In this document: in pieces, positions 1 through 41,641 of the stretch | Numbering within the stretch: position 1 is the first letter of the stretch | Layout: every line of letters starts with the position of its first letter | Assembly (NCBI GenBank): GCA_027351145.1 | Contig: DAIEIZ010000007.1 | Location: 1 to 41,641, forward strand | DNA from: Candidatus Moraniibacteriota bacterium | GTDB taxonomy: Bacteria; Patescibacteriota; Minisyncoccia; Moranbacterales; UBA2206 | Direction of reading: 5' to 3' | Length of the DNA stretch: 41,641 nt | Made by a program: the position numbers and the translations under genes | Notes under the pieces: generated by a model | Databases searched by the model: none | Told to the model about the DNA's origin: nothing | What the model saw: the letters and a program-made list of their open reading frames with translations, nothing else

Positions 1-199
1 CCAAGGCTTCGCCTTTTTTAAGCTCAAAGTTAATATTTTCCAATGCAAAAAACTCATCCTTTCTAAGTTTGCCACGGTCGCGTGAAATTCCAAACATGTC
101 CCGTGCCACATCCAAGGAACCATAAAACATGCTCCGTCTCAAATTGCGACAGAACTTCTTATGTAGACCTTCAACTTTAATTACAACATCTGAATCCAT
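1..199 (-). CDS. ABC transporter ATP-binding protein, polysaccharide-export type (Wzt/TagH-like). Only the 5' part is present; the gene runs off the left edge.
   Basis: Not in the ORF track because it is truncated. Translating the minus strand from ATG at 197-199 gives MDSDVVIKVEGLHKKFCRNLRRSMFYGSLDVARDMFGISRDRGKLRKDEFFALENINFELKKGEALG. This is the usual N-terminus just before the Walker A loop of Wzt/TagH ATPases. It lies downstream of Wzm-type permease genes. Confidence 0.7.
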   Translation of the reverse strand, partial: MDSDVVIKVEGLHKKFCRNLRRSMFYGSLDVARDMFGISRDRGKLRKDEFFALENINFELKKGEAL

Positions 200-218
200 A
201 CTGGATAATTTTAAAGGC

Positions 219-237
219 TAAATTTAAAATTTGAAAT
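219..237. repeat. Left copy of a 19-bp direct repeat (TAAATTTAAAATTTGAAAT) flanking the four-helix-bundle gene
   Basis: 18/19 identical to 662-680 (TAAATTTAAAATTTCAAAT). Read directly from the sequence. Confidence 0.6.
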
Positions 238-263
238 GAATTTTAAATGCCTAAATTTTAATT

Positions 264-581
264 TCAACTATTTCTACCTTCAATCGTAATAATAATCTTA
301 GAAAAAATCATGGTCAATTCGTGTGCTTCCTGCAGACATTTGGCACACAACTCTACATTCTCACTGCTGGCTTTTCCCAAAAGTTGCAACCAATATTTTG
401 TTTCCTTTGCTTCCTTTTTGCATATATAAATCTTATTCTTGAAATCTTTCTTGGAGCTTGCGCCATTTGCCTCACAATAATTAGCACCTATACTAGTGGC
501 TGATCGCACAAGTTGGCTAAGCAGCGGAGTTGTGACGATATCTTTGTTTATCTTTCTAATCAAATGAATAATTTCTTTCAC
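264..581 (-). CDS. Four-helix bundle protein (23S rRNA intervening-sequence protein family). The N-terminal helix is out of frame upstream, an apparent frameshift.
   Basis: ORF-track protein contains LSQLVRSATSIGANYCEANGASSKKDF..ICKKEAKETKYWLQLL, the core motif of this family. The expected N-terminus MNKTNEKYNLEERTAKFS is encoded from ATG 631-633 in another frame. Confidence 0.75.
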   Translation of the reverse strand: MKEIIHLIRKINKDIVTTPLLSQLVRSATSIGANYCEANGASSKKDFKNKIYICKKEAKETKYWLQLLGKASSENVELCAKCLQEAHELTMIFSKIIITIEGRNS

Positions 582-661
582 TGAATTTTGCAGTTCTTTC
601 CTCTAAATTATATTTTTCATTTGTTTTGTTCATTTAAAATTTATTATTTGATTTAAAACTT

Positions 662-680
662 TAAATTTAAAATTTCAAAT
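662..680. repeat. Right copy of the 19-bp direct repeat flanking the four-helix-bundle gene
   Basis: TAAATTTAAAATTTCAAAT, 18/19 identical to 219-237, in the wzm-proximal intergenic region. Confidence 0.6.
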
Positions 681-692
681 TATGCCCCCCCT

Positions 693-1550
693 CTACAGCA
701 TTTTTTCAATTACTTTCTCTTCCGAAACATAAAACAATCTCCAGGTCAGCATAAAGAAAATGAACGACCCAACTCCACACCAAGCAAAAGCAGCAAAATT
801 TTCAATCCTACCATAAGCAATTGCATCTCTCACGCCTCCAATAATATATGTCAGAGGGTTAATTCTGATTATTTTAGCAACGATTCCTCCCATGGAATCA
901 GCGCTATAAATTATCGGCGTAAAGAAAATAAAAAGCCCTAGCCCTATATCCATAATTCTCCTGACTTCATTAGCAACCACCCCCATCACTGAAACCAAAA
1001 GACCGATTCCCGCTCCCAAAAAAAGCATCGGTAAAATTAAAATAGGAAAAAGAAAAATTAACCAACTAGGAACGACATGAAAAAGAAGGAGTACAATCAA
1101 TGTTACCACAAAACTGGCTAAAAAATTGGCCAGCTGTTGAAAAATTTGCTTGGCCAAAAGTGCCTCATGTGGATATTTTACTTGCATGATAAAACCCTGC
1201 CCGGAATTTAAGGTTTCCGCGGCAGATGAATAGAATCCCATAAAAAGTCCCCAGAAAGAGGTTCCGAGCAAGATATATGCTGGATATGGAATGCCCACAT
1301 TACCAGGTTTGAGCACGCCAGCATAATTCATAAACACCCAAGACACGATTCCGAAAATTGGAGAAAGAATGATCCAACCAATGCCCAAAAATGATTTTTT
1401 ATAGGCAGCGAGGAAATCACGCGAAAAAAGCTGCCAAATGAGCTCTTGAGAATTTTTAACATTTTTCGCCATCAAAAAAAGACTCCGCAAAAAGCCTGTT
1501 TTTTGACGGGAATTTGGACTATACACTACAACTTTTTCACAACTATTCAT
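693..1550 (-). CDS. ABC-2 type polysaccharide export permease (Wzm/TagG-like)
   Basis: Multi-TM ORF with the Wzm-style N-terminal region ..LIWQLFSRDFLAAYKKSFLGIGWIILSPI.. I prefer ATG at 1548-1550 (MNSCEKVVVY) over the GTG at 1619 used by the ORF track. Confidence 0.8.
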   Translation of the reverse strand: MNSCEKVVVYSPNSRQKTGFLRSLFLMAKNVKNSQELIWQLFSRDFLAAYKKSFLGIGWIILSPIFGIVSWVFMNYAGVLKPGNVGIPYPAYILLGTSFWGLFMGFYSSAAETLNSGQGFIMQVKYPHEALLAKQIFQQLANFLASFVVTLIVLLLFHVVPSWLIFLFPILILPMLFLGAGIGLLVSVMGVVANEVRRIMDIGLGLFIFFTPIIYSADSMGGIVAKIIRINPLTYIIGGVRDAIAYGRIENFAAFAWCGVGSFIFFMLTWRLFYVSEEKVIEKML

Positions 1551-1775
1551 AATATACCAAAAAAAAATAGCAAAACCTCTCTGGTCAATCCTAAAAAACA
1601 CGCTTAACTCATCAGCCACCAGAGCACTCCTAAATTATACCTCCGATCCGCGTTGCGGTCAAAGGAAAGAAGGGCTGGGTTTTGGACAGATTTTGACTTC
1701 AATGATGGGAAGCATAGGGGCTCAGGTTATAAAGTTTGTAAAGTTTATGCAGTAAAATTCGTGTAAATTCATAAA

Positions 1776-1976
1776 TTAAGCCAGATCAGCAAAGAATCTT
1801 TCGGTTTTTTTAAATTTGAACACTCCGAAGAAGAATAATGCGATGGAAATTGCAATAGAAATAAACAACAATTGAAAATTTATCGGTGTCACTCCCAGAA
1901 ATAATGATCTGACAGTTTCAATTACGCCGGTCATGGGATTGAGCGCCAGAATCCATTGATACTTTCCGCCTACCAA
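1776..1976 (-). CDS. C-terminal fragment of a second Wzm-type ABC-2 permease (frameshifted; continues 1970-2602)
   Basis: The fragment ..VGGKYQWILALNPMTGVIETVRSLFLG.. is the conserved C-terminal part of Wzm permeases. It has only a TTG 'start' and no ATG of its own. Confidence 0.6.
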   Translation of the reverse strand: MVGGKYQWILALNPMTGVIETVRSLFLGVTPINFQLLFISIAISIALFFFGVFKFKKTERFFADLA

Positions 1977-2602
1977 AAAATGACCGGCGTGACATACATT
2001 AAAATCTGGATAAAAAATGGCAGCGCATAGCGCACATCCCGATATTTTAAATTGATTGAAGCAAGGAAAAGCCCAGGTCCGGAGGATGCCAGAAAAGAAA
2101 TAAAAAACAGAACCGGCAGCATTAGAATGCCGGTGAACATCGGAAACATATAATAATACAACATAAAAGCAACTAGGACCAGAAGCGAGATGCCCAGATC
2201 AATGAGCGGAGTGAGCGTGGAAGAAATCGGTAAAATCAGCCTGGGGAAATAGACTTTTTTTATGATGTTTTCGTTATCAATAATTGTGTTACTGACTCCG
2301 GTCAAGGAAATTGAGAAATAATTCCAAAACATTATCCCCACAAAAGCAAAGATTGGATATGGAATGCCGTCGGAAGGAACTTTGGCCAACTTTCCAAAAA
2401 AGAACGAGAAAATAGCCACCATCAAAACCGGCTGCAAAATAGCCCAAATGATTCCCAGGGCAGTTTGCTTGTAGCGCACTTTAATGTCACGCCAAGCAAA
2501 AATAAAAGCCAGCTCGCGATAGAGCCAGAGTTCTTTCAAATTTAAATCAAACCACCCTTTTTGCGGTTTGATGATTATTTCAAAATTTGCTGTTTTTTCC
2601 AT
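1970..2602 (-). CDS. N-terminal 210 aa of a second Wzm-type ABC-2 permease, ending prematurely in a homopolymer run
   Basis: Contains LWLYRELAFIFAWRDIKVRYKQTALGIIWAILQPV and multiple TM segments. The ORF stops at ..TPVIFW* immediately after the T6 run (A6 on plus, 1975-1980). Confidence 0.75.
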   Translation of the reverse strand: MEKTANFEIIIKPQKGWFDLNLKELWLYRELAFIFAWRDIKVRYKQTALGIIWAILQPVLMVAIFSFFFGKLAKVPSDGIPYPIFAFVGIMFWNYFSISLTGVSNTIIDNENIIKKVYFPRLILPISSTLTPLIDLGISLLVLVAFMLYYYMFPMFTGILMLPVLFFISFLASSGPGLFLASINLKYRDVRYALPFFIQILMYVTPVIFW

Positions 2603-2614
2603 AAAAATTTTCTC

Positions 2615-3010
2615 CTAGGGCCTGATCTTTTCTTTGATTTTTTCAGCAATTAACTTGCTTACATCCCAATACCCCGTCAGCCTTTCATATAGACTATTGG
2701 CCATTTTTTCAGAATAGGTATGCACTGATAAATTTCTATCATTAGCCATCACCAGGCACTTTTCGATATTTTCTTCAGATAGACCTAAAATTGTGCGAAT
2801 TTCACGAAAACACGATTTGGGAGAATTGCACTCAATGCCCTCATATTCTTTTAGATACATTTTTATTGTTTTCCAAAGAAGTTCGAAGGAAAATTCATAG
2901 CGTTGAATTGTTGCATCGCGATTAAGATCGGAAAATGGTGCATCAAGAGCATTTTTCCAGGAAATCAAAGCCTGTTCCAGGTCAGAAAATTTCTCTTCTA
3001 GATAATCCAT
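2615..3010 (-). CDS. hepT: HEPN-domain protein, HI0074-family nucleotidyltransferase substrate-binding subunit (type VII toxin HepT-like)
   Basis: 131 aa with the Rx4H motif (RNLSVH). Overlaps the upstream MNT gene by 13 nt. Confidence 0.8.
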   Translation of the reverse strand: MDYLEEKFSDLEQALISWKNALDAPFSDLNRDATIQRYEFSFELLWKTIKMYLKEYEGIECNSPKSCFREIRTILGLSEENIEKCLVMANDRNLSVHTYSEKMANSLYERLTGYWDVSKLIAEKIKEKIRP

Positions 3011-3285
3011 ATTTTTGGTCCGTCCATAACGCGGGCGCGGAATGGATCATTGGTATCATTGATATTAATTACATCGAATTTATAGGGCAAAGCTGATTCA
3101 TCAAGGGCGTCTTTGATCTTGGAGATGACACTGTCTATTTCCTTGTTCTCGCTGACAATCGCTACGTCAACATCGTTAAACTTTGCATTTTCGACGCTTG
3201 AACCAAAAACAAAAACTCGGTCATCTTTCTCGAGCCGCTCTTTGAAAATTTCTTTAATCTTAACAAAATATCTTTCTTCGATCAT
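2998..3285 (-). CDS. mntA: Minimal nucleotidyltransferase (MNT/MntA-like antitoxin)
   Basis: Contains FGSSVENAKFNDVDVAIV, the GS...DxD polymerase-beta-type NTase motif. I prefer ATG at 3283-3285 (MIEERYF) over the TTG at 3327. Confidence 0.8.
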   Translation of the reverse strand: MIEERYFVKIKEIFKERLEKDDRVFVFGSSVENAKFNDVDVAIVSENKEIDSVISKIKDALDESALPYKFDVININDTNDPFRARVMDGPKIWII

Positions 3286-3327
3286 AATCCTATTGTACCC
3301 GCTTTTAGCTGTAATTGCAACTTGCAA

Positions 3328-6300
3328 TCACCCTCTCGCTTTTTTTGACCGGAGTCTGATTTTTCCGTGAAAATTTTGTCCCAGAAGAGAAAAAAATATT
3401 GCCAGCGAGCCCCAAAGTGGATAGGATGGCCAACTTTTGACAAAGGATTTATCTTGACGCATTGTGCTGGCACCGGCCACTTTGCCCGCCACGTTCGCCT
3501 TGGGACCGCGCGCGATAGAAACGGCCAGCGGCTCAAACGTCAGACCGGACTTTTTTGAATTAAATTGGGGAACCGCCTGAATAGTCTCCTTTAACACTAC
3601 AGTTTCATCCGCGCCTGCTACGACACTTGAAGCAGTATTTGACTGGAAGGGTGTTATCTCATTAAACTGCTCAGTTATTTGAGAATCAGGGATAGGCATG
3701 ACACCAAAAACATCCATAACGGATTTTGGCTCCAGTGGGAGGTCAGCCGATGAACTGATGATTCTGATCTCTCCGGTATATTTCATCACTCCGCTCTTCG
3801 CCTTTTTCTGATTTGTTGATTGGCTCTTTTTTGCCTCATGCTTCTTTTTGTGTTTTCGTTCGGTTGGATTTTCAGAAGTTGCCACAGTCACATTTAAATC
3901 TTCTGCTTTTGCAATGTCCGCGTCTGAATCAGCCGGCGCATCGGCAGGATCATCCTTGACGTTTGATGAATCCGGAACGGACGCAGGGTCAGGAGCAGGG
4001 TCAGGCATGGGCGGTTCATCAACATCCTTCGGCGAAGCTTTGACGCTGGTGAAAATAACCTCCACATCCGTCCAGTTTCCCGCTTCGTCCATTGCTTCGA
4101 TCCAAAAATCATGTTCCCCCGGTTCCACCTCCGACAGATCAATCGTATCGCCCGTAATCTCATTATCATCTAGCCATTTTTCAATCGAAATATTTTTTGT
4201 TGCGCTCACTGCGTCCGAAACAGCATATTGGATAGTAATTTTTTCATCGTTCGCGTATTCTTTGCCTTCTTGTGGAGCGCTGACGTTGAGAACCGGCGGA
4301 GTGATATCATGCTCGATAATTTCTTCAATCGGCGCGTCCGATTCTTGCGAATTACTAGCCACTGCAAATTCTTGCTCTCCCTCTTTTTTCACTTCCACCT
4401 CGGTCGATTTCGATTGATTTTCATGTTCGCCATTCAGACTCGCATATTCCACGCCCAGATGATATTTTTCTCCGTCAGCGCCATTCTTGTTCCCGTGCAG
4501 TCTGATCGTGTAATCACCTGTTTTAGGATTGGGAATAGAAGCAATCTTGAACCCGTCTTTGTTTTTCTCTTCGGCATAACGCGAATCTGTGATTCCTTCA
4601 TTGCCTCGCGAAACCGTGCCGCCCTCCGGATCGGTAATTTGCAAGTCAGCCGGCGCGTCGGTCCAGATAGTGAGTTCATTGTCAACTTTTGGCGCGTCAA
4701 AAATATCCGTCAAAGATTTGTCCAACCGCTCGGCGACAATTTTTTCCGAACGACTGACAATTTGCCGGTGATCATACTCCAGCACATCGCGAAAATCACT
4801 AGAAACATCCCCGGAGGCAATGAGCACTTCACCGTCCCCTTTTGCATCATCCCATTGAGGATCAATCGGATCGGGTTTCCCGTCTTTCCAAAGATCGTCT
4901 TCATCCACCGAAACGACCGGAATCCTATTCACCGTATCTTGCTTATCACCTAAAATGACGCTGAACCGGGTTTTTTCCTTGAGACTATTCATGTTCAAAC
5001 CCAACCCTTGCAAAAAAGTATTTTGTTCTTCCATCGCTTGATATTTTTTCAAATCACTTGAACCGGCTGGCTGCAAATAGTCATAGGTTGGCATTAGTTC
5101 TTTGAGGGATGGGATGTAATTGTGGATAATGTCATAGTAATTTGAAACCCCGCTCTTAGTTGCTTTTAAATACTCAAGATACGTTTTTATAACAAATTTG
5201 CTACCCCAATTATTTGGTATCCGTCCACCCTCCCAAATCGAATAAACGTCAGATGATCCACGGTTAGGCGGAGCGATCATGATAAGATTATCCACATCAT
5301 TGGCATAATCAATGTTTTGCACATAACTGCGCGCCACCAGACTGCCCATTGAATGCGTGACGATATTCACCTTGTTCGCGTCATTTTTAGCCAGGGCTTT
5401 TTGGATGAGCGGCTTGAGATAGTGCTCGGCTGAATCGGCATTGCTTTTGCGCCAATCATAATAGCCGATAAAAAAATTCTGGCCTTCAACATAACCCATT
5501 GCCTTGAAAGCGGTAAGGATGCCGTCATAAGTGTGATCAAACATCGTCCAATTATCCGCCAGCGCCCCGCTAATCATCAAGTCCGGATTGATTGAAGCGC
5601 CGATGCCAGGGATAAAAATGACAGGTTCTTTGGGGATATTAGGATCACTCTCGTCCCACGGTCGAAAAAGCACGCTTGTGCCCACAATCCGGTTTCCTGT
5701 GCCGGCAGGATTATCCTTTTCCTTTCCCCCGTTTCGATAGACATAGTTTGGTCCGCTGGAACTGCCCCACCAATTGTAGCGGGCGTCAAAAGAAACCGAC
5801 GAGTCTCCTCCATAGACCGCCCGCACTCCGTCGCGATTGTCAAAAATAGCACTGTTTCTGATTTTAGGCACTCGTTCGGGATTAGCTCCGATAATTTCCA
5901 CTCCGCTGTAATTGCCGCTTAACGTCAGTTGTTCCAAGGTTGGCTCAGCATAGCGCAAGGCAATTCCCGCCGCTAAGCAATAGCGGACTTCACTATGCCG
6001 AACGCTCAGATAATTTTTATAGGGATTATTGGAATCGATAGTCTGATGAGCAATTCCATTTGTCGCATAAAAAACTTTGGCATATTCAATTGTCGATTGC
6101 TGGCGATATTGCGGATCAAATACCAGCCCCCGCCAATCCCCCTTGAGCGGTGAACGATAGGAGCAATAGGCATTGGTCTCCCCTCCATAGGCGCTATCGC
6201 AAGTGGAAGTGAAGACAATTGGCGCAGACGGCGTTCCAATGGCAGAAAAAGTGCTCGCGACGCCTAAACCCGCGTTGGAAAAATTTTTGAACTTCACCAC

Positions 6301-6501
6301 CACGCCCGGTTCGATTGTCAGTGGAGCGTTAACCGAGAGAAAGCTTTGGATGATATAGGGACTGCCTGCCGCGGTCCAAGTGGTGGGTACAGTAATGTTG
6401 GCCAAAATTTCTGTCGCGGCTAATGCCCGGCCAGGCTTAGCAGCTGCGACAAAAACAGCCATTACTGTTGCCAGCAGGAAACTACTTTTCAGTTTTTTCA
6501 T
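3328..6501 (-). CDS. Large secreted or surface-anchored protein: signal peptide, beta-helix-like N-domain, LCAT/lipase-like alpha/beta hydrolase, Ig-like and low-complexity region, C-terminal hydrophobic anchor
   Basis: N-terminus MKKLKSSFLLATVMAVFVAAAKPGRALA is a signal peptide. PVIFIPGIGAS resembles an oxyanion-loop region. YYDWRKS and VNIVTHSMGSLV form a GxSxG nucleophile elbow, encoded at 5341-5358. An acidic Pro-rich linker DEPPMPDPAPDPAS follows. The tail PLWGSLAIFFSLLGQNFHGKIRLRSKKARG is hydrophobic then basic. Confidence 0.7.
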   Translation of the reverse strand: MKKLKSSFLLATVMAVFVAAAKPGRALAATEILANITVPTTWTAAGSPYIIQSFLSVNAPLTIEPGVVVKFKNFSNAGLGVASTFSAIGTPSAPIVFTSTCDSAYGGETNAYCSYRSPLKGDWRGLVFDPQYRQQSTIEYAKVFYATNGIAHQTIDSNNPYKNYLSVRHSEVRYCLAAGIALRYAEPTLEQLTLSGNYSGVEIIGANPERVPKIRNSAIFDNRDGVRAVYGGDSSVSFDARYNWWGSSSGPNYVYRNGGKEKDNPAGTGNRIVGTSVLFRPWDESDPNIPKEPVIFIPGIGASINPDLMISGALADNWTMFDHTYDGILTAFKAMGYVEGQNFFIGYYDWRKSNADSAEHYLKPLIQKALAKNDANKVNIVTHSMGSLVARSYVQNIDYANDVDNLIMIAPPNRGSSDVYSIWEGGRIPNNWGSKFVIKTYLEYLKATKSGVSNYYDIIHNYIPSLKELMPTYDYLQPAGSSDLKKYQAMEEQNTFLQGLGLNMNSLKEKTRFSVILGDKQDTVNRIPVVSVDEDDLWKDGKPDPIDPQWDDAKGDGEVLIASGDVSSDFRDVLEYDHRQIVSRSEKIVAERLDKSLTDIFDAPKVDNELTIWTDAPADLQITDPEGGTVSRGNEGITDSRYAEEKNKDGFKIASIPNPKTGDYTIRLHGNKNGADGEKYHLGVEYASLNGEHENQSKSTEVEVKKEGEQEFAVASNSQESDAPIEEIIEHDITPPVLNVSAPQEGKEYANDEKITIQYAVSDAVSATKNISIEKWLDDNEITGDTIDLSEVEPGEHDFWIEAMDEAGNWTDVEVIFTSVKASPKDVDEPPMPDPAPDPASVPDSSNVKDDPADAPADSDADIAKAEDLNVTVATSENPTERKHKKKHEAKKSQSTNQKKAKSGVMKYTGEIRIISSSADLPLEPKSVMDVFGVMPIPDSQITEQFNEITPFQSNTASSVVAGADETVVLKETIQAVPQFNSKKSGLTFEPLAVSIARGPKANVAGKVAGASTMRQDKSFVKSWPSYPLWGSLAIFFSLLGQNFHGKIRLRSKKARG

Positions 6502-6513
6502 TTTATCCCATCG

Positions 6514-6553
6514 GTAGAGACGCCCCGCCAGGGCGGGGCGTCTCTACTTTTTT
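6514..6553 (+). terminator. Perfect 16-bp GC-rich inverted repeat followed by T6. This is intrinsic-terminator geometry on the plus strand only.
   Basis: GTAGAGACGCCCCGCC-AG-GGCGGGGCGTCTCTAC (6514-6547), then TTTTTT (6548-6553). On the minus strand it lies 13 nt upstream of the ATG of the 3328-6501 gene, with no U-tract. Confidence 0.4.
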
Positions 6554-6563
6554 CATTTTTATT

Positions 6564-6992
6564 TTAGAAATAATTATGCAATTCACTAAACGCTTTTGGC
6601 AAAAGCACAAGCGCCCAATAGAGAAAAATGGAAACGAAAATTAGCGCGGAAAATAACGCGTCTAGAACAAGAGTGCGGAGGGAAAACTTGGTCTGATTTA
6701 GTTTTGTGAAGATGAAAGGTGAAATTATTACAAGGAAAATGACTAGCAAAATTGGATATAAACTGAAATCGTCATAAAAATAATACAGATTTGCATTTGT
6801 CTTAGCAGCCCAATTACTCAAAAAACTGTCAATAAAATAAATATAAGCAAAAAGAAGAATGAGCGTTCCCATCGAGCTTGCCACCAAATATTTCCGCCCT
6901 TTTTTTTGGCGCAAAAACTTCAACCAAAAAAACGGCGAGATGATGATTGACGCAAACAAAATTGAGCAAAACCAAACAAGAATCGTTTTCAT
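6564..6992 (-). CDS. Hypothetical integral membrane protein (about 4 TM)
   Basis: 142-aa ORF with ATG start, strongly hydrophobic segments and no recognisable motif. Confidence 0.6.
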   Translation of the reverse strand: MKTILVWFCSILFASIIISPFFWLKFLRQKKGRKYLVASSMGTLILLFAYIYFIDSFLSNWAAKTNANLYYFYDDFSLYPILLVIFLVIISPFIFTKLNQTKFSLRTLVLDALFSALIFVSIFLYWALVLLPKAFSELHNYF

Positions 6993-7083
6993 TTTTTTTT
7001 GGAAAAAGATGCTTACTCCCTAAAAATATTATACCACAAAATTCATTTTTTGTTATTTTTAGCATCCGTAGTATAATTAATCC

Positions 7084-8658
7084 ATGCTCAACTTTCGCAA
7101 GATTTTAGATTTTTGCCAAAGACCCAACTTCCTTCTGGGTGGTATTCTTTTTACCTTTCTCCTCAAAGGTCTTGTTTTTGCGCTTATCATTCCGGTCTTT
7201 CAAGGTCCCGATGAATACATCCACTATGCCACTGTGCAGTATCTCGCCGAACCGAAAAACAAAACTTGGCCAATCAAAACCGAGGCGCGGCAAACGCAAG
7301 ACACTAAAGACATCCCTAGTTATCATTTCACGGATGAGATCATTGCTTTTTCCCGATTAACTGAAAGTTGGAATCTTTCCGGCGAACCGCACAACCGGCA
7401 AGTTTTTGACCCGGCCCTAATCGCAAAAAATGAAGCGGAAATGCGTAGCGGAAAATACGCCTCGCGCATCAGCGTTTATCCGCCCGACGTCGTTCCCAGC
7501 ACCAACCTCGCTCACCAAATTGCCGCTTGGGAAGAAAAAATAATGGCCCAAAAAGATTTTTTCTTCCGTTATTTCACCTTGCGCTTTTTGGCAATTTTCT
7601 ATGGAATGATCACTTTGATCTGCGCCTATTTCATTTTCATTTGGAGCGGGATGCAAAAAAAACAGGCGCTCCTTCTTACCGGAATTATCGCTTTTCAGCC
7701 GATGTTTTCCGCCACCACAGCCATTATCAACTATGATCCGCTACTCATTGCTTTCTTTTCTCTTTTTTTGCTTTGCGGTACTTCGATTATCGTGCATGGT
7801 CCTCGCTACATAAATTTCATCGGACTCTTCTTCTTCGCCCTAGGCGCTATTCTCACTAAAGGAACAGGCGGGATATTGCTTCTTCTCGGTATCAGTCTCA
7901 TCGCCTGGACACTTCGCAAATATTTTTATCAACTCAGCCGCTGGCAAAAAAGTGCCACATTTCTTGTCCTTGCTGCTCTTATCATCCTTTTGTTCTTTTT
8001 CTCCCCGATTAACTACACCTCGACATTTTCAGCGTTCAAAAAAGCCGACGCAACAAGCGCACTGGCAGATTATTTTAACAATAACCTTTTTGACTGGGGA
8101 AAAATTGAACGCACCGAAGGGACCTATTGGGGCACATTTGGCTGGCTCGACACCCAAATCCACCCTTTCGTACTTTACTCCATAATTTTCATTGAATTTG
8201 TTTCTTTTTTAGGCTTCATTTTTCTCCTCTTTTATTGGCTGCGCCATCGGCACTTTTTGCAAAAACTGACAGATTTCTCAAGAAAGCTGAAAAGATTTTT
8301 GCCTAAATTTCTTTCTCATGCATTTATCAAAATCAAAAGTGTTATCACGCAAGAAAAAGACTTTCTGCCCAAGCCGGAAATTCTTGTCTTTTTTGCCATC
8401 TCCACAATTCTCCTGCAACTAGCAGTCCGCTTTTACGACTGGGTTGGCATTTTTTCCAATGGAGAAGGCGTTGGACTTCCCGGGCGATATTTCCTGCCTA
8501 ATATTATCCCCCATTTCCTGTTTCTTGCCACAGGTTTTGGAGCACTCTCAAAAAATGCTCATATTTTTGAATTAATCCTTAAGACGATTTTTCTTCTTAT
8601 GGTCCTGCTTAGTTTCTATGCGATTTTCCTTATTATTATTCCCCGTTACTATCTATGA
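7084..8658 (+). CDS. Polytopic membrane protein, DUF2142-like (putative GT-C-fold glycosyltransferase)
   Basis: 524 aa, more than 10 TM. Has the N-terminal loop motif VFQGPDEYIHYATVQY, which is PDE..H as in DUF2142. TTGTTA-16-TATAAT lies at 7050-7077, just upstream of the ATG. Confidence 0.55.
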   Translation: MLNFRKILDFCQRPNFLLGGILFTFLLKGLVFALIIPVFQGPDEYIHYATVQYLAEPKNKTWPIKTEARQTQDTKDIPSYHFTDEIIAFSRLTESWNLSGEPHNRQVFDPALIAKNEAEMRSGKYASRISVYPPDVVPSTNLAHQIAAWEEKIMAQKDFFFRYFTLRFLAIFYGMITLICAYFIFIWSGMQKKQALLLTGIIAFQPMFSATTAIINYDPLLIAFFSLFLLCGTSIIVHGPRYINFIGLFFFALGAILTKGTGGILLLLGISLIAWTLRKYFYQLSRWQKSATFLVLAALIILLFFFSPINYTSTFSAFKKADATSALADYFNNNLFDWGKIERTEGTYWGTFGWLDTQIHPFVLYSIIFIEFVSFLGFIFLLFYWLRHRHFLQKLTDFSRKLKRFLPKFLSHAFIKIKSVITQEKDFLPKPEILVFFAISTILLQLAVRFYDWVGIFSNGEGVGLPGRYFLPNIIPHFLFLATGFGALSKNAHIFELILKTIFLLMVLLSFYAIFLIIIPRYYL

Positions 8659-9350
8659 CAACTTTTAACAATAAAAAAACAATTAAATGGCTCATTGGAA
8701 TATTTATTTTTGGATTTCTTCTGATTATTTTCACTTTTTGGCGCTGGCTGGTTTTTCCCACTGATTACCGCCTATTTGAAACAAACGGGAAAATCATTCT
8801 CCAACCAAATGAAGCGCTCTCTCAAGTTTTTGAAGCGAAAGATGACAATCTTTCACAAATCCAAATTATTCTCCACAATGAAGCTATGCCCTGGGGAGAA
8901 AATTTGACGCTTTCCATCCGCGATGAAAATTGTGAAAATGTCATCCGTAGCACACAAGTTGACTGGCCACTGCACGCGCCCAAGCAATATGATTATTTCA
9001 CTTTTCCTGTCATTCCTGATTCCAAGAATCAAACCTATTGCCTCTATCTCCTTTTTGAAGCGCCCAAAAAACGCAAAAATATGCCCTATGTACTCACAAT
9101 GGAAAACACAGGGGATGCCAAGGATCAAATCACAGAATGGAAAAAAAGTGGCATACCAAAAGAATACCCGGAGCAATCCTTCGTTTTCCACGCCACCTAT
9201 GCAACAAACACCGCGCAAACGCTCTCAGAATTCGCAAGAAGGCTTAGCGCATATAAGGCCAACTATTTCCAAGGTAACGCGTCCCTTTGGATTATTGCGA
9301 TCTTTTTGCTCGTGACACTTGCCCTAACCCTTATCCTTCTTCTTTTTTAA
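8655..9350 (+). CDS. Hypothetical bitopic membrane protein (N- and C-terminal TM), translationally coupled to 7084-8658
   Basis: ATGA start/stop overlap with the upstream gene. TM segments at both ends. No recognisable motif. Confidence 0.55.
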   Translation: MTTFNNKKTIKWLIGIFIFGFLLIIFTFWRWLVFPTDYRLFETNGKIILQPNEALSQVFEAKDDNLSQIQIILHNEAMPWGENLTLSIRDENCENVIRSTQVDWPLHAPKQYDYFTFPVIPDSKNQTYCLYLLFEAPKKRKNMPYVLTMENTGDAKDQITEWKKSGIPKEYPEQSFVFHATYATNTAQTLSEFARRLSAYKANYFQGNASLWIIAIFLLVTLALTLILLLF

Positions 9351-9351
9351 C

Positions 9352-10320
9352 CTAAGCCTGCTTCTTCACAAAAGATAGCAAATGATGCAATTTAGCAAAT
9401 CCAAAATACATTTTTTGCATAATGACATAGTCTCCGACTAGCCTGTTTTTTTGAACCCAGATTCTTTTTTGCAAAATTTTTCGAAGATTTTTGAGCGTAA
9501 ACCACCAGCCTTGAACATAGGAATAGGCAACTTTTGGCTTGAGAATAAGCACAAAAAAGATTATCTCAAAAATATTCTGGACAAGATAGAGCGGAAAAAT
9601 CCAAAGGAGAGTGAACCATTTGTAGTTTTTTAGGAGCATTTGAGGAATATTTTGATTGCGCCAAAGAAATGTCGCATATCTGACTCCCCTGCCCGTGCTA
9701 CCTGCGCCGGCATGGCAAAAAAAGAGATCAGGAACATAGGCAAAACTTTTTTTGAGCAAATTCAATCGCCAAAACCAATCGACTTCTTCGGAATAGAAAA
9801 AGAAATTACTATCCAATCCAAGACTTTCTTCATAGAGTTTTTTTTCAAAAAAAAGACAAGCCCCCAACAGATAAAATGATTTTTTTTCTTCAAGCCCAAC
9901 TCCGATTGGATGCCCAAACAGGTCAATTGTAGCGTTATATTTTTTCGATTCTTTCTCATCAGCATAATCCTTTTCAAAGGGCGCGACCACATCGAACTGA
10001 TTATTTTGATAAAAGGCAATAATCCTTTCCAGGAAATCTTTTTTTAGCCATGTGTCATTGTTGATGAGCAATAAATATCTTCCCTTTGAAGTTTCAATTC
10101 CCAAATTGTTCCCCCCTGCGAATCCTAAATTTTTGTCGCTCTTCACGATTTTGATGCGTGCGTCCTGATAGTTCTTTTGAAGAAACGCGATACTGTCATC
10201 AACTGAAGCATTGTCCACAAAAATGATCTCGAAATCTTGGTAAGTTTGGCAAAGCAAAGAATCGAATAACTTTTTTAGCCATGCGCTCCCATTATAGTTT
10301 AGAATTATTATTGAAATCAT
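9352..10320 (-). CDS. Glycosyltransferase family 2
   Basis: MISIIILNYNGSAWLKKLFDSLLCQTYQDFEIIFVDNASVDDS is the typical GT2 N-terminus with a DxD-type region. Confidence 0.85.
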   Translation of the reverse strand: MISIIILNYNGSAWLKKLFDSLLCQTYQDFEIIFVDNASVDDSIAFLQKNYQDARIKIVKSDKNLGFAGGNNLGIETSKGRYLLLINNDTWLKKDFLERIIAFYQNNQFDVVAPFEKDYADEKESKKYNATIDLFGHPIGVGLEEKKSFYLLGACLFFEKKLYEESLGLDSNFFFYSEEVDWFWRLNLLKKSFAYVPDLFFCHAGAGSTGRGVRYATFLWRNQNIPQMLLKNYKWFTLLWIFPLYLVQNIFEIIFFVLILKPKVAYSYVQGWWFTLKNLRKILQKRIWVQKNRLVGDYVIMQKMYFGFAKLHHLLSFVKKQA

Positions 10321-10331
10321 GATTTACGCGT

Positions 10332-11114
10332 TTAATAGGTAAAAAATAATCTTCGCAGCATATTCATTATTTTCACTCTCGTTCTCCAGGGAATCAGCAC
10401 GATCAATTTCACAATCACTATTTGCAATCTGCTCTTAGCCAGATGGGCGCCACTCAGAACTTTCCGATTACTCATGTCTATTTTTAGCCCCATTTTTTGA
10501 GCAATTTTCAGTTTATTGGGAAACCATTTGCCCTTCTCAACGGTATTAATCGTTTCAAATATTCCGGCGGGGAGACAATAAAAGCCATCTGCGTAGGAAC
10601 TGCGATAAGACCCCATGATCTCAAAATTCCAAGGACTTTCTCCGTCAAGAAGCAGTTCTAGCAGATAACTTTTTTTCCACAGACCAAGCACATTAACGCG
10701 ATAAGGCATGCCTTTGGCATACACACCAATTCCCTGCTCAATCACCGAGTCCGGTTTTGGACGCTGATCAATGTGACAGTGATAAAAATCGTTTTCCAAA
10801 AGCACCCTAAAACACTCCTGAAATTTTACACTATCAACATTTTTAACTAAAAATAAATCCTCAAGGATAATGAAAACATACTCCGCGTCGATTTGTTCAA
10901 TAATTTTTCTCACACTACTAGACCAATCTTGATCCTCTCCTGAGAGAATTGTCCGCACTCGTTTATCGCCAAAATTTTGCTTGTTGGCACCAAGATAAAC
11001 TGGATATTCGCAATCCGACCAAAACCGAAAAAAACACTCAAAAAACGGTACCCATAGATCGGAATATTTATCACAAGACAAGACGAGAATGGCAAGATTA
11101 TTTTTATTTTCCAT
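10332..11114 (-). CDS. Hypothetical protein of the glycan cluster (possible glycosyl- or phospho-transferase; family not recognised)
   Basis: 260-aa ORF overlapping the upstream GT2 stop by 11 nt. The motif LVLSCDKYSDLWVPFF..FW is reminiscent of capsule/LPS-cluster proteins, but I cannot name the family. Confidence 0.5.
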   Translation of the reverse strand: MENKNNLAILVLSCDKYSDLWVPFFECFFRFWSDCEYPVYLGANKQNFGDKRVRTILSGEDQDWSSSVRKIIEQIDAEYVFIILEDLFLVKNVDSVKFQECFRVLLENDFYHCHIDQRPKPDSVIEQGIGVYAKGMPYRVNVLGLWKKSYLLELLLDGESPWNFEIMGSYRSSYADGFYCLPAGIFETINTVEKGKWFPNKLKIAQKMGLKIDMSNRKVLSGAHLAKSRLQIVIVKLIVLIPWRTRVKIMNMLRRLFFTY

Positions 11115-12141
11115 AAACCATCAATCTAGGATTAATTCCGACAATTTTTAGAATGTAATAATAACCGATTATACAGCCGGTATAGAAGGTTAGAAACGGA
11201 TGCAATAGACAAACCAAGCTTTTTCTTCTGACTGTCAAATAGACACCATAGATCAATGGAAGCACGATAGTTAAGGAATATGGCATAAACAAATATTTCT
11301 TAAACCTGATTTGAGGACTGTCGTGCATCTCTCTTTTAGCAAAACCGGCAATCTCGTCACTATGGAACATATTACTGATAACCCGCCACTTGATTTTGTT
11401 CAAATATTTCCTGAAGCTATCAGATGAATGATGCACGATAAAATCATCTTTTAGCACAAAAATTCTCCGGTCTTTTTTCAGTGTAATGTAGATTATTTGC
11501 GTAAGCATTCTCACATCATTTATTTTTTCACCAAGAAGCTTTTTCACATAATTCACATCTATCGCATTGCCCGCACATAAATCAGCCAACGGCAAACGAC
11601 TATTTTCATCCAAAAATAGAACAGCATATTTTTCCCGAATGGAATGATGTCTATAGGCGGCTAGCATTGATTTTAGATAATATTGAAAACCGGATGACGT
11701 GCCATACATAAAAAACGAAAACGGATCGGAGAAATGATTGATGTAGTCATTGATATAGTGAGCTCCTTTAGGCTTGATGTACCCTCCTGTGAAAATTATT
11801 TTTGCCTCATCTTTTTGAAATATATCCACCCGATCCCCTATTGCGTCCATGTTAGTGAAAACCTCGTCGGAATCCAGAAAAATAATATAGCGGCCTTTTG
11901 CGCTCAAAATCCCAATATGCTTGGCATATTCCGGAAGTTTTCTTTCATTTTTCATGACAACACAACCAAACTCCTTGGCAATTTCCGCTGTCTTATCTGA
12001 CGACCCGCCGTCAAGTACTAATATCTCGATTGAATTCTGATCAAAATTTTGCTTTCTGATGGACTCCAATGACATTCTGATTGTCCTTTCAGAATTCAAA
12101 GTAGGCATTATTATTGAAACTAGCATTTTTTTATCTTCCAT
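11104..12141 (-). CDS. Glycosyltransferase family 2 with C-terminal TM segments
   Basis: Contains VSIIMPTLNSERTIRMSLESIRKQNF...ILVLDGGSSDKT. The C-terminus is hydrophobic. Confidence 0.85.
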   Translation of the reverse strand: MEDKKMLVSIIMPTLNSERTIRMSLESIRKQNFDQNSIEILVLDGGSSDKTAEIAKEFGCVVMKNERKLPEYAKHIGILSAKGRYIIFLDSDEVFTNMDAIGDRVDIFQKDEAKIIFTGGYIKPKGAHYINDYINHFSDPFSFFMYGTSSGFQYYLKSMLAAYRHHSIREKYAVLFLDENSRLPLADLCAGNAIDVNYVKKLLGEKINDVRMLTQIIYITLKKDRRIFVLKDDFIVHHSSDSFRKYLNKIKWRVISNMFHSDEIAGFAKREMHDSPQIRFKKYLFMPYSLTIVLPLIYGVYLTVRRKSLVCLLHPFLTFYTGCIIGYYYILKIVGINPRLMVYGK

Positions 12142-12143
12142 AG

Positions 12144-13247
12144 TTATTCGGCAGTGATTAAATTGATAAACTCCGCGTAGCTTTTGTCAAAGTTAACTTC
12201 CCTGCTAAAATCCAACGCTGCTCGTTGTAATTTTTGATATCTACCAGCATTTCTGAGAATTTTCACCACCTCATTGCCCAACTCGATCGGATTATTCTTT
12301 TTGCAAATTATTCCGGTTTCTCCATCGCGAACCGCATCACGAAGTCCGTCCACATCATAGGTAATCGCGGGAGTCCCTTGGCTATTAGCCTCGGTTATAG
12401 TCAAACCCCAGCCTTCCTTAGTCGAGGCAGCCAGAAGTAAGTGACTTTTTCGCATCAGTTCGATTTTCTTATCCAATGAGACCTTGCCTAGATATTTAAT
12501 GTCTTTTTGAAACCGGCTTTTAGCAATCAACTTTTTAGTTTTTTCTATATAATCCAATTTTCCTCCTCCGGCAATAATCAGCTTAAGTTCCGACATTAAC
12601 CGCTTAGCCGCTTCAAAAGCCCTAATCTGAGCAATAGTTTTTTTCATAGGCCGGATTGACCCAAAAATTAAAACGGTCGGGACTGCATATTTTTCAATTC
12701 TCCGTAGCGAAGTAATTGGCTCAATCTCAATGCCTTCACTAATAATGTTGATATTTTGAGACTTGAAACCATAGCGCATTAAATCCTTTTTGGTACTAGC
12801 GGAAACTGTAATTACTTTTTGATCGCTTAACATGCGCAGATATAGCGGTTCGAGCAGATAGCCAATCAAGCTTAGTGGAAAAAACATTTCATAGAACCAG
12901 ATTTCCCGCGCCAGCTGATGCACAAAAATAATTTTCTTTTCTTGAACAAAAAATTTACAAAAAAAAGGAATCGTATTTATTTCATCAATCACTAAATCAG
13001 CCCAGCCCTTCAAGTTCTTTTTGTAATATTGATAGGCCCTGAAATAAACTGTCCATTTATTGCCTACTCGAATTATTCTGTAACCATTGACAGCTTCCTC
13101 GTGCAATGCGCCCAAAAATCCGCCCACCAAAAGGATGACTTCGTGTCCATCACGAGCAAGCCGACTAGCAAGCTCTTCATTCACCAACTCCGCTCCGCCG
13201 GCACGGGGATTTTTTTTGTCTTCCCATGTAAACCAAAGTATTTTCAT
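12144..13247 (-). CDS. Glycosyltransferase family 4 (GT-B, Glycos_transf_1 type)
   Basis: N-terminus has GGAELVNEELASRLARDGHEV. C-terminal region has EGWGLTITEANSQGTPAI, the E-x7-E type motif region. Confidence 0.85.
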   Translation of the reverse strand: MKILWFTWEDKKNPRAGGAELVNEELASRLARDGHEVILLVGGFLGALHEEAVNGYRIIRVGNKWTVYFRAYQYYKKNLKGWADLVIDEINTIPFFCKFFVQEKKIIFVHQLAREIWFYEMFFPLSLIGYLLEPLYLRMLSDQKVITVSASTKKDLMRYGFKSQNINIISEGIEIEPITSLRRIEKYAVPTVLIFGSIRPMKKTIAQIRAFEAAKRLMSELKLIIAGGGKLDYIEKTKKLIAKSRFQKDIKYLGKVSLDKKIELMRKSHLLLAASTKEGWGLTITEANSQGTPAITYDVDGLRDAVRDGETGIICKKNNPIELGNEVVKILRNAGRYQKLQRAALDFSREVNFDKSYAEFINLITAE

Positions 13248-13255
13248 AGAGTTTT

Positions 13256-14197
13256 CTATTTTTCAATCTTGGCACAATTTTCCCTAAACCAATCTATTGT
13301 CATTTTCAATCCATCATCCAATTCAATTTGATGCTTCCAGCCAAGCACATGGAGCCTTGTCACGTCCAGAAGTTTTCTAGGTGTTCCATCCGGCTTGGTT
13401 GAGTCCCAAGCAATTTCACCATTAAATCCAATCAGTTTTTGAATTTTTTCCGCCAATTCTTTAATGCTAATATCCTCCCCCGTACCAATATTCACAATCT
13501 CCGGACTATCATAGTTTTGCATCAAAAAAACACAAGCATCAGCCAAATCAGCAACATGCAAAAACTCACGTTTCGGCTTTCCGGTGCCCCAAAGAGCAAT
13601 CTCTTTTTTTCCTGCCTCTTTCGCTTCATGAAATTTACGGATTAGCGCCGGAAGAACATGACTTGATTCCAAATCGAAATTATCATTTTCACCATAGAGG
13701 TTTGTCGGCATAACTGAGATAAAATTAGTACCATATTGCGCGTTAAAACTCTGGCACATCTTAATACCGGCGATTTTGGCAATCGCATAGGCATCATTGG
13801 TTTCTTCCAAATAGCCAGACATCAGATATTCTTCTTTGATTGGCTGAGGACAATTTTTCGGATAGATACAAGATGAACCGAGAAAAAGCAGCTTTTTAAC
13901 GCCAAATTTCCAAGCTGAGTGGATGATGTTATTTTGAATTTCCAAATTTTCATAGATAAAATCGGCCTTGGCATTTTTATTGGCCATAATTCCTCCCACC
14001 TTAGCTGCAGCCAAAAAAACATAGTCCGGTTTTTCTTTTTCAAAAAAATGCTCGACAGCTTTTTTGTCCATAATATCCAGTTCGCTCCTTTCTCTTAGAA
14101 CCAAATTTAAAAAACCATCCAAAGAAAGTTTCCTGACAAGCGCCGATCCAACAAGTCCTTTGTGCCCGGCAATAAAAATTTTAGCAGTTTTTTTCAT
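13256..14197 (-). CDS. fcl: GDP-L-fucose synthase (GDP-4-keto-6-deoxy-D-mannose 3,5-epimerase/4-reductase)
   Basis: Contains KIFIAGHKGLVGSALVRKL, SSCIYPK, and YAIAKIAG (YxxxK). It is adjacent to gmd. I prefer ATG at 14195-14197 over the TTG at 14236. Confidence 0.85.
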   Translation of the reverse strand: MKKTAKIFIAGHKGLVGSALVRKLSLDGFLNLVLRERSELDIMDKKAVEHFFEKEKPDYVFLAAAKVGGIMANKNAKADFIYENLEIQNNIIHSAWKFGVKKLLFLGSSCIYPKNCPQPIKEEYLMSGYLEETNDAYAIAKIAGIKMCQSFNAQYGTNFISVMPTNLYGENDNFDLESSHVLPALIRKFHEAKEAGKKEIALWGTGKPKREFLHVADLADACVFLMQNYDSPEIVNIGTGEDISIKELAEKIQKLIGFNGEIAWDSTKPDGTPRKLLDVTRLHVLGWKHQIELDDGLKMTIDWFRENCAKIEK

Positions 14198-14395
14198 AGT
14201 ATTATCATGACTTACGCGTTTGCTTGAGTCAGCCAAATTTTTTAAAAAAATCCTGCCTGAGAACGTTTTTTTTCAAAATTTTCCGCTAGATGCCATCGAT
14301 TGAGAGATGATTTTGAAAAGAAAAAAGAGCTCTTGAGTTATTTTTTTAAAAAATTCGACTGCGAGACAAAGCGAGCAAATCCTAATTGCATTCAT

Positions 14396-15460
14396 TTACA
14401 ACTTATTATTTTTTAGAACCTGCACTTGCCCTGCTTCCTCCTTGAAATCAGCCTCAGCCATAAGCTTAACCAAATCGCTAAATTTAGTCTCTGCTGTCCA
14501 GCCCAATTTTTCTTTCGCTTTTGCAGGATCACCGATCAAAAGGTCCACTTCAGCCGGTCGGAAATATTTTGGGTCAATCTCAATAATAGTTTTTCCGGTT
14601 TTTTGATCAATTCCTTTTTCCGCGATTCCTTCTCCAGACCAAGCCAGATCGAAACCGAGAAACTTGCAAGTTTCCTCAACAAATTCTCTCACCGTGTATG
14701 TTTCTCCTGTTGCCAAAACAAAATCATCCGGCTCTTCTTGCTGGAGCATTTGCCACATCCCCTCAACATAGTCTTTGGCATAGCCCCAATCTCTTTTAGC
14801 ATTAATATTTCCCAGATAGAGCTTTTCCTCTAAGCCCAGCTTTATTCGAGCCAGTCCTCGCGTGATTTTTCTCGTCACAAAAGTTTCTCCTCGTCTGGGC
14901 GATTCATGGTTAAAGAGAATTCCGTTACACGCAAACAATCCATAGCTTTCACGATAATTAACCGTAATCCAATAGGAATAGATTTTGGCGCAAGAATAGG
15001 GTGAGCGCGGATAAAATGGCGTGGTTTCTCGCTGTGGCGCTTCTTGCACCTTGCCGAATAGCTCGCTACTTGATGCTTGATAGAATTTTGTTTTTATTCC
15101 CGACTCCTTAATAGCATCCAAAAGTCGAATTGTCCCCAGCCCTGTTACATCGCCCGTATATTCCGGAATATCAAAGCTGACCCGCACATGACTTTGCGCC
15201 GCCAAGTTATATATTTCATCCGGTCTTATTTTTTCGATAAGTCTAGAGATATTACTGCCATCAGAAAGATCGCCATAATGCAGAAAAAGATGCACGCCGT
15301 TGATATGCGAGTCTCTATAGAGATGATCGATTCTTTTAGTGTTAAAAGTGGACGCACGACGAATGATTCCATGCACCTCATAGCCTTTTTCCAAAAGCAA
15401 TTCTGCTAAATAGGATCCGTCTTGACCGGTAATACCGGTAATTAATGCTTTTTTTTGCAT
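14396..15460 (-). CDS. gmd: GDP-mannose 4,6-dehydratase
   Basis: [46 protein letters not shown] is a near-canonical Gmd N-terminus. Confidence 0.9.
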
Positions 15461-15531
15461 GTATTTCGTTATTATAGGTTACTCCTTATTTTACCACATT
15501 CTCCCAATTTTAAAAACAGACCGATTCACGT

Positions 15532-16377
15532 CTAGTGGAATAAATAATAGATCTTCAAAAGTATCCGAAAAAACCAATCCACCCGTTCTGTTACAAAATC
15601 ATTCGGCAAAGTCAGAATGGTTTTTTGGGTGTCCGCAGATGCCTTAATAGCTTTAATTTCCTCCGAGGTCAATCCAGCGGGAAATTTCAACAGTAATTTT
15701 TTCATATTATCACTATTGTTTTTCACCTCTCGCGACCAATATGACTTTCCGTCCACACGGTGGTAATATTTCGTGCCAGCCACAATCTTGAACTCATAAC
15801 CAAAAAGGAATGCCTTATAGCCGAAAGACCAGGATTCCAAAGCGCCAAATTCCGTTTCATAGCCGCCAACTTTTTCAAAAACTGAGCGACGGAAAAGATA
15901 GTTACCATCCACCACGGGATGATAGGCCGTTTTGCGCAAATCATCAAAAACCATCTTATCCTTAAAGAATAGCCATTTCTTGTAGGTCAGATCCAGTCCT
16001 AGAAAGCCATAGAAAAAACAAATATTTTGAAAAGTGACCAAATTATCTTTATCTGTCACGGCGGATAGCAATTTTTGAAAAGATTTTTTGTCCAGATAAT
16101 TATCCGAATCAATCAGGAAAAACCAATCCGCGCTTGCCAGTTTCACACATTCATTTCGCGTAAATCCCCCGCCACGATTTTGCGGATTTTTGCCAATCCT
16201 AACAACTTCCGGATATTTTTTGGCATAAACCTTAATCAGCTCATAAGTACCGTCTTTTGATCCGTCATCCACCATGCAAATTTCAAATTCAGGCAACTTC
16301 AAATTCAAGATTGAACCGACAGTATCGGGAAGAGTTTTTTCGCAGTTATAGCATGGGATGATAAAAGAAATTTTCAT
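15532..16377 (-). CDS. Glycosyltransferase family 2
   Basis: Contains MKISFIIPCYNCEKTLPDTVGSILNL..MVDDGSKDGT. Has a 4-nt ATGA overlap with galE. Confidence 0.85.
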   Translation of the reverse strand: MKISFIIPCYNCEKTLPDTVGSILNLKLPEFEICMVDDGSKDGTYELIKVYAKKYPEVVRIGKNPQNRGGGFTRNECVKLASADWFFLIDSDNYLDKKSFQKLLSAVTDKDNLVTFQNICFFYGFLGLDLTYKKWLFFKDKMVFDDLRKTAYHPVVDGNYLFRRSVFEKVGGYETEFGALESWSFGYKAFLFGYEFKIVAGTKYYHRVDGKSYWSREVKNNSDNMKKLLLKFPAGLTSEEIKAIKASADTQKTILTLPNDFVTERVDWFFRILLKIYYLFH

Positions 16378-17387
16378 TTTGAATTTTGTGATTTATAGCC
16401 ATTTGGATGCCCCGCGTACCACCTTTTTAAACTTTCCACGCTCTCGGTGATTCCTTTTTTTGAATGCCATTTGAGAATTTTTTGCGCTTTTTGGGAGTTG
16501 GCAAAAATTTCAGAATATTCACCTTTTCTATGCACTGCTTTTCTCTTTTTTAATTTCACTCCAAAACTTTTTTCCACCTCGCTGACAATTTCCTTGACTG
16601 AATATCCCTTGCCATTACCCAGATTAAACGCATCACTCTTGCCACCTTTTTCCAGATATGTGAAAGCGGCAAAATGAGCCTCCACTAAATCCTCCACGTC
16701 AATGTAATCTCGAATCGGAGTGCCATCCGGCGTTTTTACTTTTGCACAAGTAAAAGCAAACGGCTCAATGTTCATCGCACCACGCACCGCATTTTGCATC
16801 AAAAGTTGCGATGGTTTCTTGCTATCCCCAATTATCCCGGAACTTGCTGCGCCGCAAATATTGAAATAGCGCAAGATTACGTAACGCAAGCCAAACGCTT
16901 CATACCAAGGAAGCATTTTTTCAACTAACAACTTCGATTCTCCATAGGGATTGACCGGATTTTGCGGATGATTTTCATCTACGGGAAGATATTTAGTCTC
17001 GCCGTAGGTCGCGCAAGTTGAGGAGAAAATAAGCTTTCCCACCTGGTGTTTTTTCATTGCCTCCAAAAGGTTGAGGCTGCCCATCGCATTATTTTCAAAA
17101 TATAATCCCGGATTTTCCATTGATTCATTCACGAGACATAGCGCGGCAAAATGCAAAACACAATCAATCTTATGTGTGTGAAAAACTTTTTCAATGTCTT
17201 TAGCGTTTCTTAAGTCGCCTCGCACAAAATCCAGCTTGCCAATTTTCTTAAGAATCTTAATCGGTTCCTCAAAACCACGGAATAGATTGTCAAAAACCAC
17301 CACTTCATAGCCATTTTCCAAAAATAGTTTAACGGCATGACTGCCAATATACCCCGCGCCACCTGTTATCAAAATCTTTTTTGGCAT
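16374..17387 (-). CDS. galE: UDP-glucose 4-epimerase
   Basis: Contains KILITGGAGYIGSH, SSTCATYG and PYGESK (YxxxK). Confidence 0.85.
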   Translation of the reverse strand: MPKKILITGGAGYIGSHAVKLFLENGYEVVVFDNLFRGFEEPIKILKKIGKLDFVRGDLRNAKDIEKVFHTHKIDCVLHFAALCLVNESMENPGLYFENNAMGSLNLLEAMKKHQVGKLIFSSTCATYGETKYLPVDENHPQNPVNPYGESKLLVEKMLPWYEAFGLRYVILRYFNICGAASSGIIGDSKKPSQLLMQNAVRGAMNIEPFAFTCAKVKTPDGTPIRDYIDVEDLVEAHFAAFTYLEKGGKSDAFNLGNGKGYSVKEIVSEVEKSFGVKLKKRKAVHRKGEYSEIFANSQKAQKILKWHSKKGITESVESLKRWYAGHPNGYKSQNSK

Positions 17388-17404
17388 AAATTACTTTAAA
17401 CTAG

Positions 17405-17902
17405 TTATTTGAATTTTACTCGCAATTTTCTCTTGAGATATTTTTCGTAATTTACCGAACTGTTGATATAGCGAATATTAAAATCATGGTTTATGCGATA
17501 AATTATTGAGTAGGATTTTACCGGCATCTCATCAACAATCACATCCGTTACCAGATGAAAAAAAAGTCCCAATGCCAGACTCAAAAAAATTATTTTGGCA
17601 TACTTATTTTTAAACAAAAACACCAGCAATATTAAAATAATAACATATTCCCATCCATGGAACACTATGTAAACCTTGCCCGATTTCAAAAATTGATAAC
17701 CATCTCTAAAATATCGGAAATTCCAGTTCAAACCAAAAGCAAGGTAATAGTCGATAAAATGATCAAAATCAACAAGAAATCCGCCAATAACGCCAAAAAT
17801 GGCCGCTACAAACGGCTTCTTCCAAATTCGCCAAACAATAAATCCAGCCAGAAGACTGAAAAATATATGAATTGAGAGATGCAAAGGCAAAGATAAATTC
17901 AT
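17405..17902 (-). CDS. Membrane-bound metal-dependent hydrolase-like protein (DUF457/YdjM-like)
   Basis: 165 aa, 4-5 TM, with His/Asp motifs LVDFDHFIDY, HGWEY and HLVTD. Confidence 0.45.
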   Translation of the reverse strand: MNLSLPLHLSIHIFFSLLAGFIVWRIWKKPFVAAIFGVIGGFLVDFDHFIDYYLAFGLNWNFRYFRDGYQFLKSGKVYIVFHGWEYVIILILLVFLFKNKYAKIIFLSLALGLFFHLVTDVIVDEMPVKSYSIIYRINHDFNIRYINSSVNYEKYLKRKLRVKFK

Positions 17903-17926
17903 AGAACTAAAAGTATCATATAGACC

Positions 17927-18643
17927 CTACCACCCTTTTTCCTCCAGAGCCTTTTCGGCGGCATTTCTTTGCGCTTCTTGCTTAGAAAGTCCCTCTCCTT
18001 TTGCCACCATTTCTTCCCCAATATAGGCTCCGATGACAAATTTTTTGTCATGATCCGGTCCAGTTTCCTCCAGTACGCGATAAGAAGGTGTGAGACCGGC
18101 CCGCTCTTGCGCTTCCTCCTGGAAACGACTTTTAGCATCCAAGTAGAGCTTCTTTTCAATGATATTGGGCAATTTCGTCACAACGTGCTTTAGAATAAAC
18201 TGCTTGCAAGCAGCATAGCCCTTTGTTTTTTGATCAAGATAGATCGCTCCGGTAATTGCCTCAAAAGCATTAGCCAAAAGATATTGCCTTGCTCGCCCCT
18301 TGTCCTTAGCCTCGCCACGACTCATCATCAAAAATTCTTCCACGCCAATCTCGCGAGAAATTGTCGCGAGCATCTCACCATTCACCAGCGCCGCACGCCA
18401 ATTAGTCATCTCGCCTTCGGGATTGTTGGGATAGTTATTATAGAGATATTCCGTCACAACCAATTCCAAAACAGCATCACCCAAAAATTCCAAGCGCTCA
18501 TTGTGTTCCAGCTTATAATCCCGATGCTCGTTCAAATATGACCGATGAGTAACGGCTTGTTGCAAGAGATCAATGTTATTAAACTTTATCCCAACCTTTT
18601 TTGCTAATTCTTCAATCACAAGAATAAAATTTTCAAGTTTCAA
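17927..18643 (-). CDS. rnc: Ribonuclease III
   Basis: Contains LLQQAVTHRSY, NERLEFLGDAVLELVV and a C-terminal dsRBD (..SKQEAQRNAAEKALE). There is no ATG. The start is either TTG at 18641-18643 or GTG at 18617-18619. Confidence 0.9.
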   Translation of the reverse strand: MKLENFILVIEELAKKVGIKFNNIDLLQQAVTHRSYLNEHRDYKLEHNERLEFLGDAVLELVVTEYLYNNYPNNPEGEMTNWRAALVNGEMLATISREIGVEEFLMMSRGEAKDKGRARQYLLANAFEAITGAIYLDQKTKGYAACKQFILKHVVTKLPNIIEKKLYLDAKSRFQEEAQERAGLTPSYRVLEETGPDHDKKFVIGAYIGEEMVAKGEGLSKQEAQRNAAEKALEEKGW

Positions 18644-18657
18644 TTTTCAATTTTCAA
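18630..18657. repeat. Four tandem heptamers (TTTTCAA/GTTTCAA) spanning the rnc start codon
   Basis: TTTTCAA GTTTCAA TTTTCAA TTTTCAA, read directly from the sequence. An inverted 11-mer AAATTGAAAAT lies at about 18690-18700. Confidence 0.6.
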
Positions 18658-18759
18658 ACAATTGCCAATCTATCAATGATTTAATTTCCAAATTGAAAAT
18701 CATGCATCAAAAATTGTTTAAAAAAATTTAAAATTAAAAATTTAAAATTAAAAAAATAA

Positions 18760-19266
18760 TTAACTTGTTTTTTCATTTTTTGACTCACCAACCCCTTTGC
18801 TTTTATCAGACTTTTTATTTTTCTTCGTCGTATCATCCTTCATTGGCTCGCCTAATTCACGATAAATTGTCCCGAGCACACCATTGACAAACCGTCCGGA
18901 AGATTCTCCACCAAAAGACTTGGCCAGCTCAATCGCTTCATTGATTGCTACTTTTGGCGGGACTTCTTCATAGTTGCCAAAAAGCAATTCGCAAATTCCT
19001 AAACGTAAGATATTGCGGTCAACTAAGGTTACTTGATCAAGTGGCCACTCTGGAGCGCATTTTTCAATCAATGGATCAATTTTGCCTTGATTATCCAGTG
19101 TTGTTTTCACTAATGTTTCCACAAACGACGAATCATCCATCCCGGGAGCAAACTCCCTGATATTTTTTTGCATAATTTCAGCAACCATCTCCTTTTTTCC
19201 ACCCTTAAAATCCCACTCATAGAGAGATTGCATTGCTATTGACCGTGATAGGTGCCTATTTGCCAT
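18760..19266 (-). CDS. nusB: Transcription antitermination factor NusB, with a Lys-rich C-terminal tail
   Basis: Contains [20 protein letters not shown] and ..[25 protein letters not shown]. Confidence 0.85.
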
Positions 19267-19281
19267 TTTTTATGTTTTTGC

Positions 19282-19488
19282 TTATTTTTTCTTCGCTTTG
19301 CGGGTGAGTTTTTTGGTAGTATCAATCACCTCTTTCCCCTTATATTGACCGCAATTGCTACACACAACATGAGCTTCAATTTGAGTCTTACAATTTGTGC
19401 ATTCCACTAAATTCTTCGGTTTTAGTTTGTAGAACACTCGGGCTCTGTCTCTTCGGGCCTTAGTATGGCGTTTTCTTGCTACTGGCAT
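19282..19488 (-). CDS. rpmF: 50S ribosomal protein L32
   Basis: Contains MPVARKRHTKARRDRAR and a CxxC...CxxC zinc ribbon (CTNC..CSNC). Confidence 0.9.
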   Translation of the reverse strand: MPVARKRHTKARRDRARVFYKLKPKNLVECTNCKTQIEAHVVCSNCGQYKGKEVIDTTKKLTRKAKKK

Positions 19489-19518
19489 AGTTTAAATATA
19501 ATAGTTAATGTCCTACGT

Positions 19519-19547
19519 AATATATCATCAATATTGTTATTTGGCAA
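19519..19547 (-). promoter_or_regulatory. Putative sigma70-type promoter for rpmF-nusB
   Basis: The minus strand reads TTGCCA (19547-19542), a 17-nt spacer, then TATATT (19524-19519). It is about 30 nt upstream of the rpmF ATG. Confidence 0.4.
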
Positions 19548-19634
19548 ATGGGCACCTTCCGTATAAACACAACATTACCACATCTAACTGACCGCGCTAG
19601 ATCAAGCCGGAAGACGCAAAATTTTGCGTCTCTG

Positions 19635-20381
19635 CTATTTGTCCGATAATTCCACGCTTTTAATCACAACATTCTCAATTGGACGATCAGGTGTTGTTGT
19701 TTTAACATTTTCAATCTTAAGTGCGACATCAATTCCGCTAACCACCTCACCGAAAACTGTATAGCTCGGAGGAAGTGGCGCAGAAGGACTAGCCGTTACA
19801 ATAAAAAACTGGCTACCATTGGTATTAGGACCAGCATTAGCCATTGCCAGCGTTCCCTGTGCGTATGTTTCTTTTCCTGTCAGTTCATCCTTGAATTTAT
19901 ATCCGGGACCCCCTGTTCCCCAACTGCTCGTCACTGCGTCATTCTTAGAAAGCGGGTCACCGGCTTGAATCATGAAGCCCTTGATCACGCGATGAAATTT
20001 TGTGTTGTTATAGAAATTAGCCTGGGCCAACTGTAAAAAATTAGTCACGGCAAGCGGAGCATCCGTGCTTTTAAATTTAACTTTGATATCCCCCAGACTG
20101 GTTTTAATTGTGGCAAAGGGATATTTCTTAATCAAATCTTGATTAACCGCTGGCGCCGTTGGTACATTTGAACTCATATTATTATTTTGATTTAGTGAAT
20201 TATTTAAATTAACATTTTCCTGCTTTGTGGCATTAGCCACGTCTTCATGCGCTTTATTATCTACGCCAAGAAGACCGCCCGATACTCCGGAATTATCCGC
20301 ACGATTATCACTGGCACAACCGGAAAACAACACGATAAGCAAAAATAGTCCGCACACGCCCAAGATTCTTTTTATTTGCAT
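19635..20381 (-). CDS. Cyclophilin-type peptidyl-prolyl cis-trans isomerase, lipoprotein
   Basis: Lipobox LFSGC after the signal peptide. Cyclophilin core FHRVIKGFMIQAGDP and NGSQFFI. Confidence 0.85.
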   Translation of the reverse strand: MQIKRILGVCGLFLLIVLFSGCASDNRADNSGVSGGLLGVDNKAHEDVANATKQENVNLNNSLNQNNNMSSNVPTAPAVNQDLIKKYPFATIKTSLGDIKVKFKSTDAPLAVTNFLQLAQANFYNNTKFHRVIKGFMIQAGDPLSKNDAVTSSWGTGGPGYKFKDELTGKETYAQGTLAMANAGPNTNGSQFFIVTASPSAPLPPSYTVFGEVVSGIDVALKIENVKTTTPDRPIENVVIKSVELSDK

Positions 20382-20457
20382 ATTTTTAAAAAATTATTTT
20401 TTACCTTTACATATTTTAACTGCAATTTCGAAAATTGTCGAGAAGCAAAAAATATCC

Positions 20458-21396
20458 TTAATTTTCCGCCACTACCTCGCAAACACCCTTGGCACTCGCG
20501 CAAGCATAAACCACGTCACCCAACTCATCTGTACGTAAAATATTAATCTTGTCATTTTGCAAACGATTCAGAACTTCTACAGTCGGGTGGCCATAGCGAT
20601 TACCCTTTCCCACGGAAATAACCGCATCTTTGGGATGCACAAGATCCAGCCATTGAGTACTAGTCGCCGATTTAGATCCGTGATGTGAAATCTTGAGCAC
20701 ATTAGCGCTCAATGGCAAATTAGCACTCAATAACTGATTTTCCGCTTCCAATGGCAAGTCACCAGTAAAAAGAAAACTGTTTTCGCCATAAGTCAGTTTT
20801 GCGACAATACTGGCTGAATTAGTATCGCCTTTCAAGCCGGAAATAATAGCATCGACAGGACTGAATATTTCCAAACTCGCATCATCTGAAAGTTTTATCC
20901 TCATCCCCCGCCTCGCCAGTTGTTTTTCCACTTTCTTTTCTTCAATTGTTTTTTCCAGCGCGCCAAAAACTTGCGACTCACTTTTCGCTCCGCTTTCGAT
21001 CACTTCATCGACAGAATAATTCTTCAAGACATCAACAAGGCCTGTGATGTGATCCGCGTCCGGATGCGTGGCGATTACCACATCAATTTTGCGATCCCAA
21101 AAAGGCACATATTCTCCCAATTTTTCCATTAGCTTTTGCCCGCTTGGTCCGCCGTCAATAAGAATTTGTTTCTCCCCTTCTGAAATTAAAATCGCATCGC
21201 CTTGTCCCACATCCAAAAAGGCTACTTGCAATTTTTGACTTTCCGCGCAAGTTCTGACGCCAAAAAAAATCAGACTAAAAGTCAAGAGGATTCCGAGAGA
21301 AAAATAGATTAGTTTGCGATTTGGCACGTTGTTTTTTTCTTGAAATAATAAACCACACCTATCAAAATTATATACCAAACAACCATCCCCTGCCAC
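20458..21396 (-). CDS. comEC: ComEC C-terminal metallo-beta-lactamase domain segment (frameshifted continuation of 21309-22790)
   Basis: Contains VAFLDVGQGDAILI and ATHPDADHITGL. There is no ATG in the 5' part; the ORF track uses GTG at 21396. It overlaps the upstream segment by 88 nt. Confidence 0.75.
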   Translation of the reverse strand: MAGDGCLVYNFDRCGLLFQEKNNVPNRKLIYFSLGILLTFSLIFFGVRTCAESQKLQVAFLDVGQGDAILISEGEKQILIDGGPSGQKLMEKLGEYVPFWDRKIDVVIATHPDADHITGLVDVLKNYSVDEVIESGAKSESQVFGALEKTIEEKKVEKQLARRGMRIKLSDDASLEIFSPVDAIISGLKGDTNSASIVAKLTYGENSFLFTGDLPLEAENQLLSANLPLSANVLKISHHGSKSATSTQWLDLVHPKDAVISVGKGNRYGHPTVEVLNRLQNDKINILRTDELGDVVYACASAKGVCEVVAEN

Positions 21397-22790
21397 GAAA
21401 GCCCGATTTCCATGGCAGAAAATTTAAGACTGGCTAAAAAATTAATTACTATTATTTCATAGCGCAAAGGCAGATAGGCTAACCAAGAAAAAAGAATCGC
21501 CAGTGGCTGAAAAATAAAGCTGACCGCCACTGCCAAAAATCCCAAAAGCATCGTGATGGGCAGAATTGGCAAAACCAGGATATTGCTAAGCGATGAAATG
21601 ATTGAGAGTATTTTAAAATTAAAAAGAATGATTGGCAAAACAAAAATTTGCGCGGACAGCGACATAAACAAAATTTCCGCGATGAACAAAATCGCGGTTG
21701 GATATTTTTTTAGCTTTTCCTCAAAATATTTTTCGAATATTGGATAGAAATAAATAATGCCGATTGTGGCGAGAAATGACAATTGAAATCCGACATCATA
21801 GCGAAGAAGGAGAGGATTCCACCATAGCATCACTGCCGCTGAACACAAAATAGCGTTCCCAGCGTTAGCTAAACGTCCATTTTTCATTGCATAGAGCAAT
21901 AGTGTTCCCATAACGCCGGCGCGAATAGCGGATGAGGGAAAGCCGGTCATGAGAATGAAAATCCAAATGCCAATGAGCGCAAACCAAAACGCTTGGCGAC
22001 GCCAAAGCCCCAAGAAAAATCCCAAGACCATCAAATATTGCGCCACGATTGTGATGTTGTATCCGGACACGGCTACGATATGCGTCATACCGGTACGTGA
22101 AAAATTAGCTTGAATTTCCTTGGAAAGATTTCCGCTCCCGCCAATGATCAGCCCCTCAAGCAGTCCCGCTTCCGGCGAAGGAATGAGCGAATAAATTTTG
22201 GCACTAAATTTATTTTTCAACGCCACCACTGTGCCATAGAGCCTATTGCCCAAATTCTGGCCGGATTTTTCAATGTTTGGTTTTTGACAGATGTAAAAAA
22301 TGTCTTGCCGCGCCAAATAGGCCTTGTAGTCAAAATCGCTATCCGCCGTATTTTTAGGCATCTCAAGGTTGCATTTTAAATCAATTTCTTCGCCATAAGC
22401 ATAATTTTTAAATGCACTTTCCTGAATCAATATGCTGTAATCCATATTACTGGAGGAAAATATCAATTCTTGCTTGCTATCTCTTATTTTCGGCTCCGCA
22501 GAAATCATACCGCGCCCGGAAAAATCCACAGTTTCCGGCTCGCTGGAAAATGAAATTATTTTATCCATTTTTTTCTGCATGACAAAAAAGCCGAAGGCAA
22601 AAAATAAAAGTGCCAAAGAAATTAATATCACTTTTCTTTGCCCATAGAAAACAAAAGGAATAATAACCGCTAAAAGCAAGACCAGATGCACAAAAAAAGT
22701 ACCCAGGAAACTTGGATAAAAAAACGAGGCGCCAAAAACTCCAGAGATATTGCTCAAAGATACCACCAAAAAAATCCTTGCTTTGTCCAT
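21309..22790 (-). CDS. comEC: ComEC/Rec2 DNA internalisation channel, N-terminal (DUF4131 plus Competence) segment
   Basis: 493 aa, polytopic. Contains ..FSRTGMTHIVAVSGYNITIV.. (Competence domain). It ends 8 codons after an A7 run (T7 on plus, 21332-21338). Confidence 0.8.
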   Translation of the reverse strand: MDKARIFLVVSLSNISGVFGASFFYPSFLGTFFVHLVLLLAVIIPFVFYGQRKVILISLALLFFAFGFFVMQKKMDKIISFSSEPETVDFSGRGMISAEPKIRDSKQELIFSSSNMDYSILIQESAFKNYAYGEEIDLKCNLEMPKNTADSDFDYKAYLARQDIFYICQKPNIEKSGQNLGNRLYGTVVALKNKFSAKIYSLIPSPEAGLLEGLIIGGSGNLSKEIQANFSRTGMTHIVAVSGYNITIVAQYLMVLGFFLGLWRRQAFWFALIGIWIFILMTGFPSSAIRAGVMGTLLLYAMKNGRLANAGNAILCSAAVMLWWNPLLLRYDVGFQLSFLATIGIIYFYPIFEKYFEEKLKKYPTAILFIAEILFMSLSAQIFVLPIILFNFKILSIISSLSNILVLPILPITMLLGFLAVAVSFIFQPLAILFSWLAYLPLRYEIIVINFLASLKFSAMEIGLSWQGMVVWYIILIGVVYYFKKKTTCQIAN

Positions 22791-22797
22791 GAAAACA

Positions 22798-23031
22798 TTA
22801 TAGCAAATTCATTCCTTCAACATCCACTATCTTCCTGCATGTGCTTTTTCCACCAACAATCAATATGGCGCTTTTAGCCACATCAAAATAATCAGCCAAA
22901 AGTTTCACGAGCGACTCATTGGCTTTTCCGTCCACTGGTGGCGCATTCAAGTGTACGCGATATTCTCCCTCGCTGATTTTTTCCACAATATTTCGTGAAG
23001 AACGCGGGATAACTTTTACATAGATTCTCAT
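22798..23031 (-). CDS. DUF167 (YggU/UPF0235) family protein
   Basis: 77 aa with IYVKVIPRSSRN...LNAPPVDGKANESLVKLLADYF. Confidence 0.75.
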   Translation of the reverse strand: MRIYVKVIPRSSRNIVEKISEGEYRVHLNAPPVDGKANESLVKLLADYFDVAKSAILIVGGKSTCRKIVDVEGMNLL

Positions 23032-23203
23032 TTGTTTTTCATCTGAAGGAGATAAACTTCGATAGAGATTTAGGCATAATTTTGCTTATTGATAGTCCTT
23101 CAAGCTACTATTTATTATACATCATTATGTCTTTTCTTGTTATTATCGGAATAATAAAACTTCTTCGAATCATACTGGCAGGTTACCTGTTGGAAAAACC
23201 TAT

Positions 23204-23869
23204 TTAGTCATTCTGCTCCGCTCCTCCCGCATCTTTGGAAATTTGCACGGTTTGAAGCTTATACCCGGGCGTACTGACTGTCACGTCAAATACCATTTTA
23301 TTGGGAGATTTATAATACAAGCTGTTTTTATTGGCAGAAAAATGACCAGCCTCCGTTCCGCCGTCAAAATGAATGCTTTGCGTCTCGCCGCTTTTCAAAA
23401 CAAAACTGGTTAATTTTTTATAATACCCTTCCTTTTGACCGGTTACCATATCAGTAATTTGATAATAGACCTCAAAATCAGTCAAATCCTTGCCGACCGT
23501 ATTTTTCAAGGCCAATTCCAAATGATCATCAATTACCTTGCCAGCCTTGTCAACATTATTTTCCACCAAGCTGCCCGCGATTGTAAAACCTTCTTGCGTG
23601 GAAGTATTCTGAATCGGATTTTTATAAAGACCGGCGACAACGTCTTGCGGATCATCCGTCGAAACACTGGGATTTGCCACCGCCGGCACGCCGGAGGTAT
23701 TGATCGCTGCCACGTTTTTTTCCGCTGGCTTATTATTAGCAGTTGCTGGCTGCTTCTGCGCCGTTAGTTGAATTGGCGCTGAACTTTTTTTGGGCCTGCT
23801 GGCGATAACACACACACCAATCGCCAAAACGGCAATCGCTCCCGTAAAATACCAAATCTTTTTTTGCAT
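23204..23869 (-). CDS. Hypothetical membrane-anchored or secreted protein, last gene of the ABC-2 transporter unit
   Basis: N-terminal TM IWYFTGAIAVLAIGVCVIA, a low-complexity linker, then a roughly 130-aa domain of unknown family. Confidence 0.55.
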   Translation of the reverse strand: MQKKIWYFTGAIAVLAIGVCVIASRPKKSSAPIQLTAQKQPATANNKPAEKNVAAINTSGVPAVANPSVSTDDPQDVVAGLYKNPIQNTSTQEGFTIAGSLVENNVDKAGKVIDDHLELALKNTVGKDLTDFEVYYQITDMVTGQKEGYYKKLTSFVLKSGETQSIHFDGGTEAGHFSANKNSLYYKSPNKMVFDVTVSTPGYKLQTVQISKDAGGAEQND

Positions 23870-23897
23870 ATTTTTGAAATTAATATTTATTAAAAAA

Positions 23898-24881
23898 TTA
23901 TTCCTCTTTCCATAGCACTCTTTTTTTCACAAAAATCACCGCTCCGAACACGCCAAATAGAAGACTGGCCAAGCTTATCCACCAACCATCAATAGCTCTT
24001 TCGCTAAAAATAAACTCCAGTGATTTTCCGTTATAAGTATCTTTGATTCCCAAAAAGGCGAACGCCAGACGTTCATAGTGCTTGGTCAATGAGGTTTGTT
24101 CCAAATTATCACGCATTTTTTCATAGTGTGAAAATTTCGCCAAAATAGCAGTTTGATCCGCTTTTACCATATGCAAACTATTGAAAAGTCCGCCCGGAAC
24201 TTGATTGTCCGGGTCCATCGTATCTCCGATTTGCGGAATAATCAGCACAAAAAGAATCCAGATTACAAAAGAAATAATTAAAGCATTGGGCAATGACTTC
24301 AGCAAAATAGATAATAGAGTTGAAATTGAGAAAAAAATCAGGAGATAGATTATAGTAAAAATAAAAGTAAGAAATATTCGATACAACTGACTGCCTGTTA
24401 GCATCGTTTTTCCAACAATATCCACCACTAAAGTTATTCCGACAAAAACGATACCCGATACGGAAATAATCAGCAAAGCATTTCCCAAAAACTTTCCCAA
24501 ATACACGGAAAATCTACTAATTGGTCGGGTGAGAATTAACTGCAAAGTGTTATTGCCTTTTTCTTTGGCGATACTCAAATAACCCAAGACAATCGCTAAA
24601 ATCGCTCCAATGATTTCCAGATATTCAATCGCTCCGCGCAAAAGTTGCAGAGGAAAAAATTGCGGCTCAGATAAATTTTCCACTACTTGGCCGCTTTGCC
24701 GCAATTTAAGCAATGCATTTTGATACACAGCCACTTTTCCTTGAAAATCAAATGCCGCGACGATAATAGACACGCCAATCAGAAACAGCAAGAAAAAAAG
24801 AAACACCAAAAATACTCGATTCTTCAACGCATCGGCATATTCCTTTTTTGCCACAGTAAAAATTTTTGCGAAATTATTCAT
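23898..24881 (-). CDS. ABC-2 family transporter permease
   Basis: 327 aa, 6 TM with a large first extracytoplasmic loop. 8-nt overlap with the upstream permease. Confidence 0.7.
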   Translation of the reverse strand: MNNFAKIFTVAKKEYADALKNRVFLVFLFFLLFLIGVSIIVAAFDFQGKVAVYQNALLKLRQSGQVVENLSEPQFFPLQLLRGAIEYLEIIGAILAIVLGYLSIAKEKGNNTLQLILTRPISRFSVYLGKFLGNALLIISVSGIVFVGITLVVDIVGKTMLTGSQLYRIFLTFIFTIIYLLIFFSISTLLSILLKSLPNALIISFVIWILFVLIIPQIGDTMDPDNQVPGGLFNSLHMVKADQTAILAKFSHYEKMRDNLEQTSLTKHYERLAFAFLGIKDTYNGKSLEFIFSERAIDGWWISLASLLFGVFGAVIFVKKRVLWKEE

Positions 24882-25827
24882 AAATATTTTCTTCTTGAAT
24901 TGTATAATTGCGAATTGAATAAAAACACAAACTTAAACATACGCCGATTGCAATAAGAAGGATAAATAATTTGCCACTATTATCCCGAAGAGCGCTTCCG
25001 ATGCCTGCGTTTGTTATTTGCAATGAATTATTGAGCAGTTGGCTGGAAAAAGAAGTATAGTGCCAACCGAGAGAAAGCGGACCGAGATAGGTTCGCATCA
25101 GCGCAAAAAACGTTCCGTCCGGAGCAACTTGATCCATTGTGACAGGATTAAGGAGGGCTGTCGGGGTTTGCCCGGAAACCAATTCCGGCAAAACAAAACT
25201 AATCCCCACCCAAATACAAACCGGGACAAACAGCGCCAGCGATTCGCTTTTAGTTTTAATGGCAAATAGCAACCCGACGAGTGCAAAAAAAAGCAGATAA
25301 AAAAAAGAAAGGGCATAGAAGAGAAAAAGTCTCTCAATATCACTCGCAACCAAATGCCGAAAAGGCAATAGCAGTGATGAAAAAACGCTTACAATAAAAG
25401 TAGCGCTGATGATGGCGAAAAGAGCCAAAGAAATCCCCAAAACTTTTCCAAAAAACAATTTTTCCGCTAAAATCGGCCGCGTTAAAAGCAATGGCAGAGC
25501 GCCTGATTTGCGCTCTCGAATAAAACTGCGATGGCCGACCACAATCGCCAAGAGCGAACCGATCAGAAAAATATAGACAATCACATTGCGAAAATTCGTG
25601 AGTGCCGGAAGCGCGTTCAAGGGGTTGGCCGGAATATTATCCGTCCCGGCTTGATGGAGAAATTCCACTGAAGCATTATAAATTGAAGTTGTTGTTGTCG
25701 TGGCAACCAAACCGATAAAAGAAGACGCTAGCGTCATTAAAATAAAAATCGCCAAAAGCAAAAAAAATACACGCTCTCGAAAAAGCACTTTAACTTCTTG
25801 AATTGCAATAGTAAAGATAATTGGCAT
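24874..25827 (-). CDS. ABC-2 family transporter permease
   Basis: 317 aa, 6 TM, same architecture as 23898-24881. Directly follows the ATPase gene. Confidence 0.7.
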   Translation of the reverse strand: MPIIFTIAIQEVKVLFRERVFFLLLAIFILMTLASSFIGLVATTTTTSIYNASVEFLHQAGTDNIPANPLNALPALTNFRNVIVYIFLIGSLLAIVVGHRSFIRERKSGALPLLLTRPILAEKLFFGKVLGISLALFAIISATFIVSVFSSLLLPFRHLVASDIERLFLFYALSFFYLLFFALVGLLFAIKTKSESLALFVPVCIWVGISFVLPELVSGQTPTALLNPVTMDQVAPDGTFFALMRTYLGPLSLGWHYTSFSSQLLNNSLQITNAGIGSALRDNSGKLFILLIAIGVCLSLCFYSIRNYTIQEENIYE

Positions 25828-25832
25828 ATTTT

Positions 25833-26567
25833 TTATTCTCCTATGGTAAAATAGATATCCTCCAGGGATTCTTCGTCGGAAAATCTTTTGAGCATATTCT
25901 CCAGTGTTTCTTTATATACAAGCTTTCCGTGATTCAAAACTCCAATTGTTGTGCAGACTTTCGCCACCTCCGAAAGCAGATGCGTATTCATAAAAATGGT
26001 CATTCTTTTTTCCCTGTTCAACTTCAAAATGACTTCCCGCAATTTTTTGATGCCCATCGGATCAAGCCCGGAAGTTGGCTCATCTAAAAACAAAACTTTC
26101 GGTTCATGCATAATCGCTTGAGCAATGCCGATCCGCTGACGCATCCCTTTTGAAAATTCCCCCAGCTTTTTATGCTCAATGCCGGTAAATTCAATAAATT
26201 CCAAAACTTCAGTAACTTTTTCTTTGGAATTTTTAATGCCGGAAAGCTTGGCAAAATATTCCAAATTTTCACTTGCAGTCAGATTATCATAAAATTTCAC
26301 ATTCTCCGGCAAATAGCCAATACTTTTTTTCACTTCCATGCTTCCTTTTACCGTATCGAATCCGCAAATTTCAGCACTGCCGGAAGTTGGCACGAGCAGT
26401 GTTGTGAGAATATTAACTGTGGTGGTTTTCCCCGCACCGTTGTGTCCCAGAAATCCAAAAATCTCCCCTTCCGCAACAGCTAAATTAAGATTGTCCAAAA
26501 CTGCTTTTCCATCATATTTTTTTGTGAGTGATTTGGTTTCAATAATGAAGCGATTATTTTTTTTCAT
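25833..26567 (-). CDS. ABC transporter ATP-binding protein
   Basis: Walker A GHNGAGKTTT, signature-like FSKGMRQR, Walker B VLFLDEPTSGLD. Confidence 0.9.
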   Translation of the reverse strand: MKKNNRFIIETKSLTKKYDGKAVLDNLNLAVAEGEIFGFLGHNGAGKTTTVNILTTLLVPTSGSAEICGFDTVKGSMEVKKSIGYLPENVKFYDNLTASENLEYFAKLSGIKNSKEKVTEVLEFIEFTGIEHKKLGEFSKGMRQRIGIAQAIMHEPKVLFLDEPTSGLDPMGIKKLREVILKLNREKRMTIFMNTHLLSEVAKVCTTIGVLNHGKLVYKETLENMLKRFSDEESLEDIYFTIGE

Positions 26568-26616
26568 AATAGTTCAATATAAATATTTTAACTATAACAA
26601 ATAATAAAAGAACGAG

Positions 26617-26634
26617 ATGAATACCTTATGAATA
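26617..26634 (-). promoter_or_regulatory. ATGAA direct-repeat box (putative OmpR-family response-regulator site) upstream of the ABC transporter unit
   Basis: Plus strand ATGAATACCTTATGAATA. Half-sites are 11 bp apart. It is 49 nt upstream of the ATPase ATG and overlaps the HK1 stop codon. Confidence 0.45.
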
Positions 26635-27651
26635 AATTGCCGGAAACAATATTGTTGCTTCCGTTCCTTTTTCAAGCGCACTTTTTATTTTCATTTTCCC
26701 CTTATGCAAATCAACGATTTCCTTTACCAGCGACAGTCCAAGTCCCGCACCGCTTGAGGCTCTGACTCTCGCCTCATCAGCTTTATAGAAACGCTCGAGG
26801 ATATGTTCCAGATCCTTATCGGAGATGCCGATGCCCGTGTCAATAATCGAGACTCTTATTCCGTCATTATTTTTATCGATTGAGACAAACACTTCTCCGG
26901 CGGATTTATTATAATCAATGGCATTTTTAATAAGGTTTGAAAATAACCTTTTCAATTGCGACCGATTGCCCCTGACAAAAAATTCTCCCGCGAAATCCTT
27001 TTTCAACTTAATATTATTTTTCACCGCATACGCCAGCATAAAATCGATTTGCTTCGAAAGCAGCCTTCCTAAGTCCACTTTTTCAAAAAAAACATCTTGC
27101 CCCTCATCGCTCTGCGCCAAAAATAATAAATCATTCACCATCCTGGAAAGATGGTTGACTTCTTCAACGGAATCGTCCAATATTTTTTTATATTCTTGGA
27201 CATTTTCACTTTCACGGGAAGCCTGAATACCGGTTTTTAAAACGGCCAGTGGCGTACGCAACTCATGCGCGGCATCGGAAACAAATTTCCGTTGTTTTTT
27301 ATACGCCATCTCAATTGGAAAAAGTGTTTTCCCCGCCAAATAATATCCCAGGCCGGCAAAAATTAAAACGATAAAGCCGTCAGCCGTAATTAAAATCATT
27401 TTGAGCTGTTCCTGCACGATATCAATCATCTGAGAATCAGCATTTTGGCTTTGCGAAGAGTCAACCTCGATATTTTCTGAGATATCCCTGCCAAACATAG
27501 TATAAACCGCCACGCTAAAAACAGTTAGGACCAAAAAAATACCCGCTGTATAATAGATGGCTAATTTTAATCGTGCCTTGAAAAACTGGCTAGGCCTGGA
27601 ATTTGTATCCGACTCCCCTGACTGTTTTAATGTATTTTTCATTCTTATCAT
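26626..27651 (-). CDS. Sensor histidine kinase (HisKA + HATPase_c), TCS-1
   Basis: 2 TM. H-box FVSDAAHELRTPL, N-box NLIKNAIDY, G-boxes DTGIGI and GAGLGLS. Confidence 0.9.
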   Translation of the reverse strand: MIRMKNTLKQSGESDTNSRPSQFFKARLKLAIYYTAGIFLVLTVFSVAVYTMFGRDISENIEVDSSQSQNADSQMIDIVQEQLKMILITADGFIVLIFAGLGYYLAGKTLFPIEMAYKKQRKFVSDAAHELRTPLAVLKTGIQASRESENVQEYKKILDDSVEEVNHLSRMVNDLLFLAQSDEGQDVFFEKVDLGRLLSKQIDFMLAYAVKNNIKLKKDFAGEFFVRGNRSQLKRLFSNLIKNAIDYNKSAGEVFVSIDKNNDGIRVSIIDTGIGISDKDLEHILERFYKADEARVRASSGAGLGLSLVKEIVDLHKGKMKIKSALEKGTEATILFPAIYS

Positions 27652-28255
27652 TTAACTTTTTACGCAATTGCTTAATGTAAGCATCCACGATATTGCTGAA
27701 AGAATCAAACGCAAAATCCCAACAGTGTTCCAAAATCTGATCCCGCGTCAAAACCTGCTCCTTATTTCTCATCAGATATTCAAGCACTGCGTATTCTTTC
27801 AATGTCAGCGAAAGCAATTTTCCGCTTTTAGTTGCAACATATTTAGCATTATCAATGGAAATATCTTGAGCAATAAGCACTTCGCCGGATTTTTCTTTCG
27901 GCCGGCGCAGTAGCGCTCGAACCCTTGCCAGCAATTCATCCAATTCAAAAGGCTTGATCAAATAATCATCCGCACCGCTATCCAGGCCGGAAACCTTGTC
28001 ATCCAGCTCGCCCTTGGCAGTGAGCATTATAATTGGCAAATTAATGTTTCTTGCTCGCAGGTCACAACAAACCGCGATTCCATCTTTTCCAGGTAACATT
28101 ATATCCAAAATTACCAAATCATATTCGCCAAATTCAATCCGCCGCTCTCCGCTTTCACCGTCATAGACGCAATCAACGGCATAGCCTTTCCGCTCCAAGG
28201 CTTTTTTGACATACCCGGCTAATTTTTGATTGTCTTCGACAATTATTATACGCAT
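27590..28255 (-). CDS. OmpR/PhoB-family response regulator, TCS-1
   Basis: Receiver domain MRIIIVEDNQ..DLVILDIMLPGKDG..LTAK. Winged-helix C-terminus ..TVRGVGYKFQA. Confidence 0.9.
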   Translation of the reverse strand: MRIIIVEDNQKLAGYVKKALERKGYAVDCVYDGESGERRIEFGEYDLVILDIMLPGKDGIAVCCDLRARNINLPIIMLTAKGELDDKVSGLDSGADDYLIKPFELDELLARVRALLRRPKEKSGEVLIAQDISIDNAKYVATKSGKLLSLTLKEYAVLEYLMRNKEQVLTRDQILEHCWDFAFDSFSNIVDAYIKQLRKKLNDKNEKYIKTVRGVGYKFQA

Positions 28256-28277
28256 AAAGGAATATTACTGATACTTT

Positions 28278-28295
28278 ATGAAAATTATATGAATG
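28278..28295 (-). promoter_or_regulatory. ATGAA direct-repeat box upstream of the TCS-1 response regulator
   Basis: Plus strand ATGAAAATTATATGAATG. Half-sites are 11 bp apart. It is 22 nt upstream of the RR1 ATG. Confidence 0.45.
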
Positions 28296-28362
28296 GTTTT
28301 TTAATCGCTTAATTATCACAAGCATAGCTCGGATTAACTAAAATTTCCAGTTTTTCAGTAAT

Positions 28363-28391
28363 GAAAAAGACCTCTCCCTTGAGAGGTCTTT
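28363..28391 (-). terminator. Rho-independent terminator after the small secreted-protein gene
   Basis: The minus strand reads AAAAGACCUCUC-AAGG-GAGAGGUCUUUU followed by U. It is 17 nt after the stop at 28408. Confidence 0.65.
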
Positions 28392-28407
28392 TACGTTTTG
28401 CCAGACA

Positions 28408-28692
28408 CTAGTCCTGATGATTGCCCTCATCACCTTCAAACCGATGATCGATTCCGTCTTTTTCATCAGCAACCGACTCCTTTGAGTCTGTCGTATCGCC
28501 AGCTTCCGGCTTATCAACAGTTGTGTCAACGGTTTCAGTGGCACTTTTCACCACCTGCTGAGATTGATCAATCGCATTAACCGCCGCAACCTTATTCGTT
28601 GCACTATTTGCCGACACTTGCATCGCACCAATGGCTCCCCCGCCAAGAAGAAGTCCGAGTGCGAGCATTGACAATGTTTTCTTATTTTTCAT
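28408..28692 (-). CDS. Small secreted acidic protein (94 aa)
   Basis: Signal peptide MKNKKTLSMLALGLLLGGGAIGAMQVSA. The mature part is Asp/Glu/Thr-rich and ends DHRFEGDEGNHQD. It has its own terminator. Confidence 0.6.
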   Translation of the reverse strand: MKNKKTLSMLALGLLLGGGAIGAMQVSANSATNKVAAVNAIDQSQQVVKSATETVDTTVDKPEAGDTTDSKESVADEKDGIDHRFEGDEGNHQD

Positions 28693-28797
28693 AATGTTTT
28701 TACTTTAAATAATTAATTTTTAGCGAAATGATATTTTCGACCGCGGCGACATCACTGACGCCATTATCATTTCCGACTATCATCTTAGCAAATCAAG

Positions 28798-28815
28798 ATG
28801 AAAATCGAGTGAATC
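28798..28815 (-). promoter_or_regulatory. ATGAA/GTGAA direct-repeat box upstream of the small secreted-protein gene
   Basis: Plus strand ATGAAAATCGAGTGAATC. Half-sites are 11 bp apart. It is 105 nt upstream of the ATG at 28692. Confidence 0.35.
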
Positions 28816-28886
28816 TTAATAAATATCCGATTTTGTCTTAATTTACTAATATTTAAAGTATGCCGATTCATTATGATGCTAGCATG

Positions 28887-28918
28887 AAAAACTTCTTCGG
28901 CTATTTGCGCAAGCCGAA
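28887..28918 (-). terminator. Possible intrinsic terminator after GT-C1
   Basis: The minus strand reads UUCGGCU-UGCGCAAAU-AGCCGAA, then GAAG, then UUUUU. It is 16 nt after the stop at 28934. Confidence 0.35.
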
Positions 28919-28933
28919 TTAGATTGACTGGCT

Positions 28934-30646
28934 TTATTTTTCAAACATTTTTTTCCAAGTAAATAAACGCGCTATTTGCATTTTTTCCGTTGGTATTTCC
29001 GATTGGGATTCATCTTGTCTTTGAGCGATAATCGATCCAACTCTCGGCTCGAGATGATAAACAGCAAGCGTGCCAAAATTTTGCTCTTCAGAAATAGCAA
29101 ATTCCTTGGAATGTTTTCCAATTCCTTCGCCGGAAAAAGCAATCACAAAATAATTGCCCTCCGCATACACAGACCGCCCATCCATTGCACTGCGATATAC
29201 TATTCCATCTTTTTCCAAATGATACCAAAAAACTGGCTCATATTCATGCTTGGCCGCTAGATATACCGGGTAACCATTTTGTCGCACTCTGGCTTTAATA
29301 TAATCCAGAATAGAATATTGCTGGGCAAGGGTAATTCTTGCCGTATTAGGAAATATATCCTCCGTTTCCACTATCAACGGCTGTTTATTCACTACTTGCA
29401 ATTGCCAAAAATATTGTCTCAGACCTTGAACATTTCCCGCAATAGCCATAAAAACTAACATGATTGATAAGACAAGACCGATAGTATGGAATTTCATAAT
29501 TAACAGTTTTTCCAAGATAAGTCCCAGGAAAATAAACGGTAAAATAGTCACTCCAAGAAAAAATCGCGGATACATTGTATGATCAATTCGCAAAAGAGAA
29601 AGAAAATATAAGGTAGAAACGAAAAATAATATGGCGGAAAAATAAAGAAAATCTTTGCGCTTTTGGTCTTTCTCTTTTTTCAGATTCAACAAAAGAATAG
29701 TCGCCGCTATTCCTAAAAAGATTAATGCCAAGACTCTCCAAGGAAAATCATCCCCCGCTCCAAGACCATAACCACTTAATTTATGACTGGCATTAATATG
29801 ATCAATTCCCGTTAAAATCAAAGAATATTCTGAAGCATCATGCTGAAATGCTTTCGCTATATCTTTTCCCAGAAAAAGTTTTTCACGCGGACCCCTATCT
29901 ACTTTTTCAAAAAAATAATTAAAATTTTGTCCATGATTTATTATGTCACTAATGACCATGGGCGTGTAAGCCACCAGAATAATAAGGACAGCGGAAGCCC
30001 AAATTCGCAACTTAAAACGTGGGCGCTTTAGAAATAAAAAAACAACAGTCACTGCGGGAAAAATAAAAAAAGCATTAAAATGAATTTGAGTTATAACTGC
30101 CAAGAGAAAAATGGCAAGCAAGAACCATCTATCTTTTTTTATCTCTTCCCTGTCGACACTGCGCAAAAATGCGTAAGCAAAAGCCAAGCTAAGAAACGGC
30201 AGCACATTCGGACTCCAAGAAAAACGCGCATAGGCTACAAGATACAAAGAGCTGGCGTAGATCGAAAGAAGCACTAACGAAACGGTCGCGGAAAAATATC
30301 TTCTGCAAAAAAAATAAAACAAAGGCAGAGAAAGAATGGAAAAAATCAAAACAAGCATAGCATGCCCTGACGGCGTATTGCCAAAAAGCATGGCACTGGC
30401 GTATTCCAAATAATAAAAAGCGGGTCCGAGGCGAAGCGCCCTTCCTCCGCCAGCAGTCGGTCCAAGCAATGGAAGACTGCTGATGCCATTTTCTACCGCT
30501 TGAGCCACTATGCGCGTGTCATAGACCTGGTCAATTTCAAAATGCAGCCAGTCCGAAAAATGATAAGCGCGTAAAAAAATACCCACTCCAATTATTACGA
30601 TAAACGCCAACATTTCCCATTTTTTTATTTCAAATTTTCGAAACAT
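28934..30646 (-). CDS. ArnT/PMT-like GT-C-fold membrane glycosyltransferase (GT39/83-like), paralog 1
   Basis: 570 aa, about 12 TM in the N-terminal two thirds plus a soluble C-terminal domain. The N-terminal loop GIFLRAYHFSDWLHFEIDQVYD sits where ArnT/PMT proteins carry the DE/DD motif. Confidence 0.6.
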   Translation of the reverse strand: MFRKFEIKKWEMLAFIVIIGVGIFLRAYHFSDWLHFEIDQVYDTRIVAQAVENGISSLPLLGPTAGGGRALRLGPAFYYLEYASAMLFGNTPSGHAMLVLIFSILSLPLFYFFCRRYFSATVSLVLLSIYASSLYLVAYARFSWSPNVLPFLSLAFAYAFLRSVDREEIKKDRWFLLAIFLLAVITQIHFNAFFIFPAVTVVFLFLKRPRFKLRIWASAVLIILVAYTPMVISDIINHGQNFNYFFEKVDRGPREKLFLGKDIAKAFQHDASEYSLILTGIDHINASHKLSGYGLGAGDDFPWRVLALIFLGIAATILLLNLKKEKDQKRKDFLYFSAILFFVSTLYFLSLLRIDHTMYPRFFLGVTILPFIFLGLILEKLLIMKFHTIGLVLSIMLVFMAIAGNVQGLRQYFWQLQVVNKQPLIVETEDIFPNTARITLAQQYSILDYIKARVRQNGYPVYLAAKHEYEPVFWYHLEKDGIVYRSAMDGRSVYAEGNYFVIAFSGEGIGKHSKEFAISEEQNFGTLAVYHLEPRVGSIIAQRQDESQSEIPTEKMQIARLFTWKKMFEK

Positions 30647-30661
30647 AGTTGTGATTGGCTT

Positions 30662-31360
30662 TTACTGTTTAATAAAACGCTCTAGAAATTCCATTTCTTC
30701 ATCTCTTTCTGGGTGAAAAATAACTTCACTTTCTTTATTTAAAGGCAGTTTAAAGATTTTGTTAAAATTTTCCAGCCAATCAAAGCTAATCATCAAATCA
30801 GAAGAGGCCAGCTTGGATGCTAAAAACAGTTTCCGATTGCTTCTCCTGAATGAATTCAAAATAAAGCAAACAAGGCTTCTTAGCGGGTAGGACTCCGTAC
30901 CAAGTCTCAGATAATTTATCCCATACTTTTTTGAAAGCACGATAACAATTTTGAAATAGGGCGGGAAAAAGTGAACGTGTTGATGAGAGCTGATGCCATC
31001 CGGCGACTTCCCGAATAATTCTCGAAAATGTTCAATTTGCCCCTCCCATTGTTTTTGCATGGAAGCAGGATTGGTTCGTCCAGAACAATAATTGAAACCA
31101 AATGAAATTACTCGCTTGAAAACACCGTCTTTTATCTTGCGATTAGGATCGATATCATTCCGCAAGTCAATATGGATATCTAGTTTTACATTAGAAGCTA
31201 AGATTTTTTCAATCTCCCGAATTGCTATTCTGCCATGAGGCATTATGGAAATCCGATCGATTTTTCCGGTTTCCAGCAATTGCAACATATTTTCATTAGC
31301 TTTTTGACTTATGCCAAAATCATCCAGCGAAAGAATAATATTTTTTTGTTTTATTAGCAT
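30662..31360 (-). CDS. YdjC/ChbG-family carbohydrate deacetylase
   Basis: Contains ILSLDDFGISQKANENMLQLLETGKIDRISIMPHG and ..SSHQHVH.., the YdjC metal-site-like motifs. Confidence 0.7.
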   Translation of the reverse strand: MLIKQKNIILSLDDFGISQKANENMLQLLETGKIDRISIMPHGRIAIREIEKILASNVKLDIHIDLRNDIDPNRKIKDGVFKRVISFGFNYCSGRTNPASMQKQWEGQIEHFRELFGKSPDGISSHQHVHFFPPYFKIVIVLSKKYGINYLRLGTESYPLRSLVCFILNSFRRSNRKLFLASKLASSDLMISFDWLENFNKIFKLPLNKESEVIFHPERDEEMEFLERFIKQ

Positions 31361-31418
31361 GGATTTTAAATTTATGGCGACTTTCTTACCTCTGATTATG
31401 GCTTATAAATTCAAACGC

Positions 31419-31443
31419 AAAAAACACCCAAGAGACCTTGGGT
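31419..31443 (-). terminator. Rho-independent terminator between HK2 and ydjC
   Basis: The minus strand reads ACCCAAG-GUCU-CUUGGGU, then G, then UUUUUU. Confidence 0.55.
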
Positions 31444-31461
31444 TTATAATAAATTCGCAGC

Positions 31462-31479
31462 ATGAAGAAAAGATGAAGA
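31462..31479 (-). promoter_or_regulatory. ATGAAGA direct-repeat box, an 18-mer identical to 33160-33177
   Basis: Plus strand ATGAAGAAAAGATGAAGA. It lies 15 nt after the HK2 stop and 101 nt upstream of the ydjC ATG. Confidence 0.45.
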
Positions 31480-31493
31480 AACAATGGCAAGAT

Positions 31494-32516
31494 TTAAGAA
31501 GAGATTATTGGAAAACTCACCCGAATTTCCGTTCCAACATTCAACCGGCTACTTATTGAAAGTTTTCCGTGATGATTTTCGGTAATTTCTTTAACAATTG
31601 AAAGTCCGAGACCGGAGCCACCCATCTCTTGCGAACGAGTTTTGTCCGCCTTATAGAATGCTTCAGTAATATGCGGAAGATCTTCTTTGGAAATACCAAC
31701 TCCGGTGTCCGCCACCGAAATCTCCAACTGATTCCCTGCTCTTCTAACAGCCACTTCGACTTTTCCGCCAGGAGAAGTATAATCAATGGCGTTTTTAAGA
31801 AGGTTAAAAAACAGTTTTTCCAAATCCAACCGACTCCCTTTTATGCTGCCATCAACAATTTCACCGGCAGCTAGCAATACACCCTTATTTTTTGCCAAGT
31901 TTTTAAAATTTTCTATCATTTTTTCCGCCAACTTCCCCAGTGCAATTTGCTCCAGTTGCTGATTTGGCATAGCATTATTTCGAGAAAGAAAAAGAAGTTG
32001 CTCCACCATCTTAGACATGCGATCAATCTCCTCAAGATTGCTTTTTACCAACACGCGAAACTCTTGCAAATCTATTTTGCTTTTTCTCAAAATCACTTCG
32101 CAATCAGTTTTCATAATTGTCAGCGGTGTGCGCAAATCATGCGAAGCATTGGCGGTAAAACGCCTTTGCTCCTCCAGTGTGTTTTCGATTGGCCGCAAAT
32201 TTTTTCTCGCCAAAAAAAATGCCAAACCGCCAGAAATAATCAAAAGAATGGCGTTTCCTACCGCAAAAGCTTCCCTCACCTGAGTATCCGCTTTTTGAAT
32301 AGCAGTTTGCCGAGAGGCATGCCCTTTAAACTCCTCATCAATCGCATCTTTGATATTTTTTTGTAAGCTGAAATAAAGACCGACGCTAAAAGCAGCGAGG
32401 ATCACTGCAATAATGAGCACATAGAGAAAGGTGAGTTTTAGGCGCGCCCAAAGAAAAAGATTATTCCTTGAACCGATAGCCCACCCCGTGAATCGTTTCA
32501 AATAATTTTTTGCCAT
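31494..32516 (-). CDS. Sensor histidine kinase, TCS-2 (paralog of 26626-27651)
   Basis: 2 TM. H-box FTANASHDLRTPL, N-box NLLKNAIDY, G-boxes DTGVGI and GSGLGLS. Confidence 0.9.
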   Translation of the reverse strand: MAKNYLKRFTGWAIGSRNNLFLWARLKLTFLYVLIIAVILAAFSVGLYFSLQKNIKDAIDEEFKGHASRQTAIQKADTQVREAFAVGNAILLIISGGLAFFLARKNLRPIENTLEEQRRFTANASHDLRTPLTIMKTDCEVILRKSKIDLQEFRVLVKSNLEEIDRMSKMVEQLLFLSRNNAMPNQQLEQIALGKLAEKMIENFKNLAKNKGVLLAAGEIVDGSIKGSRLDLEKLFFNLLKNAIDYTSPGGKVEVAVRRAGNQLEISVADTGVGISKEDLPHITEAFYKADKTRSQEMGGSGLGLSIVKEITENHHGKLSISSRLNVGTEIRVSFPIISS

Positions 32517-33135
32517 TATTTTTGCTAAATTTATTTCTTAAATTTTTAACATGCACATCAACAATATTACTGAAAGATTCAAAGGCAAAATCCCACAAAT
32601 TACCAAGAATCTGCTCTCGATTTAACACTTGACCGGGATGGCGCATAAAATATTCCAAAAGACCAAACTCTTTAAGCGTCAATGGGATTTCTTCGCTAAA
32701 ATAAGTAACCCTCCGCGAAACGCTATCTAATTTAATGCCGTGTCGGCTTAATTCTAGCGGCATAACGGAAGGCGGCCTTCGAAGCAACGCCCTGATTCGC
32801 GCAGTAAGCTCATCAAAAGAAAAAGGTTTTACCAAATAATCATCAGCCCCGCAGTTGAGACCAAAAATTTTGTCCTCCGTTGTATCTTTGGCCGTAAGCA
32901 TTAAAACTGGAATGTAAATATTCCAGTCTCTCCAATTCTTACAAATAGTCAACCCGTCATGCCCCGGCAACATCAAATCCAAAATTACCAGGTCATAATC
33001 TTGATGGCTAGACGCTATCCTTCTCTGCCCCGCCTCTCCTTCCAGAAAAAAATCAACGGAATAGCCCTCTTGCTCTAGTCCTTTTTTGATAGATTTGACC
33101 AATTTTTGGTTGTCTTCGATAATGAGTATTTTCAT
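32461..33135 (-). CDS. OmpR/PhoB-family response regulator, TCS-2 (paralog of 27590-28255)
   Basis: Contains MKILIIEDNQKLVKSIKK..DLVILDLMLPGHDG..LTAK.. and ends ..IHGVGYRFKE. Confidence 0.9.
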   Translation of the reverse strand: MKILIIEDNQKLVKSIKKGLEQEGYSVDFFLEGEAGQRRIASSHQDYDLVILDLMLPGHDGLTICKNWRDWNIYIPVLMLTAKDTTEDKIFGLNCGADDYLVKPFSFDELTARIRALLRRPPSVMPLELSRHGIKLDSVSRRVTYFSEEIPLTLKEFGLLEYFMRHPGQVLNREQILGNLWDFAFESFSNIVDVHVKNLRNKFSKNNGKKLFETIHGVGYRFKE

Positions 33136-33159
33136 ATCCTTCCAGCATCATACATGAAA

Positions 33160-33177
33160 ATGAAGAAAAGATGAAGA
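33160..33177 (-). promoter_or_regulatory. ATGAAGA direct-repeat box upstream of the TCS-2 response regulator
   Basis: Plus strand ATGAAGAAAAGATGAAGA, with a third ATGAA at 33154. It is 24 nt upstream of the RR2 ATG. On the minus strand it overlaps the -35 position of a TATGAT -10 candidate. Confidence 0.5.
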
Positions 33178-33203
33178 GAAAATAAAATCAAGGCAGCAAT
33201 TCT

Positions 33204-34763
33204 TTATTTCAAAATAAGAATAGCTTGCCGAGAAAATTGCCTGCCGGAAATTATCTCATGACCTTTCACTGCTTGGCCGGGAATAATTTTTCCATTATTA
33301 TTCTCAATATAATAAAGTGGCGAGTGCTGGCTTGAATTATCCAAATTAATCGCTTTTATAAATTTAGCGTCAATATTTGCCTGATTCAAAAAATATTTAA
33401 CAGGCAAATAAAACCGGGGTCCAATCCTTGTTTCTCCGGAAAAAAACAAGGATGATGAATTTCCTCTAGTCGCCAAAACGTATTGCGCCATAAGTTCAAC
33501 CTCTCCCAATGTGCTATTTTTTGCATCATCCTGCAAACCATCCCGATAGCTAATTGCCGCAGTAAAATCCCTAATAAGAGAGAAACTTAGTAATACAAAA
33601 ATCATCCCGACGGCAATTCTGCGCCCTATTTTTCCATATCCGATCTGAATCGCTTCAATAATAAGTCCAAAAAGAACAAAGGGAACTAAAAAAATAATCA
33701 AAAAATATCCCACAAAAATTATTTTAGCAATGGGAACTAAAATAATAAAAGTCACCAGATTAAAAAGCAAAACCAAGCCCAAGAAATTTTTTTTCTTCAG
33801 TTCTTTCGTTTTGCGAAAATTGCGCCAAAGCAGAAAATAGCCCGTCACGGAAAATAACACGCCAAGCGTCATTTCGAGATAATAAAGATATTCGCCGTTT
33901 CCTCTGCTTAAAGGCGACCTAAAAACATTTCGGCAAGATATATCATCTCCAACAGAAGAAAGCGTATAAGCATTGGCCTCAACCTGGCAAGCGGAAATAT
34001 AAAAAGCTTCCATTGCAAGATTTCCTTTTGTTTTTGAATCACTCCTGAATCCGGCAAAGAATTGGCGGGAATTAAACCAATTCGAACCAAATTCTGACAC
34101 TATTTGACTAGTGTTGAAGATAAGAGAAATTATAATTATTATCGCTAAATTTTTCCAAATACCCGGATACTTTTTAATCAGCAGATATACGAATACGCAA
34201 AACGTCACTATAGGCATGATTACTAAAAAAGTCGTGTGCAACTGCACGCCCACCCCCAAACTGATTCCGATTAAAATAACCCACAGCAGGTTCTTTTTTC
34301 CCCGATTATTCAAAATTTTTAGCATCGCATAAAAATACGTCAGCAGAAAAAAGGGCATGAGATTGGGGTTGGAAGAAAAACGAGAGTTAATGACCAAGAA
34401 ATAGGAGACGCTCATTAGGACAGTCAAAGCCAATGAAAGCGTTTTATTAAAATATTCTTTCAAAAATAAAAACAGAAGCGGAATAGCTAAGATCGAAAAA
34501 ATGAGACTAGGGTAAGCCATGGCAACAGGATTATTCCCAAATATTTTTTCCGAAATAAAAGAAAAATAATAATACATCGGTCCTAAAAGAAAATTTGTGT
34601 TACCAGCATTGGGACCGAGAAAAGGTAAGGGATTTTTATTTTTCAAAGCATCACTGATTATTGCGGCATCCCTAGATTGATCACCGCCGAATCTTAGCCA
34701 ATCATGAAAATGATAGGCACGCAAAAAAATTCCCAGAAAAACAACCAGGGACAAAAGTAGCAA
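33204..34763 (-). CDS. ArnT/PMT-like GT-C-fold membrane glycosyltransferase, paralog 2
   Basis: GIFLRAYHFHDWLRFGGDQSRD aligns with GT-C1 GIFLRAYHFSDWLHFEIDQVYD. Polytopic. No ATG is available, so the start is uncertain (the track uses TTG at 34763). Confidence 0.6.
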   Translation of the reverse strand: MLLLSLVVFLGIFLRAYHFHDWLRFGGDQSRDAAIISDALKNKNPLPFLGPNAGNTNFLLGPMYYYFSFISEKIFGNNPVAMAYPSLIFSILAIPLLFLFLKEYFNKTLSLALTVLMSVSYFLVINSRFSSNPNLMPFFLLTYFYAMLKILNNRGKKNLLWVILIGISLGVGVQLHTTFLVIMPIVTFCVFVYLLIKKYPGIWKNLAIIIIISLIFNTSQIVSEFGSNWFNSRQFFAGFRSDSKTKGNLAMEAFYISACQVEANAYTLSSVGDDISCRNVFRSPLSRGNGEYLYYLEMTLGVLFSVTGYFLLWRNFRKTKELKKKNFLGLVLLFNLVTFIILVPIAKIIFVGYFLIIFLVPFVLFGLIIEAIQIGYGKIGRRIAVGMIFVLLSFSLIRDFTAAISYRDGLQDDAKNSTLGEVELMAQYVLATRGNSSSLFFSGETRIGPRFYLPVKYFLNQANIDAKFIKAINLDNSSQHSPLYYIENNNGKIIPGQAVKGHEIISGRQFSRQAILILK

Positions 34764-34819
34764 GTCCAGCTTATTCTTTTTTAAATAAAGTTTTATATTT
34801 TTATATATTCATTCGCTCT

Positions 34820-36025
34820 TTATTTTTCATAAAGATAGAAGAAGTCTTTTTCATAACCGTTCAGATATTGTCTTGATCCATCCTGCAAATCCTTCGTTAG
34901 CGTAGTAGATGTATATTTTCCAAATCCCGTCGGCTCGAAGATATTAAAGCGCACCCAGATTGGATTGATATCCAATTGAATTGCATTTACCGCTCCCGCC
35001 GCTTTCAGGGCATTGGCTAGAGTCACGGGCGTAAGATTATTGCCGACAGCAAAAAGCAAGTTCCCCTCCTTGGTCAAGCCAATTCCCGATCGCCAGGTAT
35101 AGATATCGGTTGTTCCCGCTGCCAAGCGACCCCATAACACTTTGTTTCTCGGATTAGCTACCGAAATCTCACCATCAGTGATAAGCATTGGACAATTTTG
35201 ACGAACAAATGCGACACTACCACCCAATGATTGTCCGTCATAATTAATGATTCTCAATGAACCATCGCTATTTTCTACTAATGTTCCCAGGTCATTTTTG
35301 AGTGGAAGATAGGTTGTATTTTCAACAATCATTCCATAAGCACCATCCTTATATTGAAAACCTCCATCGAAAGCAGCAATCAACTTTCCGCTGTCAATAA
35401 TATCTTTAGGGATAACTCCCGGGCCAGGCTTTCCTACCGGTCCGCCCGGCTGCTTTGTTCCCGCTACGCTACCCATGCGCATCACATGCATGTCCATCTG
35501 AACAATCGTAGTAATGGCATAGGAACGATCGGGATCAGGACGAACAAAAGTATGCGCCATCACCTCTTTGTCCGGAAACAAACTCAAGGGATGATTATGC
35601 CAAATCCCCTCCCCATCAAGTGGCTCAAAATTATTATTCATTTTTAGCGGTGTCAGGTTAAGATTTCCTCCTGCAATATTGCTCCCTGAGTTTTGATCGG
35701 TAAACTGAGGCGCCTTATCAGAATTAGAATTATCCGTCAGGCGCCTTGCAAGATCAGAAGTGTTAAAAAATATTTTTTCCAAATAAACAATATTACTATC
35801 TCCCAATATGGGTCGCAAAACATTGTCAGTCAGTTGAGCTGCGGCCGAAGTATCAAACCTTAAAAACAGAACACCGCAAACAAATAACGCAAAAAAGGAT
35901 AAAACGATAACCCTTATCCACCTAAAAACCAAGTCTTTTCGCTTGCGCTTTGTCTTCGTTTTTATCTCTTTTTTCTGGCACCTAGCTGGCGTTATTACTT
36001 TTTGAGAAACGCTATCCATTATCAT
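34820..36025 (-). CDS. Membrane-anchored phosphodiester glycosidase-like protein (DUF2233/NAGPA-like)
   Basis: N-terminal TM. The C-terminal region ..WRSGIGLTKEGNLLFAVGNNLTPVTLANALKAAGAVNAIQLDINP.. resembles the DUF2233 core. I prefer ATG at 36025 over TTG at 36031. Confidence 0.5.
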   Translation of the reverse strand: MIMDSVSQKVITPARCQKKEIKTKTKRKRKDLVFRWIRVIVLSFFALFVCGVLFLRFDTSAAAQLTDNVLRPILGDSNIVYLEKIFFNTSDLARRLTDNSNSDKAPQFTDQNSGSNIAGGNLNLTPLKMNNNFEPLDGEGIWHNHPLSLFPDKEVMAHTFVRPDPDRSYAITTIVQMDMHVMRMGSVAGTKQPGGPVGKPGPGVIPKDIIDSGKLIAAFDGGFQYKDGAYGMIVENTTYLPLKNDLGTLVENSDGSLRIINYDGQSLGGSVAFVRQNCPMLITDGEISVANPRNKVLWGRLAAGTTDIYTWRSGIGLTKEGNLLFAVGNNLTPVTLANALKAAGAVNAIQLDINPIWVRFNIFEPTGFGKYTSTTLTKDLQDGSRQYLNGYEKDFFYLYEK

Positions 36026-36144
36026 AGCCAAATGAAAAAATTACTCACTGTTTTTATTTGATACAAAGCCAGTATATCTCCTTATATATTCACAACCAAG
36101 AAATGCGCATATTTTCCATAACTGCACGAGTTTCTCATTCTTGT

Positions 36145-36459
36145 TCAGTTTTGCAAATCACTGACGGAAGCATCCCCACTGGCATCGGGAATTGTCAAGT
36201 CGGGATTTACCGTGCTTTGATTTTGGTTTTGACTTGCCCCGGATGAAGTCATACCGCCTTTCGAAGTCTTAGCCGTCACACCTTGTTTTTTCTCTTTACC
36301 AGAAGCTACACCAGCAGCCTTGATTGCTTTCGAAGAAATCAATTTACTCTTTTCATACTTAGCTCCCACGTAAAACATCACACCGTCAACAACAATCAAA
36401 AGTGCCGATAAAGCTAATATCGTTTTCTTATACCCCAAAAATTTTCCTTCTAGATTCAT
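36145..36459 (-). CDS. Small membrane-anchored protein with a disordered Ser/Gly/Lys-rich ectodomain (104 aa)
   Basis: Single TM ILALSALLIVVDGVMFYVGA followed by a low-complexity tail. It is preceded by an ATGAA box. Confidence 0.5.
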   Translation of the reverse strand: MNLEGKFLGYKKTILALSALLIVVDGVMFYVGAKYEKSKLISSKAIKAAGVASGKEKKQGVTAKTSKGGMTSSGASQNQNQSTVNPDLTIPDASGDASVSDLQN

Positions 36460-36510
36460 ATTTCATCTTATTATTTAATTAACTCAGCTATTTAAATCTA
36501 ATCGTCAAAG

Positions 36511-36528
36511 ATGAAGAAAATATGAAAT
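36511..36528 (-). promoter_or_regulatory. ATGAAGA/ATGAAAT direct-repeat box upstream of 36145-36459
   Basis: Plus strand ATGAAGAAAATATGAAAT. Half-sites are 11 bp apart. It is 51 nt upstream of the ATG. On the minus strand it is followed directly by TTGACG. Confidence 0.45.
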
Positions 36529-36546
36529 TTTAAAGAATTCAGTTTT

Positions 36547-37251
36547 TTAACGCCTGATGCCCATCTTGCCAAAGTTTTTCAAAATTGCGCTTTGAATCTT
36601 TTCTAAGTCAATCTTTTTGCCTTTTGTTTTCTTTTTTAAGTTCTTATCCAAGATCATATCTTCGCGATATTCTTGTAAATAATAAGCCTTAGCGCCAGAT
36701 AGCCATTTGGCAATTTTCAAAAAGTCTTTTTCCGTGTGGATGCCCGGCACAACCGTAGTACGAAATTCATAGAGCAGACGACTATTTTTGATCAGATCCA
36801 CACTCAGCCTTATTCTTTCAATATCCACTTTCAAGCCTACAGTTTCACTGTAACGTGCGGGTTGATTTTTAATATCCATCGCCACAAAATCCAAAAGTTT
36901 CAGGTCAAGCAACTTTTTTAAAATATCCGGTCGAGCACCGTTAGTATCCAATTTGACCAAATATCCCAATGCCCGCACCTTTTGGATAAACTGAACCAAA
37001 TCCGGCTGTAACGTCGGTTCGCCACCGGTAATACAAACCCCTTCCAATTTTCCTTTCCGTTTTTTTAAAAACTCAAAAAATTCTCGTTCTGTCTTATTTT
37101 CCGTTCCAGAAGCAAGCTGACTAGCACCTAAAACCAATTCCGGATTATGACAAAATGGGCAATGGAAATTACAACCCACTGTGAAAACAGTTGTTGCCAA
37201 GTGCCCGGGAAAATCAATCAGCGTTAATTTTTGGTAACCGCCTATATTCAT
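36547..37251 (-). CDS. nrdG: Anaerobic ribonucleoside-triphosphate reductase activating protein (radical SAM)
   Basis: Contains TVGCNFHCPFCHNPELV (CxxxCxxC) and GVCITGGEPTLQPD. Genomic context with nrdD. Confidence 0.9.
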   Translation of the reverse strand: MNIGGYQKLTLIDFPGHLATTVFTVGCNFHCPFCHNPELVLGASQLASGTENKTEREFFEFLKKRKGKLEGVCITGGEPTLQPDLVQFIQKVRALGYLVKLDTNGARPDILKKLLDLKLLDFVAMDIKNQPARYSETVGLKVDIERIRLSVDLIKNSRLLYEFRTTVVPGIHTEKDFLKIAKWLSGAKAYYLQEYREDMILDKNLKKKTKGKKIDLEKIQSAILKNFGKMGIRR

Positions 37252-37378
37252 ACTAATAATATTATCTGTAATTATAAATTTTTCTCGCTTCTAAAAATAA
37301 ACTTTTCTTTTATGTCCAGGATAAAATTCAGGGCAAAACAGCTCATAGAACCATTTTGCCCCGCTATCTTTCTTGATT

Positions 37379-37642
37379 TTAGCAAACGCAGGTTGCATCA
37401 TTCAGCTTAAACTCCTTGCGATCATCAAATTCGGCTTGTTTGCCACCATTCCATTGAGCGACTGGGCGGATATAGCCCACGACACGGGAATAAACCTCCG
37501 TTCTTTGAAAATTTCTCAGAATCGGATCTGCTTGATGACATTTTTTACATTTGCAAAACTCACCGCTCTCCACCGCATAATTCATATATTCTTCGTTCAT
37601 CTTCAGCTCACGACCACAATCATGACAAACTTGTTTTTTCAT
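37379..37642 (-). CDS. 87-aa zinc-ribbon plus glycyl-radical-loop protein; its C-terminal 32 aa are identical to the NrdD C-terminus
   Basis: MKKQVCHDCGRELK...CKCKKCHQADPILRNFQRTEVYSRVVGYIRPVAQWNGGKQAEFDDRKEFKLNDATCVC. The ORF is intact, with ATG at 37640-37642. The track's TTG at 37687 is less likely. Confidence 0.65.
   Translation of the reverse strand: MKKQVCHDCGRELKMNEEYMNYAVESGEFCKCKKCHQADPILRNFQRTEVYSRVVGYIRPVAQWNGGKQAEFDDRKEFKLNDATCVC
37406..37501. repeat. 96-bp direct repeat, copy A (inside the mini-protein ORF)
   Basis: 95/96 identical to 37726-37821 at an offset of 320 bp. The single mismatch is at 37412/37732. Confidence 0.9.
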
Positions 37643-37704
37643 ATTATTTTTGGTTTCATTGAGAGTAATTTTAATTTCGCCCAACAAAACATTTTTTTAA
37701 TTTT

Positions 37705-39933
37705 TTATATTTTGCTTTTCTCCACCTTAAATTCCTTGCGATCATCAAATTCGGCTTGTTTGCCACCATTCCATTGAGCGACTGGGCGGATATAGCCCAC
37801 GACACGGGAATAAACCTCCGTCTTTTGCTCCATTACGCATTTAGGACAAAAAGGATGCTCACCGTTAATGTAGCCATGCACCGGACAGATACTGAATGTT
37901 GGCGTCAAAGTAAAATAGGGCAAAGCATAATTTTCAGCAATTTTTCTCACCAGCTGTTTGGTTGTTTCAATATCCCAAATTCTTTCTCCTAGAAATCCGT
38001 GCAATACTGTTCCTCCGGTATATTTAGTTTGCAAATTGTCTTGCAAATCCAACGCTTCAAAAATATCCTCGGTGTGATGCACTGGCAGTTGCGATGAATT
38101 GGTATAATATGGCTCGGCATTTTTCTCTTTGACATTCTTGTCATTTGCAAAAATAATTTCCGGATATTTTTTGCAATCAATTCTGGCTAGACGGTAGGAT
38201 GTGCCTTCGGCCGGCGTGGCTTCCAAATTATAGAGGTTGCCGGTTTCTTTTTGATAACCGATAATTCTTTGGCGCATGTGCGAGAGAATCTCTTCGGCCA
38301 ATTTTTGCCCTGCGGGAGTGGTGATGTCTTTTCCGATCAAGTTCACTAGCGCCTCATTCATTCCTACGAGTCCAATAGTCGAGAAATGATTAGCCCAATA
38401 CTGTCCACGGCGCATCTTGATTGGAGCAAGATAGAATTTAGTGTAAGGATAGAGACCGCCTTCGGTTAGTTTTTCCACCATCGTTCTTTTAGTTTCCAAA
38501 CTTTCTCTGGCCAAATCCATGAGATGATTCAATTGTTTCAAAAATTCTTTTTTATTCTTAGCGATATATCCTATGCGAGGCATATTAATCGTCACCACAC
38601 CAATTGAGCCAGTGAGCGGATTAGCCCCAAACAGACCGCCACCGCGCTTGTGAAGCTCCCGATTATCAAGACGCAACCGGCAACACATTGAGCGCGCGTC
38701 ATCCGGATCCATATCAGAATTAACAAAATTGGCAAAATATGGGATGCCATACTTGGCCGTCATTTCCCAAATCGCATCAAAGCGCCTGTCCGTCCAATCA
38801 AAATCTTTGCCAATGTTATAGGTAGGAATCGGAAAAGTAAAAATTCGTCCATTCGCGTCCCCTTCTGTCATCACTTCCGCAAAAGCCCGGTTAATCATAT
38901 TCATCTCTTCTTGAAATTCACCATAAGTTTCTTTCTGAGGAAAACCGCCAAAAATCACAGCCTCGCTTTTCAAGTTCTTAGGGCAAGTGATGTCCATCGT
39001 AATGTTGGAAAAGGGCGTTTGAAATCCTACGCGAGTGGAAACATTCATATTAAACACATAGGACTGAATTTCTTGCTTAACCTGATCGTAGGTCAATTTA
39101 TCATAACGAACAAAAGGAGCAAGCAGTGTATCAAAATTAGAAAAAGCCTGCGCACCCGCTACTTCGCCTTGCGTGGTATAGGTAAAATTTACCATCTGAC
39201 CCAAAATTGAACCCAGATGCTTAGCTGGTTTGCAGGCTACTTTTCCCGGCACACCAGTAAAACCGCGCCTCAAGAGATCTTGCAGATCCCAACCGCAACA
39301 ATAGGCAGCAAGAAGCTGCAAATCATGAATGTGAAAATCACCGCCTTCATGCGCTTGACGAATGGCTTTCGTGTAAACCCGATTCATCCAATACTTGGAA
39401 CTAACAATCGAAGAGATGTAGTTATTGAGCCCTTGAAGAGAATAGGCCATGTTGGCATTTTCCTTCACCTTCCAGTCAATTTCTTGAATATATTTATCCA
39501 CTAAATTCACTGCTTCGTCCAGCGATTCCTGAGCCTCACGATTTTTTCTGTGCTGTTCGCGATAAAGAATATATGCCTTGGCGGTTTCTTCAAAATCCAA
39601 AATCATAAGCACTCTTTCCACAAGATCTTGAATTTCTTCAATTTCCGGAACATAGCCTTTCTTGTGTTTTCGCCCTAAAAGCTTTACTACTTTTTCCGTT
39701 ACTTTTTTGGCATCATCCGCTGAACCTTCCTTGGTTGAGGCAAGCGCTTTGGCAACACCCTTTACGATTTTACTCTCATCAAAGCGGGCAACCACGCCAT
39801 TTCTTTTGATGACTTTTTCGATTCGGGTTTCATCTTTCTGCACTTCTTTTTTCACCGCCTTCTTTACTGCGACTTTTGCAGTTTTTTTATCATTCTGCTT
39901 TTTCACTCCCCCTTTTTTCACTTTTTTTGCCAT
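37705..39933 (-). CDS. nrdD: Anaerobic ribonucleoside-triphosphate reductase (class III RNR) with an N-terminal ATP-cone
   Basis: ATP-cone IEKVIKRNGVVARFDESKI. Core region ..CCRLRLD... C-terminal CPVH..CPKC metal site followed by the glycyl radical motif RVVGY. I prefer ATG at 39931-39933 over GTG at 39966. Confidence 0.9.
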   Translation of the reverse strand: MAKKVKKGGVKKQNDKKTAKVAVKKAVKKEVQKDETRIEKVIKRNGVVARFDESKIVKGVAKALASTKEGSADDAKKVTEKVVKLLGRKHKKGYVPEIEEIQDLVERVLMILDFEETAKAYILYREQHRKNREAQESLDEAVNLVDKYIQEIDWKVKENANMAYSLQGLNNYISSIVSSKYWMNRVYTKAIRQAHEGGDFHIHDLQLLAAYCCGWDLQDLLRRGFTGVPGKVACKPAKHLGSILGQMVNFTYTTQGEVAGAQAFSNFDTLLAPFVRYDKLTYDQVKQEIQSYVFNMNVSTRVGFQTPFSNITMDITCPKNLKSEAVIFGGFPQKETYGEFQEEMNMINRAFAEVMTEGDANGRIFTFPIPTYNIGKDFDWTDRRFDAIWEMTAKYGIPYFANFVNSDMDPDDARSMCCRLRLDNRELHKRGGGLFGANPLTGSIGVVTINMPRIGYIAKNKKEFLKQLNHLMDLARESLETKRTMVEKLTEGGLYPYTKFYLAPIKMRRGQYWANHFSTIGLVGMNEALVNLIGKDITTPAGQKLAEEILSHMRQRIIGYQKETGNLYNLEATPAEGTSYRLARIDCKKYPEIIFANDKNVKEKNAEPYYTNSSQLPVHHTEDIFEALDLQDNLQTKYTGGTVLHGFLGERIWDIETTKQLVRKIAENYALPYFTLTPTFSICPVHGYINGEHPFCPKCVMEQKTEVYSRVVGYIRPVAQWNGGKQAEFDDRKEFKVEKSKI
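37726..37821. repeat. 96-bp direct repeat, copy B (3' end of nrdD)
   Basis: See 37406-37501. Confidence 0.9.
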
Positions 39934-39977
39934 ACAGTTTTTATTATTTTTTATTTCAATTACCACCCCTAAAAAAA

Positions 39978-40430
39978 TTATTTATCATCAAACGTGTCCA
40001 ACTCCCTTTTAAAACTTTCGATGTTGGCAAATGATTTGTAAACGCTAGCAAATCTAACATAGGCCACCTCATCCAGTTCACGCAGTTTTTTGAGAATAAT
40101 CTTGCCAATTTCCCGCGTACTTATTTCCGGTTTTTCCTTGGTCCGAATCTCATATTCCACTTCTCCGATGAATTGAGTGATCTTCTCTTCCGTCACCGGA
40201 CGTTTTTCCAAGGCTTTTCTCACGCCGGTTTCAATTTTTGATTTGTCATAATCCACTTTGAGACCATTCTTTTTGAGCACGCTTAAACGCAAAAGTTCTA
40301 TTTCCTCATAGGTACTGAAACGCGACTCACATTTCAAGCATTCTCGACGACGACGCGTAATCTTGCCTTCATTGGTTTCTCGCGAATCAACGACCTTGGT
40401 TTCAGTGTTATTGCAAAACGGACAATTCAT
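39978..40430 (-). CDS. nrdR: Transcriptional repressor NrdR (zinc ribbon + ATP-cone)
   Basis: MNCPFCNNTETKVVDSRETNEGKITRRRRECLKCESRFSTYE is a canonical NrdR N-terminus. Confidence 0.9.
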   Translation of the reverse strand: MNCPFCNNTETKVVDSRETNEGKITRRRRECLKCESRFSTYEEIELLRLSVLKKNGLKVDYDKSKIETGVRKALEKRPVTEEKITQFIGEVEYEIRTKEKPEISTREIGKIILKKLRELDEVAYVRFASVYKSFANIESFKRELDTFDDK

Positions 40431-40445
40431 ATTTTTTCTCTTTTT

Positions 40446-40461
40446 ATACTATATATAGTGT
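40446..40461 (-). promoter_or_regulatory. NrdR box
   Basis: The minus strand reads ACACTATATATAGTAT, against the published NrdR-box consensus acaCwAtATaTwGtgt. It is 16 nt upstream of the nrdR ATG and 11 nt downstream of the -10 element. Confidence 0.6.
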
Positions 40462-40472
40462 AACTTAATAGA

Positions 40473-40500
40473 ATTATACCACAATCGAAATTCCTGGCAA
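40473..40500 (-). promoter_or_regulatory. Putative promoter of the nrdR-nrdD-X-nrdG operon
   Basis: The minus strand reads TTGCCA (40500-40495), a 16-nt spacer ending in TGG, then TATAAT (40478-40473). This is an extended -10-like context. Confidence 0.5.
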
Positions 40501-40595
40501 GTGGTCGATTTCAAGCCACAAAAGGGAGTTATCCACAGGAGATTTTTCTTCTTCAAGATAATACCATCACCAAGAAAAAATGAAAAAACTTTTTT

Positions 40596-40823
40596 CTATT
40601 TCTCTTTCAATCCCAATCTCGAAGTGATGATCGCTAACGGGCAATAGCCAGTCAAAGAAAAATTGATCAACATCACACCAACCAGGAGCGTGAAATATTG
40701 GAAATTAAAATGACCCGACAAGGAAAATATTGTTGAGGTAGTGATAAAACTTCCTGCCGCCAGAAAAACCACTCTTTCCACATACCAAAAACTCACATCT
40801 TGATGATAAATTTTTTTAGCCAT
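40596..40823 (-). CDS. DUF2892 (YgaP-like) small membrane protein
   Basis: 75 aa, two TM, C-terminal LTGYCPLAIITSRLG motif typical of DUF2892. Confidence 0.6.
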   Translation of the reverse strand: MAKKIYHQDVSFWYVERVVFLAAGSFITTSTIFSLSGHFNFQYFTLLVGVMLINFSLTGYCPLAIITSRLGLKEK

Positions 40824-40840
40824 ATTCTTATTTTAACTGA

Positions 40841-41641
40841 TTATTTTTTTATTGCAGTGTCCCATTTTTTGTGCTCGAAAATGTAGTACATAACCGGAAA
40901 AATAACAAGCGTCAGAAAAGTTGAAGCAGTCAATCCAAAGATAAGCGCCCAAGCCAACCCTTCCCAAACCGGATCAGAAATAATCGTAAGAGAACCTAGA
41001 ATTGCCGTAAGTGAAGTGAGCATAATCGGCAAAAGGCGAATGCGTCCCGTCTCAACCAACGCCTCCATCAGCGGTCGCTTTTGTTTTCTAAGCGGTTCGA
41101 GATATTCCAAAAAGATAACCGTATTTTTTACCGATAGTCCGGCGAGAGCGATAACTCCAATCATTGAAGTTGCGTTAAAATAAGTTCCCTTGAGTGCGTT
41201 AAGAACAGCAAAGCCGGGAAAGACTCCAATAAGACCAAGCGGAATGCTGACCATTAGGAGGATCGGGATAAAAAGCGATTCAGATTTAGCAGCCAAAACG
41301 AAATAGATAAGGAAAATCGCCACTGCCATCGCCAAACCAAGATCGCGAAAAACCTCCAGTGTCAATTTCCACTCGCCATCAATTTCAATAAAGTAATGTT
41401 GCCCGGTTTGCGTATTTACATATTCCGCGCCAAGCAAATTCCAAGCCGCTAATTTTCCATTTCCATCAGGCAGTTTATAGGAAAGCATTTTAGGAAAGAA
41501 ATCCACCATAGCATAGACGACACTGCGATTATTCATTTCCGCCGACAGATAGGTAGTCGGGCGACGATCATCAGAAATAATCGCTAAATCGGTTGCTAGG
41601 TCAGTCTTTTCGATAATTTCAGTAAGCGGAATACTCGCGCC
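40841..41641 (-). CDS. RND-family efflux transporter (AcrB/CzcA-like). Only the C-terminal part is present; the gene runs off the right edge.
   Basis: The frame stays open from 41641 to the stop at 40841. I translated the 35 codons upstream of the track's Met and found no stop. The C-terminal TM bundle ..GLSVKNTVIFLEYLE...LLPIMLTSLTAILGSL..ALIFGLTASTFLTLVIFPVMYY is typical of RND pumps. Confidence 0.8.
   Translation of the reverse strand, partial: GASIPLTEIIEKTDLATDLAIISDDRRPTTYLSAEMNNRSVVYAMVDFFPKMLSYKLPDGNGKLAAWNLLGAEYVNTQTGQHYFIEIDGEWKLTLEVFRDLGLAMAVAIFLIYFVLAAKSESLFIPILLMVSIPLGLIGVFPGFAVLNALKGTYFNATSMIGVIALAGLSVKNTVIFLEYLEPLRKQKRPLMEALVETGRIRLLPIMLTSLTAILGSLTIISDPVWEGLAWALIFGLTASTFLTLVIFPVMYYIFEHKKWDTAIKK

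Follow-up and report, generated by a model that had tools for sequence, protein, structure and literature searches.

The island and its boxes

The window, by which we mean the whole 41.6-kb stretch of DNA that was analysed, comes from a MAG of an uncultured Patescibacteria (CPR) bacterium. It contains an island of genes, all on the minus strand, that encodes two TCS together with an ABC-2 exporter, two PMT_2-type GT-C proteins and several smaller products (Table 1). Three pairs of island proteins are paralogs, namely RR1/RR2, HK1/HK2 and GT-C1/GT-C2. RR1 and RR2 are 52% identical and both have Response_reg and Trans_reg_C (winged-helix) domains, in agreement with the two OmpR/PhoB-family regulators recognized at the locus in the sequence-only reading. 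Their best-scoring models are those of RppA and the CopR/CusR subfamily, yet both are near misses that lie below the curated NCBIfam cut-offs: RR2 and RR1 score 245.3 and 228.6 bits with the RppA model (cut-off 250), and 218 and 232.9 bits with TIGR01387 (cut-off 279.2). The PhoB equivalog model gives 202 and 187 bits for the two RRs (cut-off 296), and BasR (4s04, E = 1.5e-41) ranks second among the solved structures closest to RR2. In both HK1 and HK2 a loop of about 30 aa connects two membrane helices, and the His box comes about 20 aa after TM2. The exporter permeases are of the ABC2_membrane_2 type and the best matches of the ATPase are of the DrrA, GldA and lantibiotic-protection types.

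Table 1. Boxes, regulators and terminator of the island, with the score of a box, where given, against a matrix built from non-window sites.
Feature	Position	Strand	Elements	Genes downstream of the promoter	Score
Box 1, TTCATAAGGTATTCAT	26617..26632	-	-10 hexamer TATTAT at 26606..26601	ABC ATPase 25833-26567, ABC-2 permeases 24874-25827 and 23898-24881, conserved 221-aa protein 23204-23869	
Box 2, TTCATATAATTTTCAT	28278..28293	-	-10 hexamer TAATAT at 28267..28262	RR1 27590-28255, HK1 26626-27651	16.6
Box 3, TTCACTCGATTTTCAT	28798..28813	-	-10 hexamer TAAGAT at 28787..28782	small secreted protein 28408-28692, 89-nt leader	
Box 4, TTCATCTTTTCTTCAT	31462..31477	-	-10 hexamer TATTAT at 31451..31446	YdjC 30662-31360, GT-C1 PMT_2 28934-30646	27.2
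Box 5, TTCATCTTTTCTTCAT	33160..33175	-	hexamer at N10 GATGCT, 33149..33144	RR2 32461-33135, HK2 31494-32516	
Box 6, TTCATATTTTCTTCAT	36511..36526	-	-10 hexamer TAGATT at 36500..36495	small membrane protein 36145-36459, NAGPA/DUF2233 34820-36031, GT-C2 PMT_2 33204-34763	23.7
RR1, OmpR/PhoB-family response regulator	27590..28255	-	recognition helix SNIVDAYIKQLRKK; clade consensus Y, Q at discriminating positions		
RR2, paralogous response regulator	32461..33135	-	recognition helix SNIVDVHVKNLRNK; clade consensus H, N at discriminating positions		
RR2-HK2 intrinsic terminator	31416..31443	-	ACCCAAG-GTCT-CTTGGGT, then GTTTTTTGCG		

When both strands of the window were scanned, the pattern ATGAA-N6-RTGAA gave six exact matches, all on the plus strand and within the island; none was found on the opposite strand or outside the island anywhere in the 41.6 kb. 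Because all island genes lie on the minus strand, the functional reading is TTCAY-N6-TTCAT, the coding-strand form of the boxes being TTCAT-N6-TTCAT with TTCAC as one distal half-site. The half-sites form a direct repeat with a period of 11 bp, about one helical turn, in all six boxes. None of 100 dinucleotide shuffles of the window reached six matches (mean 0.60, maximum 4); the excess is modest if one mismatch is allowed (19 matches against 10 expected). A box is present in six of the seven intergenic gaps within the island, one ahead of every operon, whereas the rest of the window has 12 gaps that measure 50 bp or more and none of them contains a box (Fisher p = 2.6e-4). Past the window, another 8 kb of this contig is likewise without promoter-type boxes. 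With a matrix derived from non-window sites only, the six boxes are among the seven best matches in the window, box 2 having the lowest score. Boxes 4 and 5 share an identical stretch of 18 nt, and their similarity stops at the box edge; a repeat search of the window recovered paralogous coding regions only, and membership of these boxes in a longer repeat or mobile element was ruled out by their unrelated flanks. Hence the six box coordinates given in the sequence-only reading are all correct, as are their shared orientation, their position at the transcription-unit boundaries of the island and the description of boxes 4 and 5 as identical 18-mers. The outcome that it had named as contrary to its proposal, a pattern no commoner than chance in AT-rich DNA, is not what was found in the 41.6 kb of the window.

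Promoter geometry

In the window, exactly 10 nt separate every box from a -10-like hexamer downstream, which has the form TAnnnT in five cases, and a sigma-70 consensus scan found no -35/-10 pair at any of the six box promoters. Over 41 sites, TAnnnT is found at exactly N10 in 29, the other offsets between 0 and 24 having 0-4 each, and the three defining positions of the hexamer are T in 30, A in 36 and T in 35 sites. Relative to the predicted start sites the box spans about -38 to -23 and would therefore stand in for the missing -35 element. In sequence terms the arrangement is that of a PhoB-type activator site which replaces the -35 (class II), and the absence of a -35 argues for activation over repression. 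Promoters activated by PhoB need strict spacing of the box to the core promoter elements (PMC10294691).

Box 2 precedes the RR1 ATG (28255) by 22 nt and box 5 the RR2 ATG (33135) by 24 nt, exactly the interval of 22-24 nt noted earlier for both RR genes. The hexamer of box 2 is 6 nt from the ATG, from which the RR1-HK1 mRNA is predicted to be leaderless. At box 5 the GATGCT hexamer, which is separated from the ATG by 8 nt, is a weak one, TATGAT at N7 being the better alternative; the orthologous promoter in locus L173 has the same arrangement with GATAAT at N10. A third phased half-site, the weaker TTTAT, lies 11 bp upstream of box 5 (33186..33182). The distal half-site of box 1 overlaps the Ser-stop codons of HK1.

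Box 4 is unusual in its relation to the terminator of the preceding RR2-HK2 operon. The sequence-only reading had remarked, correctly, that this box lies upstream of the HK2 terminator rather than downstream of it. The terminator hairpin (31443..31426, minus strand) begins 2 nt past the box 4 -10, and the predicted start site, at about 31439, would fall inside its 5' arm, which offers an explanation. Transcripts from box 4 would lack the hairpin because their predicted start is within this arm. We propose that the promoter is nested in the terminator in such a way that RR2-HK2 read-through would be stopped and box 4 transcripts would escape termination.

Recurrence in other CPR loci

The orthologous loci of other CPR genomes, of which 14 were scanned (225.5 kb), contain 30 exact boxes, where 2.0 would be expected. 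Gene calls were available for seven loci; of their 22 exact boxes, 20 are intergenic and all 20 face the downstream gene. The box, its spacing and its place ahead of both the RR genes and the operons next to them recur, and the same box is also found in single-TCS loci of other genomes. Among loci of both RR clades with an RR identity of at least 61%, plus L003 at 52%, a box lies 20-24 nt ahead of the RR ATG in 12 of 13 (L083, L084, L086, L163, L165, L167, L173, L003, L169, L170, L171 and the window twice); in the exception, L172 of the RR1 clade, no box was found ahead of the RR gene. L169, L170 and L171 have the same layout as box 2 before their RR1-clade RR. No box precedes the RR in L085 and L087-L093, whose RRs are about 51-67% identical to RR2 (61-67% in L085 and L087), and none was found anywhere in L089-L093. 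Five of the loci without a box at this place, with an RR identity of 61-67% (L085, L087) or lower, are further metagenome loci. The spacing of 20-24 nt implies leaderless, autoregulated mRNAs, and the conservation suggested as a check in relatives, like the autoregulation proposed for the RR genes, thus finds support beyond the window.

The target class of each RR clade stays constant in many genomes. Next to RR1-clade TCS there are boxed ABC_tran and two ABC2_membrane_2 genes; in L169, L170 and L172 a box precedes the orthologous ABC operon, and in L169 and L170 one also precedes the ortholog of the small secreted protein gene. The neighbours of RR2-clade TCS are boxed PMT_2, YdjC, NAGPA and small-membrane-protein genes. 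The boxes themselves are of two flavours: those at putative RR1 targets have an A-rich spacer, and those at putative RR2 targets a T-rich one in which C precedes the proximal half-site. Among 25 phylogenetically related sites, the mean spacer T content is 1.25 at RR1/ABC sites and 3.7 at RR2/PMT_2 sites (Mann-Whitney p = 0.002). This distinction, first drawn within the window, survives when the window sites are left out (Mann-Whitney p = 0.0075). However, the flavours are mixed in some RR1-clade loci, T-rich-spacer boxes being found in L170 and L172. Two positions of the recognition helix are also clade-specific (Y/Q in the RR1 clade against H/N in the RR2 clade), and the flavours match these two residues as far as sequence can indicate.

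Interpretation and related systems

The boxes very probably are RR docking sites because they take the -35 position before each operon and have the same layout in relatives. We consider it likely that all six are operators for the two OmpR/PhoB-family RRs of the island, as the earlier reading had it, and that they serve phosphorylated RR dimers; the operator reading is supported by the two winged-helix RRs, the 11-bp half-site spacing, the fixed N10 and the recurrence in relatives. Chance matches in AT-rich intergenic DNA, or start-codon-like ATGAA strings, might be suspected from a half-site of 5 nt that is itself AT-rich and from the modest one-mismatch excess, but the exact matches in the window and in the orthologous loci, the empty other strand and the TAnnnT hexamers at exact N10 are beyond chance; with the genes on the opposite strand, the ATGAA strings cannot be start codons, and this explanation is close to negligible. 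Only slightly more credible, and still highly improbable, is that the boxes were left over from a duplicated segment or from a small mobile repeat spread with duplication of the TCS module, a view that would fit the identical boxes 4 and 5 and the three paralog pairs, but not the unrelated flanks, the repeat search or the boxes in single-TCS loci.

A general core-promoter feature, such as an unusual -35 or UP-like element used by a housekeeping sigma, would account for a box in the -35 region at fixed distance from the -10, in a group, the CPR bacteria, whose promoters are not known to have been characterized by experiment. This is very unlikely, since the unboxed gaps outside the island include those ahead of nrdR and nrdD and those within the glycosyltransferase/ABC cluster, since no box is found in the 8 kb beyond the window or at the promoters of ribosomal-protein genes and gyrB in L173, and since boxes in other loci cluster round RR genes. 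The boxes could also be real operators that are all bound by one RR or an unlinked regulator, or that are in part repressor sites, with flavours that carry no specificity. The identical TTCAT core of both flavours, recognition helices that differ at just two conserved positions and the T-rich-spacer boxes in L170 and L172 are in line with a single regulator, as is the cross-regulation of the paralogous HssRS and HitRS TCS of Bacillus anthracis via similar direct repeats (PMC3968170). We regard this as unlikely, given that spacer composition separates RR1/ABC from RR2/PMT_2 sites in window-independent loci, that each clade has its own target class and that the missing -35 favours activation.

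The TTCAT direct repeat is already known as the putative site of related cyanobacterial CopR/NrsR regulators. The putative CopR site of Synechocystis is TTCAT-N4-5-TTCAT and is also found at nrsRS/nrsBACD (PMC4182526). This operator of CopR (NrsR/RppA) in Synechocystis sp. PCC 6803 has the same half-site as the window boxes and, like them, lies at the promoters of its own TCS operon and the target operon, although its spacer is N4-5 rather than the N6 (11-bp period) of the window. In L014, a cyanobacterial RppA-like locus, TTCAT-N6-TTCAT occurs ten times, again at N10 from the -10. However, CopR-type kinases have a large periplasmic metal sensor where HK1 and HK2 have their short loop, and CopR-type targets are metal efflux systems whereas those of the window are ABC-2 exporters and GT-C glycosyltransferases in a CPR host. 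Full CopR/CusR/RppA membership was rejected on the scores, the sensor and the targets; only the TTCAT repeat fits.

The E. coli PhoB pho box is CTGTCAT-N4-CTGTCAT; it takes the place of the -35, 10 bp ahead of the -10. The window boxes resemble it in the 11-bp direct repeat, the 10 nt to the -10, the missing -35, the strict distance and the predicted autoregulation of the regulator operon, and the half-sites GTCAT and TTCAT are one base apart. In an alignment made by eye, the base-contacting arginine of PhoB aligns with Q or N in the window RR clades; unlike the Pho kinase, HK1 and HK2 are without a PAS domain, and no pst or phoU genes were found in 12 loci inspected. A Pho regulon (PhoB/PhoR) was ruled out by these missing genes, the PhoB scores and the TTCAT half-site.

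The HssR repeat, taken as GTTCATATT-N2-GTTCATATT, would likewise read TTCAT-N6-TTCAT. HssRS-HrtAB and HitRS (B. anthracis and Staphylococcus aureus) resemble the island in having two paralogous OmpR-type TCS with closely related direct repeats, a few bases of which decide which signal a promoter answers (PMC3968170), and one of the two TCS drives an adjoining ABC exporter. They differ in that the HssRS exporter is HrtB/FtsX-like, that of the window being an ABC-2 exporter with a pair of permease genes, and in that the second TCS of the window would act on glycosyltransferases; the island has no sign of haem sensing. A haem-detoxification module of the HssRS-HrtAB kind was ruled out by the permease and ATPase types. 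The direct-repeat PmrA box of the enterobacterial PmrA/BasR regulon drives arnT, a GT-C lipid-A glycosyltransferase, and provides a parallel in its OmpR-family RR, direct-repeat box and envelope-modifying GT-C targets. However, its half-site sequence is unlike TTCAT, the PMT_2 proteins of the window are distant relatives only of ArnT, and to our knowledge CPR bacteria have neither an Arn pathway nor lipid A.

From what was established directly, namely the sequence, its statistics, the spacing, the conservation and the genes around the boxes, we infer RR dimer binding, activation, start sites, the assignment of RRs to boxes and the input signal, and we propose that an RR dimer would bind the box head-to-tail and recruit RNA polymerase, as PhoB does at the pho box. 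Both RR-HK operons would be positively autoregulated and, with the -10 at 6-8 nt from the ATG, would yield leaderless or nearly leaderless mRNAs. TCS-1 (RR1/HK1) would control the operon of the ABC-2 exporter; the gene of the small secreted protein is probably a further target. TCS-2 (RR2/HK2) would control two operons, encoding the PMT_2-type GT-C proteins, YdjC, NAGPA and the small Ser/Thr/Lys-rich membrane protein, which together may constitute an envelope-modification response. Spacer composition and the two recognition-helix residues probably bias each RR to its own set, and the common TTCAT core would permit cross-regulation between RR1 and RR2. If they are operators, the boxes of the island would represent a solid yet conventional type of bacterial gene control.

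Boxes and promoter geometry of the island

The 41,641-bp window contains just six copies of the motif ATGAA-N6-RTGAA, all on the plus strand, against a mean of 0.60 matches in dinucleotide-preserving shuffles, none of which reaches six. Since every island gene lies on the minus strand, the element is read as TTCAT-N6-TTCAT on the coding strand; in the 28798 box the distal half-site is TTCAC. Of the seven intergenic gaps in the island six contain a box, whereas all 12 gaps of 50 bp or more in the rest of the window lack one (Fisher p = 2.6e-4). Past the window, another 8 kb of this contig contains no promoter-type box, and a single intragenic TTCAC-N6-TTCAT there has no -10 element behind it. 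Boxes 4 and 5 are the same 18-nt sequence with unrelated flanks, and a repeat search of the window recovered only paralogous coding regions, the boxes not lying within longer repeats. The sequence-only reading had described these six boxes with their positions and shared orientation, the identical 18-mers, and box-to-ATG distances of 22 nt at RR1 and 24 nt at RR2, the regulators of the two OmpR/PhoB-family two-component systems TCS-1 (RR1-HK1) and TCS-2 (RR2-HK2); counts and sequence comparison bear all of this out.

Coordinates of boxes and associated features (L numbers denote loci from other genomes)
Feature	Location	Hexamer at N10	Downstream genes or description
Box 1	26617 (+ strand motif)	TATTAT	ABC ATPase, two ABC-2 permeases, 221-aa protein
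Box 2	28278 (+ strand motif)	TAATAT	RR1, HK1
Box 3	28798 (+ strand motif)	TAAGAT	small secreted protein, terminator
Box 4	31462 (+ strand motif)	TATTAT	(terminator), YdjC, GT-C1 (PMT_2)
Box 5	33160 (+ strand motif)	GATGCT	RR2, HK2
Box 6	36511 (+ strand motif)	TAGATT	small membrane protein, NAGPA/DUF2233, GT-C2 (PMT_2)
Box 4 hexamer	31451..31446		
HK2 terminator hairpin	31443..31416 (-)		ACCCAAG-GTCT-CTTGGGT + T-run
HK1-end hairpin	26641-26663 (-)		CGGAAGCAACAATATTGTTTCCG
Seventh candidate	23027-23058 (+)	TAAACT	CTCAT-N6-TTCAT-N10-TAAACT
Island gene starts, examples	26567, 28255, 28692, 31360, 36459		recognisable Shine-Dalgarno absent, as at most island gene starts
Leader with conserved block	28693-28797 (-); L169:14937-15053; L170:11713-11831		block GGTCGAAAATATYATTTC
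Small secreted proteins	28408-28692 (-); L169:15054-15332; L170:11832-12116; L171:11700-12062		signal peptide LSMLALGLLLGGGAIGA
Small membrane proteins	36145-36459 (-); L163:11739-12014; L165:11775-12092; L167:9514-9828; L170:6472-6741		
~190-220-aa protein	23204-23869 (-); L169:14342-14905; L172:15080-15733		last ABC-2 operon gene
102-aa ORF and nrdD	37379-37687 (-), 37705-39966 (-)		
Cyanobacterial box group	L014:1624-12878		ten ATTTCATCTTAATTTCAT boxes

A -10-like hexamer stands exactly 10 nt past every box in the window. A consensus sigma-70 scan demanding a -35 element recovers none of the six box promoters and the hexamer position is fixed, and therefore the box, which covers roughly -38 to -23, stands in for the -35 element. 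The RR2 promoter was first read as box-N7-TATGAT, a spacing that it may have; N10 is more consistent, both with GATAAT at N10 in the related locus L173 and with the offset profile of 41 sites. The hexamer ends 6 nt from the ATG at RR1 and 8 nt at RR2, so that transcription beginning at the customary distance from the -10 would start at the start codon or 1-2 nt before it, which predicts leaderless RR-HK mRNAs. For boxes 1 to 6 in turn, the predicted starts are about 26594, 28255 (the A of the RR1 ATG), 28775, 31439, 33136-33137 and 36488. RR1, like most genes in the window, lacks a Shine-Dalgarno sequence, which fits this prediction. In relatives, too, just 6-8 nt separate the -10 hexamer of the RR genes from the ATG; leaderless or Shine-Dalgarno-independent initiation may therefore be common in the lineage.

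Box 4 lies upstream of the HK2 terminator, an oddity already noted from the sequence and confirmed by the coordinates. The terminator hairpin begins 2 nt past the box 4 hexamer, and the predicted start site (about 31439) falls inside its 5' arm. Transcripts begun at box 4 would hold just 3 nt of this arm and could not form the terminator, which would itself stop read-through from RR2-HK2 at about 31420; we infer that a start site within the terminator arm explains the oddity. The L173 ortholog has the box and TATTAT but no hairpin, so the nesting of terminator and promoter is specific to the window genome. Separately, a 9-bp hairpin lies within the last HK1 codons just upstream of box 1, and may be a weak terminator or an RNA-processing site dividing RR1-HK1 from the ABC operon.

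Conservation in Patescibacteria

The window belongs to contig JAJYAZ010000003.1 of the Patescibacteria MAG GCA_021779295.1. RR1 and RR2 are 52% identical and their homologue match lists have no sequence in common. Both have numerous homologues (65-83% identical for RR1, 60-88% for RR2), and all those named belong to the Patescibacteria (CPR): Moranbacteria, Yanofskybacteria, Paceibacterota, Nomurabacteria, Portnoybacteria and Magasanikbacteria. The two regulators represent two conserved sister clades. Loci were fetched for the RR2 clade (L083-L088, L163, L165, L167, L173 and L003) and the RR1 clade (L169-L172). A wide scan of contigs from the RR2 alignment, whose patterns were generic to the OmpR family and whose loci came mostly from unrelated phyla at no more than 52% identity, served as a background set except for L003, L013 and L014.

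The 14 CPR loci (225.5 kb) contain 30 exact copies of TTCAT-N6-TTCAT, where dinucleotide shuffles would give 2.0. Gene calls are available for seven loci; in these, 20 of 22 exact boxes are intergenic, and these point towards the downstream gene. A box lies 20-24 nt before the RR ATG in L083, L084, L086, L163, L165, L167, L173, L003, L169, L170 and L171. RR2-clade boxes are also found upstream of genes for PMT_2 (a GT-C glycosyltransferase family), small membrane proteins, DUF347 and Metallophos, with five before PMT_2 genes in L165 alone, and RR1-clade boxes upstream of a conserved operon (ABC_tran, ABC2, ABC2, ~200-aa protein) and of the small secreted protein gene. There is no box before the RR of L172 (RR1 clade), and the distant RR homologues L089-L093 (about 51-61% identity) have zero boxes.

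Among 41 aligned sites the hexamer after N10 has T at position 1 in 30, A at position 2 in 36 and T at position 6 in 35; TAnnnT lies at exactly N10 in 29 of them, and 0-4 times at each other offset from 0 to 24. A 34-nt matrix built only from the 35 non-window sites places the six boxes within the seven best matches of the window. The operator interpretation of the sequence-only reading, in which RR binding is a prediction, is supported by the statistics, the promoter geometry and this conservation, which it had proposed to check in relatives. A seventh candidate (20.8 with this independent matrix) lies on the opposite strand at the start of YggU and faces the 3' end of the ABC operon in antisense; it may be an antisense promoter or have arisen by chance.

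Box flavours and related regulators

The sequence-only reading had also divided the boxes into two flavours. With site classes fixed before testing, sites upstream of RR1-clade RR genes and ABC operons (n = 8) have a mean of 1.25 T in the 6-nt spacer and most commonly A before the proximal half-site (5/8), compared with 3.7 T and most commonly C (10/17) at sites upstream of RR2-clade RR genes and PMT_2 operons (n = 17). The spacer difference (Mann-Whitney p = 0.002) holds outside the window (p = 0.0075 without all window sites), though it rests on a small number of sites that are related by descent, and RR1-clade loci contain T-rich boxes too. RR1 and RR2 may cross-regulate the boxes, as is documented for HssRS/HitRS (PMC3968170). 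The recognition helices of the RR1 clade (SNIVDV-Y-IK-Q-LRKK) and the RR2 clade (SNVVDV-H-IK-N-LRKK) are nearly identical; two positions (Y/H and Q/N) are constant inside each clade and different between them, and from sequence this fits a common core with biased specificity of RR1 and RR2.

The known systems compared include HssR, through its repeat sequence. The top NCBIfam matches are the RppA equivalog (245.3 bits for RR2 and 228.6 for RR1; cut-off 250) and the CopR/CusR/CzcR subfamily; because all scores are below cut-off, neither regulator is filed as a member. The closest solved structures are Thermotoga DrrD (1kgs) and BasR/PmrA (4s04). TTCAT-N4-5-TTCAT is the published putative CopR site of Synechocystis and is also present between nrsRS and nrsBACD (PMC4182526); the half-site is shared with our boxes, whereas the spacer is N6 here. 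In the cyanobacterium Komarekiella atlantica (L014), ten near-identical boxes lie in 20 kb round an RppA-like RR gene, and nine are followed by N7-TGT-CAnnnT, which again obeys the N10 rule, here with an extended -10; the group looks like a dense regulon cluster with identical box-to-(-10) spacing. Half-site and geometry thus belong to a wider RR subfamily. The pho box differs from the TTCAT boxes by one base per half-site, and this near-identity, with the phosphoesterase-type neighbours (Metallophos, PAP2, NAGPA), raised a Pho regulon, which was rejected on the lack of pst/phoU linkage, sub-threshold PhoB scores and unlike kinase architecture.

Proposed circuit and its meaning

The 11-bp-period direct repeat, the strict 10 nt to the -10, the lack of a -35 and the co-conservation with the regulator make the boxes fit a PhoB-type class II activator site. 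We therefore propose that phosphorylated RR dimers would bind head-to-tail at the box and recruit RNA polymerase. Both TCS operons would be positively autoregulated, TCS-1 would induce the ABC-2 exporter and TCS-2 the GT-C, YdjC, NAGPA and small-membrane-protein operons. HK1 and HK2 have two membrane helices about 30 residues apart, a His box ~20 residues past the second and neither a HAMP nor a PAS domain, an architecture similar to that of the intramembrane-sensing kinases of envelope-stress modules.

Several neighbouring genes are of interest in their own right. The small secreted proteins under TCS-1-type boxes form one family with a common signal peptide and an acidic, His-containing C-terminal motif (D-H-x-F-E-G-D-E-G-N-H-Q-D), and could be metal- or ligand-binding accessories. 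The 89-nt leader of the window gene contains a sequence block, preceded by a short GC hairpin, that is kept in two orthologous leaders from other CPR genomes and has no Rfam match; an Rfam scan of the window gave zero matches, so no leader belongs to a known RNA family. Beside RR2-type TCS, the first gene after a box repeatedly encodes a protein of some 90-105 aa, in which a single N-terminal membrane helix is joined to a tail rich in Lys, Ser, Thr and Ala; since PMT_2 genes often follow, the GT-C enzymes may have this protein as a substrate or partner. The ~190-220-aa protein, conserved at the end of the ABC-2 exporter operon, has an N-terminal membrane anchor and no Pfam match; the L169 and L172 orthologs are 59% identical to each other and about 52% identical to the window copy. 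Upstream of the island lie nrdR, nrdD and nrdG in order of transcription; a separate 102-aa ORF after nrdD is also an NRDD match in Pfam, so that in the MAG nrdD may have its C-terminal (glycyl-radical) part split off or frameshifted.

In kind, the boxes would be an OmpR/PhoB-family operator of conventional type, whose half-site is known from earlier work on related regulators; the new part is that it is assigned here to two CPR two-component systems, both widespread, with envelope-related targets. The mechanism being textbook, the value lies in annotation and an entry point, not in a new principle. To our knowledge, CPR bacteria are nearly all uncultured and their gene regulation is essentially unknown. 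The operator with its strict promoter geometry offers a testable handle (purified RRs, synthetic boxes, surrogate-host reporters) and a route to regulon prediction across thousands of MAGs, and RR1 and RR2 are a natural paralog pair with the same half-site for studying avoidance of cross-talk. Two widespread sensor systems are tied to envelope glycosylation (PMT_2 GT-C) and ABC-2 export, which are likely relevant to living on a host cell surface. We give an even chance to the joint reading that box-N10-(-10) is a circuit conserved across many CPR lineages, in which a single half-site serves two sister TCS clades, separated by spacer composition and two helix residues, one driving the ABC-2 exporter and the other PMT_2 GT-C batteries with small Ser/Thr/Lys-rich membrane proteins as possible substrates, from leaderless, autoregulated TCS mRNAs. 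If true, it would be among the first cis-regulatory codes deciphered in these uncultured, host-dependent bacteria, and would suggest that inducible envelope glycosylation is a core CPR stress or host-interaction response.

Follow-up and report, generated by a model that had tools for sequence, protein, structure and literature searches.

An 87-residue zinc-ribbon and glycyl-radical-loop protein encoded between nrdD and nrdG: a candidate trans-acting radical module of class III ribonucleotide reductase

The mini-gene and its nrd cluster

The window, i.e., the whole stretch of 41,641 nucleotides that was analysed, carries on its minus strand a cluster of nrd genes (Table 1). An earlier note on this DNA had reported an intact 87-codon open reading frame between nrdD, the gene for class III ribonucleotide reductase (RNR), and nrdG. 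We could confirm this: translation of the frame, here called the mini-gene, runs unbroken from an ATG start to a stop codon, and both neighbours are recognised by Pfam or TIGR02495 profiles. The NrdD of the window (742 aa) matches the Pfam ATP-cone and NRDD families (654 bits, E=2.4e-196) as well as NCBIfam NF006126 (1077 bits); among solved NrdD structures, it aligns to 8p23, 4coi and 4u3e. In 8p23 and 4coi, the RxxGY loops line up with the glycyl-radical loop of this NrdD, which is the same as that of the mini-protein. Being complete and having its own loop, this NrdD is not one half of a split RNR, whereas that of 20 relatives would be. NrdG is presumed to be the activase of both loops, that of NrdD and that of the mini-protein.

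Table 1. Features of the nrd cluster in the window, in minus-strand order
Feature	Position	Strand	Basis or remark
Promoter-like site upstream of nrdR (TTGCCA, 16 nt, TG-TATAAT, 11/12 matches)	40473..40500	-	Consensus scan
nrdR, transcriptional repressor heading the cluster	39978..40430	-	Pfam Zn_ribbon_NrdR + ATP-cone
nrdD, full-length class III ribonucleotide reductase	37705..39933	-	ATP-cone, catalytic core, zinc ribbon CPVH..CPKC, own Gly loop
Repeat copy in nrdD 3' end	37723..37827	-	NrdD residues about 703-737; radical Gly713 at 37795-37797
Mini-gene, coding for an 87-aa NrdD-type C-terminal domain with zinc ribbon, radical loop and Cys-bearing tail	37379..37642	-	Intact ORF, Pfam NRDD
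Zinc-ribbon part of mini-protein (C6, C9...C32, C35)	37538..37627	-	Invariant residues, AlphaFold2 model
Repeat copy in mini-gene, loop-coding segment	37403..37507	-	105 nt, 96% to 37723-37827
Gly56 codon, predicted radical glycine of mini-protein, motif RVVGY	37475..37477	-	Invariance, alignment via NrdD
Cys-x-Cys C-terminal tail of mini-protein (C85, C87)	37382..37390	-	Family alignment
Terminator-like hairpin between mini-gene and nrdG (16 pairs, then T-rich tail)	37319..37363	-	Consensus scan
nrdG, radical-SAM activating enzyme	36547..37251	-	TIGR02495 NrdG2 210 bits (cut-off 131); Pfam Radical_SAM, Fer4_12

The gene order nrdR-nrdD-mini-nrdG is found again in relatives, and the activase gene adjoins the mini-gene in most loci. 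The promoter-like and terminator-like sites are weak evidence, as consensus matches of this kind are no more numerous in the region than in shuffled sequence. On the minus strand, the consensus scan gave no promoter-like site comparable to that of nrdR just ahead of the mini-gene, and we infer that the mini-gene is co-transcribed with nrdD. Scans for tRNA genes and Rfam families gave no matches in the window. An alternative in-frame TTG at 37687, upstream of the ATG, would lengthen the mini-protein to 102 aa; the ATG is favoured because, among the best 120 of 581 homologues, most are 85-88 aa long and start with M-x-K at its position.

The Pfam NRDD profile (PF13597) matches residues 4-78 of the mini-protein at profile positions 509-562 of 562 (E=1.3e-12; 47.6 bits, cut-off 26.2), and TIGR02487 matches at positions 528-580 of 581 with E=4e-10; the latter score is under the cut-off set for the whole protein, as that of a fragment should be. 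Neither PF01228 (Gly_radical) nor a GrcA model was among the Pfam and NCBIfam matches listed at E<=1. In alignments of 32 and 119 members of the mini-protein family, C6, H7, D8, C9, K31, C32 and C35 are invariant, as are S52, R53, V55, G56 and Y57. The earlier note had placed a Cys-rich metal site ahead of the loop in both proteins. This holds for CPVH...CPKC in NrdD, but the site of the mini-protein has to be redrawn as CHDC...KCKxC, since C30 of its 'CKCKKC' is not conserved; C6, C9, C32 and C35 would form a candidate four-ligand zinc site. The AlphaFold2 model (pLDDT 78, with block means of 83-92 across residues 1-50) has zinc-ribbon strands at 19-24 and 27-32 and two further strands, 49-52 and 57-60, either side of residues 53-56, with G56 at the turn. 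Together with the alignment of 119 members, it fits a beta-hairpin that has the glycyl-radical motif RVxG[FWY] at its tip.

A Foldseek search of this model against the PDB returned weak, generic zinc-ribbon folds only (best E=0.08) and no NrdD, a result that tells little for a domain of this size. Because the direct sequence search against PDB chains likewise missed NrdD and gave just TnpB zinc fingers, matched by chance at E=0.3, the mini-protein was tied to solved structures through the NrdD of the window. Nothing lies N-terminal to the zinc ribbon, and neither the ten-stranded catalytic barrel nor the thiyl-radical cysteine is present. Because a protein of 87 aa without this barrel cannot be named for the whole enzyme, the database name of its homologues, 'anaerobic ribonucleoside-triphosphate reductase', is misleading. 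Judged by its profile matches, the mini-protein is the complete NrdD C-terminal domain, zinc ribbon and RVVGY loop, encoded by a gene of its own. At least two Cys occur within the last 12 residues in 99 of 119 family members; the NrdD tail of the window, VEKSKI, has none.

The loop repeat and the history of the mini-gene

The loop-coding segments of the mini-gene and nrdD form a repeat at a spacing of 320 bp, which is far above chance; the runner-up in the surrounding 3.7 kb is 27 nt at 70%. Realignment reproduced what the earlier note had described, namely a core (37406-37501 and 37726-37821) identical at 95/96 nt, with GAG in the mini-gene versus GAA in nrdD, both Glu, as the sole difference. 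The mini-protein and NrdD have in common the 32-aa segment TEVYSRVVGYIRPVAQWNGGKQAEFDDRKEFK (32/32 identical). It had been taken for the C-terminus of NrdD; the identity stands, but the segment is not the extreme C-terminus, as the six residues of the VEKSKI tail come after it. The mini-protein loop thus matches that of the NrdD encoded 62 bp upstream, making the protein a small free-standing homologue of the radical domain of its cognate enzyme. The N-terminal half of the mini-gene has no DNA similarity to nrdD.

A near-perfect 96-nt repeat at 320 bp is the kind of feature that mis-assembly makes, and one public contig (L160) breaks within the repeat, so that the mini-gene had to be considered as a possible artefact of assembly or as part of the nrdD 3' end, duplicated and now decaying. 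The same arrangement is present in three assemblies, including an independent one (L159) in which the nrdD copy also has GAG and the two repeat copies are identical at 96/96 nt. Orthologues with diverged DNA and intact frames occupy the same position between nrdD and nrdG in dozens of related species, which disposes of an artefact and of an ORF that is absent or riddled with stops in relatives. Against the L001 orthologue, dN/dS is 0.06 for the N-terminal half and 0.01 for the loop, with synonymous sites near saturation, and the mini-gene is under strong purifying selection. Together with the N-terminal half, the DNA of which is unlike nrdD, these results make a non-functional by-product extremely improbable.

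The search for homologues of the mini-protein found 581, the best 120 of which span 80-113 aa, and in a library clustered at 50% identity the best 150 matches were all 42-159 aa long. The family ranges over CPR bacteria, Desulfobacterales, some archaea and predicted viruses. This breadth, with the dN/dS values, rules out a recent duplication or a decaying pseudogene as the origin of the mini-gene. The suggestion that it was copied recently from the nrdD 3' end had therefore to be given up: the NRDD match takes in the zinc ribbon as well as the loop, pointing to an old paralogue. As an alternative to a very recent partial duplication, gene conversion had been proposed, and this part survives for the loop.

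The identity between the mini-gene and nrdD loops inside one genome varies from 70% to 99% across genomes, a pattern that suggests repeated gene conversion of one segment by the other. In nine genomes including that of the window, the nearest neighbour of each loop is the paralogue in the same genome. The last conversion in the window genome appears to be recent. The two segments lie close together, and conversion could follow from this alone, without being selected. The mini-protein is, on these comparisons, best described as a paralogue of long standing that corresponds to the full C-terminal domain of NrdD and in which the loop alone would be periodically homogenised. Loss of the mini-gene through recombination between the repeat copies was also considered and is not supported; the tails of L035, L038 and L073 resemble those of NrdD and not the tail of the mini-protein.

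Radical loops in related species and at other loci

We took a census of 76 evaluable species, retrieved on NrdD core motifs and not on the loop. It replaced a set of loci retrieved by the loop peptide, for which the statement that none lacks both loops would be circular. NrdD has its own loop without a mini-gene in 37/76 species and its own loop plus a mini-gene, as in the window, in 19/76. In the other 20/76, NrdD ends just after the zinc ribbon, and all 20 have a neighbouring mini-gene, counting L204, whose contig ends inside it. No species (0/76) is without both. Fisher's test gave P = 2.5e-6 with species treated as independent of phylogeny and on the initial scoring (19 own-loop with mini-gene, 37 own-loop only, 19 truncated with mini-gene and 1 truncated without); the single exception was L204, later recognised as carrying a cut mini-gene.

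Hundreds of columns, those of the CC-R-L motif and of the zinc-ribbon ligands among them, are invariant between truncated and full-length NrdDs, and by this measure the truncated ones are predicted to be intact enzymes. They occur in at least three separate lineages of the first-scan tree, with further cases from the census; one of them (L164) is 93% identical to the NrdD of the window. Their tails reach 6-29 aa past CPxC, compared with 13 aa from this motif to the radical Gly in the window, and the NrdD of L232 ends two residues ahead of the Gly. The truncated ends thus appear to match the point of O2 cleavage. Some truncated NrdDs end in CC (L021, L179, L183 and L187). Because these NrdDs stop soon after the zinc ribbon, the mini-protein holds the only glycyl-radical loop in about a quarter of the related species. 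Since it is the only copy of the loop in so many bacteria, the radical for NrdD is most likely supplied from a separate protein, the mini-protein.

Related mini-genes also occur as orphans away from nrdD. Eight orphan loci have oxygen or oxidative-stress genes directly beside them, namely genes of the Fur family (L023, L024, L039, L040), Rrf2 (L037), rubrerythrin (L028, L037, L039, L086), desulfoferrodoxin, i.e., superoxide reductase (L028, L039), and hemerythrin (L036). All eight are of a sister subfamily about 45-55% identical, not of the nrdD-linked type, and the window has no such neighbours. One assembly holds both a full own-loop NrdD and an orphan mini-gene (L065 and L099). The neighbourhoods of Desulfobacterales-type orphans (AsmA, LEA_2, an S1 protein, a methyltransferase, MltC, MlaA, fumarase and a transglutaminase) gave no interpretable link. 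NrdD-type mini-proteins of subfamilies other than that of the window protein are encoded without a nearby NrdD in the archaeal virus ANMV-1, where the gene was taken for a ribonucleotide reductase (PMC4372165), and in many IMG/VR contigs.

The earlier note had seen in the mini-protein a GrcA-like stand-in for the damaged radical domain. A conserved and selected family, truncated NrdDs that all come with a mini-gene, and the oxidative-stress clusters at other loci support the stand-in in part, although by sequence the mini-protein falls outside the GrcA family and a role in repair only is not established. Many relatives have no radical carrier other than the mini-protein, which may thus be a standing subunit, the working enzyme always consisting of NrdD core plus mini-protein, with the NrdD loop of the window a leftover nearing loss. 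The place of the mini-gene inside the cluster, with no separate minus-strand promoter-like site, speaks for such a constitutive subunit, as do the loss of the cis loop in several lineages, including the very close L164, and the want of any census species that has lost both loops. However, the cis loop of the window is intact and the same as the mini-protein loop, it is kept in the 19 species that also have a mini-gene, it is refreshed by gene conversion, it suffices alone in 37, and the stress-linked orphans suggest conditional use. We regard a constitutive subunit as rather unlikely. A mini-gene that appears to be co-transcribed with nrdD under NrdR, and for which no separate control by oxygen is evident, would suit a constitutive partner and a spare part equally well.

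As an exact mimic of the NrdG substrate, with an identical loop, the mini-protein might also act as a regulator or decoy that competes for NrdG or for the loop pocket and so buffers or senses radical load or oxygen, and Fur or Rrf2 regulators do adjoin some relatives. This we consider improbable, given that the 20 species with truncated NrdD keep a conserved catalytic core with the Gly loop on the mini-protein only; a pure inhibitor would leave them with dead enzymes. A further option is that the C-terminal Cys pair serves as an electron shuttle, as in class I and II RNR tails, or that the radical is meant for a different enzyme. The frequent Cys-bearing tails, the CC ends of some truncated NrdDs, the many orphan and virus-borne copies away from nrdD, and the Cys-rich zinc finger known to mediate turnover in class II RNR (PMC5704485) would all agree with this. 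Yet the Cys tail is missing in whole sub-clades (L008, L013, L017, L019, L020, L033 and the Desulfobacterales type), the Gly loop, unlike the tail, is invariant, and the mini-protein loop co-evolves with that of the resident NrdD. Another role or partner is thus highly improbable as a replacement for a radical module; a role of the Cys tail could add to it.

Proposed role and comparison with known systems

On balance, we favour the reading that the 87-aa protein is an autonomous, trans-acting radical module of class III RNR, activated by NrdG and serving as a spare part in this genome. NrdG, with S-adenosylmethionine, would install the radical on Gly56, and the loop of the mini-protein would dock in the NrdD barrel, where the glycyl radical would yield the catalytic thiyl radical. 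As the NrdD of the window keeps its own identical loop, the module would be redundant for the intact enzyme and is likely to be a replaceable part. Oxygen would cut activated NrdD at the radical glycine, leaving a core like the naturally truncated NrdDs of relatives, and a fresh module could restore this core, so that the 742-aa enzyme need not be re-made. A point against such docking is that a second zinc ribbon would have to be fitted in beside the one that the NrdD core keeps. Gene conversion across the 320 bp may keep both loops matched to one pocket and one activase.

It is tempting to generalise, though we do so with less assurance, that class III RNR has a widespread two-component form in which the oxygen-labile radical sits on a small, inexpensive and exchangeable 'radical cartridge' subunit. 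This subunit would be obligatory in many CPR bacteria, a back-up here, oxidative-stress-regulated in other lineages, and carried by viruses to sustain host dNTP synthesis.

The locus and its relatives offer a concrete spare-part candidate for anaerobic ribonucleotide reductase, the DNA-precursor enzyme of strict anaerobes, and the relatives with truncated NrdD offer two-piece forms made by nature, open to direct reconstitution. If the proposal is true, spare-part repair would not be peculiar to pyruvate formate-lyase (PFL) but a strategy that glycyl radical enzymes use in general. Its confirmation would explain how anaerobes with small genomes, CPR bacteria for example, survive brief exposure to oxygen and need not rebuild a 740-residue enzyme, would correct many database entries in which proteins of 45-150 residues are named 'ribonucleotide reductase', one of which was used for inferring the lifestyle of the ANMV-1 virus, and would add a further class to the auxiliary genes carried by viruses. 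The recurrent conversion between nrdD and the detached copy of its C-terminal domain is, in addition, a clean small case of concerted evolution.

Spare-part proteins have been validated for PFL only, and those for other glycyl radical enzymes are 'yet to be determined' (PMC8683613; PMC13450708, 2026), in agreement with the view of the earlier note that no equivalent had been described for class III RNR. Our literature search, in which subscription journals were thinly covered, returned no NrdD-type autonomous radical protein and no naturally split NrdD. GrcA (YfiD) of Escherichia coli, like the mini-protein, is small, free-standing and little more than the radical domain of a large glycyl radical enzyme, with a loop near-identical to that of the parent enzyme and activation presumed to be by the parent's activase. 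The two would have one logic in common, the replacement of the part lost on O2 cleavage at the radical glycine (PMC8683613, PMC13450708). They differ in the parent enzyme (NrdD versus PFL), in the N-terminal part, which is a zinc ribbon in the mini-protein and disordered in GrcA, and in location, as the mini-protein, unlike GrcA, is encoded within the gene cluster of its parent. Unlike PFL with GrcA, the NrdD of many species is without its own loop, so that the mini-protein would be obligatory there. We know of no case in which PFL has lost its own loop and GrcA has become obligatory. Y06I (vs.6), the PFL spare part of phage T4, is a virus-borne autonomous radical module for a host enzyme, as would be the predicted ones of ANMV-1 and the IMG/VR contigs; it is of the PFL type, whereas the viral copies found here are of the NrdD type and known from sequence alone.

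Friedrich et al. in 2007 reportedly described the NrdA of Aeromonas phage Aeh1 as split by a homing-endonuclease gene. Such a reductase in pieces resembles the 20 species with truncated NrdD in having two parts that need reassembly, but no mobile element lies between the NrdD pieces, the small piece repeats a zinc ribbon that the large piece still keeps, and in the window the large piece, NrdD, is complete. The Cys-rich zinc-finger C-terminal domain of class II RNR (PMC5704485) likewise combines a zinc mini-domain with a terminal Cys pair; it delivers electrons and has no radical glycine, and its tie to the Cys tail of the mini-protein is a lead only. The C-terminal domain of NrdD itself (T4, 1h7a; Thermotoga maritima, 4coi/4u3e; Prevotella copri, 8p23) is homologous to the mini-protein over its full length and has the same four-ligand zinc ribbon followed by an RxxGY finger loop. 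Compared with this domain, the mini-protein stands as a polypeptide by itself, with a start and a stop codon of its own, has a CxxC...CxxC ribbon more canonical than the CPVH...CPKC of the resident NrdD, and bears a Cys-containing tail that NrdD lacks.

The mini-protein as part of the NrdD family

The mini-gene, encoding a zinc ribbon and a glycyl-radical loop, lies between the genes for the class III ribonucleotide reductase (RNR), NrdD, and its radical-SAM activase, NrdG. Long ORFs in the window (1-41641) are almost all on the minus strand, and neither tRNA genes nor, at the gathering threshold, Rfam families were detected in the 41.6 kb.

Genes of the nrd locus, in forward-strand coordinates
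Feature	Position	Strand	Remark
nrdR	39978-40430	minus	
nrdD	37705-39933	minus	
mini-gene	37379-37642	minus	87-codon ORF, intact
nrdG	36547-37251	minus	

Residues 48-79 of the mini-protein are all identical to NrdD residues 705-736, and 37406-37501 matches 37726-37821 at 95/96 nt, the sole difference being a synonymous GAG/GAA change. The runner-up in a repeat search of the surrounding 3.7 kb was only 27 nt at 70%, and no DNA similarity between nrdD and the mini-gene was found outside the loop segment. The coordinates and sequence statements of the earlier note, including the intact ORF, were correct; its description of the shared segment as the NrdD C-terminus holds for the identity but not for the extreme end, as six further NrdD residues follow, and the Cys-rich metal site that it placed before the loop is present, with the predicted conserved ligands of the mini-protein refined to C6, C9, C32 and C35.

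The last 54 positions of the Pfam NRDD model align with mini-protein residues 4-78 (E=1.3e-12, exceeding the curated cut-off). As this match takes in the ribbon, the entire mini-protein is, on sequence grounds, a detached NrdD C-terminal domain; the earlier proposal of a graft onto a different zinc ribbon does not hold in the sense of a radical loop joined to an unrelated ribbon. Its ribbon (CHDC...KCKxC) is nearer to the canonical NrdD pattern than that of the resident NrdD (CPVH...CPKC). An AlphaFold2 model (alignment of 119 sequences, mean pLDDT 78) has strands 19-24 and 27-32 in the zinc-ribbon region, the predicted radical glycine Gly56 at the turn between strands 49-52 and 57-60, and a helix at 61-71. 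Searches of the PDB with the mini-protein sequence and with its model were uninformative; the window NrdD loop, identical to that of the mini-protein, can be aligned with its RxxGY counterparts in the NrdD structures from Prevotella copri and Thermotoga maritima. A C-terminal Cys pair (CC, CxC or CxxC) is found in 99/119 mini-proteins, at 37382-37390 in the window, and CC or CCK also ends several truncated NrdDs (loci L021, L179, L183, L187). By analogy with the class II zinc finger (PMC5704485), the pair may have an added redox function, with a redox shuttle or an additional metal ligand as possibilities.

A search of 5.8 billion proteins returned 581 relatives, of which the top 120 range from 80 to 113 aa in length, come mainly from metagenome-assembled genomes of Moranbacteria, Parcubacteria and Pacebacteria and, where named, are mostly labelled 'anaerobic ribonucleoside-triphosphate reductase'. 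When 1.84 billion cluster representatives were searched with a profile, 509 matched at E<=1e-10, the best 150 of them all 42-159 aa. By inspection we told apart four subtypes: the type found in the window (roughly 87 aa), a candidate phyla radiation (CPR) type whose ribbon has an insert (95-105 aa), a type extended at the N-terminus (110-135 aa), found in Desulfobacterales and others, and ORFs of 45-65 aa with the loop alone. Five contigs, belonging to three assemblies, encode an identical mini-protein, which excludes an assembly artefact. The closest orthologue, that of L001, is 90% identical; measured against it, dN/dS comes to 0.06 for the ribbon half and 0.01 for the loop, and synonymous sites are nearly saturated. 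Together with the conservation of the family, these values exclude a decaying duplicate, and the earlier note's concern that the ORF might prove to be a decaying duplication was answered in favour of a gene; the small ORFs that it proposed to look for between nrdD and nrdG are present in relatives, in the same nrdD, mini-gene, nrdG order.

Cis loops and mini-genes across genomes

Loci fetched with the mini-protein show three arrangements: nrdD with its own loop followed by the mini-gene and nrdG, as in the window; nrdD stopping just past the zinc ribbon, with no RVVGY loop, followed by the mini-gene and nrdG; and an nrdD shortened in similar fashion, with a micro-ORF that has the loop alone after it. 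Because these loci had been selected by the loop peptide, we ran a second survey on motifs of the NrdD core (VKEN[AS]NM[AS] and YCCGWDLQ), which yielded 76 evaluable species-level genomes. NrdD's own (cis) loop occurs alone in 37/76 and together with a mini-gene in 19/76, and a mini-gene without a cis loop was scored at first in 19/76 (Fisher P = 2.5e-6 for the counts as first scored, shared ancestry being ignored). At L204, initially taken to have neither, the contig ends within the N-terminal half of a mini-gene, so that the last class rises to 20/76, a mini-gene accompanies 20/20 loop-less NrdDs and 0/76 genomes are without both.

Hundreds of columns, the CC-R-L motif and ribbon ligands among them, are invariant between the loop-less NrdDs and full-length enzymes, and we rejected the interpretation of the loop-less NrdDs as pseudogenes. 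They fall into at least three separate lineages in the tree of the first scan, with further cases from the census. The NrdD of L164 is 93% identical to that of the window with about 130 nt coding for the loop gone, and that of L232 ends two residues ahead of the glycine. Loop-less tails extend 6-29 residues past CPxC, compared with 13 residues from CPxC to the radical glycine in the window NrdD; in this the natural truncations are like an enzyme cut by O2 cleavage at the glycine. Such cleavage is established for E. coli NrdD and pyruvate formate-lyase (PFL), and is stated for NrdD in PMC12288474. Some tails retain degenerate relics (e.g., TEVFLKVGEE, STVYLKVVMAD), and one clade (L180, L181, L187, L179, L183) has a conserved post-ribbon relic, x-E-[VF]-[FY]-[LM]-x-[VA]-G-[ED]-[ED]. 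In O2-cleaved PFL the retained strand pairs with YfiD (PMC13450708), and by analogy the relic of this clade may still pair with a strand of the mini-protein.

If the enzyme of loop-less species works at all, the mini-protein must presumably supply the radical in trans, which argues indirectly for an ability of the module to complement a core without a loop, the exact activity needed of a spare part. A role as a decoy or regulator cannot explain these enzymes.

A second kind of two-piece arrangement was observed in genomes labelled Saccharibacteria, Dojkabacteria and Micrarchaeota, in which a 45-86-aa Gly-loop ORF without a zinc ribbon precedes nrdG (L048:5983-6123, L078:5971-6108, L044:2967-3167, L133:4863-5123) and the NrdD upstream terminates in a conserved CPxCDxExGY tail. 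Several related NrdD ORFs exceed the normal length by 300-900 aa (L072, 1663 aa; L043, 1192; L078, 1007; L145, 1051; L155, 1045; L074; L054), likely through inteins or other insertions. In Moranbacteria locus L011:3779-5960 (same contig as L201), nrdD is called as two ORFs of 154 aa (ATP-cone region) and 560 aa, through a frameshift or an error in sequencing, or else because the ATP-cone is detached.

Gene conversion and the role of the module

Inside each of 15 genomes, we set the 96-102 nt that code for the loop in the mini-gene against those in nrdD. Identity ranged from 70-73% (L002, L004-L006, L013) to 91-99% (L017, L020, L009 and the window), and the nearest neighbour of each loop among all loops was the own-genome paralogue in nine genomes, including that of the window, and the orthologue in others. 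In L001, the closest relative, the two loops are just 81% identical, with 17/30 codons in common, and the homogenisation in the window is therefore younger than its split from L001. This spread of 70-99% and the nine genomes support the gene conversion that had been offered as one option, apparently recurrent, episodic and acting between segments 320 bp apart. The alternative offered, a very recent partial duplication, does not stand: by all appearances the radical module is ancient and widespread, and only the gene conversion is recent in the window genome. L159, from an independent assembly (GCA_021833485.1), differs from the window once in 3037 nt, at the repeat-distinguishing site, where its nrdD copy (position about 1804, window 37732) has the GAG of the mini-gene, owing either to a polymorphism from gene conversion or to reads assigned to the wrong repeat.

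Our analysis shows domain identity, conservation, selection, gene order, complementarity with truncated NrdDs and concerted evolution, and we lean towards a radical module that serves class III RNR in trans and has a back-up role. NrdG would install the radical on Gly56, and the module would dock into the NrdD barrel and produce the thiyl radical; in the window genome, where NrdD is complete, it would take over from the loop after O2 cleavage. The main rival, a constitutive subunit with the cis loop as a leftover, seems unlikely to us: apparent co-transcription of the mini-gene with nrdD under NrdR is weak evidence for it, but the cis loop is maintained and refreshed, and 37 relatives get by with the cis loop alone. 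The idea of a GrcA-like spare part is partly supported, as a module acting in trans, given the 20/20 loop-less NrdDs with a mini-gene; it loses its component of a recent copy in a broadened reading.

Orphan genes, viral copies and known spare parts

Mini-genes without nrdD or nrdG within 5-6 kb (orphans) were found at 16 loci in the first scan and 10 in the second. Neighbours were identified by Pfam for representatives and by BLASTP clustering for the remainder. Adjoining CPR-type orphans upstream, on the same strand, is a Fur-family regulator (L023, L024, L039, L040) or an Rrf2 regulator (L037); downstream lie rubrerythrin on the same strand (L028, L037, L039, L086), followed by desulfoferrodoxin in L028 and L039, or hemerythrin (L036). 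The cluster type is illustrated by L039:5579-7216 (Fur-family regulator, mini-gene, rubrerythrin, desulfoferrodoxin), with Rrf2 and hemerythrin variants. These genes are the typical peroxide and superoxide response set of an anaerobe, and the CPR clusters are, by gene content, putative oxidative-stress-type operons. In one Desulfobacteraceae assembly, a complete, loop-bearing NrdD (L065) coexists with an orphan mini-gene (L099). As the orphans represent sister subfamilies and not the nrdD-linked type, they back the spare-part reading only by extension.

The 'nrdD' of the archaeal virus ANMV-1 (KP703175.1, 38 kb; L238:3863-4297, record 25525-25959), from which an anaerobic host was argued (PMC4372165), is 144 aa as annotated and 115 aa from an internal Met; this 'anaerobic ribonucleoside triphosphate reductase' is, as judged from its predicted zinc ribbon and Gly loop, a free-standing mini-protein and no reductase. 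In 55 of the best 80 IMG/VR loci (L240-L319), the viral status of the contigs being taken as given, mini-type ORFs of about 45-155 aa stand alone, with no NrdD in the 5 kb searched, which suggests that virus-borne radical modules are common.

Spare parts have been validated for PFL only, and whether other glycyl radical enzymes have them is considered open (PMC8683613, PMC13450708). Full-text literature searching turned up neither an NrdD-type module nor a naturally split NrdD, in agreement with the earlier note's statement that no equivalent had been described for class III RNR. The closest systems by presumed function are GrcA/YfiD and T4 Y06I, both for PFL, and the virus-borne NrdD-type mini-proteins parallel Y06I. 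Since Pfam and NCBIfam profile searches gave no PF01228 or GrcA match, the mini-protein is by sequence no member of that family and belongs instead to the NrdD C-terminal domain. In contrast to GrcA/YfiD and Y06I, it has a zinc ribbon, is encoded within its parent's gene cluster and would be the sole radical carrier in many species.
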